Source: Bacteroidales bacterium (GTDB taxonomy: Bacteria > Bacteroidota > Bacteroidia > Bacteroidales > UBA7960). From it: a stretch of DNA of 64,000 nucleotides. The notes below the pieces were generated by a model. It saw only the letters and a program-made list of their open reading frames with translations, had not been told where the DNA came from and did no database searches. Position 1 is the first letter of the stretch. Every line of letters begins with the position of its first letter. Position numbers and translations under genes: made by a program. Positions 1 to 64,000 of this stretch are shown piece by piece. The stretch is taken from positions 34,223-98,222 of the forward strand of contig SKRM01000032.1 of assembly GCA_007118495.1 (NCBI GenBank), given 5' to 3'.

Positions 1-1221
1 CTGGAGCCTTCTAACCAACAAGAGGCTTATGATATGGTACATCTGGGCTTTGACCTTTCAGAAAAATACAGAACCCCCGTTATGATAAGGATAACAACCC
101 GTCTGGCACACTCCCGTTCAGGAGTTATCCGCAAAGAAGCCAAAGCACAGAATCAGGTCAGATTGCCGGAAAACCTGAGACAGTTCGTGTTACTACCAGC
201 CATCGCCAGAAAGCAGTATCAGGATCTGCTTAACCTCCAGCCAGATTTTCAGCGCGACTCTGATCAGTCACCATTTAACACATACACAGATGGAAAAGAC
301 AATGGAATAGGTATTGTAGCATGTGGTCTTGCCTATAATTACCTGATGGAAAACTACCCTGACCGGACGCCTCCACACCCGGTGGTAAAAATCTCCCAAT
401 ATCCGCTTCCTGAAAACCACCTGCAAAAACTTTACGATTCCTGCAACGAAATTCTGGTACTGGAAGAAGGATATCCCGTGGTAGAAGAAATGCTTAAGGG
501 CTTTTTTAATTCAGGGAAAAAAATCAGCGGCCGCCTTGACGGCTCCCTGCCGCGCACAGGTGAACTTAACCCGAATATCGTGGGTAAAGCCTTGGGGTTT
601 CCGCAACCTGAGCTGGCAACCATTCCGGAGTTGGTGGCCAAAAGACCACCTTCTCTCTGCAAAGGATGCTCTCACATTGACAGTTTCATCGGTCTGAACG
701 AAGCCATGGAAGATTATGGTAAAGGGCGGGTGTTTTCAGATATTGGATGTTACACATTGAGTGCGCTTCCACCCTATGAATCAATCAACACATGCGTTGA
801 TATGGGAGCTTCCATTACAATGGCCAAAGGAGCAGCAGATGCAGGGTTAGCACCAGCCATCGCAGTGATAGGAGACAGTACCTTTACACATTCGGGTATA
901 ACAGGTCTGCTGGATGCCGTCAATGACAAGGCAAATATCACCGTGATCATTCTCGATAACGCAACCACCGGCATGACTGGTGGCCAGCCTTCATCTGCAT
1001 TCGGAAAGATTGAGGACATTTGCCGGGGCATTGGTGTAGAAGAAGAGCATATCAGGGTTATCAAACCCCTGAAGAAAAATCACGAAGAAAACACCCGCAT
1101 CATGAAAGAGGAGCTGGCTTACGAAGGTGTTTCTGTAATTATACCCCGAAGGGAATGCATCCAGACACTCAATAAGAGAATGAGACAGAAGTTCAAGGAA
1201 AAAGCTGCTTCAACCAAATAA
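1..1221 (+). CDS. iorA: indolepyruvate:ferredoxin oxidoreductase alpha subunit, 5' end cut by window edge
   Basis: Frame 1 is open from nt 1 (LEPSNQQEAYDM...). TPP-binding region GDSTFTHSG...LDNATTGMTGGQ is present. iorB follows 24 nt downstream. Confidence 0.85.
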   Translation: MEPSNQQEAYDMVHLGFDLSEKYRTPVMIRITTRLAHSRSGVIRKEAKAQNQVRLPENLRQFVLLPAIARKQYQDLLNLQPDFQRDSDQSPFNTYTDGKDNGIGIVACGLAYNYLMENYPDRTPPHPVVKISQYPLPENHLQKLYDSCNEILVLEEGYPVVEEMLKGFFNSGKKISGRLDGSLPRTGELNPNIVGKALGFPQPELATIPELVAKRPPSLCKGCSHIDSFIGLNEAMEDYGKGRVFSDIGCYTLSALPPYESINTCVDMGASITMAKGAADAGLAPAIAVIGDSTFTHSGITGLLDAVNDKANITVIILDNATTGMTGGQPSSAFGKIEDICRGIGVEEEHIRVIKPLKKNHEENTRIMKEELAYEGVSVIIPRRECIQTLNKRMRQKFKEKAASTK

Positions 1222-1245
1222 CGAACAGATAAAACATACAACAAT

Positions 1246-1830
1246 ATGAAGAACGATATCATATTAGCAGGCGTGGGCGGACAGGGAATTCTGTCCATTG
1301 CAGCCATCATAGGATATGCCGCAGTTCAGTCAAACCTATACCTGAAGCAGGCCGAAGTTCATGGCATGAGTCAACGTGGAGGAGATGTTCAATCACATCT
1401 GAGGTTATCATCAAAAGAAATATCATCAGACCTGATACCATTCGGAAAAGCCGATATGATCATTTCTGTTGAACCCATGGAATCATTGCGTTATCTGCCC
1501 TATCTGAGTGAAAACGGATGGTTGATAACAAATACCGAACCCTTTGTCAACATCCCTGACTACCCTCCGTTGCAGAAAGTTATGGATGAAATCAAAAAAT
1601 GCCCCAGGCATGTTGCTTTCGACGCCGGAAAAGTAGCAGAAGAACTCGGTTCAAAGAAAGCTGCCAATGTTGTTATTCTGGGTGCAGCTTCCCCATTTCT
1701 GGATATTCCCTTCAGTTTGCTTGAAGACGCTGTAAGCTTTCTGTTCGGGAAAAAAGGAGAAGACCTGGTCAATATGAACCTGGATGCACTAAGAGCTGGC
1801 CGGGAGCTGGCCAACGAGCAAATGCACTGA
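1246..1830 (+). CDS. iorB: indolepyruvate:ferredoxin oxidoreductase beta subunit
   Basis: 194 aa. N-terminus ILAGVGGQGILS...EVHGMSQRGG is typical of the IorB / pyruvate-ferredoxin oxidoreductase gamma family. Adjacent to iorA. Confidence 0.85.
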   Translation: MKNDIILAGVGGQGILSIAAIIGYAAVQSNLYLKQAEVHGMSQRGGDVQSHLRLSSKEISSDLIPFGKADMIISVEPMESLRYLPYLSENGWLITNTEPFVNIPDYPPLQKVMDEIKKCPRHVAFDAGKVAEELGSKKAANVVILGAASPFLDIPFSLLEDAVSFLFGKKGEDLVNMNLDALRAGRELANEQMH

Positions 1831-1889
1831 TTAAACAAAAAAGGCTTTCACACAGTTATATCAGTACCCTAAAATAATCCAACTATACT

Positions 1890-4775
1890 ATGATAACTAA
1901 TAACTTCAACGAACGTCACAACGGCATCAGGAAGCAGGATGAAGCCAGGATGCTTGAAAAAATCGGAATCAAATCATCAGACGAACTGATTGATCAAACC
2001 ATACCGGCCAGTATCCGCCTCAAAAAAGACATGGACCTGCCAGATGGCCTGAACGAGTACGAATATATTCAACATCTGAAATCTCTGGGTTCAAAAAATC
2101 AGCTATACCGGTCATACATCGGCATGGGGTATTACAATACCATTTTACCAGGTGTTATTCAAAGAAACATACTTGAAAATCCTGGTTGGTATACAGCCTA
2201 CACCCCCTATCAGGCTGAAATATCACAAGGACGACTTGAAGCTCTGCTGAATTTCCAGACCGTTATCTCAGACCTGACAGGGCTTGAAATTGCCAATGCA
2301 TCATTGCTTGACGAAGCTACGGCTGCTGCAGAGGCAATGATCATGCTTTTCAATTCAAGACCAAGAGATGCTGTTAAAAAAGGAGTAAACAAATTCTTTG
2401 CATCGTCAAACTGCTTTCCGCAAACACTTGACGTACTCAAAAACAGGGCAGAGCCCCTGGGAATAGAACTTGTTATTGACCACCACGATAAGGTTGAGCT
2501 TGACGAAGCCTATTTTGGCGCACTTCTCCAATATCCCGACGGGAATGGTGCTGCAACACAATATGGACCATTTATGGGAAAAGCCAGCGAGTTGCATATC
2601 CGTGTTGCGGTGGCTGCTGACTTGCTTAGCCTTACCATGCTGACACCTCCGGGTGAATGGGGTGCTGATGTAGTAGTTGGCTCAGCCCAACGTTTTGGTG
2701 TTCCGATGGGTTATGGCGGACCGCATGCAGGCTTTTTTGCTACCAAAGAAGAATTCAAACGTGCCGTACCTGGCCGCATCATTGGTGTGTCTGTTGACAG
2801 AAATGGCAATTATGCCTTGCGTATGGCCCTGCAAACTAGAGAACAGCATATCAAGCGTGAAAAAGCCACATCAAATATATGCACGGCTCAGGCATTGCTT
2901 GCCTCCATGGCTGCTATGTATGCCGTTTATCATGGGCCAAAGGGTCTGAAAAAAATTGCCCGCCACATCAACATCCTGACAGGTGTACTGGCACAGGAGG
3001 CTGAAAAATACGGATACAAGCAATTGAATGCGTATTTCTTTGACACCCTGCTCATTGCCTTGCCTGACAATGTTTACGCCAACCAGGTTCACCAGCTTGC
3101 CACAGAAAAAAAGATGAATTTCAGGCATATTGATGACAAGCATGTGGGGATCAGCCTTGACGAAACCACGTCATTGGGTGATGTCAATGAAATTCTTGAA
3201 ATATTTGCAACCGCAGCAGGAAAATCTTTCCAGGCCTTTGTATGTGTTCCTGAAGAATGCGTCAAAATTACCACCATTCCGGAGGCATTGGCCAGAACAA
3301 GTGATTTTCTTCAACAGCCTTGCTTCAACAGCTACCACTCCGAAACCGAGATGATGCGTTATCTGAAGAAGCTCGAAAACCGTGACCTGGCACTGAACAG
3401 AACCATGATCCCCCTGGGTTCGTGTACCATGAAACTCAATGCCGCTTCAGAACTGTTTGCCCTGAGTTGGCCTGAATTTGCCAACATCCACCCATTTGTT
3501 CCGGATGATCAGGCAGCTGGATATCTCGAACTGATCCGCAACCTTGAACATGACCTTTGTGAGATCACTGGTTTTGCCGGCATTTCATTCATGCCCAATT
3601 CAGGCGCTTCAGGCGAATATACTGGGTTGGCTGTCATACAGGCATACCACAAAAGCCGGGGTGAAGGACACAGGGATGTTACCCTTATTCCCTCTTCTGC
3701 TCACGGAACCAATCCGGCCAGCGCGGTGATGGCAGGCACCAGGGTTGTTGTTGTCAAGTGTGACGAAAACGGCAATATCGATATCGATGATCTGAAAAAG
3801 AAAGCAGAAGCCCACAAAGACAACCTGGCGGCCATCATGGTCACCTATCCTTCAACCCATGGGGTATTTGAAGAAGAGATTCTTGAGGTGACCCGCATCA
3901 TTCATGCACATGGCGGACAAGTATATATGGATGGGGCCAACATGAATGCCCAGGTTGGATATACCAATCCGGCCATCTGTGGCGCAGATGTTTGCCACCT
4001 GAATCTCCATAAAACTTTTGCCATTCCCCATGGAGGTGGCGGCCCGGGTGTTGGACCTATTGGCGTTGCCAAACACCTGCTTCCATTCTTGCCCTCGCAC
4101 ACCATGCACAAAACAGGAGGTGAGCAGGGTATCAACGCAGTTGCTGCAGCACCATACGGAAGTGCATTTATTTTAACCATTACCTATGGCTATATAAAAC
4201 TCATGGGTGGACAGGGACTGAAAGAAGCTACAAAACTGGCCATACTAAGCACAAACTACCTTAAGGTTTCACTTGAAGGTCATTATGAAGTGCTTTATAC
4301 CGGAAAAAATGGCTGGGCGGCGCATGAAATGATTCTTGACTGCAATCCATTCAGACGGGCGGTATCCATTGACGCTATTGATATTGCCAAACGCCTGATG
4401 GACTACGGTTTCCACGCACCAACCGTAGCATTCCCCGTTCCTGGAACATTGATGGTCGAACCCACTGAAAGTGAACCCCTGTCAGAACTTAATCGATTCA
4501 TTGATGCCATGATGGCAATCCGTGAAGAAATCAGAGAAATTGAAGAAGGAAAAGCTGACAAGGGAAACAACGTGATTACCAATGCGCCACACACTGCTGA
4601 GATGGTGATCAGCTCTGATTGGGACAAGCCATACAGCAGAGAAAAGGCTGCCTTTCCACAACCCTGGTCAGCAGAGATCAAGTACTTCCCCCCTGTCACA
4701 AGGATAGACGATGCTTATGGAGACCGGAACCTGATCTGTACCTGTGACCCCATTGAAAGTTATGCACAGGATTAA
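1890..4775 (+). CDS. gcvP: glycine dehydrogenase (decarboxylating), single-chain P protein
   Basis: 961 aa, full-length match by eye to GcvP ([40 protein letters not shown]-Lys region). Confidence 0.95.
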
Positions 4776-4813
4776 TTTGCCAGGGCGCACATAATTCATA
4801 CACAACACAGCAG

Positions 4814-4852
4814 AAAAAAGCCGCTTCAGTAACTGAGGCGGCTTTTATTTTT
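4814..4852. terminator. bidirectional rho-independent terminator between convergent gcvP and the acyl-CoA ligase gene
   Basis: A6-AGCCGCTTCA-gtaac-TGAGGCGGCT-T3AT5: a 10-bp stem (one G:U) flanked by an A-run and a T-run. Confidence 0.8.
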
Positions 4853-4864
4853 CCTGGCAATTGA

Positions 4865-6556
4865 TCAATTATCATTCTTTTTCTCAAAGTATAGGAAGCG
4901 TTTGATCTTTTTTGTTGGTGTCTTCTCAAAAGGCTCAGGTTGTTCTTCAATAATTGAAACCCTTGAAAACCTGTTAAGCCTGGCATTGACCTTTTGCTGA
5001 ATTTCACCTAGTCGCTGCCTGACTTTCTCCTGAACCTGATCATACATTTGTCCGGCTGAAGCCTTCAGCTCATGATAGCGCTGGTCAATCTCCTCATAAT
5101 TAAGGTGTACCTTGGCTACAAGCTTACCCCTTAATTCATAAACAAGTGATTCAAGCACATGCTTTTCGCTGTTGATGACTTCTTCGATGTCTTCGGGATA
5201 AATGTTCTCACCCGTTGAACTGATAATGATGTTTTTTAACCTCCCCTTGATGAATACATAACCATCTTCATCAATAAAACCAAGGTCTCCGGTTCTAAAC
5301 CAACCGTCTGAAGTAAATACCTCTTTTGTTAGTTCTGGTTCTTTGTAATAGCCTTGCATCACATTGGGCCCCCGTGTAATGATTTCACCTTCGCCTGTGA
5401 TGGGGTCAGGATCCAATAGTTTAATCTCCTGGCCGGGAAGAGAAAAACCGGTTGACCGGTATTTTGTAAGAGAAGGATTACATCCAGCCAAAAGCGGAGA
5501 TGTTTCGGTTAGTCCGTAGCCTATGGCGTAGGGGAACCGGGCATCGCGCAAAAATTGTTCGGTCTGTGCATTAAGTTTTGAACCACCTATGCCAAAAAAA
5601 TGAAGTTTGCCTCCAAATGCCTTATAGATTTTCTTACCTGCCATCTTGTGGAAAAACTTTCTGACAGATTTTGCACCGGTAAGCAATTTCATAACAGGAC
5701 TTCCACTAAGTTTTGGAAGCACCTTATTCTGGTACACTTTTTCAATGATCAGAGGCACGGTAAGCATCATGGTTGGTTTGATCTGCTGCATGGCTGGCAA
5801 CAACACCGCCGGTGTTGGCAGTTTATCAAGGTAGTATACTGAAGCTCCGTTCATAAAGGGGATTACAAACCCGATGGTACACTCATAGGTATGGGGTAAA
5901 GGCAGCACCGATAAAAGTCTGTCTTCATGATTTACATCCTGAATACCCATGGTATTGATGGCATTGGATATTATATTCCTGTGGCTCAGCATCACGCCCT
6001 TGGGTTTTCCGGTAGTTCCCGAGGTATACAATATGGCGGCCAGATCATCCTCCTGCGGAACAGGGGCTTCCATATCGTTTGGGATGTCGCGGGCCGGATG
6101 CCCCAAAAGGCTTAGTCCCATTTCAAGGCTACCCAGGCTGATCTCTGAAAAATCATCTATCAATATGGCTGACTTCAGGGTATTCGGAAGTTCCTGCTTA
6201 AGCTTGTGCGATTGCTTTTCTGAAACGATAACAGCCCTGGCTTCACTATGCTGCAGTATTTTGGCAATTTCAGCCTCTGTAAAATCGATAAGAATCGGCA
6301 CCACTACAGCACCCATTCCAGTAATAGCCAAATAAGCTATGCCCCAGTTGGGCATATTCTGGCTGAGCAAGGCGACCCTATCTCCCTTACCAACTTCCTG
6401 ATAAACAAGCATGTTTTTAAGTCGGTCAATACTTTGTTTAACCTCATGGTACGTTAAGGGTTCCTGTCCAGCAAAACCCAGGGCCGGGCGGTTTGCAAAA
6501 TTAGATGCGCTCGATTCTAGCAGCGCATTGAAAGTAAGTTTTTCTGGAATGGTCAT
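4865..6556 (-). CDS. long-chain fatty acid-CoA ligase (AMP-dependent synthetase)
   Basis: 563 aa with AMP-binding motifs LYTSGTTGKPKGVMLSHRN, GYGLTETSP, TGDLG. Confidence 0.85.
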   Translation of the reverse strand: MTIPEKLTFNALLESSASNFANRPALGFAGQEPLTYHEVKQSIDRLKNMLVYQEVGKGDRVALLSQNMPNWGIAYLAITGMGAVVVPILIDFTEAEIAKILQHSEARAVIVSEKQSHKLKQELPNTLKSAILIDDFSEISLGSLEMGLSLLGHPARDIPNDMEAPVPQEDDLAAILYTSGTTGKPKGVMLSHRNIISNAINTMGIQDVNHEDRLLSVLPLPHTYECTIGFVIPFMNGASVYYLDKLPTPAVLLPAMQQIKPTMMLTVPLIIEKVYQNKVLPKLSGSPVMKLLTGAKSVRKFFHKMAGKKIYKAFGGKLHFFGIGGSKLNAQTEQFLRDARFPYAIGYGLTETSPLLAGCNPSLTKYRSTGFSLPGQEIKLLDPDPITGEGEIITRGPNVMQGYYKEPELTKEVFTSDGWFRTGDLGFIDEDGYVFIKGRLKNIIISSTGENIYPEDIEEVINSEKHVLESLVYELRGKLVAKVHLNYEEIDQRYHELKASAGQMYDQVQEKVRQRLGEIQQKVNARLNRFSRVSIIEEQPEPFEKTPTKKIKRFLYFEKKNDN

Positions 6557-6574
6557 AAGCTATGTTTCAACTTG

Positions 6575-6582
6575 CAAAGTTA
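6575..6582 (-). promoter_or_regulatory. candidate Bacteroidota -7 promoter box (TAACTTTG on minus strand)
   Basis: Matches TAnnTTTG, 18 nt upstream of the acyl-CoA ligase ATG. Confidence 0.35.
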
Positions 6583-6700
6583 AGCATAAAACCCGACCGG
6601 GCATATGAATATTAAATGAATGTTTCAAAAACTCCACCTAAAGAAGACACAAGGGGGTTGAACACGATCTGACATAAAGGTTAAGGGATGTACATGAAGA

Positions 6701-7645
6701 TCAAGCACGCAACAGTGCATCAAAGTAAGATATGGTTTTCAACAGACCTTCCTTTAAACCGACCGATGCCTTCCACCCCAGTAATTCACTGGCCAAAGAA
6801 GTGTCAGGTCTGCGTTGCAGCGGATCGTTCTCAGGCAATGGTTTATATACGATCTTCGACTTTGAGTTTGTCAGTTCAAGCACCATGGTAGCCAATTCCA
6901 TGATGGTAAACTCCTTTTCATTACCCAGATTTATGGGTCCGGTCAGTTGATCTGGAGTATTCATAAATCCTGTCATTCCTTCAATCAGGTCATCAATATA
7001 CTGAAAGCTGCGTGTTTGTGTACCATCGCCATAAATGGTGATATCTCGGTTATTGAGGGCTTGTGTAATAAAATTTGAAACCACACGGCCATCGTCAATT
7101 TGCATCCTGGGGCCATAGGTATTGAATATCCTGACCACCTTTATACGCACCCTGTTCTGGCGGTGATAATCAAAAAACAGTGTCTCAGCACATCGCTTAC
7201 CCTCATCATAACATGACCGCGGACCGATAGGGTTTACATTTCCCCAGTATGCTTCAGGCTGTGGGTTAACTTGCGGATCTCCATAAACTTCACTTGTGGA
7301 TGCCTGCAGAATTTTGGCCTTAACCCGTTTGGCCAGACCCAGCATATGGATGGCACCCATCACAGAAGTTTTAATGGTCTTGATTGGGTTGTACTGGTAA
7401 TGTACAGGAGATGCAGGACATGCCAGGTTGTATATCTCATCTGTTTCAACAAACAGCTCTTTGGTGATATCATGCCGGATCACCTCAAAACGCCCGTTGT
7501 CAAACAAATGGGCTATGTTCTGCCTCGTACCGGTAAAGTAACTGTCAACACAAAGCACATCATGCCCCTGGTCGAGCAGTTTTTCACATAAATGAGAACC
7601 GATAAAACCAGCTCCACCAGTAACCAGAATCCGTTTCCTGTCCAT
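6701..7645 (-). CDS. UDP-glucuronate decarboxylase (UDP-xylose synthase), SDR family
   Basis: [16 protein letters not shown] Rossmann motif; STSEVYGDP...YDEGKR catalytic Y-x3-K. The start is taken at [11 protein letters not shown]; the ORF could extend to 7660. Confidence 0.8.
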
Positions 7646-7721
7646 GAGGTAAAGGTACAAGATTTTTCCGTGTGCCAGGCAAGGTCTGACATACGATCAT
7701 TTTAATGCTGACAGTTATGCC

Positions 7722-9914
7722 TTATAAAATGGCATAGGATACTGCAATACCCACGGTGACCACTGAAGCCATAACCATAAGTTTTATGAGGATATTCAAA
7801 CTTGGCCCTGAAGTGTCTTTAAAGGGATCGCCAACTGTATCACCTGTAACTGCAGCTTTATGACTTTCAGAACCTTTCCCGCCATAATGACCTTCTTCAA
7901 TATATTTCTTGGCGTTGTCCCAGGCTCCTCCCGCATTGGCCATGAAGATGGCCAGGGCGAAACCACTCGAAATGGTACCCAGCAGCAATCCGGAAACTCC
8001 GGGAACACCAAATACCAACCCAACCAAAACGGGTATAAGCAAAGCTATCAGTGAAGGGAGCATCATTTCTTGCTGGGCTCCTTTGGTCGAAATGGATACA
8101 CAACGGGCATAATCAGGTTCCGTTGTTCCCTCCATAATGCCAGGCATGGTTGCAAATTGCCGGCGTACCTCATCTACCATTTTCTGGGCTGCGCGGCCAA
8201 CAGCATTCATGGTCAGCCCGCTAAACAAGAAAACCGACATAACCCCAAGCAAGATGCCAACAATCACTTTTGGGTTCATCAGATGTACTTCATAATGATT
8301 TACAAAATCCATAAAAGAAGCATCTATGGCCGGAACTCCGGCAATCAGCTCATTGGGCATGTCAAGGAACTTCACAAACATCATGCGCACCTCTTCAAAA
8401 TAAGAAGCCAGGAGTGCAAGCGCCGTCAGGGCTGCCGATCCAATGGCAAAACCCTTTCCGGTTGCAGCAGTGGTATTGCCAAGTGCATCCAATGCGTCCG
8501 TTCTTTTTCTGACTTCAGGCCCAAGTCCGCTCATCTCTGCATTTCCACCAGCATTGTCTGCAATGGGACCGTATGCATCCGTAGCCAGGGTGATACCCAG
8601 GGTTGCCAGCAATCCCACAGCGGCTATCCCTATGCCATAAAGCCCATAATTCAATTGTTCCACTCCAAAACTAAACTGGGTTGCAAATGAGTATGCCAGG
8701 GTTATGGCCACAACAATAATGAACAATGGCACAGCTGCAGAAATTAGTCCTGTCCCAACTCCACTTATGATAAGGGTTGCTGTGCCTGTCTGACTTGCTG
8801 CTGCAATTCTTCTGGTGGGGAGATAAGCCGAAGCTGTGTAATATTCTGTTGATTGTCCGATGGCAATCCCAGCCAGCAATCCTGTTACTATTGAGCCCCA
8901 AAACCCTAGGTAATTGGGCATCTCAAGCAGGTATAATATAAAAAATGATGCTATTACTATGAATATGGCGCTCATATTGACTCCAAAACCGAGAGAACGT
9001 AATAGTTGTTTTTGTGTAGCACCTTCACGGGTTCTGACCATGAAAACACCAGCAATGGATAAGATCGTACCCACTGCTGCAATCAACATGGGGGCAATGA
9101 CAGCATTTGTCTGTATTTCTGACCCATACCCGATAAAAGCTGCTGCACCCAATAGGGCTGTTGCCAGAATTGAAGCGGCAAATGACTCAAAAAGGTCTGC
9201 ACCCATTCCCGCCACATCACCCACATTGTCACCCACATTATCAGCTATGGTGGCCGGATTCCGGGGATCATCCTCAGGTATGCCCGCCTCAACCTTCCCA
9301 ACCAGATCAGCTCCCACATCAGCAGCCTTGGTATAGATACCCCCACCCACGCGGGCAAAGAGTGCCTGTGTTGAAGCACCCATACCAAAGGTTAACATAA
9401 TGGCTGTAATGGTCATCAGCTTGTAGCCTTCAGCAAACTCCGCAATAAAATGATTGAGTACAATAAACCACAGTGATATATCAAGAAGCACAAGGCCCAC
9501 CACAACCAGGCCCATGACAGCACCACTGCGAAAGGCCAGCCTGAGGCCACTATTGAGCGAAGTGCGACAGGCATTGGCTACCCTGCCTGAAGCATATGTG
9601 GCCGCTTTCATGCCAAAAAAACCGGCAAGCCCTGAAAAAAAACCGCCGGTTATAAATGCAAAAGGGACCCATTTGTTTTGGACCCCAAGACCATACGCAA
9701 GGAAAGAGAACAAGACCGTGATCACTAAAAAGACTACAATCACAACCTTATACTGCTGTCTTAAATATGCTGAGGCACCTTTACGGACATGTTCGGCGAT
9801 TTTACGCATCGTATCCGTACCCTCATCCATGGCCATCATCTGCTTGAAAAAATAATAAGCAAATCCAAGGGCCAAAACCGAACTTATGGGAACTAACCAA
9901 AAAATTGGAGGCAT
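7722..9914 (-). CDS. hppA: membrane-bound proton/sodium-translocating pyrophosphatase
   Basis: 730 aa, polytopic, with signature blocks [29 protein letters not shown] and [16 protein letters not shown]. Confidence 0.95.
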
Positions 9915-9966
9915 TTTTTAATATTTTATAGAAGTAACTAATTAAAGAAGTTTTTCTTGAATGGGG

Positions 9967-9974
9967 CAAATTTA
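9967..9974 (-). promoter_or_regulatory. candidate -7 promoter box (TAAATTTG on minus strand) for hppA
   Basis: Matches TAnnTTTG, 53 nt upstream of the hppA ATG, in an AT-rich divergent intergenic region. Confidence 0.35.
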
Positions 9975-10211
9975 ATTATTTATTCAAAGTATGTGTGACA
10001 TAATCTCATTTTTCAAAAAAAATATTTCAAAGTGTCTGTGCAGGGCGCCTGTCATAAAAAATCATGTGTTCATGTATATGTTTTCGGTTTTTTATGAAAA
10101 CAGCAACGATCCCTCCTGAAAAAACCACATAGACTGGTTTATACATTTCTTTTTACACATCACAGTTCATTTCATTCATCTCTGTATAATTTGTGCGTAA
10201 AAAATTTCATG

Positions 10212-10219
10212 TATATTTG
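10212..10219 (+). promoter_or_regulatory. candidate -7 promoter box (TATATTTG)
   Basis: Matches TAnnTTTG, 59 nt upstream of the ATG at 10278. Confidence 0.35.
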
Positions 10220-10277
10220 TGAATGAAGGCAACGCCGAAACGGGCTTATGCATTGATTCTTACACGAGGATGTTCAA

Positions 10278-10880
10278 ATGAAGAAAATCAAGCTTGAGAT
10301 TCTGGGCATATCTTACAGTCAGTCACAATCAGGTGCATATGCACTGATTTTTGGTGAAGAAGGGCAAAAACGGAGGCTTCCCATCATTATTGGCAGTTTT
10401 GAAGCCCAGGCCATTGCCATCGAACTGGAGAAGATGAAACCCAGCCGTCCACTTACCCACGACCTTTTCAGAAATTTTGCACAAACTTTTAATATAGCCG
10501 TAACAGAGGTGATCATTTACAAGTTTAGCGAAGGCATATTCTTTGCCAAGCTTATTTGTTTTGACGGAATCAAAGAGGTAGAGATTGATTCCCGCACCTC
10601 AGATGCCGTGGCCATTGCAGTAAGATTTCAGTGTCCGATATACACCTACGAAAGCATCCTGAATGCCGCTGGTATTGAGATGCAAGAGGGCAGTGACCCG
10701 GTCGGGACAACCACTGAACCCACCGCTTCAAAAAAACCAACAAAAAAGGGAAAACCTGACAATTACAGCCACATGACCCTCAAAGAGCTAGAAAAGAAGC
10801 TCATGGAGGCAATTGACGCTGAGGCTTATGAAAAAGCCTCTGTTATTCGCGATGAAATCAATAAACGCAAAAAGAAATAA
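10278..10880 (+). CDS. bifunctional nuclease (DUF151-like) domain protein with C-terminal UVR motif
   Basis: 200 aa. The N-terminal LPIIIGSFEAQAIAIELE...RPLTHDL pattern is typical of the BFN domain. The C-terminal LEKKLMEAIDAEAYEKASVIRDEINKRK resembles a UvrB/UvrC UVR helix. Confidence 0.7.
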   Translation: MKKIKLEILGISYSQSQSGAYALIFGEEGQKRRLPIIIGSFEAQAIAIELEKMKPSRPLTHDLFRNFAQTFNIAVTEVIIYKFSEGIFFAKLICFDGIKEVEIDSRTSDAVAIAVRFQCPIYTYESILNAAGIEMQEGSDPVGTTTEPTASKKPTKKGKPDNYSHMTLKELEKKLMEAIDAEAYEKASVIRDEINKRKKK

Positions 10881-10932
10881 TCGCCATGGGCTGCGATTGA
10901 TCCCTTGTCCTATCCAACTAACTACCAAAACA

Positions 10933-12444
10933 ATGAATAGAAAGAATCTATCTTTTAAATGGCGGTTGCTTTTTCTTTTACCGTTGTTTATACTCCTGAC
11001 AGCAGGTTCAGCCATTGCACAGGAGTGGCCGGCCGACGTGCCTGACACAATCTTGCAAGATCATTATCAACATCAGGACGCAGAGGTGTATGCCACTGAC
11101 GACAATGAAGAAACAGCCTTGCAACAGGAGCTCGTTGAAACAGTAAGCTATTCATTCGGCATCACTTCTATTTTAAGGGGACTGCTGGGCATGTTTGTAC
11201 TGATTGGCATCGCCTGGATGTTTAGCTCAAACCGAAAGGCCATATCCTGGAGGTTGGTCGGCATAGGGCTCGGGGTGCAGATATTGCTGGCCATCGGCGT
11301 ACTTCAGGTTCCTCCCGTTCAATACTTTTTTGAGATCGTGGGGTCTGTTTTTGTAGTCATCCTCGATTTCACCAAGGCTGGTTCAGAGTTTCTGTTTGGA
11401 GATTTTCTGGATGTTGAGACTTTTGGTTTTATTTTCGCCTTTCAGGTATTACCAACAATCATATTTTTTTCTGCACTGACAAGTCTGCTGTTTTATTTGG
11501 GCATCATACAGAAGATTGTATACGGTCTGGCCTGGCTTATGACAAGAGCCATGAGGCTCTCAGGAGCTGAAAGCCTCTCAGTGGCAGGTAATATATTTCT
11601 TGGCCAGACTGAATCTCCACTTCTGATAAAAGCTTACCTGCCCAATATGACACGTTCTGAAATCCTTCTTGTGATGACCGGAGGTATGGCCACCATGGCC
11701 GGAGGCGTATTGGCTGCCTATATAAGTTTTCTGGGCGGTGATGATCCTGTGCAACGTCTGATCTTCGCCCAGCATTTGCTGGCGGCATCCATCATGGCTG
11801 CTCCTGGTGCTGTGGTGATTACCAAAATCATTTATCCACAGACCGAAGAGATAGATAAAACCATGGAGATATCCCGCGACAGAATAGGAGATAACATTCT
11901 CGACTCCATCACCAACGGAACTGGCGAGGGACTCAGGCTTGCAGCCAACGTAGCAGCCATGTTGCTGGTATTCATTGCATTTATTGCCATGTTCAACTTC
12001 ATTGTTGGGCGTGTTGGTGATCTGGCCAATCTGAACCCGTGGATCACACAGGTTACTGATGGCCGGTATGACAGTTTGTCTCTTGAATTTATTCTGGGCT
12101 ATACCTTTGCACCCATCATGTGGCTCATTGGGGTAAGCTTGCCTGACATAACGCTCGTGGGGCGTTTGCTGGGAGAAAAGATCATTTTGACAGAATTTAT
12201 CGGCTATATAAGCCTGGCCGAACTAAAAGACACCAATGCCTTTGCTGATCCGAAATCAGTTATTATGGCCACATACCTTCTTTGCGGATTTGCCAATTTT
12301 GCAAGCATAGGTATTCAGATCGGGGGGATTGGTTCTCTGGCCCCAACCAGAAGGGTGCTGCTTTCACAGTTTGGGATGCGTGCCTTATTGGGCGGAACTT
12401 TGGCCGGGTTGATGAGTGCAACCATTGTGGGGATGATCTTATGA
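10933..12444 (+). CDS. nupC: NupC-family concentrative nucleoside transporter with signal peptide and acidic N-terminal extension
   Basis: The start is taken at [10 protein letters not shown]... (signal-peptide-like). The ORF-track start at 10813 would overlap the upstream gene. Polytopic core with [12 protein letters not shown] and [16 protein letters not shown] blocks. Confidence 0.8.
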
Positions 12445-13232
12445 AAACATATTTGAACCTTTTGCAAGAGATTATTGACAAAGGGGTGCAGAAAAGTGAC
12501 CGTACCGGAACTGGCACCTTAAGTATATTCGGGCACCAGATGCGTTTTGACCTGAGTCAGGGCTTTCCACTGGTAACCACAAAAAAAATACACCTCAGGT
12601 CAGTTATTCATGAATTATTGTGGTTCCTCAGCGGCGATACGAATATCCGCTACCTGAAAGAGAATGGGGTATCCATCTGGGATGAATGGGCAGATGACCA
12701 GGGTGAACTGGGGCCGGTGTACGGAGCCCAGTGGAGAAGTTGGCCCTCACATAAAGGAGACATAGATCAGATTGCTGATCTCATTGAACAGATCAAGAGC
12801 AAACCTGACTCAAGACGTCATCTGGTCAGTGCATGGAATCCGGCCCAGCTCGACCAAATGGCTCTGCCCCCCTGCCATGTCTTATTTCAGTTCTATGTGG
12901 CTGGGGGCAAGTTGTCTTGTCAGCTGTATCAGCGCAGTGCAGATTGTTTTTTAGGTGTTCCGTTTAATATTGCATCCTATTCATTGCTGACACTGATGGT
13001 GGCTCAGGTATGTGACCTGATTCCCGGTGAATTCATTCATACATTTGGTGATGCACACTTATACCTGAACCATCTGGAGCAAGCCAACCTGCAGCTTGGG
13101 AGAGACCCCCGACCCCTGCCGGTAATGAAGCTGAATAAATCGGTGAAAAATATTTTTGAATTTACCTACGATGACTTTGAGTTGTCGGGGTACGATCCCC
13201 ATCCGCATATCAAAGCCCCGGTGGCCGTTTAG
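12441..13232 (+). CDS. thyA: thymidylate synthase
   Basis: [15 protein letters not shown]...DRTGTGT..., catalytic [21 protein letters not shown]. The ATG overlaps the nupC stop (ATGA). Confidence 0.95.
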
Positions 13233-13293
13233 ACAAATTTGAAGGAGAACCGTATTCAATCCTTCCAAACATATAAACCAAAACAACATAAGC

Positions 13294-13797
13294 ATGAAGG
13301 TATCCCTTATTGCAGCCGTGGCGAATAATCAGGTAATTGGCAACAACAACCGCCTTATATGGCATTTGCCGGCTGACCTCAGACACTTTAAAAAATTAAC
13401 CATGGGGCACACCCTCATCATGGGGAGAAAGACCTATGAGTCAATAGGCAAACCGCTTCCCGGAAGAAAAACCATCATCATTACAAGTCAGAAAGCTTAC
13501 AAGGCTGCCGGTTGCACAATAGCCGGATCAGTAGGTGAGGCCATAAAACTGGTTAAAGGAGAAAAAGATGTATTTGTGGCAGGGGGAGCTGAAATTTACG
13601 AACAAACCATCGACCTTTACCATACCAGAAGGCTGTATATCACAAGAATATTTGCCAACTTTGATGGAGATACATTTTTCCCTGAAATAGATGAGGAGAA
13701 ATGGGAATTATTGGAAAGGGTTGACCATGAGGCTGATGAAAAAAACCCCTATCCATATTCATTTCTGGTTTACAAGAAAAAAACCAAGTGCCATTAA
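13294..13797 (+). CDS. folA: dihydrofolate reductase
   Basis: 167 aa: IAAVANNQVIGNNNRLIWHLPADLRHFKKLTMGHTLIMGRKTYESIG. Confidence 0.93.
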   Translation: MKVSLIAAVANNQVIGNNNRLIWHLPADLRHFKKLTMGHTLIMGRKTYESIGKPLPGRKTIIITSQKAYKAAGCTIAGSVGEAIKLVKGEKDVFVAGGAEIYEQTIDLYHTRRLYITRIFANFDGDTFFPEIDEEKWELLERVDHEADEKNPYPYSFLVYKKKTKCH

Positions 13798-15065
13798 TAT
13801 TGGGGTACAGACATGGTTTTCAACGGCTGCTGTCTGGCTGCAGGAAAGAGCACGTTATTAAGGATCAATCTGTAACCAGGTGAGTTAGGGAAAAGATCCA
13901 GATCCGTTGGCGGATCACCAACATGGTGTCTGTAGTCTTCCGGGTCATGTCCACCCAAAAAGGTAAATGTGCCATTTCCCAAACTCCCGTGTATATAGCG
14001 GGCTTCTTCTTTTGAGCGGTTCTCGCCCAGAATGGTGACAGTGGGTTTAATAAGCTGCCGGCGAAATGCAGTGGTCTGCCCCATAAACCCCCTCACTACC
14101 CTTTCATGGTTTTGGGTTAGCATGGTAGGTACCGGATCCCATTTGGCAGAAAACTCAAACAGTGTAAAAAAATCTGTAGCTTCATTTCTGCCGGTTTTGG
14201 GTACATCAATATTTGATTTCTCGTAAATGGTGGGGTCAGGTACGATGGTGAAATTCTCAAAAGCAAAAGTGCGGCTAAAATCGAGACTTTCCTGGGCGTC
14301 CGGATCAGGAGGTGTTCCGTTGTATACTTCGTGCAAAATATCCACCCCTTCGGCTGCCAGGGCGATATCTATACTTTCAGGAGCTGAACACATGGCAAAC
14401 ATATAACCTCCTCCTGCCACAAATTCGCGGATAGCTTTTGCCACAGCAAGTTTCAGATCAGAAACCTGTGAAAAACCAAGGCGACGGGCTGTCTCCTCAG
14501 CCAACCTTACATCTTCCTGATACCAGTCTGTATGCCTGAAAGCCAGCCAGAATTTTCCAAACTGTCCTGTAAAATCTTCATGATGAAGGTGCAGCCAGTC
14601 GTACATTGGCAAAACACCTGTAAGTACATCTTCATCGTAAATGGCATCGTAAGGGATTTCTGCATAGGTCAGTGCCAGCGTCACAGCATCATCCCAGGGC
14701 AAGCTGTTTGGTGGGGTATAAACTGCAATGCGGGGAACCTTGTGCAGGCGGATCTCTTCCTGGTTAACCTCGGGGCTGGCAATATCCCTTAAAATTCCGG
14801 CCGCCTGTACATCGGCTATAACCTGGTAGCTAACTCCCCTGACCACAAGTTCTTGTTCGAATTCAGGATGGTGGTCAAACATAAAGCTTCCACCTCTATA
14901 ATTAAGCAACCAGCTTACTTCGATATCATGTGTCAGAACATGATAGGCAATTCCATAAGCTTTCAAATGGTTACGCTGCGATTGGTCCATGGGTACAAAA
15001 ATCTGTGCTGAAAACGCTGCAGCCTGCAGGGCAATCAACAACAATACTGTAACCACCAGACGCAT
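13794..15065 (-). CDS. exported protein of unknown function
   Basis: 423 aa from MRLVVTVLLLIALQAAAFSAQ (signal peptide). No catalytic motif recognised. Its stop overlaps the folA stop (TTAA). Confidence 0.6.
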   Translation of the reverse strand: MRLVVTVLLLIALQAAAFSAQIFVPMDQSQRNHLKAYGIAYHVLTHDIEVSWLLNYRGGSFMFDHHPEFEQELVVRGVSYQVIADVQAAGILRDIASPEVNQEEIRLHKVPRIAVYTPPNSLPWDDAVTLALTYAEIPYDAIYDEDVLTGVLPMYDWLHLHHEDFTGQFGKFWLAFRHTDWYQEDVRLAEETARRLGFSQVSDLKLAVAKAIREFVAGGGYMFAMCSAPESIDIALAAEGVDILHEVYNGTPPDPDAQESLDFSRTFAFENFTIVPDPTIYEKSNIDVPKTGRNEATDFFTLFEFSAKWDPVPTMLTQNHERVVRGFMGQTTAFRRQLIKPTVTILGENRSKEEARYIHGSLGNGTFTFLGGHDPEDYRHHVGDPPTDLDLFPNSPGYRLILNNVLFPAARQQPLKTMSVPQY

Positions 15066-15121
15066 GATCTTTAAAAGGTAAAAGTGCATAATTTTACATA
15101 TTTCCACAATAACAGTACCAA

Positions 15122-16654
15122 TCAGAATGGTACTTCGTCATCATCCATTTCATTCATCTTGGAGGGAATGGTCATGGTATTTGGCTGGTCATCAAATGAG
15201 CCGGAAGGTTTCATATCGGGCGCAAAAGCATAGTCTCCCCTGTCGTAATCTGTAAATTTGGCAAAATTCTGAATAAACCTCAGATCGATATCTTTTAATG
15301 CACCGTTTCGGTGTTTGGCAATGATCAGCTGAGCCAGTCCCTCGGTTGAATTACCCTGTTCATCTTCCGTGATCTGGTAATATTCCGGCCTATATATAAA
15401 CAACACCATATCGGCATCTTGTTCAATGGCTCCTGATTCTCGTAAATCTGACAATATGGGTCGTTTTGATCCGCCCCTGGTCTCAACAGCCCTGCTAAGC
15501 TGTGAAATGGCAATCACAGAGATTTCAAGCTCTTTTGCCAGACTCTTCATTGACCTTGAAATATTACTGATCTCCTGTTCTCTGTTACCCCTGTGGTTAT
15601 CGCTACCCGCAGTCATCAACTGTAAATAGTCAACAATCACAAGCTGAATGTTATGCTGGGCTTTAAGGCGCCGGCATTTTGCCCTGAGCTCAAAGATCGA
15701 TAAAGCAGGCGTATCATCTATATACAAAGGTGCTTCGGTAAGTGTACCCAACCGGGCATTCAGTTGTTCCCACTCATACTGCTCCAATTGTCCACGTTTG
15801 AGTTTATCTGCAGCAAGCTCCGTTTCACTTGCTATGAGCCTTGTTACAAGTTGTACACCTGACATCTCAAGTGAAAACACAGCAATGGGCTTCTTGAAAT
15901 CAACAGCCATGTTTCTGGCCATCGAAAGCACAAAAGCTGTCTTACCCATACCAGGTCTTGCGGCCAAAACAATCAGGTCAGATTTTTGCCAGCCGGCAGT
16001 AACCCTGTCAAGCTCTGTGAAGCCGCTGGGAATGCCACTAATGTGGCCATCCTGGTTTTTAGCGCCCTCTATTTGCTTGACTGCTTCCTTGATAAGTGAA
16101 TGCATGTCATCATAGTTGCGGCGCAAATTGGTTTCGCTAACGGCAAACAACTCTTTTTCGGCACGATCAAGAATATCAAACACATCCTTGGCATCCTCAT
16201 ATGACTCCCTGATAATCTCTGAGCTGATCCGTATCAGCTCACGCTGAATGAATTTCTGTAAGATAATTCTTGCATGATATTCAACATTGGCAGCACTGGC
16301 AACCCTGCTGGTAAGCATGGAAATATAATATGCCCCTCCGCAAATTTCAAGCTGACCATCCTTTTTCAGGGTTTCAGTAACTGTAAGAATATCCACTGGT
16401 TTTCCGGCACCAAACAACTTATGCATGGCGGCAAAAATCTTCTGGTGAGCCTCCTTGTAAAAAACCTCAGTTTTGAGAATATCAATTACATTTGTTAAAG
16501 CATCCTGCTCAAGCATCATGGCACCCAAAACAGCTTCTTCAAGGTCGGTGGCCTGGGGGGGAATTCTCCCATGATCAGTATAATCAATTGGCAAGGAATG
16601 TTTTGGCCGGACTCGTCCGGTTACCTCTCGGATTTTTTGCTGATTTTCTTCCAT
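15122..16654 (-). CDS. dnaB: replicative DNA helicase
   Basis: 510 aa. N-terminal domain (PPQATDLEEAVLGAMML), Walker A ARPGMGKTAF, Walker B VIVDYLQLM, SDLRESGAIEQDAD. Confidence 0.95.
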   Translation of the reverse strand: MEENQQKIREVTGRVRPKHSLPIDYTDHGRIPPQATDLEEAVLGAMMLEQDALTNVIDILKTEVFYKEAHQKIFAAMHKLFGAGKPVDILTVTETLKKDGQLEICGGAYYISMLTSRVASAANVEYHARIILQKFIQRELIRISSEIIRESYEDAKDVFDILDRAEKELFAVSETNLRRNYDDMHSLIKEAVKQIEGAKNQDGHISGIPSGFTELDRVTAGWQKSDLIVLAARPGMGKTAFVLSMARNMAVDFKKPIAVFSLEMSGVQLVTRLIASETELAADKLKRGQLEQYEWEQLNARLGTLTEAPLYIDDTPALSIFELRAKCRRLKAQHNIQLVIVDYLQLMTAGSDNHRGNREQEISNISRSMKSLAKELEISVIAISQLSRAVETRGGSKRPILSDLRESGAIEQDADMVLFIYRPEYYQITEDEQGNSTEGLAQLIIAKHRNGALKDIDLRFIQNFAKFTDYDRGDYAFAPDMKPSGSFDDQPNTMTIPSKMNEMDDDEVPF

Positions 16655-16751
16655 GATTCAAATATACATGAAATTTTTCAGGTGTAGCCGCGACAGAAAA
16701 TTAATCACCAAGCATAGCGGTTGCTTCTTGGTAAACTACAGTATATCAACG

Positions 16752-18095
16752 CTAAACAGGGTTTTTATCCTGAACAATTTCCCACAGGCGCCCCAGGTTT
16801 CTCAACCTGGTGGTCAGATAAAGTGTAAGTTCTCTTATGAGATACTCCATGCCTTCATGGGTTGGCTGCCGATAGATTTTCTCATACAATGTGGCAGCCT
16901 CAGGATCTGATTTGATACGTCCCGGAAAAGGTTCCGGTGTCACATCCATCTGCATTAGTATTGCTTCCGGGCTCTTCAGCGCGACTCCACCCGGTGAAAC
17001 CACTGCGTCTTTTTTAAAAAGCTGAGACAAGTCTGTATAACCGGGTTGCCAATTTGATTGAAGAGAAAAACCTATGGTGGGCAAACTCTTTTCGTCTCCA
17101 AAATGCACAAGGTGCTCCCTGCTGCCAAGCCGATCTGTAAATTTCTTGCCCGATCCAACGCCTTCTGGCCATTGAAGCGGCCAGTAGAATACCGGTTCTG
17201 GGTTTTTATCATCCAGCGAATATAAAGCTGACAGAAACACCAGGCTATTATAAGGTCTTGTTCCTTCAAACAATGGAATGGCTGGTGAAAAAACCAATGC
17301 GGCATAGACTGAGGCAGGCTTGGTAACCGATGAAACTGTCCTACTGACCAGGGCCTCGTTGGTCAACTCATCGCCAAAGGCTGTGTTTTCATGCTGCCTG
17401 TTTGTCTTTTTCCAACAGTGTCCAATGAAATCGCACGGATAGGGATCATGGCAGTGGGGTCCGATAGGAATATCAGGAGAGCTGGTATAAGCATCTACCA
17501 GCCTCAGTTTCTCAATGAGTGCAATGACATCAGCTTGTCTGTCTTTTACCTCTTCTGTAACATCTTTGAATACGAACAATGCATGCACATCTAAAGCACC
17601 ATGCATGACATAAGCAGGATTTATATACACCAGTTCGAAACGATTAATCTTCAAACCTGCTCCATTCAGTATATGGTATTGCAGGGCTGCATCCCATATG
17701 TATGTATCTGACAGAGACCTGCTGCTTTTCACTTCAACAGCGCGCCATCCATCATCTTCTGCAACCAATATGTCCAGTGCCGCCCTTACCCCATCATACT
17801 GAAATGATGCTTCATAAATGACCGGACAAGCCTCTTTAAGCAACTCGCCGGTGCGTTTAATGGAGGCTGTCATTTGCAAACCAGAACCAGGTGAAGCATT
17901 TATCCCACCTGGGAAAAGCTCTCTGGCATATACCCCAACATTGGTTCCCCTGATGAATTTTGCCAGTTGTTCAGGTGGGAGTTTATCCCTGAGAAAGGGT
18001 CTTTTTTTATGCAAATAATATGATTTTTCACACTGCAACCCCCTGATGAAAGTCGACTTTGACAAAAATGCGGGAGATCTTTTGGGTTTATTCAT
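16752..18095 (-). CDS. DUF2779-like protein with N-terminal Cas4/RecB-type PD-(D/E)xK nuclease and Cys staple
   Basis: LSKSTFIRGLQCEKSYYL..., ALDILV...AVEVKSS (D...ExK), CHDPYPCDFIGHC (C-x5-C-x5-C). The start is taken at MNKPKR (8-nt overlap with the upstream gene); the ORF is open to 18155. Confidence 0.6.
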   Translation of the reverse strand: MNKPKRSPAFLSKSTFIRGLQCEKSYYLHKKRPFLRDKLPPEQLAKFIRGTNVGVYARELFPGGINASPGSGLQMTASIKRTGELLKEACPVIYEASFQYDGVRAALDILVAEDDGWRAVEVKSSRSLSDTYIWDAALQYHILNGAGLKINRFELVYINPAYVMHGALDVHALFVFKDVTEEVKDRQADVIALIEKLRLVDAYTSSPDIPIGPHCHDPYPCDFIGHCWKKTNRQHENTAFGDELTNEALVSRTVSSVTKPASVYAALVFSPAIPLFEGTRPYNSLVFLSALYSLDDKNPEPVFYWPLQWPEGVGSGKKFTDRLGSREHLVHFGDEKSLPTIGFSLQSNWQPGYTDLSQLFKKDAVVSPGGVALKSPEAILMQMDVTPEPFPGRIKSDPEAATLYEKIYRQPTHEGMEYLIRELTLYLTTRLRNLGRLWEIVQDKNPV

Positions 18096-20043
18096 TTGGC
18101 CTGATAATTTTGAATTCAGTTCTGCGGTTATTGGCCCGGCCCTCTTCTGTTTCATTGGTATCTACCGGCCTTGTGTCACCATAACCGACGTAAGTAATCC
18201 TTTCAGGAGAAACCCCATTCGCAAGCAGAAATGCTCTGACACTCCTTGCCCGATTTTCAGACAACACCTTGTTGTATGCGTATGAACCCGTGCTATCGGT
18301 GTGACCACCGATTTCAATATGGATTTCAGGATTGTTTTCCATTAAATCAAGTAACCTGATAAGTTCATGAACCGAGGCTTTTTTCAGGGTATAACTGTCG
18401 GTATCAAAGAAGACATTTCTGAGTACCACAGCCACTCCCACCTTTACAGGCTCAAGGATTATATCACGCAGGTGAGGTTCAGCAGTTGTCCTGAGGTCTT
18501 CATAGCTAAAGTTCTCTGAAAAAAACAAATACCCCTCTTTTGAAACGTGAAGGGCCATATTACGACCGGTGGGTATGGGCACAAGAAAGCTTCCATCAAC
18601 CGCATCGGCACTGGCACTTAACAAAACCAAACCTCTTTCAACATCAATCAGCTCAAAATCGGCCCCAAGGGGATAACCGGTGTCTGCGTTGCTGACTATA
18701 CCTTTCATATAAGTAACGGGTGTTGGACGGGCTTCTTCATAAAGCCTGAAGTAATACAGGTCGCTATCGCCATAGCCACCCTCCTTGTCTGAGGCAAACC
18801 AGGCAGTTTCGCCTGATGCACCTACAATCAGGGCAAATTCATCACCATGGGTATTGATAGGATATCCAAGGTTTACAACTTCAGACCAACTTCCCTGCTC
18901 ATCACGCCTGGTGAAAAAAATATCCAGCCCTCCCATGCCAGGATGTCCCTCTGAAGCAAAATAAAGTGTCTGGTTGTCTGGATGGATAAAGGGTGACATT
19001 TCACCTTTTCGGGTATTGATTACAGTGCCCATATTTTCAGGAATATTCCAGGTCCCATCCTCATTACGGGTGGTTTTCCATATATCAGATGGTCCGAAAC
19101 TTCCGGAACGACTGCTGGCAAAATACAAAGTATTTCCATCAGCCGATACAGAAGGTTGTGAATCCCATGCAGGAGAATTAACAGGATGCCCCAGGTTTTC
19201 AGGGACGCTCCACCTTCCACCTTCCTGCCTTGAATAATAGATATCACAACTTCCTATACCATCAGGCCTGTTGCAGGCCGTAAAGTAGAGGTGCTTTCCG
19301 TCAGCTGTTATGGTTTGTGCACCTTCATTACCCAAGGTATTTAACGGAGGGCCAAGGTTCTCTGCGGCGGTCCAGGTTCCATCACGGAAATAACTGATGT
19401 AAAAATCTTCATAATAATCTTGCCTCATGCCAGAACTCCTGCGTTCGCGGGGCTTTTTCCTGGTAAATATCAATGTCTGCTCATCAGCTGTAAGGGCAGG
19501 GCTATACTCGGCAAAGGAGGTATTAATTGATGGGCCGGGATTTTGCGGATCAAAGGGAACGGGATGCTGAATTGCATGCAAGGCAAATTCACAATGTCTT
19601 AGCAACCCGGCAGATTGCTCACTGAGTTTGTCACTGGTAACTTCCAGCTGCAAATAAGACTGCAGTCGCGACCTGGCCAACGCATAATTACCTGTGTTAA
19701 AATATGCTTCTCCAAGATAATATAGTGCAGGTGGGTAGAAAAGTGAATCTATGCGGATAGCCTGTTCAAGGTGGGGAATACTGTTTTCCAATTCACCTTG
19801 CTGGGCATATGCATCAGCGATGAGCAAGTGGGCCTCAATAAACTCCGGGTCTCTGCTTAAAGCCTGTCCAAGAAGCACAATGGCTCCGGGATAGTCAAAA
19901 CGGTTAATCGCCTCCTCTGCCCTTTCGTAAGCCCTCCTGGCCCGGCGGTCAGTTGAACCTGGTTCATGGTTTGCCTGCCCGAAAAGCATCAGGGGAGATG
20001 CCCAAAACAGGAGCACCACCATACATGTAATATCCTTTCTCAT
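18088..20043 (-). CDS. OmpA-family protein with TPR repeats and TolB-like beta-propeller repeats
   Basis: 651 aa with a signal peptide, TPR region, repeated ...SP..S.DG..LYF.S.R.G..G..DI... units and a C-terminal OmpA_C block (GHTDSTGSYAYNKVLSENRA...NRRTEF). Confidence 0.85.
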   Translation of the reverse strand: MRKDITCMVVLLFWASPLMLFGQANHEPGSTDRRARRAYERAEEAINRFDYPGAIVLLGQALSRDPEFIEAHLLIADAYAQQGELENSIPHLEQAIRIDSLFYPPALYYLGEAYFNTGNYALARSRLQSYLQLEVTSDKLSEQSAGLLRHCEFALHAIQHPVPFDPQNPGPSINTSFAEYSPALTADEQTLIFTRKKPRERRSSGMRQDYYEDFYISYFRDGTWTAAENLGPPLNTLGNEGAQTITADGKHLYFTACNRPDGIGSCDIYYSRQEGGRWSVPENLGHPVNSPAWDSQPSVSADGNTLYFASSRSGSFGPSDIWKTTRNEDGTWNIPENMGTVINTRKGEMSPFIHPDNQTLYFASEGHPGMGGLDIFFTRRDEQGSWSEVVNLGYPINTHGDEFALIVGASGETAWFASDKEGGYGDSDLYYFRLYEEARPTPVTYMKGIVSNADTGYPLGADFELIDVERGLVLLSASADAVDGSFLVPIPTGRNMALHVSKEGYLFFSENFSYEDLRTTAEPHLRDIILEPVKVGVAVVLRNVFFDTDSYTLKKASVHELIRLLDLMENNPEIHIEIGGHTDSTGSYAYNKVLSENRARSVRAFLLANGVSPERITYVGYGDTRPVDTNETEEGRANNRRTEFKIIRPNE

Positions 20044-20064
20044 ACATGGAATTAAACCATAAAT

Positions 20065-20721
20065 TTAGGGAATATTCATGAACTTGTGCGACTGCAGAGA
20101 CACCATCCATTGCGGGTGCTGTTTGACATACTCAATAATGATTGGCAACATATCACCCGATTGGCTCCATTCAGGCTGCAGGAACAATCGACATTCCTGA
20201 TGAACGAGGGCAGCATGTTTTTCAGCCCACTTAAAATCAGACTCTTCATGAATAATCATTTTAAGTTCATCAGCCCTTTCAAGCATATCCTGACGTGGGG
20301 GCAGGTTCTTTTTTGGTGAGAGACAAATCCAGTCAAATAAGGCTGTGGATGAATAGGCCCCACAGGTTTCGAGATAGATGGTAGCCCCTTTGTCTTTCAG
20401 TCCGTCGCAAAGTAAATCAAGCTTATATTTCAATGGTTCTCCCCCGGTAAGAACCACAGCGTTGGCCGGAAAAGCGTGGACAAAATCTATAATGTCAGCA
20501 GTTTTTGTCAATGGGTGCAACGCGGCATTCCATGACTCTTTGACGTCACACCAGTGACAACCAACGTCACATCCACCAATCCTCACAAAAGCTGCAGGTT
20601 TTCCTGTATTGAAACCCTCACCCTGAATCGAATAGAACATTTCCATGACAGGCAGCAAGAAGCCCCTGTCAAGCAATTTGCTGTCTCCGGGTTGGAGGTT
20701 TGTAAGTGTGCAATCAGTCAA
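20065..20721 (-). CDS. queE: 7-carboxy-7-deazaguanine synthase (radical SAM)
   Basis: [31 protein letters not shown]. 218 aa. Its start overlaps the folD stop by 8 nt. Confidence 0.85.
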
Positions 20722-21604
20722 TGGAGCCGTATATTTCTTTTTTTGCAGATTTCAGGGTATTCATCAACAGCGAAACAATCGTCATAGGGCCAACGCCACC
20801 AGGAACAGGAGTAATAAAAGAGGCTTTTTTTGCAACTTCTTCAAACCTGACATCACCTGTCAGTCTGAACCCCGATTTGGTTTCGTCAGATGGAATTCTG
20901 TGAATGCCAACGTCAATAACAACGGCACCCTCTTTTACCATATCGGCCGTGACATATCCGGGCCGGCCGATAGCAACGATCAGAATATCGGCAGCTGCAC
21001 ATATTTCCTGAAGGTTTTTGGTCTTGCTATGACATATGGTTACTGTAGCGTTTCCGGGTTCTTCATTACGTGACATAAGTAGTCCCATAGGTTTTCCGAC
21101 TATATTGCTACGCCCCAGGATAACACAATTTTTTCCGGTGGTCTCAATACGGCTGCGCATGAGCAGTTCAAGTATCCCATAAGGTGTCGCAGGAACATAA
21201 GAGGGCAGGCCAATTGTCATCCTGCCTATATTTACCGGATGAAACCCATCCACATCTTTTTCAGGATGTATTCGTTGAATCACTTTTTGATTATCTATAT
21301 GCTCGGGCAATGGAAGCTGAACAATCAGACCGTCTATCTCCGGATCGTTATTAATAAAATCTACAGCCTCCAATAATTCATTTTCTGAAACATCAGCGGG
21401 GAAACGGTAAGTAGAAGAATCAAAACCAACCTGTTTACATGCTGTGGCTTTATTGTTCACATATGTTTCGCTGGCACCATCTTCTCCCACAAGAATAGCA
21501 GCCAGGTGAGGGATTTTCCCACCTTTATCCACTATGCGTTTTACTTCTTCTGCGATTTCACCTTTAATGGTGTTTGCAATCTCCTTTCCATCTATCAGCT
21601 TCAT
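20714..21604 (-). CDS. folD: bifunctional methylenetetrahydrofolate dehydrogenase/methenyl-THF cyclohydrolase
   Basis: 296 aa: [44 protein letters not shown]. Confidence 0.95.
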
Positions 21605-21670
21605 GATTTAATCTTTTTGACTTGGTTACTGAAGTTACAATTATTTTACCAGACAGCAGCAGTCAGCATA

Positions 21671-23011
21671 CTACCTTCTCATCCCCTGAACGTTTCGCAT
21701 TAAGTTGGCCATTTTGCCCTTACCCCCGGTGGTCATCATCCGCATCATCTTACGGGTGTCTTCGAATTGCTTGATCAATGAGTTCACTTCCTGAATGTTC
21801 TTGCCTGAACCTTCAGCGATACGTTTTCGTCTGCTCCCGTTAAGTATTGCGGGATTTTCGCGTTCTTTGGGTGTCATTGAATGTATAATGGCTTCAATGC
21901 CTTTAAAAGCATCATCTTCAAGGTCAATATCCTTCATGGCTTTACCCATACCCGGAATCATACCCATGAGGTCTTTCACATTCCCCATTTTTTTAATTTG
22001 CTGAAGCTGCGACAGAAAATCATTGAAATTAAACTGGTTTTTAGCGATTTTCTTCTGCAGCTTCCTTGCCTCATCTACGTCATATTGCTCCTGCGCTTTC
22101 TCCACAAGCGAAACAATATCACCCATTCCAAGAATACGGTCTGCCATTCGGCGGGGATGGAATACATCGATGGCATCCATTTTCTCACCTATCCCCACAA
22201 ATTTAATGGGCTTGTCCACAACTGAACGAATGGTTAGGGCAGCACCACCCCTGGTGTCACCATCCAGTTTGGTGAGCACAACACCTTCATAATCGAGCCT
22301 CTGGTTAAAAGCCCTGGCCGTATTCACCGCATCCTGACCGGTCATGGCGTCGACAACAAACAGCGTTTCCTGCGGATTGAGCGCTTTTTTCAATGCGGAT
22401 ATTTCATCCATCATCTGGGCATCGATGGCAAGACGCCCGGCAGTATCTACTACCACCACCTGGTGACCCATGGTTTTGGCGTGACTGATGGCTCTTTTGG
22501 CAATTGATACCGGGTCTTTTACGTCTGCTTCAGTGTATACCTCAACCTGAATCTGCTCTCCCAAAACTTTGAGCTGATCAATAGCAGCAGGACGGTAAAC
22601 ATCACAGGCTGTCAGCAACACCTTTTTACCCTTCTTGGCCTTCAGGTAATTGGCCAGTTTCGCTGAAAAGGTGGTTTTACCACTTCCCTGCAAACCTGCT
22701 ATGAGTATGATGGCAGGACTTCCTTTCAGGTTAAGTTCTTCATGGGTGGTTCCCATGAGTTCAGTCAGTTCTTCATGAACAACCTTAACCATGAGCTGTC
22801 CTGGTGAAACAGCCGTTAAGACATTTCTCCCAAGAACTTTCTCTTTTACATTTTCGGTGAAAGTTTTGGCGATCTTAAAGTTTACGTCGGCATCAACAAG
22901 GGCTCTCCTAACATCCTTGAGTGATTCAGCCACATTGATCTCGGTAATATGACCCTGACCCTTTATGACCTTAAAGGCCTTTTCAAGCTTCTCATTTAAA
23001 TTCTCAAACAT
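21671..23011 (-). CDS. ffh: signal recognition particle protein
   Basis: 446 aa: GLQGSGKTT, DTAGR, TKLDGD, and a Met-rich M domain (MMRMMTTGGKGKM). Confidence 0.96.
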   Translation of the reverse strand: MFENLNEKLEKAFKVIKGQGHITEINVAESLKDVRRALVDADVNFKIAKTFTENVKEKVLGRNVLTAVSPGQLMVKVVHEELTELMGTTHEELNLKGSPAIILIAGLQGSGKTTFSAKLANYLKAKKGKKVLLTACDVYRPAAIDQLKVLGEQIQVEVYTEADVKDPVSIAKRAISHAKTMGHQVVVVDTAGRLAIDAQMMDEISALKKALNPQETLFVVDAMTGQDAVNTARAFNQRLDYEGVVLTKLDGDTRGGAALTIRSVVDKPIKFVGIGEKMDAIDVFHPRRMADRILGMGDIVSLVEKAQEQYDVDEARKLQKKIAKNQFNFNDFLSQLQQIKKMGNVKDLMGMIPGMGKAMKDIDLEDDAFKGIEAIIHSMTPKERENPAILNGSRRKRIAEGSGKNIQEVNSLIKQFEDTRKMMRMMTTGGKGKMANLMRNVQGMRR

Positions 23012-23035
23012 ATCCGGTTACTTGTTTTTTTTTGG

Positions 23036-23043
23036 CAAAGGTA
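23036..23043 (-). promoter_or_regulatory. candidate -7 promoter box (TACCTTTG on minus strand) for ffh
   Basis: Matches TAnnTTTG, 24 nt upstream of the ffh ATG. Confidence 0.4.
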
Positions 23044-23221
23044 CATGAAAATTGCACATCATCAATGGGGTAACCCCGTGCTGCGTTGATCTTTCCATAT
23101 AAACAAGACTGAAACGTCTTTGTTGATAATATTTTATTAAATGATTGGGTGCCATGATGAGAGATCGGAAAAATGTTGGTAATTTTACACCCAACGGCAG
23201 AACAACTGATCTGTAGTTAAC

Positions 23222-24613
23222 ATGATAATGGATTTAAACTCAAACATACCCTGGCAGGTTAGCCGATACGAAGAGGCCAAGCGTCGTGGGGAATTGGTAT
23301 ATTTTGACGTGAATGACTTTGAAGAGGTCATTGAACATTATCTCTTGGGGGGATCATTCAAAAAAGCATTGCGGGTAGTTGAAGCCGCAGCCCTTATTCA
23401 CCCCGGGTCAATTAGCCTTATACTGAAAAAAGCCCAGTTGCTGGCAGCCCTGAACAAAGAACAACGGGCTTTGGAAATACTCGCCAGTATTGAAGATCTG
23501 GACCCTTACAACCATGATATCTTTCTGACAAAAGGAGCCATTTATTCACAACTGAGGCACTATGAAAAGGCCATAGAAGAGTATAACAAAGCTGTTAGCG
23601 GTGCTGATGAGCCAGACTTTGTATATTGCAACATTGCTTTTGAATATGAGAACCTTGGCAATTTTGACAAAACCATTGAATACCTTGACAAGGCATTGAA
23701 AATCAATCCGGACAATGATCTCGCCATTTATGAGGCGGCCTATTGCTTTGATCTGTTATCACTTACCGATGAGGGAATATCTTTCTTTACCAGGCTCATT
23801 GACCGCAATCCTTTCAGTATTGAAGCATGGTTTAATCTGGGAGTATCATATATCAATGCGGGGCTTTACGAAAAAGCCCTTGATGCCCTCGATTATGCTC
23901 TGGCTATAGACCATACCCATGAACATTCATGGTTTCACAAAGGCTATGTCCTGAACATGATGAACAGATACGAAGAGGCCATTCAGGCATTTTTGTCATC
24001 TATTGATGAAAATGAATCAGATGCCATGAAGTTCTATTATGTTGGGGAGTGCCATGAAAAGCTTGAAGACTTTGACAACGCCCGTGACTTTTACTTGAAG
24101 AGTACCAGCATTGATCCCGAACTGGCCGATGCCTGGGTGGGGATCGGTGTATGTAATCTGGAAACCGGTCAAACCAATGATGCGGTTACATTTCTCCAGA
24201 AAGGCATTGCGCTTGATCCTGAAAACATCAGCTATCTCTGTCTTCTGGCCAATGCTTACTTTGTTCTCAAAGACAATAAGATGGGGTGCTCAACCTATGA
24301 AAAGGCAGTTACAGCAGATGGGGAGGATGAAGAAACCTGGCTTGAATACACCGAGGCCCTTCACAGTCTGGGCGAGATTGAGCAGGCGTATCAGGTAGTC
24401 AGAAGGGGCCTTGAAGCCATACCCGGAAACAACAACCTGCTTTACTGTCTTTCGGGTCTTTTGTTCATGATGGACAAATCGCATGAGGCAGCTTTCTGTC
24501 TTGAAGAAGCATACAGGCATGATGCTGCAGGTATTAAGGCTTTGCTGGAGCGTTTCCCCGGGCTGACAGACAATATGTCATTTTCAGATATTGCTGACAG
24601 TCTGAAAAACTGA
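23222..24613 (+). CDS. tetratricopeptide-repeat protein
   Basis: 463 aa built of repeated ~34-aa A..Y..A...P....A....G units. Confidence 0.7.
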   Translation: MIMDLNSNIPWQVSRYEEAKRRGELVYFDVNDFEEVIEHYLLGGSFKKALRVVEAAALIHPGSISLILKKAQLLAALNKEQRALEILASIEDLDPYNHDIFLTKGAIYSQLRHYEKAIEEYNKAVSGADEPDFVYCNIAFEYENLGNFDKTIEYLDKALKINPDNDLAIYEAAYCFDLLSLTDEGISFFTRLIDRNPFSIEAWFNLGVSYINAGLYEKALDALDYALAIDHTHEHSWFHKGYVLNMMNRYEEAIQAFLSSIDENESDAMKFYYVGECHEKLEDFDNARDFYLKSTSIDPELADAWVGIGVCNLETGQTNDAVTFLQKGIALDPENISYLCLLANAYFVLKDNKMGCSTYEKAVTADGEDEETWLEYTEALHSLGEIEQAYQVVRRGLEAIPGNNNLLYCLSGLLFMMDKSHEAAFCLEEAYRHDAAGIKALLERFPGLTDNMSFSDIADSLKN

Positions 24614-24645
24614 GCCGTTTTCAAATAAAGAGAATCCCATACAAT

Positions 24646-25428
24646 ATGTTACATCCAATTCCAGACAGACCCGATAAACCCAGAAACAACGGGGTAACCA
24701 TGGTCATGGACAAGGGGCTTGGCATAAATCAGGCAAGAGATCTGGCAGAAACAACAGGCCATCTGATTGACTTTCTTAAACTTGGTTTCGGAACATCTGT
24801 CGTTTGCAAAAACGTGCAGGAGAAAGTCAGTTTATACAAAGATCATGACATGTATGTTTATGTGGGCGGAACCTTGCTTGAAGCTTTTCTGGTGAGAGGA
24901 CAGTTTGAAGATTACATAAGGTTTATTGAAAAGCTGGGATGCAATGCTGTAGAAGTATCTGACGGTTCGATCAGTCTGAACCACCATGAAAAATGCCGTA
25001 TCATCAGCAAGCTTGCAGAAAAGTATACTGTACTTTCTGAAGTAGGGGCAAAAGAGGCTGACATTGTAATTGAACCCGAAGTATGGATCGATTCAATAAA
25101 ATCAGAGCTTGAAGCAGGAAGCACTTTCGTGATTGGCGAAGCACGTGAGAGTGGCAACGTTGGCATCTATGAAAAAAATGGCAGCGCCGACTCTGAACTC
25201 ATACACCAGATACTGGCCCACGTGCCATCACAAAAGCTTATCTGGGAGGCCCCCCTCAAACAACAACAAACCTGGTTTATCAGCTTGCTGGGAAGCAATG
25301 TCAATCTGGGGAATATTGCACCCGCAGATGTTGCTGCCCTGGAGACACTCAGACTTGGGCTCAGGGGTGATACGTTTTTTGCGTTTTTACCGGATGACTA
25401 TCACAAACATAAGCTTACCGGAGGCTGA
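24646..25428 (+). CDS. comA: (2R)-phospho-3-sulfolactate synthase
   Basis: 260 aa, collinear by eye with archaeal ComA (VMDKGLG, DFLKLGFGTS, VEVSDGS, GEARESG, IWEAP, NLGNIAP..V.ALETLR.GLRGDTF). Confidence 0.8.
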   Translation: MLHPIPDRPDKPRNNGVTMVMDKGLGINQARDLAETTGHLIDFLKLGFGTSVVCKNVQEKVSLYKDHDMYVYVGGTLLEAFLVRGQFEDYIRFIEKLGCNAVEVSDGSISLNHHEKCRIISKLAEKYTVLSEVGAKEADIVIEPEVWIDSIKSELEAGSTFVIGEARESGNVGIYEKNGSADSELIHQILAHVPSQKLIWEAPLKQQQTWFISLLGSNVNLGNIAPADVAALETLRLGLRGDTFFAFLPDDYHKHKLTGG

Positions 25429-25473
25429 TCGTATCACTGGTCTTCCATTCAATCTTCTTTACCACCAAAAATA

Positions 25474-26418
25474 ATGGCTTTTACAAACAGACGGACATGG
25501 AGTGATTACTTTCTGGTAAGCCTCAGGGGTATGGCCATGGGTGCCGTCGATGTGGTGCCCGGAATGTCAGGCGGAACCATTGCCCTGATTACCGGAATTT
25601 ACGAAGAACTTATCATGAGTATCAAATCATTTGATGCCAGCCTGATCAATACACTCCAAAAAAATGGTCCGGGCGCTGCATGGAAAAAGGTGAACGGAAA
25701 TTTTCTGCTGGCCCTGGGTACGGGAATTCTGGTGAGCATTTTTTCACTGGCAAGACTAATGTCGTGGTTATTGGAAAATCATGCTATGCAGGTCTGGGCT
25801 TTCTTTTTTGGCCTGATTGTCGGAAGTGCAGTATTTGTAGGCTTCCGGATTAAACATTGGAGCTTTAGGGCATGGCTGTTGATGTTCTCGGGTATTGCCC
25901 TTGCATACTGGGTAACACTGGCCACACCAGCCTCAACCCCTGACCATATTTGGTTTATCTTTCTTTCAGGAAGCATTGCACTGTGCGCAATGATATTACC
26001 AGGGGTTTCAGGTGCATTCATTCTTATTCTGCTGGGCAAATATGAGTTTATGCTTCAGGCCGTGGCCCAGCTAAACATTCCTCTTATTCTGGTATTCGGC
26101 ATAGGTGGAGTGGCAGGATTGCTTGCATTTTCACACCTGATCGGCTATTTATTCAGAAAGCATCCAAACTCAACATTGGCATTGCTGGCGGGCTTTATGG
26201 CAGGGTCGCTAAACAAGCTGTGGCCCTGGAAAGAAGTTATTGAAACCCGGGTCAGCTCTGATGGTCAGATAATTCCCATACTTGAACGCAGTATTTCCCC
26301 CTGGTCATATACAGAAATTTACGGACACGACCCCATGCTGCTTTCAGTGATTATTGCTGCAGTTGCAGGCTTAGCATTGATTACGTTATTTACCGTATTG
26401 GAGGCCAAAAAGTCGTAA
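25474..26418 (+). CDS. DUF368-family polytopic membrane protein
   Basis: 314 aa. DVVPGMSGGTIALITGIY and a second ILPGVSGAFILILLG repeat are characteristic of DUF368. Confidence 0.65.
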   Translation: MAFTNRRTWSDYFLVSLRGMAMGAVDVVPGMSGGTIALITGIYEELIMSIKSFDASLINTLQKNGPGAAWKKVNGNFLLALGTGILVSIFSLARLMSWLLENHAMQVWAFFFGLIVGSAVFVGFRIKHWSFRAWLLMFSGIALAYWVTLATPASTPDHIWFIFLSGSIALCAMILPGVSGAFILILLGKYEFMLQAVAQLNIPLILVFGIGGVAGLLAFSHLIGYLFRKHPNSTLALLAGFMAGSLNKLWPWKEVIETRVSSDGQIIPILERSISPWSYTEIYGHDPMLLSVIIAAVAGLALITLFTVLEAKKS

Positions 26419-26421
26419 AAG

Positions 26422-26937
26422 TCAGTTTTCAAGTCTTTGCTTTTTATCCCAGGCATAAAGAAAAAGCCCTGTAAAACACACGCCGAAAATAATGCCCAGA
26501 TAAGGGTTTATGCCCTCTGAGGGATAATCAATGGCACGGTATATTCCATAGAAAAGTGCACTGAATCCGGCCATCAGCATGAAGAAAAACAAAAACTGAT
26601 CAAATATTTTCTCAAATCTGGCAGCCATGTTCTGCCTTTTCTTCTTCTGCCAGTTTTGTGTCTCTTTTTCAACATCTGCTGCTGAATATCGACCAGCTGG
26701 CCGGTAATAAACCCTGCGACTCAAGGTGCCGTGACGAAGGCGCAAATCGTAAAGTCTTCGCTTATCCGGATTTTTCAGCACCTGGTAAGCCTCATTGAGT
26801 TTCTGGAATTCACCAATGGCATGGTGGCCGGGATTGATATCAGGATGAATCATTTTGGCACGACAACGAAAAGCACGCTTTATTGAAGCATCGCCTGCCT
26901 TGTCATCAATCCCAAGCAAATGATAGTAATTTGTCAA
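26422..26937 (-). CDS. J-domain (DnaJ-like) membrane-anchored protein
   Basis: YYHLLGI...AFRCRAKMIHPDINPG (HPD motif), with two C-terminal hydrophobic helices. Confidence 0.75.
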   Translation of the reverse strand: MTNYYHLLGIDDKAGDASIKRAFRCRAKMIHPDINPGHHAIGEFQKLNEAYQVLKNPDKRRLYDLRLRHGTLSRRVYYRPAGRYSAADVEKETQNWQKKKRQNMAARFEKIFDQFLFFFMLMAGFSALFYGIYRAIDYPSEGINPYLGIIFGVCFTGLFLYAWDKKQRLEN

Positions 26938-27101
26938 ACCGCTGTAAATAAATTGAATAATCTAAATTATACAATGAATTCCTAAAAATCAAGCAGAAAA
27001 ATAGTTTTTCCAAAAAAGGCTTGTCTGAATTAAAAAAAATGCCGTACTTTGCACTCCTTAAAAATTGTACAACGTTTATTTGTTCCAAAATATTCTCAGA
27101 A

Positions 27102-27338
27102 ATGTCACGTATTTGTCAGATAACCGGGAAGAAACCTATTACAGGACATCGCGTCTCCCACTCAAACATTAAGACCAACAGATGGTTCTACCCCAATATT
27201 CAGGAGAAGCGATTTTTCATACCTGAAGAAAACCGCTGGGTGACACTAAAGGTCTCAGCCAAAGGCATCCGGACCATAAATAAAAAAGGCATATACGCCT
27301 GTCTGAAAGAAGCTAAAGCAAAAGGGTTTATCAAATAA
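27102..27338 (+). CDS. rpmB: 50S ribosomal protein L28
   Basis: [38 protein letters not shown]. 78 aa. The longer ORF-track start at 27021 was rejected. Confidence 0.9.
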
Positions 27339-27363
27339 GGCATTATCATGCCGTACTGTCCTG

Positions 27364-27403
27364 GCTGTTGCATATACGTGCGACAGCTTTTTTTTTGTTT
27401 TTT
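27364..27403 (+). terminator. rho-independent terminator after rpmB
   Basis: GCTGTTGCA-tatacg-TGCGACAGC (9-bp stem, one G:U) followed by T9GT6. Confidence 0.8.
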
Positions 27404-27507
27404 CACCGGCAATCTAGTGTTAAAGAAATATAATAAGAGATTGGGAGCGATGACCGGGTTTCGCATGTCAATGATTCTTACTATTTTTATGGATCAATAA
27501 ATCAGGT

Positions 27508-28161
27508 ATGCGAAGTGGAAAAGGTGTGATGATAGTCTTGGGACTGGTTTTCATTGCTAGCTTAATATTTTCAGGTCAGGTTAACAGTCAGGTTACGCAG
27601 CGCAGGGTGATACAGTTTAGCGGTCTGGTTCTGACAAGTGACAGCCTGAAGCCTCTTCCGTATGCATCTATATGGGTAAAAAACACACCCAGGGGTACTA
27701 CCACCGACTACTACGGTTTTTTCTCCATCCCCGTTTTTGAGAACGATACACTACGATTCACAACCGTCGGTTATCAGGAAGCATATTACGTTGTTCCTGA
27801 CACCTTGACTTTTCCGAGGTATTCGGCAGTTCAGGTAATGACCCGGGACACCATCTACCTGGCTGAAACAGTAGTTTATCCATGGCCCACCCGCGAACAG
27901 TTCAGGCACGCCTTTATACATACTGACGTTCCATCTGACGATTATGACAGGGCCATGCGAAATCTGGCCCATGCTGAAATGCGTGAACGTTTTCGCAACA
28001 TGCCCATGGATGGAAGTATGAATTTTCGCCATTATGTGCAACAGCACTCTGACAGATTGTATTATGCAGGCCAGGCTCCCCCAATGAGGATATTTGATCC
28101 ATTTGCCTGGGCTCAATTCATTGAAGCATGGCGGGATGGTCGTTTCAGACGCTCTGATTGA
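27508..28161 (+). CDS. carboxypeptidase-regulatory-like domain protein (secreted)
   Basis: Signal peptide, then FSGLVLTSDSLKPLPYASIWVKNTPRGTTTDYYGFFSI...TVGYQ, typical of CarboxypepD_reg. Confidence 0.6.
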   Translation: MRSGKGVMIVLGLVFIASLIFSGQVNSQVTQRRVIQFSGLVLTSDSLKPLPYASIWVKNTPRGTTTDYYGFFSIPVFENDTLRFTTVGYQEAYYVVPDTLTFPRYSAVQVMTRDTIYLAETVVYPWPTREQFRHAFIHTDVPSDDYDRAMRNLAHAEMRERFRNMPMDGSMNFRHYVQQHSDRLYYAGQAPPMRIFDPFAWAQFIEAWRDGRFRRSD

Positions 28162-28243
28162 ATCAGCGGCAGACAATAATTTTCCTTATGACTTGTTATA
28201 TTGTATAGGTTTGAACCAATGGGTACTCCATAGTTAGGCTAAG

Positions 28244-30700
28244 TTGATCATTGTGAATATATCCCGATCCATATTATTTTGCATAATACTGCTTTTTGCC
28301 AGCATGAACCTGGAGGCTCAACAGGCTGTCGTAGAAGGATATATGACAAGCACCACAGCTGACACCCTCGAATTTGTAAACATTGCAGTAGAAGGTCGCA
28401 CCACGGGGACAACAACAGATATTCGGGGTTTTTTTCGTATGCAGCTGCCAGCCAGAGAAACGTTGATACTGCTTGTCTCCCATCTGGGATATAAACCAGT
28501 AAAGATCAGCCTGCAACTTGAGCCAGGAGAAGTCAGGCAAGTAAATATAGAACTAGAGCCGTTAATATCTTTTCTTCCCGACATTGAAGTACTTGACAGA
28601 CAGATATTATCAACCGACATTACAAGGCTGGACCCAAAGCTTACAGGCCTGCTTCCCGGGCCGGTAGCCGGAGTGGAAGGGCTTATCCGAACCCTCCCCG
28701 GAGTATCAGCTTCTTCTGAGCTAACCACCCAGTATTCGGTACGGGGAGGGAATTTTGACGAAAACCTGGTTTATGTCAATGGGATTGAAATTTACAGGCC
28801 TTTTATTATCAGATCAGGGCAACAGGAAGGGCTCAGTTTTCTCAATCCTGACCTGGTATCTTCCATTGAGTTTTCAGCCGGAGGGTTTCATGCCATGCAC
28901 GGCGACAAAATGTCATCGGTTCTGGATATTACTTACACAACCCCTGATCAATTTGGCGGGTCATTTTCACTGAGTCTGCTTGAGGGCTCTATCCATTTCG
29001 AAGGAGCTTCAGAAAACAAGCGCTTTACCTATATTACCGGCTTACGCTACAAATCAAATCAATACCTTTTGGGCACACTTGACACACAAGGTAACTATCA
29101 ACCCTCTTTTACGGATATCCAGGCACTGCTCACCTACCGTTTATCAGAAAATTTCCAGCTGAGCTTTCTTGCAAATTTTAACAACAATCGTTACTTATTT
29201 GAACCGGCCACACAGCGCACAAGATTTGGCACCGTTACAGAGGTAAGGGAGTTTACTGTTTTTTTTGACGGACAGGAAGTCAACCAGTATGTCACCTCCA
29301 CGTCTGCCCTGTCACTGATTTATGAGCCCAATAACTACTCCCAAATAAGACTCACCTCGAGTATGTTTCAGTCAGATGAACGCGAACATTTTGACATCCT
29401 CGGGAGATATTGGTTGCAAAGGGTTGAAACAGATATGGGCCGGGATGATTTTGGCCAGCCTACCGGCGAACCGCTTGGCGTTGGCAGTTTTCTGAACCAT
29501 GCACGCAACTATTTAAATGCCATTGTGTGGAACACCGAACTAAGTGGATCACAACACCACGGATCAAGCCTTTTCAGGTGGGGCATAAAATATCAGTTTG
29601 AAGACATTTTTGACAGGTTGAGTGAATGGAGTATGGTTGACTCTGCAGGGTACTCCCTGCCACAATATCCTGATCACCAGATCCTGTTGCAGGATACATT
29701 AAATAGCCAGACGGGCATCAGGTCAAGCAGGTTCTCTGCTTACATCCAAAACACCTGGGGTTTTGAAAGGACCCACGGACGTTTTTCGGCTACCGCAGGT
29801 ATCAGGGCGGGTTACTGGGATCTGAACCAACAGCTTCACATCAGCCCGCGTGCAACTCTGCTGTATAAGCCAGAATGGGCTGTTCGCTGGGCATTCAGGG
29901 CTTCTGCAGGGTTCTATCACCAACCTCCTTTTTACCGTGAATTGAGAGATATGCAGGGAAAGATCAATCACGATATAAGGGCACAGGAGTCCATTCATTT
30001 TGTACTGGGCTCTGAGTTTAATTTTTCAGCCTGGGACAGACCATTCAAATATACTTCTGAAGTATATTACAAAAAGCTCAACAACCTGATTCCGTACGAA
30101 ATTGACAATGTTAGAATCAGGTATTATGCTGATAACAGTTCAAGTGGTTACGCCACCGGACTTGACATGAAAATACATGGTGAATTTGTGCCCGGTATCG
30201 AATCGTGGGCCAGCCTTTCAGTAATGCAGACACAAGAAAGAATTGAAGGCGCATACCGAATGGACGGGCAGGGACAACGCATCCCCACCGGTTATGTCGC
30301 CAGGCCAACTGATCAGCGATTCAGCTTCAGTATGTTTTTTCAGGATTTCATTCCAAGAAACCCTAGCTATCAGGTACAGTTGGGTTTTTTTTATGGGACA
30401 GGTCTGCCCTTTTGGATTCCTACCCGTGATAAAAGACGAGACATTGGTCGCATGCCTTCATACCAGAGGGTTGACATTGGTTTCTCCAAGCAAATCATCG
30501 GAGAGTCAACTAAACCCAACGGAAAGAAACCCTGGAATCACCTCTCATCTCTATGGGTAACTGCTGAAGTATTTAACCTGTTAGAGATCAATAATACCAT
30601 TTCATATTTCTGGATCAGGGATGTAGAAAACCAGCTTTTTGCTATCCCAAACTACCTTACCTCAAGACTGGTAAACCTGAAGCTCATTGCCAGGTTTTAA
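28244..30700 (+). CDS. TonB-dependent outer-membrane receptor (CarboxypepD_reg + plug + barrel)
   Basis: 818 aa. N-terminal VNIAVEGRTTGTTTDIRGFF, plug region RTLPGV...VRGG..DENLVYVNGIEIY, C-terminal aromatic residue (ARF). The start is uncertain (TTG at 28244 or a nearby GTG). Confidence 0.8.
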   Translation: MIIVNISRSILFCIILLFASMNLEAQQAVVEGYMTSTTADTLEFVNIAVEGRTTGTTTDIRGFFRMQLPARETLILLVSHLGYKPVKISLQLEPGEVRQVNIELEPLISFLPDIEVLDRQILSTDITRLDPKLTGLLPGPVAGVEGLIRTLPGVSASSELTTQYSVRGGNFDENLVYVNGIEIYRPFIIRSGQQEGLSFLNPDLVSSIEFSAGGFHAMHGDKMSSVLDITYTTPDQFGGSFSLSLLEGSIHFEGASENKRFTYITGLRYKSNQYLLGTLDTQGNYQPSFTDIQALLTYRLSENFQLSFLANFNNNRYLFEPATQRTRFGTVTEVREFTVFFDGQEVNQYVTSTSALSLIYEPNNYSQIRLTSSMFQSDEREHFDILGRYWLQRVETDMGRDDFGQPTGEPLGVGSFLNHARNYLNAIVWNTELSGSQHHGSSLFRWGIKYQFEDIFDRLSEWSMVDSAGYSLPQYPDHQILLQDTLNSQTGIRSSRFSAYIQNTWGFERTHGRFSATAGIRAGYWDLNQQLHISPRATLLYKPEWAVRWAFRASAGFYHQPPFYRELRDMQGKINHDIRAQESIHFVLGSEFNFSAWDRPFKYTSEVYYKKLNNLIPYEIDNVRIRYYADNSSSGYATGLDMKIHGEFVPGIESWASLSVMQTQERIEGAYRMDGQGQRIPTGYVARPTDQRFSFSMFFQDFIPRNPSYQVQLGFFYGTGLPFWIPTRDKRRDIGRMPSYQRVDIGFSKQIIGESTKPNGKKPWNHLSSLWVTAEVFNLLEINNTISYFWIRDVENQLFAIPNYLTSRLVNLKLIARF

Positions 30701-30852
30701 AGCCTGCCTTTTTGTCATTTTACTGACAAGTAGGGCCTGATTGCTGCCCGAACCAATGCCATATTTTCAAAAACAGGTATAATTAAGGCATTGGCACAAT
30801 CATTGAAATGGTGAAGTGAAACAATTTTGAAACTTCATTAAAAACATATAAA

Positions 30853-32748
30853 ATGGGCAAAATAATTGGTATTGATTTAGGTACAACCAACTCATGTGTC
30901 TCAGTGATGGAAGGTAACGAGCCAGTGGTAATCCCCAACAGTGAGGGGCGCAGAACCACACCATCCATTGTGGCATTTACCGAAAATGGTGAGCGAAAAG
31001 TGGGTGATCCTGCCAAAAGACAGGCGATAATCAACCCTGAAAAAACCATATACTCTATCAAGCGATTTATGGGTGAAACCTATGATTCAGCTGTTAAGGA
31101 ACGCGAACGCGTTACCTATAAGGTTGAGAAAGGCGACAACAATACACCCAGGGTTAAAATTGATGACAGAAGATATACCGCTCAGGAAATTTCTGCCATG
31201 GTTCTTCAGAAAATGAAAAAGACTGCTGAAGATTACCTGGGGCAGGAGGTAACAGAAGCTGTGATTACTGTGCCGGCCTATTTCAATGACTCTCAGCGCC
31301 AGGCAACTAAAGAAGCCGGTGAAATAGCAGGGCTGAAGGTTCGACGCATTATCAACGAACCCACAGCAGCATCTCTTGCTTATGGACTAGACAAAAAGGA
31401 TAAGGATATCCGCATAGCTGTCTTCGACCTGGGTGGAGGTACATTTGATATTTCTATTCTTGAACTTGGAGACGGTGTATTTGAGGTGAAGTCAACCAAT
31501 GGCGACACCCACCTTGGTGGAGATGATTTCGACGATGTAGTTATCAATTGGCTGGCTGCCGAATTCAAAAAAGACGAAGGTATTGACCTCCGGAAAGATC
31601 CCATGGCACTTCAGCGCCTGAAAGAAGCTGCAGAAAAAGCAAAAATTGAACTGTCAAGTGTCACATCGACTGAGATCAATCTTCCATATATCATGCCCGT
31701 TGACGGCATTCCGAAGCATCTTGTAAGAACCCTTACCCGCAGTCATTTTGAAAAACTGTCAGACAAACTCATCCAGGCCACATTGGAACCATGTAAGATA
31801 GCACTGAAAGAAGCAGGGTTTCAGCCTTCTGATATTGATGAGGTAATTCTGGTAGGCGGATCAACCCGTATACCCGCCATTCAGGAAGTTGTTGAGAAAT
31901 TCTTTGGAAAGAAACCCTCAAAGGGAGTCAACCCCGATGAGGTGGTCGCCGTTGGTGCTGCCATTCAGGGCGGTGTACTAACCGGAGAAATCAAAGACGT
32001 TTTGCTGCTTGATGTTACCCCGCTTTCTCTTGGTATTGAAACCCTGGGCGGCGTGTTGACAAAACTGATCGAAGCAAATACAACCATTCCGACCAAAAAG
32101 ACCGAAACCTTCTCGACGGCTGCAGATAACCAGACATCGGTTGAGATCCATATCCTGCAAGGTGAAAGGCCCATGGCAAAAGATAACCGTACCATTGGCC
32201 GCTTCCATCTTGATGGGATACCACCTGCACCCAGGGGAATGCCGCAGATAGAGGTAACTTTTGATATAGACGCCAATGGCATCCTCAATGTTTCGGCCAA
32301 AGACAAGGCCTCAGGAAAATCACAGAATATCCGTATTGAAGCATCCTCTGGTCTCAGCGATGAAGAGATCAAGAAAATGAAGGCAGAAGCAGAGGCCAAC
32401 GCAGAAAGCGACAAAAAGCTGAAAGAAGAAATTGACAAGCTAAACACTGCCGACAGCCTTGTATTCCAGACCGAAAAACAACTTAAAGAGTTTGGTGAAA
32501 AGCTTCCGCCAGAAAAGAAGGAGCCTATTGAAAAAGCGCTTGAAGCTTTGAGAGAAGCCCACAAAAATAAAGACCTGGCTGGAATTGACACACATATGGC
32601 AAGCCTGAACAATGCATGGCAAGCTGCCAGTGCTGAAATGTACCAAAACACCCAGGCCCAGCAAGAAGCTGGTGAACAACCCAAAGATCAGGAAAAGAAG
32701 AAAGGCGATGATGATGTAACTGATGTTGATTTCGAAGAGGTGAAATAG
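30853..32748 (+). CDS. dnaK: molecular chaperone DnaK (Hsp70)
   Basis: 631 aa: [30 protein letters not shown]. Confidence 0.98.
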
Positions 32749-32761
32749 CGAAAAGTTACTT

Positions 32762-32798
32762 AAAAAAAAGAGGCCGCAAATTGCGGCCTCTTTTTTTT
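32762..32798. terminator. bidirectional rho-independent terminator shared by dnaK and tpx
   Basis: A8-GAGGCCGCA-aat-TGCGGCCTC-T8. Confidence 0.9.
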
Positions 32799-33309
32799 AC
32801 ACCAGTTTCCTGGCTGCTTCCAGGGCTTTATCATAATCAGGATACTCAGAAATTTCATCAACCACTTCAACATATCTGACCATATCATCCTTATCAACAA
32901 CAACAACGGCTCGTGCCAGAATGCCAAATTCTTCAATCAGCAAACCGTATTTGATGCCAAAATCCCTGTCTTTCTGGTCTGATAGCGTAACAATATTATC
33001 AATTCCCTCTGCCGCACAAAATCTTTTCAGGGCAAAAGGAAGATCGCATGATATGGTTACTATTTTCACCTGATCTAATTTGGATGCCTCCAGGTTAAAC
33101 CTCCTTGTCTGCTGGGCACAAACATCTGTATCAACACTTGGTACAGACGAAATAATCCTCACCTGACCTCTGAAATCACTCAGATTAACGGGTTTCAGAT
33201 CAGATCCAAGTGCAGTAAAATTCTTGGCAGTATGACCAGTTTGCACCATTTTGCCCAATAGCGTAACGGCTTTCCCACCAAGGGTAACAATATCGGTATT
33301 TCTTTTCAT
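32797..33309 (-). CDS. tpx: thiol peroxidase
   Basis: 170 aa: ISSVPSVDTDVCAQQTRRFN (peroxidatic Cys), ISCDLPFALKRFCAAEG. Confidence 0.9.
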   Translation of the reverse strand: MKRNTDIVTLGGKAVTLLGKMVQTGHTAKNFTALGSDLKPVNLSDFRGQVRIISSVPSVDTDVCAQQTRRFNLEASKLDQVKIVTISCDLPFALKRFCAAEGIDNIVTLSDQKDRDFGIKYGLLIEEFGILARAVVVVDKDDMVRYVEVVDEISEYPDYDKALEAARKLV

Positions 33310-33442
33310 GGCTATTTTTATTTGTTTGATTATTCTTTTTTAGTTGTCAGCGGGTTAAAACCCTTACCCGCCAGTTCAAACAAGGAACAACCAGAAATTG
33401 TTTATACTCCCGGTATTATTTTGCCAAAAGAAGAAACACCGA

Positions 33443-33985
33443 CTATTTTTTGCGGTCAAAAAATGGATTTTTTGATGTGGCGCTCATAGGAATTCCGTAG
33501 ATAATTCTGAATTCTTTACCAAGTAACCCCATATGCATTGCTGCAACACCTATTGTGTACATGATCCTGTTATCAATTCTTGCATCCATGGCCACGCTCA
33601 CTGCAGAACCAACGGCAATTCCCAGATCTCCGGTGTTAAAGACACAGGGGACTGCCGGATGTTTATCCTTTTCTTCACAGTTGGTAAATCCGCAAAGCCC
33701 GCATGTCTTCAACCCCAATGTTCTGATTTTAGTTCCCACAAGCACCACCACATCGGCTGAAGACAGCACATTGGCCGCATCCCGTAAAAAAATGGGGTTG
33801 TCTTCTTTTTCCCCTATCTCTTTCATGGTTTTAGCAAGGCTCTGAATATCATTTCCGGTAAGGATAGACATAGCCATGTTGTTCACCCCACGAGCCTTGG
33901 GTGCGGTCCGGGCAGCCAGAACCATTCTTCTGGCCACCGACAACAGGGTATCCTGGCGAAGTTCGTTTTCGTTAATGATAGCCAT
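33443..33985 (-). CDS. DUF2148-like ferredoxin-domain protein with CX2CX4CX10C cluster
   Basis: 180 aa: ARTAPKARG..., TCGLCGFTNCEEKDKHPAVPC. Starts 9 nt after the stop of the upstream DnaB-like gene. Confidence 0.6.
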   Translation of the reverse strand: MAIINENELRQDTLLSVARRMVLAARTAPKARGVNNMAMSILTGNDIQSLAKTMKEIGEKEDNPIFLRDAANVLSSADVVVLVGTKIRTLGLKTCGLCGFTNCEEKDKHPAVPCVFNTGDLGIAVGSAVSVAMDARIDNRIMYTIGVAAMHMGLLGKEFRIIYGIPMSATSKNPFFDRKK

Positions 33986-33994
33986 AATGATCTA

Positions 33995-34897
33995 TTAAGA
34001 AAAATCTGCAAATTTGGCAATACTTTCAATAAAATGAAGTGGGACAACGACTTCCCGGTCGGGTTCGGTAGTTTTTGCCACTATAAGTTCAACGCTGCTA
34101 CCAATGGGCTGTTGTGATCCGGCAACAGGAAAGGCATCATTGCGGTGAAGCACCATGAGCACATCCGATTCTTCCCTTAAAAATGCCGGCATGGCCCCCA
34201 TTGAAGGCCTGCCTGCCGGAATCAGACTGTTTGTGTGACCTGCCGACTGAGAAAATAAAATAACGGGAGTATTCAGCTCTTGGGCCATGGCTTTAATCTC
34301 ATTCATTATTCCAGCCAACCTGACTGAGGGATCGCCTTCACCTGCAAGGGCAGTTGTAAGTAATTCAAGGTAATCAACAATGATCAGATCAACTTTGTGG
34401 AGGCCACATAATTTACCTGCTTTAATCCGAAGTTCTTCAACAGCCAGGGCTGGTGTATCGTCAATGTAGATCTTGGCTTTTGCAATGCTGCTGAGCAGTG
34501 AAAGCATATGGTCCCTTTCACTGTCTTTGAATTTTCCTGACTGCAGCCTGTTAAGCGACATTCCGGTTTCACTTTCGATAAGCCGGTTGGTCATTTTGAT
34601 GTTAGACCGCTCAGATGAGAAAATGGCCACCGAGTAAGTATCTTTTATGGCCATATTATTGGCAATGGACAATAAAAAAGCGGTCTTACCCATACCTGGC
34701 TTCACCGCAATTGTATACATTTGTCCTTTTTTGAATCCTCCGATTGCTTTGTCCAGCTCACGGAAGCCTGAGGGAATTCCCTCAGCTGGAAGGTTTAAAC
34801 CGAAATCTTTGTTCAGGGTCTGGTTTACCAGTGCACGAATGCTGGTAAACCCCAAACCCTCTGGGAGCTCTGTGATTTCTAAGGTGTTTGTTTCCAT
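33995..34897 (-). CDS. DnaB-family RecA-like ATPase lacking the DnaB N-terminal domain (DnaB_C-only paralog)
   Basis: 300 aa: Walker A KPGMGKTAF, FSSERS, IYIDDTPAL, Walker B LIIVDYLELL. Collinear with residues ~200-470 of the dnaB product in this window. Confidence 0.8.
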   Translation of the reverse strand: METNTLEITELPEGLGFTSIRALVNQTLNKDFGLNLPAEGIPSGFRELDKAIGGFKKGQMYTIAVKPGMGKTAFLLSIANNMAIKDTYSVAIFSSERSNIKMTNRLIESETGMSLNRLQSGKFKDSERDHMLSLLSSIAKAKIYIDDTPALAVEELRIKAGKLCGLHKVDLIIVDYLELLTTALAGEGDPSVRLAGIMNEIKAMAQELNTPVILFSQSAGHTNSLIPAGRPSMGAMPAFLREESDVLMVLHRNDAFPVAGSQQPIGSSVELIVAKTTEPDREVVVPLHFIESIAKFADFS

Positions 34898-35023
34898 AAT
34901 GAGAAGTATTTTATAAACGGGATAGAAAAAATCTTATCTGCTGTTTTTAGAGAACCCACAATATAAGGAATTTTTTTTAAAAAAGGATATTTGAACTTTT
35001 TTGACCCTGTTTCGTTATGTAAG

Positions 35024-35038
35024 TTGATTTGATTTGAT
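35024..35038 (+). repeat. three tandem TTGAT pentamers immediately upstream of the MerR-family gene start
   Basis: TTGATTTGATTTGAT ends 3 nt before the ATG at 35042. TTGAAC (34991) and TTGACC (35001) lie upstream, 10 bp apart. Confidence 0.8.
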
Positions 35039-35041
35039 AAA

Positions 35042-35926
35042 ATGATGATGCGATATTCAATTAATGATCTTGAAAAATTATCAGGAATCAAGGCCCATAC
35101 CATCAGGATATGGGAGAAGAGGTATAATATTGTAACCCCTTCGCGCACCGATAGCAACATCAGGTATTACAGCGACTATGACTTGAAAAGAATACTAAAC
35201 ATAAGTACGCTGAACAAACACGGCTTTAAAATATCTCAGATTGCCCGCATGCCAGAAGAAGATGTGAAGGAGAAGATCATGGAAATATCGGGCAACAATC
35301 ATGATTACGAAAGCATCATCAACGGACTCATTGTATCAATGATAGAGCTTAACGAAGACGCATTTGAACACATATTAAGTAATGCCGCCATCAAGCTTGG
35401 ATTTGAAAAAACCGTAACACATGCTTTGTATCCTTTTCTTGAGAAAGTAGGCACACTATGGCAGATTGGAACCATCAACCCCGCCCAGGAACACTTCATT
35501 ACTTATCTGATCAGGCAAAAGCTTATAATCGCCATTGACGGACAGGCAAAGACCCCTGCACCCGGAGCAAAAACATTTTTGTTGTTTCTTCCGGAAAATG
35601 AACTACACGAACTGGGGCTGCTTTTCTATAGTTTTTTGCTGAAGAAAAACGGATACAAAGTTATTTATCTTGGCCAGTCAGTGCCTTTTAATGATCTGCT
35701 TGAGGTGATCAGAATTCGCAACACTGATTATCTGCTCACCTATTTTGTTGCAGCCCTGAACCAAAAAGAGATCCCACCTTATATCAAAAAAATATCCTCT
35801 GCCATGCCTGGCAAAAAGATCATTGTAACCGGAATACAACTCAGTGAGCCTTTAACAGGCCTGCCCGATAATGTAATTCAGGTGAAAGATGCAGAAGACT
35901 TCAAAAAAGTGCTAAAAACACTCTAA
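35042..35926 (+). CDS. MerR-family transcriptional regulator with CarH/LitR-like B12-binding C-terminal domain
   Basis: N-terminal MerR HTH. Wx9EH (W140..E150 H151, nt 35459-35494) and ExHxxG (E187..G192, nt 35600-35617). Confidence 0.75.
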   Translation: MMMRYSINDLEKLSGIKAHTIRIWEKRYNIVTPSRTDSNIRYYSDYDLKRILNISTLNKHGFKISQIARMPEEDVKEKIMEISGNNHDYESIINGLIVSMIELNEDAFEHILSNAAIKLGFEKTVTHALYPFLEKVGTLWQIGTINPAQEHFITYLIRQKLIIAIDGQAKTPAPGAKTFLLFLPENELHELGLLFYSFLLKKNGYKVIYLGQSVPFNDLLEVIRIRNTDYLLTYFVAALNQKEIPPYIKKISSAMPGKKIIVTGIQLSEPLTGLPDNVIQVKDAEDFKKVLKTL

Positions 35927-36025
35927 ATTTTTTTTAACCTTTTTTCACATCTTTTTCTATCTGCGGTTTTATGCCGTTGGTTGACGGCTATATTTTGTTT
36001 ATAGAAAAACCCGGTTTAGCCTCAT

Positions 36026-36197
36026 TTTTGTTTAACCTATTAGACAGTCTCAGAAGTCATTAAATTTGCATTAATGCATTTTAATGCTTAATTTTATATT
36101 GCAAACAGATTTATATCGCACACGAATCACCATAATTGCTAAACTAAATTTGTTAAATAATTCTAAACTGCTTGCGAAACAGAATATTTTGTTTAAC
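36026..36197 (+). repeat. 11-nt direct repeat TTTTGTTTAAC at both ends (36026-36036 and 36187-36197)
   Basis: Exact 11-mer seen twice. A 9/11 variant TTTTGTTTATA lies at 35993-36003. The second copy overlaps the candidate -7 box. Confidence 0.8.
36067..36078. repeat. perfect 12-bp palindrome TGCATTAATGCA, with TTAATGC repeated 10 bp downstream
   Basis: Read directly. TTAATGC lies at 36071-36077 and at 36081-36087. Confidence 0.85.
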
Positions 36198-36201
36198 TTT
36201 G
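36194..36201 (+). promoter_or_regulatory. candidate -7 promoter box (TAACTTTG) for the ECF sigma gene
   Basis: Matches TAnnTTTG, 40 nt upstream of the ATG at 36241. Confidence 0.4.
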
Positions 36202-36240
36202 ATTTAAAACAATTAAACAACAATTAAAACCCATCACGAT

Positions 36241-36738
36241 ATGACAGCATTAGAATTTAACTATAAGCTCCTGGGGTTGCAAAAGAATCTGAAGTATTTT
36301 GCATACACATTAACCTCAAACTACGAAGATGCACAAGACCTGGTACAGGAAACCTATCTGAAGGCATTAACAAATCGCGAAAAGTTTACTGACAATACCA
36401 ATTTGAAGGCATGGACTTTTACGATTATGAAGAATACCTTCATTAATAATTACAGGCAAAATGTACGCAATAACACCATCCTTGACAAGACTGACGACCT
36501 CTATTACCTGAATCTTTCAAAAGAGAGCAGCATAGGGCTTCCAGATTCTGACTACACACTGAAGGAAATGCACAAGGCCATTGAAAAAATCAGTCCTGAA
36601 CAACGCACCCCCTTTGTGATGTACAACCAGGGGTACAAGTACAAGGAAATTGCCGAAAAGCTCGATTTGTCAATCGGTACAGTGAAGAGCCGTATCTTCT
36701 TCACCAGGAAAAAACTCATGGACGCACTGAAAGACTAA
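36241..36738 (+). CDS. ECF-type RNA polymerase sigma-70 family factor
   Basis: 165 aa. Region 2 DAQDLVQETYLKAL...LKAWTFTIMKNTFINNYR. Region 4 HTH YKEIAEKLDLSIGTVKSRIFFTRKKL. Confidence 0.85.
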   Translation: MTALEFNYKLLGLQKNLKYFAYTLTSNYEDAQDLVQETYLKALTNREKFTDNTNLKAWTFTIMKNTFINNYRQNVRNNTILDKTDDLYYLNLSKESSIGLPDSDYTLKEMHKAIEKISPEQRTPFVMYNQGYKYKEIAEKLDLSIGTVKSRIFFTRKKLMDALKD

Positions 36739-36780
36739 TCCACAAAATGGCATAACCCCATATTTTCCCTTTATAAGCTC

Positions 36781-36807
36781 TCCCCGGCAGGTTTTACCAG
36801 TCGGGGA
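36781..36807 (+). terminator. weak candidate terminator after the sigma gene
   Basis: TCCCCG-15 nt loop-CGGGGA followed by TTCTTTTATCTTT. Short stem and large loop. Confidence 0.3.
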
Positions 36808-36813
36808 TTCTTT

Positions 36814-36821
36814 TATCTTTG
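36814..36821 (+). promoter_or_regulatory. candidate -7 promoter box (TATCTTTG) for aspartate kinase
   Basis: Matches TAnnTTTG, 30 nt upstream of the ATG at 36851. Confidence 0.4.
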
Positions 36822-36850
36822 TACAGCAAACCAACCACTACCTGATCAGT

Positions 36851-38146
36851 ATGCGTGTATTTAAATTTGGAGGTGCTTCGGTTAAAGACCCTGATTCAGT
36901 GCGTAATGTTGCCAGAATAATTATTGATCATCATGGCAGCGGACCTTTGGTCGTGGTTTTATCAGCCATGGGAAAAACCACCAATGCCCTCGAACAACTT
37001 TGTGCAAACTTTATGGAGGGCAAGACAACGGCTATGCTGAAAATATTTGAGCAAATCCGTGACGTGCATTTCGATATTGCCAGAGATCTTTTCCCTGACA
37101 GCAAGCATGCTATTTTCAAAATATTGGAGCAATCGTTTTATCATTTATACTATTACATAAGTGAACCCCCCGGAAAAAATTACAACTACGAATACGACCG
37201 CATAGTGTCTACAGGTGAGGTGGTTTCAACCCAGATACTCAGCGCTTACCTGAAAGAAGCCGGACTGTCAAACAGGCTTTTCCCGGCACAGAAGCTGGTC
37301 ATCACCGATGCCAGTTTTCGTGATGCAAGGGTCGACTGGATTCTGACCACTCAGTCAATCCAAAAACAGCTTACACCATTTCTGAAACAGGGTGCCGGGC
37401 CATGCAGTCCTTCGTTGGTAATCACCCAGGGGTTCATAGGAGGCACACCGCAGGGCTTCACCACCACTCTGGGCAGAGAGGGGTCTGACTTTACTGCGGC
37501 CATCCTGGCCTATGCATTAAACGCCAGTGAGGTAGTTATCTGGAAAGATGTACCCGGACTACTAAATGCAGATCCCAAATTACTCGCTGAAACCGTCCTG
37601 CTCGATAACATAAGCTATCAGGAAGCCATAGAGCTCTCCTATTACGGGGCAACCATCATCCACCCAAAAACCCTGAAGCCCCTGTTAAGCAAAAACATAC
37701 AACTGAAAGTCAAATCATTTCACGATCCTTCCATGCCAGGATCGGTTATCAATGATAATCAGCATCATGATGGGCAGATCCCCTCATTTATCTTTAAATT
37801 CAATCAGGTTCTTGCATCTATATTCCCCAAAGACTTCAGTTTTATAGCTGAAGATAATTTATCCATCATTTTCAGTGATTTTGCCAGACATGGTGTAAAG
37901 ATCAACCTGATGCAGAATTCGGCAATCAGTTTCTCTGTTTGTTTTGACAAGGATAAGACCAAAACACCTGCCTTACTCAAAGACCTGAATAAGAACTTCT
38001 CCGTTAAGTACAATGATAACCTTGAGTTAATCACTGTCAGGCATTATGACAAGGCCAATCTGCAAGATATTATTAAAAACAGAGAGGTTTTGTTGGAGCA
38101 GAAAAGTCGTACCACGTTGCAACTGGTCGTACAGAAAAAAACCTGA
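36851..38146 (+). CDS. aspartate kinase
   Basis: MRVFKFGGASVKD..., VVVLSAMGKTTN, LGREGSDFTAA, C-terminal ACT-like region. Confidence 0.88.
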   Translation: MRVFKFGGASVKDPDSVRNVARIIIDHHGSGPLVVVLSAMGKTTNALEQLCANFMEGKTTAMLKIFEQIRDVHFDIARDLFPDSKHAIFKILEQSFYHLYYYISEPPGKNYNYEYDRIVSTGEVVSTQILSAYLKEAGLSNRLFPAQKLVITDASFRDARVDWILTTQSIQKQLTPFLKQGAGPCSPSLVITQGFIGGTPQGFTTTLGREGSDFTAAILAYALNASEVVIWKDVPGLLNADPKLLAETVLLDNISYQEAIELSYYGATIIHPKTLKPLLSKNIQLKVKSFHDPSMPGSVINDNQHHDGQIPSFIFKFNQVLASIFPKDFSFIAEDNLSIIFSDFARHGVKINLMQNSAISFSVCFDKDKTKTPALLKDLNKNFSVKYNDNLELITVRHYDKANLQDIIKNREVLLEQKSRTTLQLVVQKKT

Positions 38147-38158
38147 TTAATAAAAGCA

Positions 38159-39106
38159 CTAATCCAATTTTCTGATTTTTTCAAAAAGCACATCAGATAG
38201 CTGAATAAGCGATTCATGTGTCCATCCGGCGACATGGGGTGTCATAACCACTGCCGGGTGATCTGCCAGGTACCTGAAGGGGGCAGGCAGATCAACCATT
38301 TCAAGTGATTCAAACGACAAGTGCTCATATTCCAGCACATCCAATGCCAGTCCTTTCAGTTTACCTTGCTTTAGCGCTTTAGTCAGATCAGAGGTGTTTA
38401 CAACAGCACCCCTTGAAGTGTTGACCAGGTAAATACTATGTTTAAATTGGCTGAGAAAAGATGCATCGACCAGGTACCTGGTCTCATTTGTCAGAGGTAT
38501 ATGCAGGCTCAGGATGTGGGCTTCATTGAAAATTTCTTCCATGCCGGCTTCTTTGACCATGGATGTACCAAACCCGGTCTTATATTTATCATAAGCTATG
38601 ATTTTCATGCCAAAACCATCCATGCAACGCGCAAAAGCACTCCCCGTATGACCATAACCAATAATGCCAAGAGTCTTTCCCCTAAGCTCCATGCCCCGGT
38701 TCTTCTCACGGTTCCACAATCCCTTTTTTACTTCATAATTGGCATTGCATATATTGTTCACCAGCGACAACAGCATTCCAGCAGCATGTTCTCCTACTGC
38801 GTTTCTGTTTCCCTCAGGTGAATTTAAACAGGCAATACCTTTGCTTCGGGCATAGTCAACATCAATATTTTCAAGGCCACTTCCCACGCGGCCAATGAAG
38901 CGGAGTCTGACCGCATGCTGCAGTTCTTCCCTGCCCAGTTGCAGGCGGCTTCGCACAATGATTCCCGTCAAATCGGGCATCAGCTTCACCAGCTTTTCAA
39001 CCGACATGTCATCTTCAAAAAAACAATGGTAGCCTATGTTTATGAGTTTTTCCATAAGCCGCGGATGTGTTTTGTCCAGAAACAAGACTTCACCTTTGTG
39101 AGACAT
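38159..39106 (-). CDS. D-isomer-specific 2-hydroxyacid dehydrogenase (phosphoglycerate dehydrogenase-like)
   Basis: 315 aa. NAD-binding site GIIGYGHTGSAFA. The SRG...D and TPHVAGWT blocks contain the Arg/His catalytic residues. Confidence 0.8.
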   Translation of the reverse strand: MSHKGEVLFLDKTHPRLMEKLINIGYHCFFEDDMSVEKLVKLMPDLTGIIVRSRLQLGREELQHAVRLRFIGRVGSGLENIDVDYARSKGIACLNSPEGNRNAVGEHAAGMLLSLVNNICNANYEVKKGLWNREKNRGMELRGKTLGIIGYGHTGSAFARCMDGFGMKIIAYDKYKTGFGTSMVKEAGMEEIFNEAHILSLHIPLTNETRYLVDASFLSQFKHSIYLVNTSRGAVVNTSDLTKALKQGKLKGLALDVLEYEHLSFESLEMVDLPAPFRYLADHPAVVMTPHVAGWTHESLIQLSDVLFEKIRKLD

Positions 39107-39118
39107 GGCAACAGATAA

Positions 39119-40426
39119 TTATTGACTTATCATTTCTTGAAATGACTGAAGCAACTCGCGGCCTGCGTTCTGGCAAGCACTGCCTACCCTGTCGATGGAG
39201 AATTCCAGATAATAATCAGGATTCATATCTCGCCTTCCTGAATAAATTACAGGGATCATAAGCTGTTGTCCTGAAATCAGTGTACCATCTCTGCCAAAGC
39301 GCCCAGTGTTTGGTGGATGGTTAATAATAAACCATGAACAGACACCAAACTGGGCATATATCCTGCTCCAGGTATCACCCGACCTGACAGTGTATGCAAC
39401 ATCATCAGGAATAACCGGATCCGGTTTTTGTTCTTCCGGTAAAGGAGCTTCAATCATTTCTTGCATGACGGGCGTTTCAACCGATGGGATCCTGACCGGA
39501 GGCCTGGGGTCGTGGATTAAAAGGTCGTAAACCATGTAAACCACAGCCAGCAATGCCAAAACGTAAAAGATACGCCAGAGCAGGCTTGTGTCTTTTTTGC
39601 CCTTATTTAAGCCTGGTTTTTTTGCCATGTCTATGGTTTCTGTCTGCACATTTGTTTCATCAGAAGCCTCCATCGGGAGCTCTCTTTGATAAGGCTTTCC
39701 CGCTATAAACGCTCTTTTTTCAGTATCCAGGTTATAAAAACCTACCATCACCAAAGCCGCGAGACTACCTGATGCCTTCTCACAAACCATCCGGGTAATC
39801 CTTGCCACTTTGGTCTGCAGGGGCATGGAGTCTTGGATGATGCGGCGTGTAGCCTTTTCTTGAAAGCTTAGACATACTTCATGCGAAGACAAAAGCAAAA
39901 CATCACCATTCACAGGCCTTATACGTCCTGAAGTTACTTCTGGATTGATCATGGGTTCAAGCCCAAGATACCAGGATGATTGCCCGCTTATTTCGGCCTT
40001 TTCGGGGAACCAGGTAAGGGGAAAAAGTTTTTTTCCGGTAAATAGCTGTCCGCATACATCTCCTATCCAGGCAAGAGCAAGATCACCATCCTTATATAAC
40101 CCACATATGCAACTTAAGTTTGCCGGAATCACTGAAGCATCTTTCTTTACCATCTGATATATAAACCCACTGGTGTATGAAAGGGCATTGGCCGCAGCAA
40201 CGTTGATATCCGGCTCTGTTTCGTTCTCAAGGTAATACCTGATCCTTTCAAGGGCAACCTCCGTGAGTTTGGCCTGATGTGCATTGTGCACACCTGAGGA
40301 TACCAAAACAAAAGCATAACCATTGGGAGTATCAAATCCATCCTGCCGGCACATACCTTCAAACTCCGGGCGGCCTTGCTGAGAGAGGCCGGCATACTCA
40401 AAATTGTTTAATTTCCTGGTTGTCAT
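39119..40426 (-). CDS. PP2C-like (apparently degenerate) domain / TM helix / LysM domain protein
   Basis: The N-terminal ~240 aa resemble the PP2C layout (WIGDVCG, GDVLLLSSHE) but lack the DGxGG and DN acidic motifs. TM helix LLWRIFYVLALLAVVYMVYDLLI. LysM YTVRSGDTWSRIYAQFG...GQQLMIP (nt 39251-39394). Confidence 0.55.
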   Translation of the reverse strand: MTTRKLNNFEYAGLSQQGRPEFEGMCRQDGFDTPNGYAFVLVSSGVHNAHQAKLTEVALERIRYYLENETEPDINVAAANALSYTSGFIYQMVKKDASVIPANLSCICGLYKDGDLALAWIGDVCGQLFTGKKLFPLTWFPEKAEISGQSSWYLGLEPMINPEVTSGRIRPVNGDVLLLSSHEVCLSFQEKATRRIIQDSMPLQTKVARITRMVCEKASGSLAALVMVGFYNLDTEKRAFIAGKPYQRELPMEASDETNVQTETIDMAKKPGLNKGKKDTSLLWRIFYVLALLAVVYMVYDLLIHDPRPPVRIPSVETPVMQEMIEAPLPEEQKPDPVIPDDVAYTVRSGDTWSRIYAQFGVCSWFIINHPPNTGRFGRDGTLISGQQLMIPVIYSGRRDMNPDYYLEFSIDRVGSACQNAGRELLQSFQEMISQ

Positions 40427-40442
40427 TGTGGCAGCTTTTTCC

Positions 40443-40450
40443 CAAATTTA
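40443..40450 (-). promoter_or_regulatory. candidate -7 promoter box (TAAATTTG on minus strand); a second match TAATTTTG lies at 40454-40461
   Basis: Matches TAnnTTTG, 16 nt (second match 27 nt) upstream of the ATG at 40426. Confidence 0.3.
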
Positions 40451-40496
40451 ATGCAAAATTAAGGTTTTCCAAGCAAAAGACGACTTGATGCAGTTT

Positions 40497-41273
40497 TTAG
40501 CCTAAAAGCGAGGCAATCTGCACAAATTCTTCCACACCAAGTCTTTCAGGTCGTTCACCAGCAAGGTGCGGAGGCAGCATCTCCCAGTTGACCCCCAAAC
40601 TTTTTATGGAGTTTCTCAGGGTCTTTCTTCGCTGGTTAAACGCCGTTTTCACCACCAGGTAAAAGTGGTTCACCTCGCATCCAAGGCTATGGTTCTCTTT
40701 CAGCCTGCACCTGATAACGGCCGACTGAACCCTGGGGGGAGGAATAAATACATGCGGATCGACCTGAAATAAAATGGTCACATCATAAAAGGCCTGAACC
40801 AAAACACTCAGTATACCATATTCTTTGCTTCCCGGTGGAGATGCTATCCTTCTGGCAACTTCTTTTTGAAACATGCCCACCACTTCAGGAATGTGTTCAC
40901 GATATTCAAGGACGCGAAACATGATCTGTGTGGATATATTATACGGGAAGTTACCAATAATGCCTACAGCTTTACCTTCAAAAAGTGCCTTGAAGTCGAA
41001 TGTCAAAAAATCATCATGAATAATCTTTGAAGTATAAGCTGGATAAGCCTCTCTGAGATAGGCGATTGACTCCCTGTCAATATCAAGTCCGTACCACTCA
41101 AAACGCTTGTCGGCCATCAATGGCTCAGACAAAATGCCGGTACCCGGCCCAATTTCAAGAACCTTTGTATATTGCCCATGTCCTGTCAGGCTGCCTGCAA
41201 TTTTTCGGGCAATATTCTTGTCAGACAGAAAATGCTGACCCAAACTCTTTTTTGGAGATACGAATTGTCTCAC
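40497..41273 (-). CDS. rsmA: 16S rRNA (adenine1518/1519-N6)-dimethyltransferase
   Basis: KKSLGQHFL, VLEIGPGTGILS, GNFPYNIST. Confidence 0.93.
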   Translation of the reverse strand: MRQFVSPKKSLGQHFLSDKNIARKIAGSLTGHGQYTKVLEIGPGTGILSEPLMADKRFEWYGLDIDRESIAYLREAYPAYTSKIIHDDFLTFDFKALFEGKAVGIIGNFPYNISTQIMFRVLEYREHIPEVVGMFQKEVARRIASPPGSKEYGILSVLVQAFYDVTILFQVDPHVFIPPPRVQSAVIRCRLKENHSLGCEVNHFYLVVKTAFNQRRKTLRNSIKSLGVNWEMLPPHLAGERPERLGVEEFVQIASLLG

Positions 41274-41283
41274 CTGGTTGTTT

Positions 41284-43164
41284 TTAATTCAGCACATCGC
41301 CTCGTAATTCACGGAACCGGACACGCGATGTGATTGTGAAAAGGCTGCCCGGGTAGTCAAGCATCAGTTGCTGGTACAATGACATGGCTTTATCTTGTTG
41401 GTCAAAATGGTGGTGGTACAGCTCAGCCCTACGAAAAAGGGCCTCATCTGCGAGAATCCCGTCAGGGTAATCCGCAACAATTTGTGCCAGCAAACTATCG
41501 GCAGCAGAGAATTTACCTGATTTCTGCATGATCTCTGCCTTGGCCATCAAAACATCATCATTGATCTGGTGATTTGGAAAACGAGTGGCAATCTGATCAA
41601 GAATACGAAGGGCATCATCAAATCGGTTCATGAATATTTGTCTCTCTGCCAGTGAAAATTTTTCGAGGGGTTCTGTTAACCCATCAGGTCCGATATTATC
41701 TTGAATTCTCAGCGACAACCTGATGGCATCGTTGGCAATCAAACGGGATGTGCCTGCCTTTAGTATATCAAGCTGTGCTTTGGCCCAGTCAAATTCACCG
41801 ATAAAATAAGACAAACGTGCATTCTTGAATTTGGCCTCATGGGCCAGTGGGTCGTCTCTGAACATCCGGTCAACCTGGGCATAAAGTAATTTTGCATCCC
41901 AAACTTCTCCTGTCAGAACCAAAATATCAGCAAGTTCTACACGGCATTCAGCCTTGACCCTGTCAGAAACATTGGGAATATCCAAAACCGATTCCAGTAA
42001 GCTAACCGCATCTTCAACCTTATCAAGGTAAAATGCCTGCATATTAGCCAGGTTTCGCACAAGTTGTACGGTTGCTGCAGACAGTCCGAGTTTCTCAATG
42101 GCCTGTCTGTATTCATTCTCAATACTTAAAAGCTCCCCTCTGGTATATTGATATTCACTTGTCACAGACAAGAAGCGAACATGCAGGTAACCGACCAGGG
42201 CATCCATATAATAGGGGCCTTCTTCGCCACGGCCAAGAAGGTATTGGTACGACTCTGAAGCCACCCGGTAAGCACCGTTTGCAGCACTCAAACGTGCCAC
42301 CTCCATAACGAGCTCACCATCTTGCTGAAGCCTCCGGTCAAGTGCTCTGGCCTGCATAAATGCCATTCTGAAATCCTGCTGCTGAAATGAAAGCCAGAGC
42401 AGCATTTCGGCAAAAAGGATATTACCCGGGTCATTTTGGGTGCGAGATAGCAATTCATGACGCAATGCATCGTTGCGCTTAAATCCGGGGTCATTGATAA
42501 TGGCTTCTTGCAATATGCCCCGCACACGATCCATATCATCCCTGTTTTTTACCATGTAGTCAAGATACTCACCCATCATCGACCTGTGGTTTCCGGTTTT
42601 GTCGTAGAGCGATGCAATGTGCAGATGCAGGGGGTAACGTTCACCCATCAATTCTCTTCCACGGTAAAATGTTTCAAGGGCACGGTCAAAAAACCCTCTG
42701 AATTCAAAAGCTGCAGCCAGATCGACTACCTGATTGTAATTTGCTTTCAGCCCGCCGATCAACCCATCAAACTGTCTTCTCTCTTGCCTGCTGTTACCAG
42801 CCCTGTGATGAACCCAACCCAGGTCAACCTCATACCTGATTTCACCGGGATGTTCATTGATCTGGCTGCGAACAACGCGTTCGGCCCTTCTAAACTCACC
42901 AAGGGCAAAAAGACTCTCAAGGTAGTTGTTGTAAATTACGGCTGAGGGTCTCTCAACGAACAAAACTTCATACAGTGCCAGGGCCTTTTCAAAGTCACCT
43001 TCTCTGAAGTATTGGGCTGCCAGCAGTTCGTCTGTGTTTCCAGCCTGTGCAAAGGACATTGTCGTTGTCAGGCAAAAGATCGCCAGTACCAGGATATGGA
43101 AAGCCAGAATTTTCATAAGTCCCCTGCTATGTTTCATGGGTGAATTTTTCAATATTCTATTCAA
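41284..43164 (-). CDS. tetratricopeptide-repeat protein (secreted)
   Basis: 626 aa with a signal peptide and many TPR-like helical repeats. Overlaps the serS stop by 8 nt. Confidence 0.65.
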   Translation of the reverse strand: MNRILKNSPMKHSRGLMKILAFHILVLAIFCLTTTMSFAQAGNTDELLAAQYFREGDFEKALALYEVLFVERPSAVIYNNYLESLFALGEFRRAERVVRSQINEHPGEIRYEVDLGWVHHRAGNSRQERRQFDGLIGGLKANYNQVVDLAAAFEFRGFFDRALETFYRGRELMGERYPLHLHIASLYDKTGNHRSMMGEYLDYMVKNRDDMDRVRGILQEAIINDPGFKRNDALRHELLSRTQNDPGNILFAEMLLWLSFQQQDFRMAFMQARALDRRLQQDGELVMEVARLSAANGAYRVASESYQYLLGRGEEGPYYMDALVGYLHVRFLSVTSEYQYTRGELLSIENEYRQAIEKLGLSAATVQLVRNLANMQAFYLDKVEDAVSLLESVLDIPNVSDRVKAECRVELADILVLTGEVWDAKLLYAQVDRMFRDDPLAHEAKFKNARLSYFIGEFDWAKAQLDILKAGTSRLIANDAIRLSLRIQDNIGPDGLTEPLEKFSLAERQIFMNRFDDALRILDQIATRFPNHQINDDVLMAKAEIMQKSGKFSAADSLLAQIVADYPDGILADEALFRRAELYHHHFDQQDKAMSLYQQLMLDYPGSLFTITSRVRFRELRGDVLN

Positions 43165-44428
43165 TCAGATCAAAGCCCGTATAAGGCCTTAATACGGCGG
43201 GGACATTGACTCCCAAAGGCTGCTGGTTGTTTTCAAGCAAGGCAGCCATAATACGTGGCAATGCCAACGCACTCCCGTTTAGTGTATGTGCAAACACATT
43301 CTTACCCGTGCTTGTTTTGTACCTCAGCTTCATCCGCTGAGACTGGAACGTCTCGAAATTGGATATGGAACTTACCTCTAACCAACGTTTTTGTGCAGCT
43401 GAAAAAACCTCCATATCATAGGTCAGCGCAGAGGCAAAACCCAGATCACCACCACACAAGCGGGTAATCCTGTATGGGAGCTCCAACTTCTGAAGCAAGC
43501 CAGAAACATGGGCTACCATATCATCCAGCGCCTGATAACTTTTTTCGGGATTTGTCACCTGTACAATTTCAACTTTATCAAACTGATGCAGGCGGTTCAG
43601 TCCTCTTACATCCTTGCCATATGATCCTGCCTCTCTGCGAAAACAGACAGAGTAAGCCGTGTACTTAACAGGCAGTTCATCTTCACCTAAAATACTGTCA
43701 CGCAATATATTGGTTACCGGAACTTCTGATGTTGGAATCAGGTAAAGCTTATCTGCCCCCACATAGTACATCTGACCGTCCTTATCAGGTAGTTGACCGG
43801 TGCCATAGGCCGAGGCCTCATTCACGAGCAAAGGCGGCTGAACTTCTTTATAACCAGCCTGAACTGCCTGATCAAGAAAGAATGAGATCAGAGCCCGCTG
43901 CAGCCTGGCCCCCTTGCCCATATATACCGGAAAGCCTGATCCGGTTATTTTGGTACCAGCTTCAAAGTCAATCAGATCAAATTTTCTGGCCAATTCCCAA
44001 TGAGGCAGTGCATTATCGTCCGACTCAGGTACGATGCCTTCTTCAAAGACGATAAGATTATCTGCTTCTGAATTGCCGGCGGGAACACTTTTATGGGGCA
44101 GATTCGGAAGTTGGGTAATCAGTGTATCAACCTCCTGTGCAGAAACTTCAAGTTGTTCCTGCAACTGTTTGGCCTGTTTTTTTAACGTGGCCGATTGTTC
44201 TTTGAGTTCTGCGGCCTCAGCTCCACGACCCGACTTGAAAAGCTCTCCGATCTTTCTGGCCAGCTCATTACCCTCGGCCAGGGTGTCATCCAGTTCTTTC
44301 TGACTCTGACGCCTCAGCATATCGGCTTCTTTCAGTTTGTTAACAATATCTGCAGCGTCAAAATTTCTGATTTTCAGCCTTTGTATTACTTCGTCACTAT
44401 GGTCTCTGACAAGTTGAATATCGATCAT
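43157..44428 (-). CDS. serS: seryl-tRNA synthetase
   Basis: 423 aa with an N-terminal coiled-coil arm and class II motifs (FRREAGS, GSALA..R). Confidence 0.95.
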   Translation of the reverse strand: MIDIQLVRDHSDEVIQRLKIRNFDAADIVNKLKEADMLRRQSQKELDDTLAEGNELARKIGELFKSGRGAEAAELKEQSATLKKQAKQLQEQLEVSAQEVDTLITQLPNLPHKSVPAGNSEADNLIVFEEGIVPESDDNALPHWELARKFDLIDFEAGTKITGSGFPVYMGKGARLQRALISFFLDQAVQAGYKEVQPPLLVNEASAYGTGQLPDKDGQMYYVGADKLYLIPTSEVPVTNILRDSILGEDELPVKYTAYSVCFRREAGSYGKDVRGLNRLHQFDKVEIVQVTNPEKSYQALDDMVAHVSGLLQKLELPYRITRLCGGDLGFASALTYDMEVFSAAQKRWLEVSSISNFETFQSQRMKLRYKTSTGKNVFAHTLNGSALALPRIMAALLENNQQPLGVNVPAVLRPYTGFDLIE

Positions 44429-44477
44429 TGTTTCAAGATTAGGTATTCACGCGGGCAGGAACTGAACCCGCCATTTT

Positions 44478-44485
44478 CAAAATTA
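44478..44485 (-). promoter_or_regulatory. candidate -7 promoter box (TAATTTTG on minus strand) for serS
   Basis: Matches TAnnTTTG, 49 nt upstream of the serS ATG and just downstream of the rpmA terminator. Confidence 0.35.
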
Positions 44486-44501
44486 CTAAGAAATATGTCA
44501 T

Positions 44502-44528
44502 AAAAAAAAATCCTGCCGCGGCAGGATT
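44502..44528 (-). terminator. rho-independent terminator of the rplU-rpmA operon
   Basis: Palindromic ATCCTGCCGCGGCAGGAT, followed on the minus strand by T9. Lies 60 nt downstream of the rpmA stop. Confidence 0.85.
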
Positions 44529-44586
44529 GAGGAAAATATATCGGATTGTTGTATCCGGTTAAAGTGCCGGAATGGTCTCTGGGTTG

Positions 44587-44946
44587 TTACTCAGCTTTCT
44601 CTTCCTGAGCCGGAGCTTCGGGAGTTGGTTCAACAACATTAGTCTCAGCTTTTTTAACAACAGGACTGGGTTCCGCTACTTTTACTTCTTCAACTACCGG
44701 TTCTATTGATACATACGATTTGTTGCCGGCACGTTTCTTGAAAACAACCTTGCCGTCGGTCAGGGCATACAGGGTATGGTCTTTGCCCATTCCCATATTC
44801 AGACCGGGATAGTGCTGTGTACCACGCTGCCTGACAATAATATTGCCGGCAATGGCCATTGACCCACCGAAAATTTTGACGCCAAGTCGCTTGCTATGCG
44901 ATTCGCGTCCATTCCTTGAACTACCAACTCCTTTCTTATGTGCCAT
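44587..44946 (-). CDS. rpmA: 50S ribosomal protein L27 with acidic/Pro-rich C-terminal extension
   Basis: [24 protein letters not shown]...; ~85-aa core plus a ~34-aa tail [35 protein letters not shown]. Confidence 0.93.
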
Positions 44947-44975
44947 AATAATCAGTTTTTTCTGTTACCAAATTT

Positions 44976-45287
44976 TTAAGCGGTGATTTCTTCTATCTGG
45001 ATTCGGGTCATGGGCTGCCTGTGTCCGTTCATCTTCTGGTAACCTTTCCTTCTCTTTTTCTTAAAGACAAGCACTTTATCAGCTTTTACATGCTCAATTA
45101 CCTTGGCCTTTACCAATGCGCCCTCTACAACCGGTGCTCCAACCTGAATCTTTTCACCGTCAGCCACCAGCAGCACCCTGTCAAACGCCAGTTCGCTGCC
45201 CGCCTCGTTTTCCAGCAGGTTCACAAATAGCATCTGATCTTTCTGGATTTTAAACTGCTGGCCACCTATTTCAACTATTGCGTACAT
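44976..45287 (-). CDS. rplU: 50S ribosomal protein L21
   Basis: [18 protein letters not shown].... The start is taken at the internal ATG; the ORF-track start at 45380 was rejected. Confidence 0.9.
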
Positions 45288-45328
45288 TTCAAGTGGGGGA
45301 TTAAATGATTTACTCTGATATCGGGGTG

Positions 45329-45336
45329 CAAAGATA
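45329..45336 (-). promoter_or_regulatory. candidate -7 promoter box (TATCTTTG on minus strand) for rplU-rpmA
   Basis: Matches TAnnTTTG, 41 nt upstream of the rplU ATG. Confidence 0.4.
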
Positions 45337-45396
45337 AATAAAAAAAAACAAGGAGCAAGGCCTTTGTGAAATATTTTCAAGACATTATCTGATACA

Positions 45397-46299
45397 TCAG
45401 GCTGCTTTCGTATTGGCTTTTCGCTTGTTAGCCAGGTAAACCCCTGTCAGGACCAGTCCAATCCAAAAAAGGTATACCAGAAGAAATTTTTCACCGTCAG
45501 CAATGCCCCACAAAATGGAAATTACAGGCATCAAATAGGTGACAGTTGAGGTAAACAAAGCTGACGTACGTTTAATCAGCCAATTATGCATCACCATGGC
45601 AATAGCCGTCCCTACTACTGCCAAAACCACGATGTAGGCAAAACTTTCCCACCCCCTGGGGTCTGATCTGAGTACTTCTGTAACATCCGTACCGGCAAAC
45701 ACATACACCAGTGAAGGTACACCTATAAAAAAGAAAGCCACTGAGGCAATGGTCATGGCATTGAAATCTGACAGGTAGTTCTTGATCAGATTCATATTGA
45801 TGGCATAGCAAATCGCTGCAAATATGACATACAGTCCATACCACGCATTTCCATAGCCACCCCCGTTAGACACTGTAAGCAGACCAATCGCGCCTCCCAA
45901 TCCGACAAGTACACCAAACACATTAAACCACCGGGTTCTGATACCGAAAAAAAGTACACCAAGCAGCAAGGTAAACAAAGGTGTCAGTGAGTTGAGCACT
46001 CCCGCCAGATAACTGTCAATTACCGTCTGGGCCTTGGCAAACAGAAACGGAGGCAGGCCGTTACCAATGATTCCCGACAGAAGGAAAAAAACCAGTTTAT
46101 TCACGGGAATCTTTCTCAGGCTTGTGATTACCCAGGGAGACAATACCAAAAATGAAATGGCAATACGCAACGCCCCGACCTCTGAGCTGCTAAAAGAAAC
46201 AAGGCTTTTTTTAATGAGGATAAATGAGCTGCCCCAGACCAGCACCAGGATTACCAGGGCTATCCAGTCAGGAGTTTTTGGTTGACTGTTACCTGCCAT
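45397..46299 (-). CDS. EamA/DMT-family transporter
   Basis: About 10 TM helices with two EamA-like halves. The start is taken at MAGNSQPK (ATG); the ORF-track start at 46347 is a TTG. Confidence 0.75.
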   Translation of the reverse strand: MAGNSQPKTPDWIALVILVLVWGSSFILIKKSLVSFSSSEVGALRIAISFLVLSPWVITSLRKIPVNKLVFFLLSGIIGNGLPPFLFAKAQTVIDSYLAGVLNSLTPLFTLLLGVLFFGIRTRWFNVFGVLVGLGGAIGLLTVSNGGGYGNAWYGLYVIFAAICYAINMNLIKNYLSDFNAMTIASVAFFFIGVPSLVYVFAGTDVTEVLRSDPRGWESFAYIVVLAVVGTAIAMVMHNWLIKRTSALFTSTVTYLMPVISILWGIADGEKFLLVYLFWIGLVLTGVYLANKRKANTKAA

Positions 46300-46344
46300 A
46301 ATTTTAGGGATGAAGTTAAGTGGCACCTGGTTTAACTGCCGGGG

Positions 46345-46352
46345 CAAATGTA
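46345..46352 (-). promoter_or_regulatory. candidate -7 promoter box (TACATTTG on minus strand) for the EamA gene
   Basis: Matches TAnnTTTG, 46 nt upstream of the ATG at 46299. Confidence 0.35.
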
Positions 46353-46404
46353 ATTGATTTTTTTTTCATGAGTCAATGTAGATTTACGCCTCAAAATATT
46401 CGTG

Positions 46405-46412
46405 TATATTTG
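46405..46412 (+). promoter_or_regulatory. candidate -7 promoter box (TATATTTG) for the M28 peptidase gene
   Basis: Matches TAnnTTTG, 62 nt upstream of the ATG at 46474. Confidence 0.35.
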
Positions 46413-46473
46413 TCATATTGACGGCTTTAAATGATTGCTTATGTATCAAATTGTCTGACCAAATGCAAGCCAT

Positions 46474-48891
46474 ATGTCACCAAAGCAAAAGCATCTGTTT
46501 GGGGCTGTTTTAACAGCCGCCACCATTGTCCTGATACTGGTTTTCAATTTCAGGTTAAACACACCACCTGAGGTGGTTGAATCCAATGCCCCCGACTCAC
46601 TGTTTTCAGCTGATCGGGCCGCATGGCACCTTCAGCAAATAGCGTCTGAACGAAATTTCATAGGCAGCCCGGCCAATGAGCGCGTGAGGGAATACATAGC
46701 TGACCAGTTGAGGTTTCTGGGTCTTGAGCCTGATATCCAGCACCTTGAATACTATGAGCCCCGTTTGCAGCGCGCAGCCATGCTCGGCAATGTGCTGGCC
46801 AGAATTCCGGGATCAGGTAATGGTAAAGCCATTATGTTCATAGGACACTATGACACGGTCATTGATGCCTATGGGGCCAGCGACAATGGAGCTGCGGTGG
46901 TTGCCATGCTCGAGTTGGCCAGGGCAATACAATACTATCCTGCACTTGAACATGACCTGATTTTGTTTTTTTCGGATGGAGAAGAAGTGGGCTTACTGGG
47001 GGCCCAAGCCTTTCTGGAAAGTCATCCATGGGCCGCAGATGTGGCTGTAGTCATTAACCTTGAAGCCAGGGGTACTTCAGGCCAGAGTTTCATGTTTGAG
47101 ACTGGAGATAATAATCTGGAAATGATCCGGGCTTTTGCCAAAGCTGTCCCCCACCCCATAGCAAGCTCACTGAGTTATGAAATCTACAGCCGCATGCCCA
47201 ACGATACCGATTTCAGTCCATTCAGGCAAAGGGGTTACCAGGGATTGAACTTTGCATTCATAGATAATGGATTTGATTATCATACGGGAGGAGACAACAT
47301 AGAAAACACTGACCTCAGGTCAATCCAACATCATGGCTCCTATGCACTGGCCCTGGCACTTTACCTGGGCAACCATGACCTGAATCTGCAATCTGATCAG
47401 GATGCTGTTTATTTCAACACCATTGGATCTGGATTTGCCCATTACCCATACAGTCGTGTTCCAGCCCTGACCATTTTAAGTATTCTGATGTGTATTCTTG
47501 CTGTCACATATGGTTTTTACAGGGGCAAAATCCACCCCTTAAAGTTACTGTACGGCCTATTGGCTTTTAGCATTTACCTTGCATTGCTGTATGTCATTTT
47601 TGACAGCCTTCATGCGTTCATTGCCAGTTTCTACAGGGGCAGCGACTACCGTCTGCTGGAATATCACCATAAAGGAATTCTGCTTGGGGTGTCTCTACTG
47701 GCGGCTGCTTTTACCCTGGGATATTTCCGCATGTTGTTGTGCGGAACCAGAGTATGGCAATTGGTTGTTTATTTCGGAATATGCTTTGCGCTTCTTTGGC
47801 TTACATCATCTATGACCTGGTGGAAGCTGGCGGCGGGCATTGCACTGGCTGCATGGCTATATTTTGCCCACAAGAGAGGAAGTACAGTCTGGAACCTGTC
47901 GTCGGGAGCATTGGTGTTTTGGGCAGTGCTGACCGCTTATGTCAGCTTTACCATAAAAGGGGGCAGTTACCTGTTTACATGGCCCTTTATCTTCAGCATT
48001 GTACCACTAATTATAGGATTTGCATTGAAACGCGGCAGAGATATTGGGTTTAAATCGGGACTGACTTTTATGGTATTCTCCATTCCGGTACTTCTCTGGT
48101 TTTCAATGATATTTTACCTTTTTCAAGTAGCCATGGGTCTTTCCCAGCTGGGAGTCAGCATGTTCATCCCGGGCCTGATGGCCGGATTGCTGATTCCCCA
48201 TATCCATGTAATGAGCAGAATCAGGCCATGGATATTGGCAGGAGTTTTTCTGCTGGCCGGATTGGTAGTACTGCTTCTAAACACCACGGGTCTGGAGTAT
48301 GACCAGCGTTACCGGAAATCAAACAATATAATTTTTGCTTCCCACCAGATGTCTGGCCAAACATACTGGATCAGCCTTGACGACCATATTGATGATTGGA
48401 CCGTCCAATTTCTTACATCCAACCCTGACACTATTGAAATGGGTACATTTTTCCCATTGGGTTCAGACAAGGTTCTGGCTTCACCCACCCACTGGCCCAG
48501 CATGCCATTACCTGAAGCCAGGGTCATTTCAGATACAGTCATTGATGGAGAACGAAAGCTGACAGTGAATTTCACACCCAACAGACCCGTAACACGTATG
48601 GCCTTTCACATTGATACAGAAAACGAAGCCCTTGATATCAGAACCGGTCACCTTGGGCGCTATCCATTGAGTAACTTCAGGCAAAGTCGCTGGAAGTTAT
48701 ACACCTATTTCGCTCCACCAGATGAAGGTGTGATGATAACATTTTATACCAAGCCTGAACATGAAATAGCCATCCACCTCAACACCCATGATGATACTGG
48801 CATTCCCCCATTTCCGGGATACAGAGAACGACCATCGTTCATGATGTCCAGAGGCGATCAATCTGTTGTCAGTAGTATTTTTCTGTTTTGA
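46474..48891 (+). CDS. M28-family metallopeptidase fused to a polytopic membrane domain
   Basis: 805 aa. IMFIGHYDTV, SDNGAAVVAMLELAR, FSDGEEVGLLGAQAF, then about 9 hydrophobic helices and a C-terminal soluble domain. Confidence 0.8.
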   Translation: MSPKQKHLFGAVLTAATIVLILVFNFRLNTPPEVVESNAPDSLFSADRAAWHLQQIASERNFIGSPANERVREYIADQLRFLGLEPDIQHLEYYEPRLQRAAMLGNVLARIPGSGNGKAIMFIGHYDTVIDAYGASDNGAAVVAMLELARAIQYYPALEHDLILFFSDGEEVGLLGAQAFLESHPWAADVAVVINLEARGTSGQSFMFETGDNNLEMIRAFAKAVPHPIASSLSYEIYSRMPNDTDFSPFRQRGYQGLNFAFIDNGFDYHTGGDNIENTDLRSIQHHGSYALALALYLGNHDLNLQSDQDAVYFNTIGSGFAHYPYSRVPALTILSILMCILAVTYGFYRGKIHPLKLLYGLLAFSIYLALLYVIFDSLHAFIASFYRGSDYRLLEYHHKGILLGVSLLAAAFTLGYFRMLLCGTRVWQLVVYFGICFALLWLTSSMTWWKLAAGIALAAWLYFAHKRGSTVWNLSSGALVFWAVLTAYVSFTIKGGSYLFTWPFIFSIVPLIIGFALKRGRDIGFKSGLTFMVFSIPVLLWFSMIFYLFQVAMGLSQLGVSMFIPGLMAGLLIPHIHVMSRIRPWILAGVFLLAGLVVLLLNTTGLEYDQRYRKSNNIIFASHQMSGQTYWISLDDHIDDWTVQFLTSNPDTIEMGTFFPLGSDKVLASPTHWPSMPLPEARVISDTVIDGERKLTVNFTPNRPVTRMAFHIDTENEALDIRTGHLGRYPLSNFRQSRWKLYTYFAPPDEGVMITFYTKPEHEIAIHLNTHDDTGIPPFPGYRERPSFMMSRGDQSVVSSIFLF

Positions 48892-48912
48892 TTTCGTTCA
48901 TTGTTCTGAAAT

Positions 48913-51270
48913 ATGACACCTGAAATTCTTCTGATTTTCGCCATATTGGGAATTTCTCTGCTGCTGTTTTTTACGGGTTGGGTACGTATGGACATTGTTG
49001 CCCTGCTGGTCATTGGCACCCTTGCTTCGACGGGTTTGATCACACCCTATGAAGCCCTGGCGGGATTCAGCAATCCGGCCGTAGTTACTGTCTGGGCCAT
49101 GTTTATTCTCAGCGCAGCCCTTTACCAGACAGGCATAGCCAGAATTATTGGCCGGCATATGCTCCGCCTTGCCGGGCATAATGAGATCAGGCTGATCGTC
49201 ATGATCATGCTATCATCGGGGTTTATGTCAGCTTTCATGAATAACATCGGAGTTGCTGCCCTGATGTTGCCTGTGGTTATGGACCTGGCCAGATCAAGCC
49301 AGAAACCTCCTTCAAGATTACTTATGCCTCTGGCTTATGGGTGTCTGCTAGGTGGTATGACTACACTGATCGGAACCCCACCCAACTTGTTGATCAGTTA
49401 TGCATTGGAAGAAAACGGACTGCGGCCTTTTGGATTGTTTGACTACACTCCCCTTGGTCTCGGTGCCCTGCTGGGGGGAACATTGTTCATTGCTTTGATT
49501 GGCAGACTTTTTCTTTCTAAACGAGATGTAATAAGCGAAACCAGCCAACAATCTGCAAAGGCTCTTACTGCCTCATACTCTCTTCAGGAAAGGGCTTTTC
49601 TGCTATCTGTAAAACCAACATCCCAGATGGTAGGCAAAACCCTTGCAGAAAGCAGGCTGAGGGCAGGGCTGGGGCTGAACGTGCTTTCAATCATCAGAGA
49701 AGGCGGTAACGTTCTTGATCCGGGCCCGCAAACCAGGATTTTGGCCGGAGATAAGCTACATGTACAGGGAAGGGTCGAATCACTGAAGACCATGAAGAAG
49801 TGGAGGGTATTGCTCCCTGAACAATCAGATATAAGCATAAGCGATATATTGAAAACTGAATTGTTTCTATTTGAAGCAATTATACCCGAGGGATCTCCAT
49901 TGACCGGCCGATGGCTCAGAGATACCGATTTTCGTAAAAGACTGGGTATAAATGTACTTGCCCTTGAAAGGGATGGCCAGATTCAACGTTCAACATTGCA
50001 TGAAATAATGCTACAGGCAGGAGACACCCTTTTGCTTCAGGGAACAGGAGAACGCCTGGATATTCTCGGGCAAGAGGGAGCAATCAAAGACATCAGGGAA
50101 CTATCACCCAATGACCTGACCGAAAGATACAGGCTGCAAGAGGTGCTTTTTATGATGGAAGTTCGGGGTGATGCCGGGCTATTTGAACGTGCCATTACAG
50201 AAAGCCAGATTGGCAGTGCCTTCGGGTTGACAGTTCTCGGAATATTCGGTGAAGAAGATAGGATGCATGCTTATATTCCGGGAACCAAATTCAAAGAAAA
50301 TGACCGTTTGCTCGTAAAAGGCAACATCAGAGACCTGCCCTTGCTACGAGGTCTTAAAGATCTTGAACTACTTGAGGAGGATGTGCCAACAATCCATTCA
50401 TTGGAATCTGAAGACGTTCAAATGGCCGAAGTGGTGCTGGCACCCAGATCGCTTTTGGCAGGAAAAACATTAAAAGACATTAATTTCAGAAATAAATATG
50501 GGCTGACAGTACTCGCCATATGGCGTGAAGGTCGGGCGTACAGGACTAACCTGCACAACCTTCCGCTGCGTTTTGGCGAAGCCTTGCTTCTTTATGGCCG
50601 GAAAGATAAGCTGGAACTTATCGGAAGTGAACCTGACTTCATCCTGCTCACAGAAATGAGCAAGTCACCACTGCGCACCGGAAAAGCCCTTATCTCTGCC
50701 CTTATCATGGCCGGCATACTCATACCTGTGCTGCTGGGATTTATTCCCCTGGCCATTGCTGCACTCATAGGAATTGCCCTGATGGTGTTAACTGGTTGCC
50801 TTAGAATGGAAGAGGCTTACCGTGCCATTGAATGGCGCGCAGTATTTCTGATTGCCGGAATGCTGCCACTGGGAGCAGCCATGCAAAACTCAGGAGCTGC
50901 CGCATACCTTGCCGGTGGCGTTGTAGAGATATTCGGGACCTTCGGTCCCTGGGGTATTATTATAGGCTTATATCTGCTCACTGCCATGTCAACCCTGGCC
51001 ATCCCACCTCCTGCCCTTGTGGTGATCATGTCACCTATTGCAATAGAAGCTGCCGCGACTTTTGATATTTCTCCGCACAGCCTGATGATGGCCATCGCCA
51101 TGGCTGCGGCTGCCTGCTTTATGAGTCCTGTTTCTCACCCTGCCAATTTACTGGTTATGGGGCCGGGAGGATACAAGTTCAGTGACTATATTAAGCTTGG
51201 CCTTCCGCTAACCCTTGTGGTAATGGTTATAGTCTTGCTGCTCTTGCCCATATTCTGGCCATTTCAGTAA
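48913..51270 (+). CDS. SLC13/DASS-type anion permease with four central RCK_C (TrkA-C) domains, copy 1
   Basis: 785 aa. The transmembrane halves (SAFMNNIGVAALMLPV, SPVSHPANLLV) flank four ...G..L.....R...G..VL.I.R.G...........L..GD.L...G units. Confidence 0.8.
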   Translation: MTPEILLIFAILGISLLLFFTGWVRMDIVALLVIGTLASTGLITPYEALAGFSNPAVVTVWAMFILSAALYQTGIARIIGRHMLRLAGHNEIRLIVMIMLSSGFMSAFMNNIGVAALMLPVVMDLARSSQKPPSRLLMPLAYGCLLGGMTTLIGTPPNLLISYALEENGLRPFGLFDYTPLGLGALLGGTLFIALIGRLFLSKRDVISETSQQSAKALTASYSLQERAFLLSVKPTSQMVGKTLAESRLRAGLGLNVLSIIREGGNVLDPGPQTRILAGDKLHVQGRVESLKTMKKWRVLLPEQSDISISDILKTELFLFEAIIPEGSPLTGRWLRDTDFRKRLGINVLALERDGQIQRSTLHEIMLQAGDTLLLQGTGERLDILGQEGAIKDIRELSPNDLTERYRLQEVLFMMEVRGDAGLFERAITESQIGSAFGLTVLGIFGEEDRMHAYIPGTKFKENDRLLVKGNIRDLPLLRGLKDLELLEEDVPTIHSLESEDVQMAEVVLAPRSLLAGKTLKDINFRNKYGLTVLAIWREGRAYRTNLHNLPLRFGEALLLYGRKDKLELIGSEPDFILLTEMSKSPLRTGKALISALIMAGILIPVLLGFIPLAIAALIGIALMVLTGCLRMEEAYRAIEWRAVFLIAGMLPLGAAMQNSGAAAYLAGGVVEIFGTFGPWGIIIGLYLLTAMSTLAIPPPALVVIMSPIAIEAAATFDISPHSLMMAIAMAAAACFMSPVSHPANLLVMGPGGYKFSDYIKLGLPLTLVVMVIVLLLLPIFWPFQ

Positions 51271-51279
51271 CTTTGTGCC

Positions 51280-53634
51280 ATGACGCTTGAGATTGTTTTG
51301 GTATTTGGCATTCTGGGGCTGGCACTGTTACTGTTTTTAACAGGCTGGGTAAGAATAGATATTGTAGCCCTGTTGGTTATGGGGACACTTGGCTTAACCG
51401 GCCTGGTTTCTCCAAGGGAAGCACTCGCTGGCTTCAGCAACCCTGCGGTCATAACTGTCTGGGCCATGTTCATCCTCAGCGCAGCGCTTTACCAGACAGG
51501 AGTAGCCAGAATCATCGGGGTTCATATTTTACGTCTGGCGGGTGAAGGAGAAGCCAGACTCATTGTCCTGGTCATGCTCACCGCAGGATTGATGTCAGCA
51601 TTTATGAACAATATCGGGGTAGCTGCCCTTATGCTGCCCGTGGTTATGGACATGGCCAGGTCAAGAAACATTTCACCCTCAAGGCTTTTGCTCCCCCTGG
51701 CCTATGCTACCATGCTGGGAGGCCTGACCACGCTTATCGGAACACCACCCAACCTACTCATCAGCCATGCCATGGAGGATGGTGGTCACACACCTTTTTT
51801 ATTCTTTGATTACACCCCCATAGGGATCAGCGCCCTTTTTGCCGGTATCATATTTATGGTTTTTGTTGGCCGTTTTCTGCTCCCAAAAAAGGATGCACTT
51901 ACAGAAATCAATAAAATCAGGCGAAATGTTCCCGGCAAGTCATACGGGATTTCCGAGCGCAGCTTTTTGCTCAGGGTATCTCAAGACTCTTTTCTTGCCG
52001 GAAAAACCCTTCAGGGAAGCCGCCTGCGCAGAGGTCTCGGATTGAATGTCATCAGCATAACCCGCGACGGGCAGGTGATCAGAAGCCCGGATGCTTCTGA
52101 AGTGCTGCAGACAGGTGACATGCTCTATGTACAGGGTAATGAAGATGTGTTCAGGTCTATGCAGCACTGGGAGGCCATTTTGCCCGAGGCAGAAAAGATC
52201 AGCACTGAATCACTGCTTGGGCAGGAACTGATGTTTTTTGAAGTTGACCTGAGCGAACAAAGCTCCCTGTCTGGAACCAGACTTCAGGACACCAGATTCA
52301 GAAAGAGATTGGGGATCAACGTAATTGCTGTAAAAAGGGGGACACAGATCATCCGCGATATGCTGCACGAATTGTTGTTGCAAAAAGGAGACACGCTTTT
52401 ACTGCAAGGGCCTGTTGACAGAATTAAGAAACTCAGAGAAGAAGGCCGTGTGGGCACGGTCAGGCCTGCTGACAAAGACCTGTTAATCAACCAATACAAT
52501 TTACATAAGTCGTTGTTTTTGATCAAAGTACATGGAGATGCGGAACTACTGCAGGAGTCAATTGCAGAAAGCCATATTGGTAGTGCATTTGGCATTACGG
52601 TAATTGGAACACTACAGGATAATAACAAGCTGGAGCCTTATTCTCCAAAATCAGAAATACATAAAGATGACTGGCTATTGGTCAAGGGGAACATGGATGA
52701 TCTGCCCATATTCCAGGCACTGATGGAACTGGAAATTATTGAAAAAGCAGGCGACAGACCCTTGAATATAGAGTCAGACGAAGTCATGTTGGCAGAGGCC
52801 ATTCTGGCCCCCAGATCGCTGCTGGCAGGAAAAACCTTGCGCGAGATCAACTTCAGGCAAAAATACGGTCTTACTGTTCTGGCCATTTGGCATGAAGGTG
52901 AAGTACACATGAACAGAATCCATAACCAGCCCCTGAAATACGGTGAAGCACTACTTGTTTATGGACAGCGAGAAAAACTTGAACTCCTGGGCAAAGAAGA
53001 AGACTTCATACTGCTTACTGAAATTGGCGAACAACCCCGCAGGACAAAAAAAGCAAAAACAGCTGCCCTGATAATGGCAGCCATGCTGTTGCCGGTTATC
53101 GTCGGTATCATTCCCCTGGCCAACGCAGCCATACTGGGCATCGCCCTGATGGTGCTAAGTGGGTGTTTGAAAATGGAAGAAGCATACAGGGCCATTGAAT
53201 GGCGTGCTGTATTTCTAATTGCCGGAATGTTACCATTGGGAACTGCCATGCAGGAAACAGGTGCAGCAAATGTACTGGCCCACTGGGTAGGGACCCTTTT
53301 TGGCTCGATGGGGCCATGGGGGCTTATCGGAGGGTTATACCTGATCACGGCATGCCTCACCATTGCAATACACCCGGCAGCAATCGTAGTGATAATGTCA
53401 CCAGTGGCACTTGAATTGGCATCGACATCAGGCATATCTCCCCATACAGTTATGATGGCCGTGGCTATTGCAGCAGCGGCTGTTTTCATGAGCCCGGTAT
53501 CGCACGCAGCCAATCTGATTGTTATGGGTCCGGGGGGTTACCGCTTTCGTGACTATTTAAAAGTTGGCATACCCATGACACTGGTGGTAATGCTTGTTAC
53601 CATGCTCCTTTTACCAATAATATGGCCTTTGTAA
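51280..53634 (+). CDS. SLC13/DASS-type anion permease with four central RCK_C (TrkA-C) domains, copy 2 (tandem paralog)
   Basis: 784 aa, collinear with copy 1 over its full length. Starts 9 nt after the copy 1 stop. Confidence 0.8.
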   Translation: MTLEIVLVFGILGLALLLFLTGWVRIDIVALLVMGTLGLTGLVSPREALAGFSNPAVITVWAMFILSAALYQTGVARIIGVHILRLAGEGEARLIVLVMLTAGLMSAFMNNIGVAALMLPVVMDMARSRNISPSRLLLPLAYATMLGGLTTLIGTPPNLLISHAMEDGGHTPFLFFDYTPIGISALFAGIIFMVFVGRFLLPKKDALTEINKIRRNVPGKSYGISERSFLLRVSQDSFLAGKTLQGSRLRRGLGLNVISITRDGQVIRSPDASEVLQTGDMLYVQGNEDVFRSMQHWEAILPEAEKISTESLLGQELMFFEVDLSEQSSLSGTRLQDTRFRKRLGINVIAVKRGTQIIRDMLHELLLQKGDTLLLQGPVDRIKKLREEGRVGTVRPADKDLLINQYNLHKSLFLIKVHGDAELLQESIAESHIGSAFGITVIGTLQDNNKLEPYSPKSEIHKDDWLLVKGNMDDLPIFQALMELEIIEKAGDRPLNIESDEVMLAEAILAPRSLLAGKTLREINFRQKYGLTVLAIWHEGEVHMNRIHNQPLKYGEALLVYGQREKLELLGKEEDFILLTEIGEQPRRTKKAKTAALIMAAMLLPVIVGIIPLANAAILGIALMVLSGCLKMEEAYRAIEWRAVFLIAGMLPLGTAMQETGAANVLAHWVGTLFGSMGPWGLIGGLYLITACLTIAIHPAAIVVIMSPVALELASTSGISPHTVMMAVAIAAAAVFMSPVSHAANLIVMGPGGYRFRDYLKVGIPMTLVVMLVTMLLLPIIWPL

Positions 53635-53654
53635 GTTATTTAATCAATTAATAT

Positions 53655-54641
53655 ATGACAATAATGCATAATAAGTTCAAGCTTGGGTTTTTTCCCACCC
53701 CGATGTATGAATTAAAGCGGTTTTCAAAAAATTACCCCGGGTTCAGGATATTTATCAAACGTGATGATCACACCGGCCTGGCCACTGGAGGAAACAAGAC
53801 CCGAAAGCTGGAGTATCTTATCGGTGACGCCTTAAAGCATGGAGCAGATACGGTAATCACTTCTGGTGCGCAACAATCAAATCACTGCAGGCAAACAGCA
53901 GCAGCAAGTGCCATGGCCGGCCTTGAATGTCATCTGTTACTGGGTGGTGAAAAGCCAGAACAACCCGGTGGCAATCTTTTACTATCAACATTAATGGGGG
54001 CCAATATCCATTTCAAAGGCGAAAACAGAAAAGGTGAAGACACTGAACATCTTTTTGCCGAGCTGAAAAGCAAGGAAAAAAAACCCTACATAATCCCTTA
54101 TGGGGGCTCTAATCTGATCGGTGCAATGGGTTTTGCTGAAGCGGCATCAGAATTGAAAATGCAGCTTGACGAACAGAGATTGAATATGGATTATATTTTC
54201 TTTGCGTCCAGTTCGGGTGGTATGCAGGCAGGTCTGATGCTGGGAGCTGCGATGCATGATCTGAAATCTACATTGATGCCCGTTTGCAATGACAAAGAGA
54301 AAACCAATGGACTCTCTCTGCAGGAAATCATCAGGCAACTTCTCACTGAAGGCATTGCACAACTCCATCTGAAAACACCTCTGGATCTGGAGAATATCCC
54401 GCTGATTAAAGCATATGACCATGCGGGTTATGGTGTGGTAACGCATCAGGAAAGGTCAGCCATAAAGACACTTGCCTCTGCTGAGGGTATTTTGCTCGAT
54501 CCTGTTTATACCGCCCGGGCCTTTTACGGCATGATGGATCATCTGGAAAAGAAACTCATCAGACCAGGTTCAAATGTATTGTTCTGGCATACCGGAGGCA
54601 TCCCCGCAACCTTCCACCACGCCAGAGAGGTTCTCAGGTAG
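53655..54641 (+). CDS. PLP-dependent D-cysteine desulfhydrase / ACC deaminase family protein
   Basis: 328 aa: RDDHTGLATGGNKTRKLEYL (PLP Lys), GAQQSNHCRQTA, FWHTGG. Confidence 0.8.
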   Translation: MTIMHNKFKLGFFPTPMYELKRFSKNYPGFRIFIKRDDHTGLATGGNKTRKLEYLIGDALKHGADTVITSGAQQSNHCRQTAAASAMAGLECHLLLGGEKPEQPGGNLLLSTLMGANIHFKGENRKGEDTEHLFAELKSKEKKPYIIPYGGSNLIGAMGFAEAASELKMQLDEQRLNMDYIFFASSSGGMQAGLMLGAAMHDLKSTLMPVCNDKEKTNGLSLQEIIRQLLTEGIAQLHLKTPLDLENIPLIKAYDHAGYGVVTHQERSAIKTLASAEGILLDPVYTARAFYGMMDHLEKKLIRPGSNVLFWHTGGIPATFHHAREVLR

Positions 54642-54646
54642 AACAA

Positions 54647-54683
54647 AGCTGCCCGGTTAACCACAAGGGCAAACCGGGCAGCT
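54647..54683. terminator. perfect 12-bp-stem hairpin between convergent genes, possibly a bidirectional terminator without a strong U-tract
   Basis: AGCTGCCCGGTT-13 nt-AACCGGGCAGCT. Confidence 0.4.
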
Positions 54684-54737
54684 GAAATATGAAAAACAAA
54701 CAACTATGCTTCGGTCAGAAGCAATATTTTAAACCAA

Positions 54738-56156
54738 TCAGCCTCCATATCCAGGATTCTGAACAATATTTTTGTTGGCATTAATCTCAAACTGGGGAAT
54801 AGGCAGAAGAGCCCTGTGGTGATCTGGCCCCAATTCAAAACTTGTGGTAAAATGATCACTTCCGGTGCGTATTACGGATAAGCTGTTTCGCATCAGGTCA
54901 AAAAATCTGTGCCCTTCACCCACAAGTTCTTTTCTTCTTTCAAGCAATATCCTGTCCAGGTCAACTTGCCCGACATCATTATCCCTGTTGGTACGTGTGT
55001 CGTACAGAGTTTTCAGATAGGAGTTTGCCTCTGCCTGATCTCCGGTTTTCAGAGCTGCCTCTGATGCAATGAGGTATATCTCTGACAGGCGAATAATTCT
55101 GGGATTGTTGATGCGACTATCTGTATAGTTTTTCCCGGGAAATTTTGCCAAATACATGGCATTACTATCTCTGGAATCAACTTTTACAAGACCTGCACGA
55201 ACATCTTCTGAATCATCCAACATCAGATCAATAAAACTCCTGGTAAGAGTCATGGCACCATACCCACCGGGAGCCCAAAGATACCCGATGCCTTCACGGT
55301 CAGCGCTGGCAGTTGAATTGAATACAAGCTCAAAGATACTTTCTACAGAAAAATCGCCCGCCCATGAATCAACATAAGCATTATAAGGCAACAAATAATA
55401 GGGCCCGTTATGAATAATATCTTCTGCCAGTTCAAGGGCTTTGCTATAATTACCCTGGTATAGATGCACCCGGGCCAACAGCGCCTGTGCACCCCATTTA
55501 TTCAGGGTCCCATCGGTTACCCTGGCCGTGGGAAGCAGAGGAATGGCTTCTTCAAGATCTTTCACAACCTGGGCATACACCTCAGCTACTGTATTTCTTG
55601 ACAAATTTTCATCTGGTCGCACCACCCTGGTAACCAAGGGCACACCCAGGCTCACCGAAGGATCAGCATTAGCAGGCATAGGACCAAAAACCCTCACCAG
55701 ATCAAAATGGAAAAGTGCCCGAAGTGCAAGCGCCTGTCCACGGGCATGTTCCACCCGGATAACATCATTCTGTGTTCTGGTTGGGAGATCATCCAACTTT
55801 GATAGCACAAAATTCGCGTTCAATAAAGCCTCATAGGGCTTTGACCACAGACCACCCAAAGAGTTCTCGGGTGTATGGATATGGCGATAGGTATTAGCGG
55901 TCCGGTCAGCCGGAGCATATGTTCTGACATCATCTGCCATTACATCACCATAGAAAAACATTTGGGCACCATAGTAAGCAGCACCACCTTGTGTCCACAT
56001 CAGACGGTACAAACCGCGGGTGGCTACTTCGGCATCATCGATTGACTGAAAAGCCATGTCTGGGGTCAGCTGATTAGATGGAGCTGTATCCAACCAGTCG
56101 CTGCATGATGTCATTGCAATCATGCCAGCTATCAGGAATAATATAATTTTTTTCAT
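54738..56156 (-). CDS. SusD/RagB-family outer-membrane lipoprotein
   Basis: Lipobox MIAMTSC. 472 aa, TPR-like SusD architecture. Located directly downstream of the SusC-like gene. Confidence 0.88.
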   Translation of the reverse strand: MKKIILFLIAGMIAMTSCSDWLDTAPSNQLTPDMAFQSIDDAEVATRGLYRLMWTQGGAAYYGAQMFFYGDVMADDVRTYAPADRTANTYRHIHTPENSLGGLWSKPYEALLNANFVLSKLDDLPTRTQNDVIRVEHARGQALALRALFHFDLVRVFGPMPANADPSVSLGVPLVTRVVRPDENLSRNTVAEVYAQVVKDLEEAIPLLPTARVTDGTLNKWGAQALLARVHLYQGNYSKALELAEDIIHNGPYYLLPYNAYVDSWAGDFSVESIFELVFNSTASADREGIGYLWAPGGYGAMTLTRSFIDLMLDDSEDVRAGLVKVDSRDSNAMYLAKFPGKNYTDSRINNPRIIRLSEIYLIASEAALKTGDQAEANSYLKTLYDTRTNRDNDVGQVDLDRILLERRKELVGEGHRFFDLMRNSLSVIRTGSDHFTTSFELGPDHHRALLPIPQFEINANKNIVQNPGYGG

Positions 56157-56174
56157 TTTTTTACTGTTTTTTGA

Positions 56175-59100
56175 TTAAAAACTCACCTCAATACCAAAAG
56201 TAAAGACTCTCATCTGGGGCATTTGTGCGAAAACGAGCCCCCTGCTATCACCAGATTCAGGATCTACAAGGTCAACCTTAGACCAGGTTAGCAGGTTTCT
56301 CCCTGACATATAAATCCTTAACTGATCAAGACCAATCTGGCTGCTCATGCGGCCAGGCAGGGTATAGCCTATGTTCAGACTCTTTAGCCTCAAGAAATCA
56401 TTCTCATACCTTCTGAGCGATGACTGCCCATGGGTCAGCTGTGGATTTTGGTGAACAAACCTGGGAAGCACACTGTTGTCACCGGGTTGTCTCCAGGTAT
56501 TATTATACTCATATTGTGTTACCGTAGCGAACCATGAATTTCCATGGTCGGTATACCATGTGGCATTGGCATATATATAACCTCCCACGCTAAAAGTAAA
56601 CAAGGCAGAAAGATCAAACCCTTTATATGAAAATGTATTATAGATACCACCGGTAAATGCAGGATCAATTGATCCAAGTTTCACAGGTGCTGTTTCATTA
56701 AAGTTTTTGGTGGTTCCGTTTCTGTTACCATCTTCATCATGTGTATACCACATGCCCATTCCGTCAGTCGGATCAACACCTGCCCAATCTCGCACAAACA
56801 AGGTGTTGAATGAGTGCCCCTCGCTCAGAATAAATACGCCATCAATGATGTCCTCTCCTGCATATAGCTCAAGGATTTCGTTTCTATTATGGGAAATATT
56901 CAGGTTCGAAGTCCATACAAAGTCATTACGGACCATATTCGTTGAATTAACAGATAATTCAATCCCGCTGTTGCGCATGGAACCAATATTTTGCCAGATA
57001 TTATCAAACCCTGAAACTCTTGACACAGGAACCTGCAGCAACAGATCTTTGGTGACACGGTTATAATACTCAACATCTATGGTAACCCGATCAAACAATG
57101 TAAAGTCTGTACCTACATTGAATGCCTCGTTCTTCTCCCAACTTAAACCTGGGTTAAGGGTTTGCCCAATACTCATTACAGGTCTTCCATCATAACTTCC
57201 TGCATAGGTGTAAAGAGCCAGGTGCCCGTAAAGAGCTGTAGGCAGGTTGCCATTTGTACCATAAGAGGCCCTGATCTTCCAGTCAGACAACCACCCATTA
57301 AAATCTTGCATAAAATCCATCTGACTCAACCTGACAGAACCAGAAACTGAATAAAAGTCACCCCATCTGTTGTCCTGACCCAATTGAGAGCTGCCATCGC
57401 GACGATAGCTGGCTGAAAAATAATAGGTATTCTGATAATTATAGTTCAATCTTGACAAAACAGACACCAGGCGGCGGTTATCATAGAATCCAGTGTTGGA
57501 TAACGGATTTGCCGAACCAGAAATAACATCAATGATGGCATTGGGAAATGAATTTCCCTGCTGAGATGACAATTCGTCGTAAAGTCGCTCCACCTCAAAA
57601 CCTGCCAACATATCAAGGTTATGTCCATGACCAACGGTTTTACTATAATTGGCTATTGTTGATGAGGTAAGGGTATTGAAAATACGGTGTCTTTTGTGGG
57701 CATACCCATTATGGGTAGAACCGTCACGTGATAATGGCGACCAATAACGATCCTCATTTTGCATAAGGGCATCATATCCAAAAGTAGATCTCAGGTTTAA
57801 TCCGTCAACTGGTGTTACCTGTAAATAAACTTTGTTCATGCTTCTGAACTGCTTGTTCTGGTGCTTGTTCAGATTTACATCCTGAAGAACATGTGTTCTC
57901 CCCTGGGGCAGGCCACTGAAGTATGTTCCGTCTTCATTGTAGATAGGTTGCAGCGGGCTCAGCCAGAAGCGGGTTGAGTGAATTGGATTTACAAAGGCAG
58001 ACCCCCCGTCGAGAATAGCATTCTGGTCTGTATATGCCAGTGAAGCATTGATTCCAAAAGCGATATAATCACTGGCTGTATGATCCAGATTTAAACGGCC
58101 CGTAACGCGCTCATAGTCATTGCCTATATAATTACCATCCTGCTGATTGTAAGACACGGATGTAAAGAAGCGGGTATTGGCAGATCCGCCTGATGCGCTG
58201 AACTCATGAGAATGGGTTACCCCATTACGAAACAATGCTCCTTGCCAATCATAGTCTGAAGCTGGTCTGCTGGGATCATAAGCCCAGAAAAGAGTATTCA
58301 TCCTTTCTACTGCATAGGCATTGGCATCAGTTTCATTCATATTCATATAAAAACGTCCCTGGTTAAAAAAACCTTCACGTTTTAACTCCCACATTTGATC
58401 TGCTGTTGCTACTTCAAAATGAGGGCCGGCAAAATCATTATAGCCATAGGATGAACGCAATCTGAAAAGAGTCTTGCCGTCCTGACCTGATTTTGTTGTA
58501 ATAAGAATCACTCCATTGGCAGCCCTTGACCCATACAGTGAAGCAGCTGCTGCATCCTTCAGGATGGTAACACTAGCAATGTCATTTGGGTTTAAAGCTG
58601 CAAGAGGGTTTGAAGTGGATCCCGCCAGATTGGATATGTTTTCTCCAACCACGGGTATTCCATCAATCACATATAATGGTTCATTTGATGAACTGATTGA
58701 TCCGACGCCCCTGATACGTAGCTCTGAAACAGCACCTAACTGACCAGAGGTATTTCCCAGCTGCAGTCCGGGGGCGGCGCCTTCGAGCGCATGTTCAAAA
58801 GATGTCACAGGAACCCGCTCAATTTGGTCAGCCCTGATTGAAGATGCAGAACCTGTAAAAGATGCTCGCTGTACAGTGCCATAGGCGATCACAATAACCT
58901 CATCGAGACCAACGGTGGCCGATTCAAGACTAAGGTCAATTACACTCCTGCCATTGACAGGCACTTCACGGGTAGTCATCCCGATAAAAGAATAGACCAG
59001 CACACCATCAGCAGGTACATTTATGTGGTAACGTCCATCTATATCTGAAATGGTACCCTGAGAGGTTCCTTTCAACTGTATGGTCACCCCGGGCAGGGTA

Positions 59101-59207
59101 CTTCCATCACTGCTGTCGGTTACCGTTCCGGAAACTGAGATCTGTTGCGCAAACAGGCTCGCGCCTGACAAAAGCAAACAGATCAATAAAACATAACTCT
59201 TTTTCAT
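56175..59207 (-). CDS. SusC/RagA-family TonB-dependent transporter
   Basis: The start is taken at MKKSYVLLICLLLSGASLFAQQ. CarboxypepD_reg (VSGTVTDSSDGSTLPGVTIQLKGT), plug (DAAAASLYGSRAANGVILITTK), C-terminal TFGIEVSF. Confidence 0.92.
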   Translation of the reverse strand: MKKSYVLLICLLLSGASLFAQQISVSGTVTDSSDGSTLPGVTIQLKGTSQGTISDIDGRYHINVPADGVLVYSFIGMTTREVPVNGRSVIDLSLESATVGLDEVIVIAYGTVQRASFTGSASSIRADQIERVPVTSFEHALEGAAPGLQLGNTSGQLGAVSELRIRGVGSISSSNEPLYVIDGIPVVGENISNLAGSTSNPLAALNPNDIASVTILKDAAAASLYGSRAANGVILITTKSGQDGKTLFRLRSSYGYNDFAGPHFEVATADQMWELKREGFFNQGRFYMNMNETDANAYAVERMNTLFWAYDPSRPASDYDWQGALFRNGVTHSHEFSASGGSANTRFFTSVSYNQQDGNYIGNDYERVTGRLNLDHTASDYIAFGINASLAYTDQNAILDGGSAFVNPIHSTRFWLSPLQPIYNEDGTYFSGLPQGRTHVLQDVNLNKHQNKQFRSMNKVYLQVTPVDGLNLRSTFGYDALMQNEDRYWSPLSRDGSTHNGYAHKRHRIFNTLTSSTIANYSKTVGHGHNLDMLAGFEVERLYDELSSQQGNSFPNAIIDVISGSANPLSNTGFYDNRRLVSVLSRLNYNYQNTYYFSASYRRDGSSQLGQDNRWGDFYSVSGSVRLSQMDFMQDFNGWLSDWKIRASYGTNGNLPTALYGHLALYTYAGSYDGRPVMSIGQTLNPGLSWEKNEAFNVGTDFTLFDRVTIDVEYYNRVTKDLLLQVPVSRVSGFDNIWQNIGSMRNSGIELSVNSTNMVRNDFVWTSNLNISHNRNEILELYAGEDIIDGVFILSEGHSFNTLFVRDWAGVDPTDGMGMWYTHDEDGNRNGTTKNFNETAPVKLGSIDPAFTGGIYNTFSYKGFDLSALFTFSVGGYIYANATWYTDHGNSWFATVTQYEYNNTWRQPGDNSVLPRFVHQNPQLTHGQSSLRRYENDFLRLKSLNIGYTLPGRMSSQIGLDQLRIYMSGRNLLTWSKVDLVDPESGDSRGLVFAQMPQMRVFTFGIEVSF

Positions 59208-59335
59208 TTTGATTGTTTTTAGTTGATAACTAGGTGGTTTACTCAATTTCTTGTTTCCCTTTTTTATGCTCAAAAACAAGTGGTATGAATACTTGGTTTT
59301 TGACCCACAATGATAGTTGTATACGCTAACATACG

Positions 59336-59347
59336 AAATACGTATTT
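59336..59347. repeat. perfect 12-bp palindrome AAATACGTATTT upstream of the SusC-like gene
   Basis: Read directly. Lies about 130 nt upstream of the SusC-like ATG. Confidence 0.8.
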
Positions 59348-59350
59348 TAA

Positions 59351-59372
59351 CTATTTATAAACCCTATTTATA
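59351..59372. repeat. 9-nt direct repeat CTATTTATA x2 (13-bp period)
   Basis: 59351-59359 and 59364-59372, immediately next to the palindrome. Confidence 0.8.
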
Positions 59373-59521
59373 GTTTAATTATATTATTTTTAATTCTAAC
59401 ACACAAACACAGCTTCGCCTGTCAAAGGACAACTGCCTCTGATTCACAGCCTGTATGAAGGCTAAAAAAGTATGCTCAGAAAGAAAATACCGGATTGGGA
59501 AGGGGAATACGCAATGTCCGG

Positions 59522-60181
59522 TCAGAGAATGACGATATCCTGTTTGAGTGCGTAGCGTAACATCTCAACAGAATTTTTCAATTTTAATTTTTTATAAATA
59601 TTTGACTTATGAACTTCAACTGTACGGCAGCTGATAGATAGCTGCGAAGCAATTTCCTGGGTGGTAAAACCCTCAGCAAACAATTTGATCACTTGTTTTT
59701 CACGTGAAGTAAGTTCTGGTAACATTTTTCCGTTGCTCTTGCGTCCGGATGAACTCACAGAACCCACCAGATAGTCAGCGGCCAATTCAGCCACCGGCCC
59801 TTTGAACCAGGTTTTTCCAACAACGAGGGCTTTGACGGCTTCAAGCAACTCTTCAATGCGGACATCTTTTGGCAGATAGCCACGAATTCCTTTATAAATG
59901 GCCTCCATAACCCGTTCTCGCGAGAAATGCGCTGAGAGCATCATAACCGGAAAATCCGGAGATTCCTTTAGTATTTCTGTTAAGGCGTATATGCCATTGA
60001 AGTTTGGCATTTCATAATCTACGACAGCAATATCAGGCTGATATTTCCTGAAAAGTTGGACTGCTTCATGCCCATTGCGAGCCTGGTAAACCTCGCTGAT
60101 TTCAACATCGGCTGACAATAACGAGCTCAAAGCCTCGCGAATCAATGCATGATCATCTGCTAAAAGAACTTTAATTTTCAT
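59522..60181 (-). CDS. NarL/LuxR-family response regulator
   Basis: Receiver domain (VLLADDH..., VVDYEMPNFNG) plus a C-terminal LuxR HTH (LTSREKQVIKLFAEGFTTQEIASQLSISCRTVEVHKSNIYKKL). Confidence 0.9.
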   Translation of the reverse strand: MKIKVLLADDHALIREALSSLLSADVEISEVYQARNGHEAVQLFRKYQPDIAVVDYEMPNFNGIYALTEILKESPDFPVMMLSAHFSRERVMEAIYKGIRGYLPKDVRIEELLEAVKALVVGKTWFKGPVAELAADYLVGSVSSSGRKSNGKMLPELTSREKQVIKLFAEGFTTQEIASQLSISCRTVEVHKSNIYKKLKLKNSVEMLRYALKQDIVIL

Positions 60182-60216
60182 GGTTACTATATTTTTTGAC
60201 CAGCCAGATATGAGAA

Positions 60217-60876
60217 TCAGTCAAATAACTGTTCCAGTGGTACCTGGATCTCTGTCGAAAATGGAAGGCCCGGATCGCATGTAAAAATTACATGTCCTCC
60301 CAATCGGGCAATCCTGTGGCGAATATTGGCCATTCCATGGCCAGTGGTCTTGTTTTGATTTGTATTGACATAGCCGTTATCACTGATAGATATTCTTAAT
60401 TTATGACCTCTTACCCGAATGGATACAAATATTTTTGTGGCACAACTGTGTCTGATTGTGTTGGTAAATGATTCCTGAAAAATCCTGTAAAGATTTTTAG
60501 CGGCAACCGCAGAGAATATATCATCCAGGTCAAAGTGTGTGAATTCAACGCTAAGACCAGATGTTTGCTCAAATGTAGCAGCCAGGTTTTCAAGGTCTTC
60601 TTTAAAGTTAATCTGCCCATGAGCATTCTGTTTCTGAAGATCGTGGCTCAAACTTCGAACCTCCTGCATTGAATCAATCAGGTTATCAAGCACCTGGTTC
60701 AACTGAAGTTTTAGTGTATCATCCAGGGCCTGCATCATGCATTTTTCAAGATGTAATTTTACAACCGTAAGTTTTTGACCGATATGGTCATGTAGCTCTC
60801 TCGAAATATCCAAAAGGTCAACCTCTCTGTCTTTGAGTTGTAAACCAGATCTGATATACGCCGTTGAAGGATTCAT
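60217..60876 (-). CDS. histidine kinase core (HisKA_3 + HATPase_c) without sensor or TM domain
   Basis: 219 aa. H-box SRELHDHIGQKL, N-box ESFTNTIRHS, DNG, GHGMANIRHR. Only about 25 residues precede the H-box, and an in-frame stop lies 12 nt upstream of the ATG. Confidence 0.8.
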   Translation of the reverse strand: MNPSTAYIRSGLQLKDREVDLLDISRELHDHIGQKLTVVKLHLEKCMMQALDDTLKLQLNQVLDNLIDSMQEVRSLSHDLQKQNAHGQINFKEDLENLAATFEQTSGLSVEFTHFDLDDIFSAVAAKNLYRIFQESFTNTIRHSCATKIFVSIRVRGHKLRISISDNGYVNTNQNKTTGHGMANIRHRIARLGGHVIFTCDPGLPFSTEIQVPLEQLFD

Positions 60877-61054
60877 ATTACAAGCTATTCATTAACCATT
60901 ATTCATATCAAATATTGTGCAATCAATGATACAGAGCTGTTATTTGGCAACTTAGAGATATTCTTCTGCGCGAGTCTCTCATAAATATTTGTCTTATAAG
61001 CGGACATGTCTGTTCGTTTACGGACAACAGCCTATGTACATCTTCATGCTTTAT

Positions 61055-61085
61055 GGCGTATTATAAATGTACACATTTAAACGCC
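61055..61085. repeat. imperfect 31-nt inverted repeat / hairpin in a 436-bp ORF-free region
   Basis: GGCGT-atta-TAAATGT-ac-ACATTTA-a-ACGCC (5-bp and 7-bp arms). Confidence 0.6.
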
Positions 61086-61294
61086 AGGTTCATTTGATTA
61101 TTCTCAAACCAATTGTATGCCAAACATGTAATTATTTTATATGAATTTTTACGTAATTCAAAATAAACCATTATTGCTATTCTTGTTTTTCCAAATTATG
61201 ACATCAGATCAGGTCTATCTGCTAAGCATTGGAACAGCCTAAAATACTTCAAGTTCCTGACCGTACACATTGAATCAAATTTGGTATCATTGGT

Positions 61295-61302
61295 TAACTT
61301 TG
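61295..61302 (+). promoter_or_regulatory. candidate -7 promoter box (TAACTTTG) very close to the start codon
   Basis: Matches TAnnTTTG, only 10 nt upstream of the ATG at 61313, which would imply a near-leaderless mRNA. Confidence 0.3.
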
Positions 61303-61312
61303 TAGCAGAATC

Positions 61313-62932
61313 ATGAAGAATTTTGATATGAAAACAAAACACATGTGGCGCATAGTTTTGACTTGCAGCATATTGATGTACGCAGGCATGCTGATGCCCT
61401 TACATACCATGGGGCAAACAGGCGTGGAGAAACTAAACCGGGAACTACCAGCATTCATGGCCAGGGGCATGAGCGACTGGGGAATACCCGGAATGGCCGT
61501 TGCCGTCGTTTACCAGGGCGAGCTGGTATATGCTGAAGGTTTTGGAGTAAAAAAGCTTGGTTCAGATGACAGGGTTGATGCCCATACCATATTTGGGGTG
61601 GCTTCTCTGACAAAGGCCATGACTTCAGCAGCCATCGCCATGCTGGTTGATGAGGGCAAACTTGATTGGGATGACCGGGTAAGGGATCATCTGCCCTGGT
61701 TTGAACTTTCAGACCCTGTAGCCACCAGCGAGGTGAGCATTCGCGACTTGCTTTCTCACCGGGTTGGGATTGGTCGGCTAACCGGCAACAGGCTCAGGTT
61801 TATGCCATCAAGAGACCCAAAAACCATCATGGAGTTTGTCAGGCGTATGCCATTTGAACAAAGCTTCCGGACAGCATATGTTTATAGTAATGTCATGTAT
61901 ATGGTTGCGGGCTTGGTCATTGAATCAGCATCGGGCATGAGTTGGGACGATTTTATGCAAGAACGTGTTTTCAATCCTTTGGGTATGCAGAGTGCCAGTA
62001 CATCAATCAGTCAACTAGAACACCAGCGAAACACAGCCTGGCCACATCAGGAAATATTTGGCCAGGTACAGCTGATCGCCCGCAGAAATTTTGACAACGT
62101 CGGACCCTCCGCCTCGGTAAATGCGTCTGTGACAGATATGGCCGCATGGATGATGCTTCAGCTGGACGAACCTGGAGTATACCAGGGGAAAAGACTTATC
62201 AGCGAAAAAAACATGCTTGAAATGCACCAACCCCATCAGGTTAACAGGCTGTCAAACCCCCTCACAGACCACCTGGAGGGCTATGGTCTCGGCTGGGGGT
62301 TAAGAACCTGGGAGGGGCACAGAATCTCACAGCACAGCGGAGCAACCGATGGCATGACTTCGACCCTCGTACTTGTTCACGATCTCAATCTGGGGATTGT
62401 TGTAACCAGCAATCTTTTTTGCAATTTCAGGCCCGCAGTGATCAATTATATCCTTGATGCTATGCTTGGCACACACCGTGAAACCGACTGGCATGAGCAT
62501 TTTTTCAGTCGCTATCTCAGCGAAAAAGAAATCGCCATGGAGAGAAGGGAATCACTAGAAGCAAAAAGAATTGAAGGCACCACACCTTCTTTACCTCTTG
62601 AAGCCTACGCCGGATATTACCACCACAAAGTATATGATAATGCTGACATCCGGGTCAATGAAAGGGGCACCCTTGAAATGCAGCTATGGGATGACCCTGA
62701 GATGATCGCAGATCTGGAACACTGGCATTATGATACCTTCAGGGCCATATGGCGGAACACCTCTATGCGCGAAAAATTCATATGTTTTGATCTTGATCAA
62801 TATGGAAGGGCACACAGGTTGAACGTCAATTTTACATTGCGGCAGATACTGATATCTGTTGGGATCTATCCCGCCGACTACTACCGGATTGTTGAGTATG
62901 AGCGATTCATTGAAGAAGACGGGGGGATTTAA
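61313..62932 (+). CDS. serine hydrolase of the class C beta-lactamase / PBP family (secreted)
   Basis: 539 aa with a signal peptide, SxxK motif (VASLTKAM), YSN motif (VYSNVMY) and a C-terminal extra domain. Confidence 0.8.
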   Translation: MKNFDMKTKHMWRIVLTCSILMYAGMLMPLHTMGQTGVEKLNRELPAFMARGMSDWGIPGMAVAVVYQGELVYAEGFGVKKLGSDDRVDAHTIFGVASLTKAMTSAAIAMLVDEGKLDWDDRVRDHLPWFELSDPVATSEVSIRDLLSHRVGIGRLTGNRLRFMPSRDPKTIMEFVRRMPFEQSFRTAYVYSNVMYMVAGLVIESASGMSWDDFMQERVFNPLGMQSASTSISQLEHQRNTAWPHQEIFGQVQLIARRNFDNVGPSASVNASVTDMAAWMMLQLDEPGVYQGKRLISEKNMLEMHQPHQVNRLSNPLTDHLEGYGLGWGLRTWEGHRISQHSGATDGMTSTLVLVHDLNLGIVVTSNLFCNFRPAVINYILDAMLGTHRETDWHEHFFSRYLSEKEIAMERRESLEAKRIEGTTPSLPLEAYAGYYHHKVYDNADIRVNERGTLEMQLWDDPEMIADLEHWHYDTFRAIWRNTSMREKFICFDLDQYGRAHRLNVNFTLRQILISVGIYPADYYRIVEYERFIEEDGGI

Positions 62933-62967
62933 TCCACAAAATTGGTTTTTTATTTGGCAAAAAATAC

Positions 62968-62975
62968 TACCTTTG
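62968..62975 (+). promoter_or_regulatory. candidate -7 promoter box (TACCTTTG) for rpsF-rpsR-rplI
   Basis: Matches TAnnTTTG, 57 nt upstream of the rpsF ATG. Confidence 0.45.
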
Positions 62976-63032
62976 CACTTCGTAAAATTTTGAATGCAAT
63001 TCAATCATTTAAAACCAATTAAACAAATTAAA

Positions 63033-63392
63033 ATGGTAAGACAGTACGAAACCGTTTTCATTATGACTCCCGTTTTGTCTGATGAACAGATGAAGGAAGC
63101 GGTAAGTAAATTTCAGGACTACCTGAAAAACAAAGGAGCAGAGATCGTTTTTGAAGACCACTGGGGCTTACGCAAAATAGCCTATCCCATCCAGAAGAAA
63201 TCGACTGGGTTTTATCACCTTATCGAGTTCAAGGCCGATACACAGTTGGTCCGTGATTTTGAGGTTGAACTAAAACGCGATGAAAGAGTAATACGCTTTC
63301 TCACCGTGGCCCTCGACAAGTTTGCAGTTGCATACAACGAGAAAAGAAGAAGGGAAAAGCAACCCGCCAGCGAAAAAGAAGACGAAAAATAG
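63033..63392 (+). CDS. rpsF: 30S ribosomal protein S6
   Basis: [19 protein letters not shown]...[10 protein letters not shown]. The start is taken at the internal ATG rather than 62994. Confidence 0.92.
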
Positions 63393-63419
63393 GTAGTTTC
63401 ACTGAAAAGAAATTAGAAA

Positions 63420-63692
63420 ATGGCTAATCAACAAAATTCAGAAATAAGATATCTGGCACCAATTGCTGTCGATATCAAAAAGAAAAAATACTGCCGTTTT
63501 AAAAAAGCCGGCATTAAATACATTGATTATAAAGATGCCAACTTCCTGCTGAAGTTTGTCAATGAGCAGGGTAAAATTCTTCCCAGAAGAATAACCGGCA
63601 CATCAGTTAAGTATCAACACAAAGTGGCAAGAGCCATCAAAAGGGCGAGGCACCTTGCTATCTTGCCTTATGTTGCGGATCTTTTAAAATAG
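63420..63692 (+). CDS. rpsR: 30S ribosomal protein S18
   Basis: [19 protein letters not shown]...[31 protein letters not shown]. Confidence 0.95.
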
Positions 63693-63703
63693 GGAGGTAA
63701 AAA

Positions 63704-64000
63704 ATGGAAATTATTTTAAAACAAGATGTTCCCAACCTGGGGTTCAAAGATGATATGGTAACTGTAAAAGACGGTTATGCAACCAATTACCTCATTCCCA
63801 AAGGCCTTGCCATACTGGCCATTCCATCTGAAAAGAAGAAGCTGGCTGAAACACTCAGACAACGCGCTTTTAGAGAGGATAAAGTGAAGAAGGAAGCTGA
63901 AAAACTGATTGAGAAGCTACAGGATATCGAAGTAAAGATCGGTGCCAAGGTTGGAACCTCAGGCAAGATCTTTGGGTCAGTAAACGCACTGCAGATAGCT
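63704..64000 (+). CDS. rplI: 50S ribosomal protein L9, 3' end cut by window edge
   Basis: My own translation from the ATG at 63704: [36 protein letters not shown].... Open to the window end and follows rpsR. It is not in the ORF track because no stop lies in the window. Confidence 0.9.

Follow-up and report, generated by a model that had tools for sequence, protein, structure and literature searches.

The window, that is, the whole 64-kb stretch of Bacteroidales DNA that was analyzed, contains two tandem genes on the forward strand, one (here merR) for a MerR-type regulator with a B12-type C terminus and one (here sigma) for an ECF-type sigma factor. Both open reading frames (294 and 165 aa; 35042 to 35926 and 36241 to 36738) and the motif positions were already placed correctly in the first-pass annotation, and the 314-bp spacer between them is as AT rich as reported there (28% G+C versus 45% in the window). 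The true start of merR is probably the second or third ATG (35045 or 35048), because homologues begin with MIRYS. The features of the locus are as follows.

34992 to 35016, forward: predicted ECF-like promoter of merR, TGAAC (34992 to 34996), N16, CGTT (35013 to 35016), 25 nt before the first ATG
35042 to 35926, forward: merR/B12 gene for a CarH/LitR-like repressor of 292 to 294 aa (ORF, Pfam, PDB alignment, homologues, and structural model)
35054 to 35251, forward: MerR winged helix-turn-helix (wHTH), residues 5 to 70 (PF13411)
35318 to 35524, forward: four-helix bundle, residues 93 to 161, carrying G137xxW140 and E150-H151
35573 to 35920, forward: Rossmann B12 domain, residues 178 to 293, with E187xH189xxG192, G211xxxP215, T233-Y234-F235, and T263-G264
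35952 to 36009, forward: terminator-like hairpin after merR, inner stem at 35973 to 35988 and then TATATTTTGT (folding)
36078 to 36107, no strand: conserved block located 112 bp upstream of the predicted operator, with the degenerate palindrome ATTTTAA-N16-GCAAACA
36171 to 36201, forward: predicted Bacteroidetes-type housekeeping promoter of sigma, −33 element CTTG (36171 to 36174), 19 nt, and −7 element TAACTTTG (36194 to 36201)
36190 to 36219, no strand: predicted operator, perfect palindrome TGTTTAA-N16-TTAAACA (sequence conservation)
36241 to 36738, forward: sigma, ECF-type sigma factor of 165 aa with regions 2 and 4 only and no adjacent anti-sigma gene
36781 to 36821, forward: hairpin CCCCGGCAGG...CCAGUCGGGG 3' of sigma, with a T-rich run behind it (folding)

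The MerR-B12 protein and its predicted cofactor pocket

Two of the three Pfam domains expected in the merR product scored above threshold, namely, MerR_1 (PF13411; E = 6.8e-17) and B12-binding_2 (PF02607; 37.9 bits, E = 2.1e-9, gathering score 23), while the third, B12-binding (PF02310), reached just 18.6 bits and stayed under its gathering score of 32.1. Surveys that use the B12-binding domain entry as their starting point may have missed the Bacteroidota clade described below because of this sub-threshold score. The best NCBIfam family is CarH (NF052513; 91.2 bits, E = 6.6e-26), with a score far short of the 400-bit cutoff of that equivalog. Thermus thermophilus CarH (TtCarH) was the top PDB match in a phmmer search (1.9e-19), with the MerR wHTH aligned to its DNA-binding domain. 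The AF2 model (pLDDT 81) consists of a wHTH, a helical bundle, and a five-stranded alpha/beta domain; its best Foldseek matches are all TtCarH (E = 1e-14), followed by CtMerR (8JBS/8JBT). Pfam, NCBIfam, PDB alignment, and predicted fold agree with the original description of a CarH/LitR-like MerR regulator, and the merR product is CarH/LitR-like by sequence and by predicted fold.

In the phmmer alignment to the PDB chain, W140, Q141, E150, H151, and H189 correspond to W131, H132, E141, H142, and H177 of TtCarH (W140 is encoded at 35459 to 35461, H151 at 35492 to 35494, and E187 to G192 at 35600 to 35617), so that the anticipated match of W140, E150, H151, and H189 to the TtCarH pocket was obtained. 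The Wx9EH cap marks the light-sensing subgroup of B12 domains. Among 24 homologues (61 to 91% identity), W140, Q149-E150-H151, E187, H189, E190, G192, G211, P215, T233, and G264 are invariant, as are Y234 and F235, and the pocket residues show the same degree of conservation in crt-linked (18) and crt-less (41) members of the family; one member, L085, has clearly lost pocket residues. The same alignment places L188 and S213 at TtCarH R176 and D201, which we take to be tetramer interface residues, and Q141 at H132, presumably the histidine of the bis-His light state. Since Q141, L188, and S213 replace these three residues, oligomerization and photochemistry may differ from those of TtCarH.

The late B12 motifs had been judged degenerate in the first-pass annotation. 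The substitutions are real: Y234 takes the place of the canonical Ser of SxL/V, where most relatives have S and some have A, and T263-G264 takes that of GG. The register of these positions versus TtCarH is less certain than that of the W, EH, and H positions, since the TtCarH sequence beyond residue 217 was only partly confirmed by the PDB alignment. The degeneracy did not hold up, as T233, Y234, F235, and G264 are invariant in the 24 homologues and the T-x-hydrophobic and x-G pattern is also present in crt-linked orthologues. Judged from these alignments, the T-Y-F and TG deviations are a conserved trait of the clade and not decay, and, being conserved and common to crt-linked orthologues, they are no argument against cofactor binding. 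Three of the four elements of the SignatureFinder signature (PMC11796333) are present (G137xxW140, E150-H151, and G211xxxP215); the fourth, GxxH, appears as N186xxH189, with G at position 186 in about half of the relatives.

A repressor of the CarA or class II/III LitR type would work independently of B12 and be released by a partner protein, by redox change, or by singlet oxygen. Such LitR/CarH classes exist (PMC9758184, PMC9304148), and the sub-threshold PF02310 score, the replaced SxL Ser and first G of GG, and the missing GxxH would all suit this reading. We regard it as quite improbable, because the axial His, ExHExG, GQxxP, and Wx9EH are invariant, crt-linked members included, which is hard to explain over hundreds of millions of years without a bound corrinoid. 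Moreover, true decay looks like that of L085, and a conserved partner gene beside the pair is absent.

The sigma gene, its predicted operator, and the candidate merR promoter

The sigma product matched Sigma70_r2 (4.9e-16) and Sigma70_r4_2 (1.1e-15) in Pfam and scored 90.9 bits with TIGR02937 (cutoff 42.9), which upholds the earlier call of an ECF sigma factor without an adjacent anti-sigma gene: sigma is followed by the hairpin with its T-run and then by an aspartokinase gene. This hairpin has a weak z score (−1.7 for the whole stretch), although its stem occurs in both the minimum free energy and the centroid structures, and it suggests that sigma is monocistronic. No conserved partner gene lies 3' of sigma in any locus compared, where the neighbors differ from locus to locus and are frequently encoded on the other strand. 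Orthologues of the sigma factor share 79 to 92% identity and are under strong purifying selection. Membership in the PG0214/GFO_1088 (SigCH) family was considered and rejected, as the window sigma factor (87.9 bits) and five orthologues (83 to 99 bits) missed the 130-bit cutoff of model NF058625 and the gene context is different.

The hairpin that follows merR has a folding energy of −17.7 kcal/mol (z = −4.2). Downstream of it, the predicted promoter of sigma resembles the Bacteroidetes housekeeping consensus TTTG/TAnnTTTG, and the columns of its −7 box (TAAnTTTG) are invariant in eight aligned orthologous spacers. The palindrome TGTTTAA-N16-TTAAACA, which extends to 8-nt arms (36189 to 36196 and 36213 to 36220), overlaps the −7 box along with the probable start of transcription, stands 22 bp before the sigma ATG, and occurs in exact form only once in the 64-kb window. 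The exact sequence recurs in 47 of 86 loci; if up to two mismatches are allowed, it lies beside merR in 61 of 82. All exact copies but one are located in intergenic DNA next to merR, its sigma gene, or its crt genes. Where the sigma gene is missing (L063 and L071), the palindrome stands before crtI; where another gene separates merR from sigma (L020 and L043), it is still found before sigma. From this pattern of conservation, we infer that the palindrome is a binding site of the merR product, and sigma is most likely its direct target, the only direct one inferable. The conserved block at 36078 to 36107 is possibly an auxiliary operator, an assignment that is uncertain.

Other candidate features of the spacer were discarded. 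An Rfam scan of 34700 to 37000 gave a single chance snoRNA match (16 bits, E = 0.36) and no riboswitch or other known RNA. A 47-aa ORF in a public gene call (L001, 11038 to 11181, about 36085 to 36228 of the window) was treated as spurious because it runs across the predicted promoter and operator and has no counterpart in the gene calls of L004 and L005. Six matches to E. coli-type promoters against 6.1 expected proved uninformative for Bacteroidota.

Of 78 regions upstream of merR, 22 contain the motif TGAAC-N15-17-YGTT, as against 0.2 in shuffled sequences, 2 when the reverse strand is scanned, and 0 in merR-sigma spacers; the motif precedes 26 merR genes compared with 11 of ~730 other genes. 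The window has four strict matches, of which the one upstream of merR alone lies between genes. Across the 82 loci (window and 12-kb flanks), no second target gene family recurs, single cases being upstream of a photolyase gene (L042) and a crtZ-like gene (L062). By this motif, merR, with its TGAAC-N16-CGTT, is the sole candidate target of the sigma factor within the window, and its promoter is predicted to be read by that factor.

The gene pair in Bacteroidota and a proposed light switch

A sigma orthologue (44 to 90% identity) lies directly downstream of merR on the same strand in 59 of 82 Bacteroidota loci, which belong to Bacteroidales, Cytophagales, Chitinophagales, and Flavobacteriales and differ in their other flanking genes. 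The proposed likeness to the LitR-LitS pair is stronger than at first reading because the pair is conserved phylum-wide and a conserved palindrome, a candidate operator, lies on the sigma promoter. In the closest relatives the entire neighborhood from DnaK to SerRS is syntenic, as would be expected if merR and sigma were neighbors merely by inherited synteny, with the palindrome belonging to another regulator. This account is highly improbable: in four orders the pair outlives a complete turnover of the other flanking genes, the palindrome tracks merR when sigma is absent and sigma when a gene is inserted, and the sigma gene is under strong purifying selection.

Carotenoid genes crtI-crtB (Amino_oxidase and SQS_PSY) are found beside merR in about 21 loci of aerobic type; 18 of the 21 have the order merR-sigma-crtI-crtB, in many cases with a NUDIX idi gene and a lycopene cyclase gene next. 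In crt-less loci, sigma stands alone and the spacer is longer. Cultivable carriers of the pair include the crt-less Lentimicrobium saccharophilum and Carboxylicivirga and the crt-linked Pontibacter, Chitinophaga, and Adhaeribacter, and complete genomes with the pair are, for example, OY762227.1 and OY769938.1. Photolyase genes are present in L042, L045, and L066, and in the crt-less L042 the photolyase gene is the divergent neighbor of merR, an observation that counts for a light switch. A neighbor-joining tree without support values, to be read as a hint only, nests the crt-less Bacteroidales inside crt-linked lineages.

As noted in the first-pass annotation, carotenoid and photolyase genes are missing from the surroundings of the pair: a Pfam scan of nearly all ORFs of at least 140 aa detected no crt, photolyase, or cobalamin genes in the 64-kb window. 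The other genes of the lineage had also been said to look anaerobic there, and the organism looks anaerobic from its genes for a 2-oxoacid:ferredoxin oxidoreductase and a DUF2148 protein. Many relatives, judged by record titles, come from sediments, anoxic waters, and digesters.

Our preferred explanation, held with moderate confidence, is a light switch made up of two genes, akin to CarH and LitR-LitS, in which a light-sensing B12 repressor gates an ECF sigma factor. The merR protein would bind 5'-deoxyadenosylcobalamin (AdoCbl), with H189 as the lower axial ligand and W140 and E150-H151 capping the adenosyl group; both cofactor binding and the light response are predicted from sequence. In the dark, the repressor would oligomerize and sit on the palindrome at 36190 to 36219, and sigma would be silent because the palindrome overlaps the −7 box and start site of its housekeeping-type promoter. 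Light would cleave the Co-C bond and release the repressor from DNA, so that the sigma factor is made, and it would be active at once because it has no anti-sigma partner. It would transcribe a regulon outside the window and probably also merR from TGAAC-N16-CGTT, thereby resetting the switch. In aerobic Bacteroidota, transcription from the same promoter would continue into crtI-crtB-idi, and in the Bacteroidales lineage studied here the pigment genes may have been lost, with the sensor-sigma core left.

Several observations count against this explanation. The operator is an inverted repeat, unlike the direct repeats of the CarH type; the PF02310 and CarH equivalog scores are sub-threshold, and the SxL Ser, the first G of GG, and GxxH deviate; Q141, L188, and S213 stand in place of H132, R176, and D201 of TtCarH; a light-protection gene is absent from the window; and the motifs are also compatible with a B12-independent, CarA-like mode of action. 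Light as the signal is further called into question by the anaerobe-like host and by the sediment and digester habitats of many relatives, where light may be absent.

The same protein, operator, and sigma gene could instead sense AdoCbl availability in the dark. Sigma would be off when B12 is present, and upon B12 starvation the apo-protein would leave the DNA and a B12-related or stress regulon would be turned on. The anaerobic appearance and habitats of the lineage, the window without crt or photolyase genes, and the solitary sigma behind a longer spacer in crt-less loci accord with such a sensor, as does the dependence of CarH DNA binding on AdoCbl (PMC4557120). We nevertheless consider it unlikely, since the Wx9EH cap is invariant, crt genes lie downstream of orthologues that have the same pocket, the L042 pair adjoins a photolyase gene, and B12 uptake or biosynthesis genes are linked to the merR-sigma pair in none of the 82 loci.

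It is tempting, if speculative, to go one step further and assume that a CarH-type protein has been repurposed in anaerobic, pigment-free Bacteroidales, still binding a corrinoid but acting either as a cobalamin sensor or as a sensor for which surface or daylight means oxygen. Its sole direct output would be an ECF sigma factor without anti-sigma, which would command a regulon for stress or B12 economy with no relation to carotenoids and feed back on the sensor gene; we hold this idea with low confidence. If true, a large group of environmental anaerobes would couple global transcription to B12 status or light through a protein and not a riboswitch.

Studies of B12-based photoreceptors have dealt with a few aerobic, pigmented bacteria. 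The loci compared here reveal one clade of B12-photoreceptor type, mostly paired with a small ECF sigma factor, that runs through the phylum Bacteroidota, and the pair is kept under strong selection in anaerobic lineages without linked pigment genes. The phylum-wide MerR-sigma module, the palindrome, the promoter, and the ECF-like motif of merR are new in this analysis. Neither a MerR-B12/ECF pair of Bacteroidota nor a CarH protein of anaerobic Bacteroidales was found described in the literature searched; an ECF reclassification paper touches on MerR-like regulators in passing only. The module offers concrete parts, namely, a 30-bp predicted palindromic operator, the promoter under it, and the ECF-like promoter predicted for the sensor gene. 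Were light the signal, many anaerobes of sediments and mats would see daylight, probably to anticipate oxidative stress; were it cobalamin, a protein-based B12 switch would work through a sigma factor. The compact set of repressor, operator, and sigma factor could become an optogenetic part for Bacteroidota.

Comparison with known systems

TtCarH (LitR; 5C8D/5C8E/3WHP) shares the succession of MerR wHTH, four-helix bundle, and Rossmann B12 domain with the merR product and is its closest match by both sequence and fold, at an identity of only ~22%. It is likewise a repressor whose operator overlaps a promoter. The Ser of SxV and the first G of GG in TtCarH are Tyr and Thr in the merR product. 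The predicted target here is a sigma gene, whereas TtCarH acts on crt or its own operon. In the 2015 work of Jost, the TtCarH operator is said to consist of three 11-bp direct repeats, in contrast to the inverted repeat with a 16-bp spacer predicted here.

Chloracidobacterium thermophilum CtMerR (8JBS/8JBT), a MerR-family AdoCbl photoreceptor, matches the merR product in sequence and fold. CtMerR also lacks the bis-His histidine, having Arg where the merR product has Gln, and GxxW, EH, and GxxxP are common to both proteins, whereas the GxxH element of CtMerR and the SignatureFinder set is NxxH here.

CarH and CarA of Myxococcus xanthus are also MerR-type repressors with a B12-domain C terminus that act at a light-inducible promoter. 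In M. xanthus, the antirepressor CarS counteracts CarA, and the ECF sigma factor CarQ has an anti-sigma factor, CarR. Neither CarS- nor CarR-like partners are linked to the merR-sigma loci. CarA exemplifies how the same fold functions without B12 (PMC9304148, PMC8156234).

Among Bacteroidota ECF sigma factors, PG0214/GFO_1088 (SigCH) is of equal size and aligns over its full length with the window sigma factor at 88 bits. PG0214 heads the PG0214-0218 cluster and controls cdhR/hmuYR (PMC11018363), a context different from that of the sigma gene described here.

The arrangement is most reminiscent of LitR-LitS of Streptomyces coelicolor and Streptomyces griseus, in which an AdoB12-type MerR repressor is likewise accompanied by a neighboring ECF sigma gene. 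In Streptomyces, LitR with AdoB12 acts as a repressor at the litS promoter, and crt expression is driven in turn by sigma-LitS (PMC11519972). The two systems belong to different phyla, and the likeness drawn between them concerns gene arrangement. Streptomyces litR and litS are divergent, with bidirectional promoters and a self-repressing LitR, whereas merR and sigma follow one another on the same strand, each with its own terminator, and merR has an ECF-like promoter. LitS drives crt genes, which are absent here, and in the crt-linked relatives of the Bacteroidales pair the crt genes are co-transcribed behind sigma.

A divergent LitR/CarH-type regulator

The first-pass annotation had proposed a CarH/LitR-like MerR/B12 gene (merR) followed by an ECF sigma factor gene, and both ORFs were found at the coordinates it gave; the observation stands, and its interpretation is supported apart from one correction to the late motifs.

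Features of the merR-sigma region
34992-34996 and 35013-35016, + strand: ECF-like merR promoter, TGAAC and CGTT separated by 16 nt, conserved upstream of merR
35042-35926, + strand: merR ORF, 294 aa counted from the first of three ATGs, beginning MMMRYSINDLEKL
35952-36009, + strand: hairpin after merR (z = -4.2)
36171-36174, + strand: putative upstream element CTTG of the sigma gene promoter, 19 nt upstream of the -7 box
36190-36219: predicted operator, perfect palindrome TGTTTAA-N16-TTAAACA with 8-nt arms
36194-36201, + strand: putative -7 box TAACTTTG of the sigma gene promoter, overlapped by the left arm of the palindrome
36241-36738, + strand: ECF sigma ORF, 165 aa, 314-bp spacer after merR
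36781-36807 plus T-run, + strand: hairpin and T-run after the sigma gene

The true start of merR is probably 35045 or 35048, because homologues begin MIRYSIN. Pfam bore out two of the three domains expected of such a protein, MerR_1 (6.8e-17, gathering score passed) and B12-binding_2 (37.9 bits; gathering score, 23), but not B12-binding PF02310, which at 18.6 bits lies below its gathering score of 32.1. Among NCBIfam families the CarH equivalog scores highest, but its 91 bits miss the cutoff of 400. In a phmmer search of all PDB chains, Thermus thermophilus CarH/LitR (TtCarH) ranked first (1.5e-19 to 1.9e-19), and W140, Q141, E150, H151, and H189 aligned with its W131, H132, E141, H142, and H177 (native TtCarH numbers; chain 3WHP_A is offset by 5 residues). 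The cap (W140 and E150-H151) and the axial His (H189) thus stand opposite the AdoB12 contacts, as had been anticipated. An AlphaFold2 model (pLDDT 81) combines a five-stranded alpha/beta domain with a winged HTH and a helical bundle; among PDB entries Foldseek places only TtCarH at the top (E about 1e-14), with the Chloracidobacterium MerR photoreceptor (8JBS/8JBT) next. Homologues carry the JGI pipeline name "light-induced transcriptional regulator." Judged by sequence and modeled fold, the protein appears to belong to class I LitR/CarH.

A published light-response signature comprises GxxW, EH, GxxH, and GxxxP (PMC11796333), of which the merR protein has three, GxxH being replaced by NxxH. 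It misses the cutoff for the CarH equivalog and the threshold of PF02310, lacks the canonical SxL/GG motifs, and deviates in one of the four SignatureFinder elements; it is best seen as belonging to a distinct clade of the class I LitR/CarH family in Bacteroidota.

The late B12-domain motifs had been called degenerate, a view that the homologues contradict. Invariant in 24 of them (61 to 91% identity) are W140, Q149-E150-H151, E187, H189, E190, G192, G211, Q212, P215, T233-Y234-F235, G264, and Q266. From species-representative genomes spanning Bacteroidota we also gathered 80 loci and sorted their MerR proteins by the presence of the carotenoid genes crtI/crtB beside them; GxxW, (Q/H)EH, PExExHExG, GQxxP, T233, and G264 are equally conserved in 18 crt-linked and 41 crt-less sigma-bearing members. 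At position 234, the aligned site of the canonical SxL Ser, most relatives have Ser and some have Ala, the window's own subclade has Tyr, and the first Gly of the GG motif is Ser, Thr, Ala, or Gly across the family. Only one locus (L085, a Porphyromonadaceae MAG) truly lacks the cap and axial residues: in its MerR (5889-6662) EH is changed to ER and ExH to HDM, and the sigma gene is retained (60% identity). This locus illustrates genuine decay of the sensor. The low PF02310 score thus points to a Rossmann half that has diverged under constraint and is not decaying, and the "degenerate" motifs are a clade trait. A B12-independent, CarA-like repressor fits poorly with the invariant axial His and cap, and we regard it as quite improbable.

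A repressor-sigma pair across Bacteroidota

The sigma protein matches Sigma70_r2, r4_2, and TIGR02937 (90.9 bits; cutoff, 42.9), confirming the ECF assignment; it is not a member of the PG0214/GFO_1088 family. In 59 of 82 loci an orthologue (44 to 90% identity) in the same orientation lies immediately 3' of merR, which agrees with the suggested LitR-LitS-like pairing; these loci span Bacteroidales (including Lentimicrobium), Cytophagales, Chitinophagales, and Flavobacteriales. All other flanking genes vary, and the pair is a phylum-wide module in Bacteroidota. Sigma is conserved above the repressor, at 79 to 92% identity where relatives' MerR proteins are 63 to 71% identical. Among the loci compared no gene recurs beside sigma, and there is therefore no cognate anti-sigma; the first-pass annotation had noted that none was adjacent. 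We found no paper on the Bacteroidota MerR-B12/ECF sigma pair or its operator.

Aerobic-type orders contribute about 21 loci in which merR has crtI (Amino_oxidase) and crtB (SQS_PSY) beside it. The order is merR, sigma, crtI, crtB in 18 of them, with a NUDIX idi next in most, lycopene cyclase and LytB nearby in a few, and a sigma-crtI gap that is often just a few bases. No crt gene follows sigma in Bacteroidales, where it stands alone behind a longer spacer (205 to 779 bp in crt-less Bacteroidales versus 52 to 226 bp in crt-linked loci); the spacer studied here has 28% G+C versus 45% in the window. In a rough neighbor-joining tree without support values, the crt-less Bacteroidales sequences fall within a grade of crt-linked ones.

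As had been stated for carotenoid and photolyase genes, the 64 kb showed no carotenoid, photolyase, or cobalamin gene when almost every ORF of 140 aa or more was searched with Pfam; the products that did turn up include subunits of 2-oxoacid:ferredoxin oxidoreductase, a ferredoxin-domain protein (DUF2148), and a thiol peroxidase. A sensor of cobalamin acting in the dark would use the same parts and would suit an anaerobic habitat and the absence of pigment genes, but none of the loci links a B12 gene to the pair, the light-specific cap never varies, and in one crt-less locus a photolyase is the divergent neighbor of merR; we consider this reading unlikely. In that locus (L042, a Bacteroidales MAG), the photolyase gene (4465-5760, - strand) is preceded by CGAAC-N17-GTTT about 95 nt upstream of its start, within intergenic region 5761-6000. 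Photolyase genes also follow the crt genes in L045 and L066.

Six Marinilabiliales loci (L027, L033, L037, L051, L075, and L077; Carboxylicivirga, Saccharicrinis, Mariniphaga, and Prolixibacteraceae) have no sigma adjoining merR; the gene directly upstream, on the same strand, encodes a 450-aa product containing three fasciclin domains, and in L075 this gene has the palindrome upstream of it.

Divergent from merR, a 300-aa protein (33995-34897, - strand) has only the DnaB C-terminal ATPase domain, with Walker A GMGKT; the 510-aa full-length DnaB, with both N and C domains (15122-16654, - strand), lies 18 kb away. The short paralogue adjoins the pair in eight close relatives, including L007 with its other flanks rearranged, and L029 has a copy of 33% identity shortly 3' of sigma; a functional link is possible. 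A SiaC/DUF1987 gene of the partner-switch type lies between the DnaB_C-like gene and merR in L005 (7130-7510), L006 (1606-1986), L009, and L017 and directly after sigma in L012, recurring by the pair in differing arrangements. A 435-aa conserved protein (39119-40426, - strand), with no Pfam match at 1e-5, is syntenic in relatives at just 34 to 45% identity, far below its neighbors. Two paralogous transporters encoded in tandem (48913-51270 and 51280-53634, + strand), each about 785 aa long, are CitMHS/Na-sulfate symporters with internal TrkA_C domains.

Predicted operator and promoters

Alignment of the spacers of eight close relatives revealed an invariant block shortly 5' of the sigma ATG that contains the palindrome. 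Its exact form occurs once in the 64-kb window and in 47 of 86 loci; with at most two mismatches it lies beside merR in 61 of 82 loci, versus just 34 such sites in the other 821 kb. Where sigma is missing, the palindrome stays with merR, before crtI (L063, L071) or in a divergent crt-merR region (L059), and where a gene is inserted between merR and sigma (L020, L043), it remains at the sigma promoter. This behavior, and the retention of the pair while every other neighbor changes, effectively excludes meaningless synteny.

Bacteroidetes housekeeping promoters have the consensus TTTG/TAnnTTTG, which CTTG and the -7 box appear to match. The sigma promoter is therefore probably an ordinary one whose -7 box and start point are covered by the predicted repressor site; a conserved operator of this kind would fit the strong conservation of the MerR protein's DNA-binding domain. 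A second block conserved in close relatives (36062-36107), 112 bp upstream of the operator, holds the degenerate palindrome ATTTTAA-N16-GCAAACA and may be an auxiliary operator or looping site; three crt-linked loci (L065, L066, L069) have two full palindromes about 63 bp apart. A 47-aa spacer ORF in public gene calls (36085-36228, + strand; L001 11038-11181) is probably spurious, given its overlap with promoter and operator and its absence from the gene calls of relatives.

The element upstream of merR resembles an ECF promoter. Of 78 regions upstream of merR, 22 contain TGAAC-N15-17-YGTT, compared with 0.2 in shuffles, 2 on the reverse strand, and none in merR-sigma spacers; a relaxed motif precedes 26 merR genes versus 11 of about 730 other genes. 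The hairpins after both genes suggest two separate transcription units.

A proposed switch and its known counterparts

Streptomyces LitR, in its AdoB12 form, keeps the litS promoter repressed in the dark, and the light regulon is then transcribed under sigma-LitS (PMC11519972). We think it reasonably likely that merR-sigma is a CarH/LitR-type switch wired in the same way. The merR protein would bind and photolyze a corrinoid; its AdoCbl-bound form would occupy the palindrome and block sigma-A RNA polymerase, and light would free it. The ECF sigma, having no anti-sigma, would be active immediately and would also raise merR through the neighboring TGAAC promoter, giving negative feedback and a fast reset. 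That this sensor-sigma core persists in anaerobes free of pigment genes is what merits experimental work.

Some differences from TtCarH are expected. That protein has a bis-His histidine and an R176-D201 pair, and its operator consists of direct repeats. In contrast, the merR protein has Q141 in place of the histidine and L188 and S213 in place of the pair, and the predicted operator is an inverted repeat with half-sites 23 bp apart.
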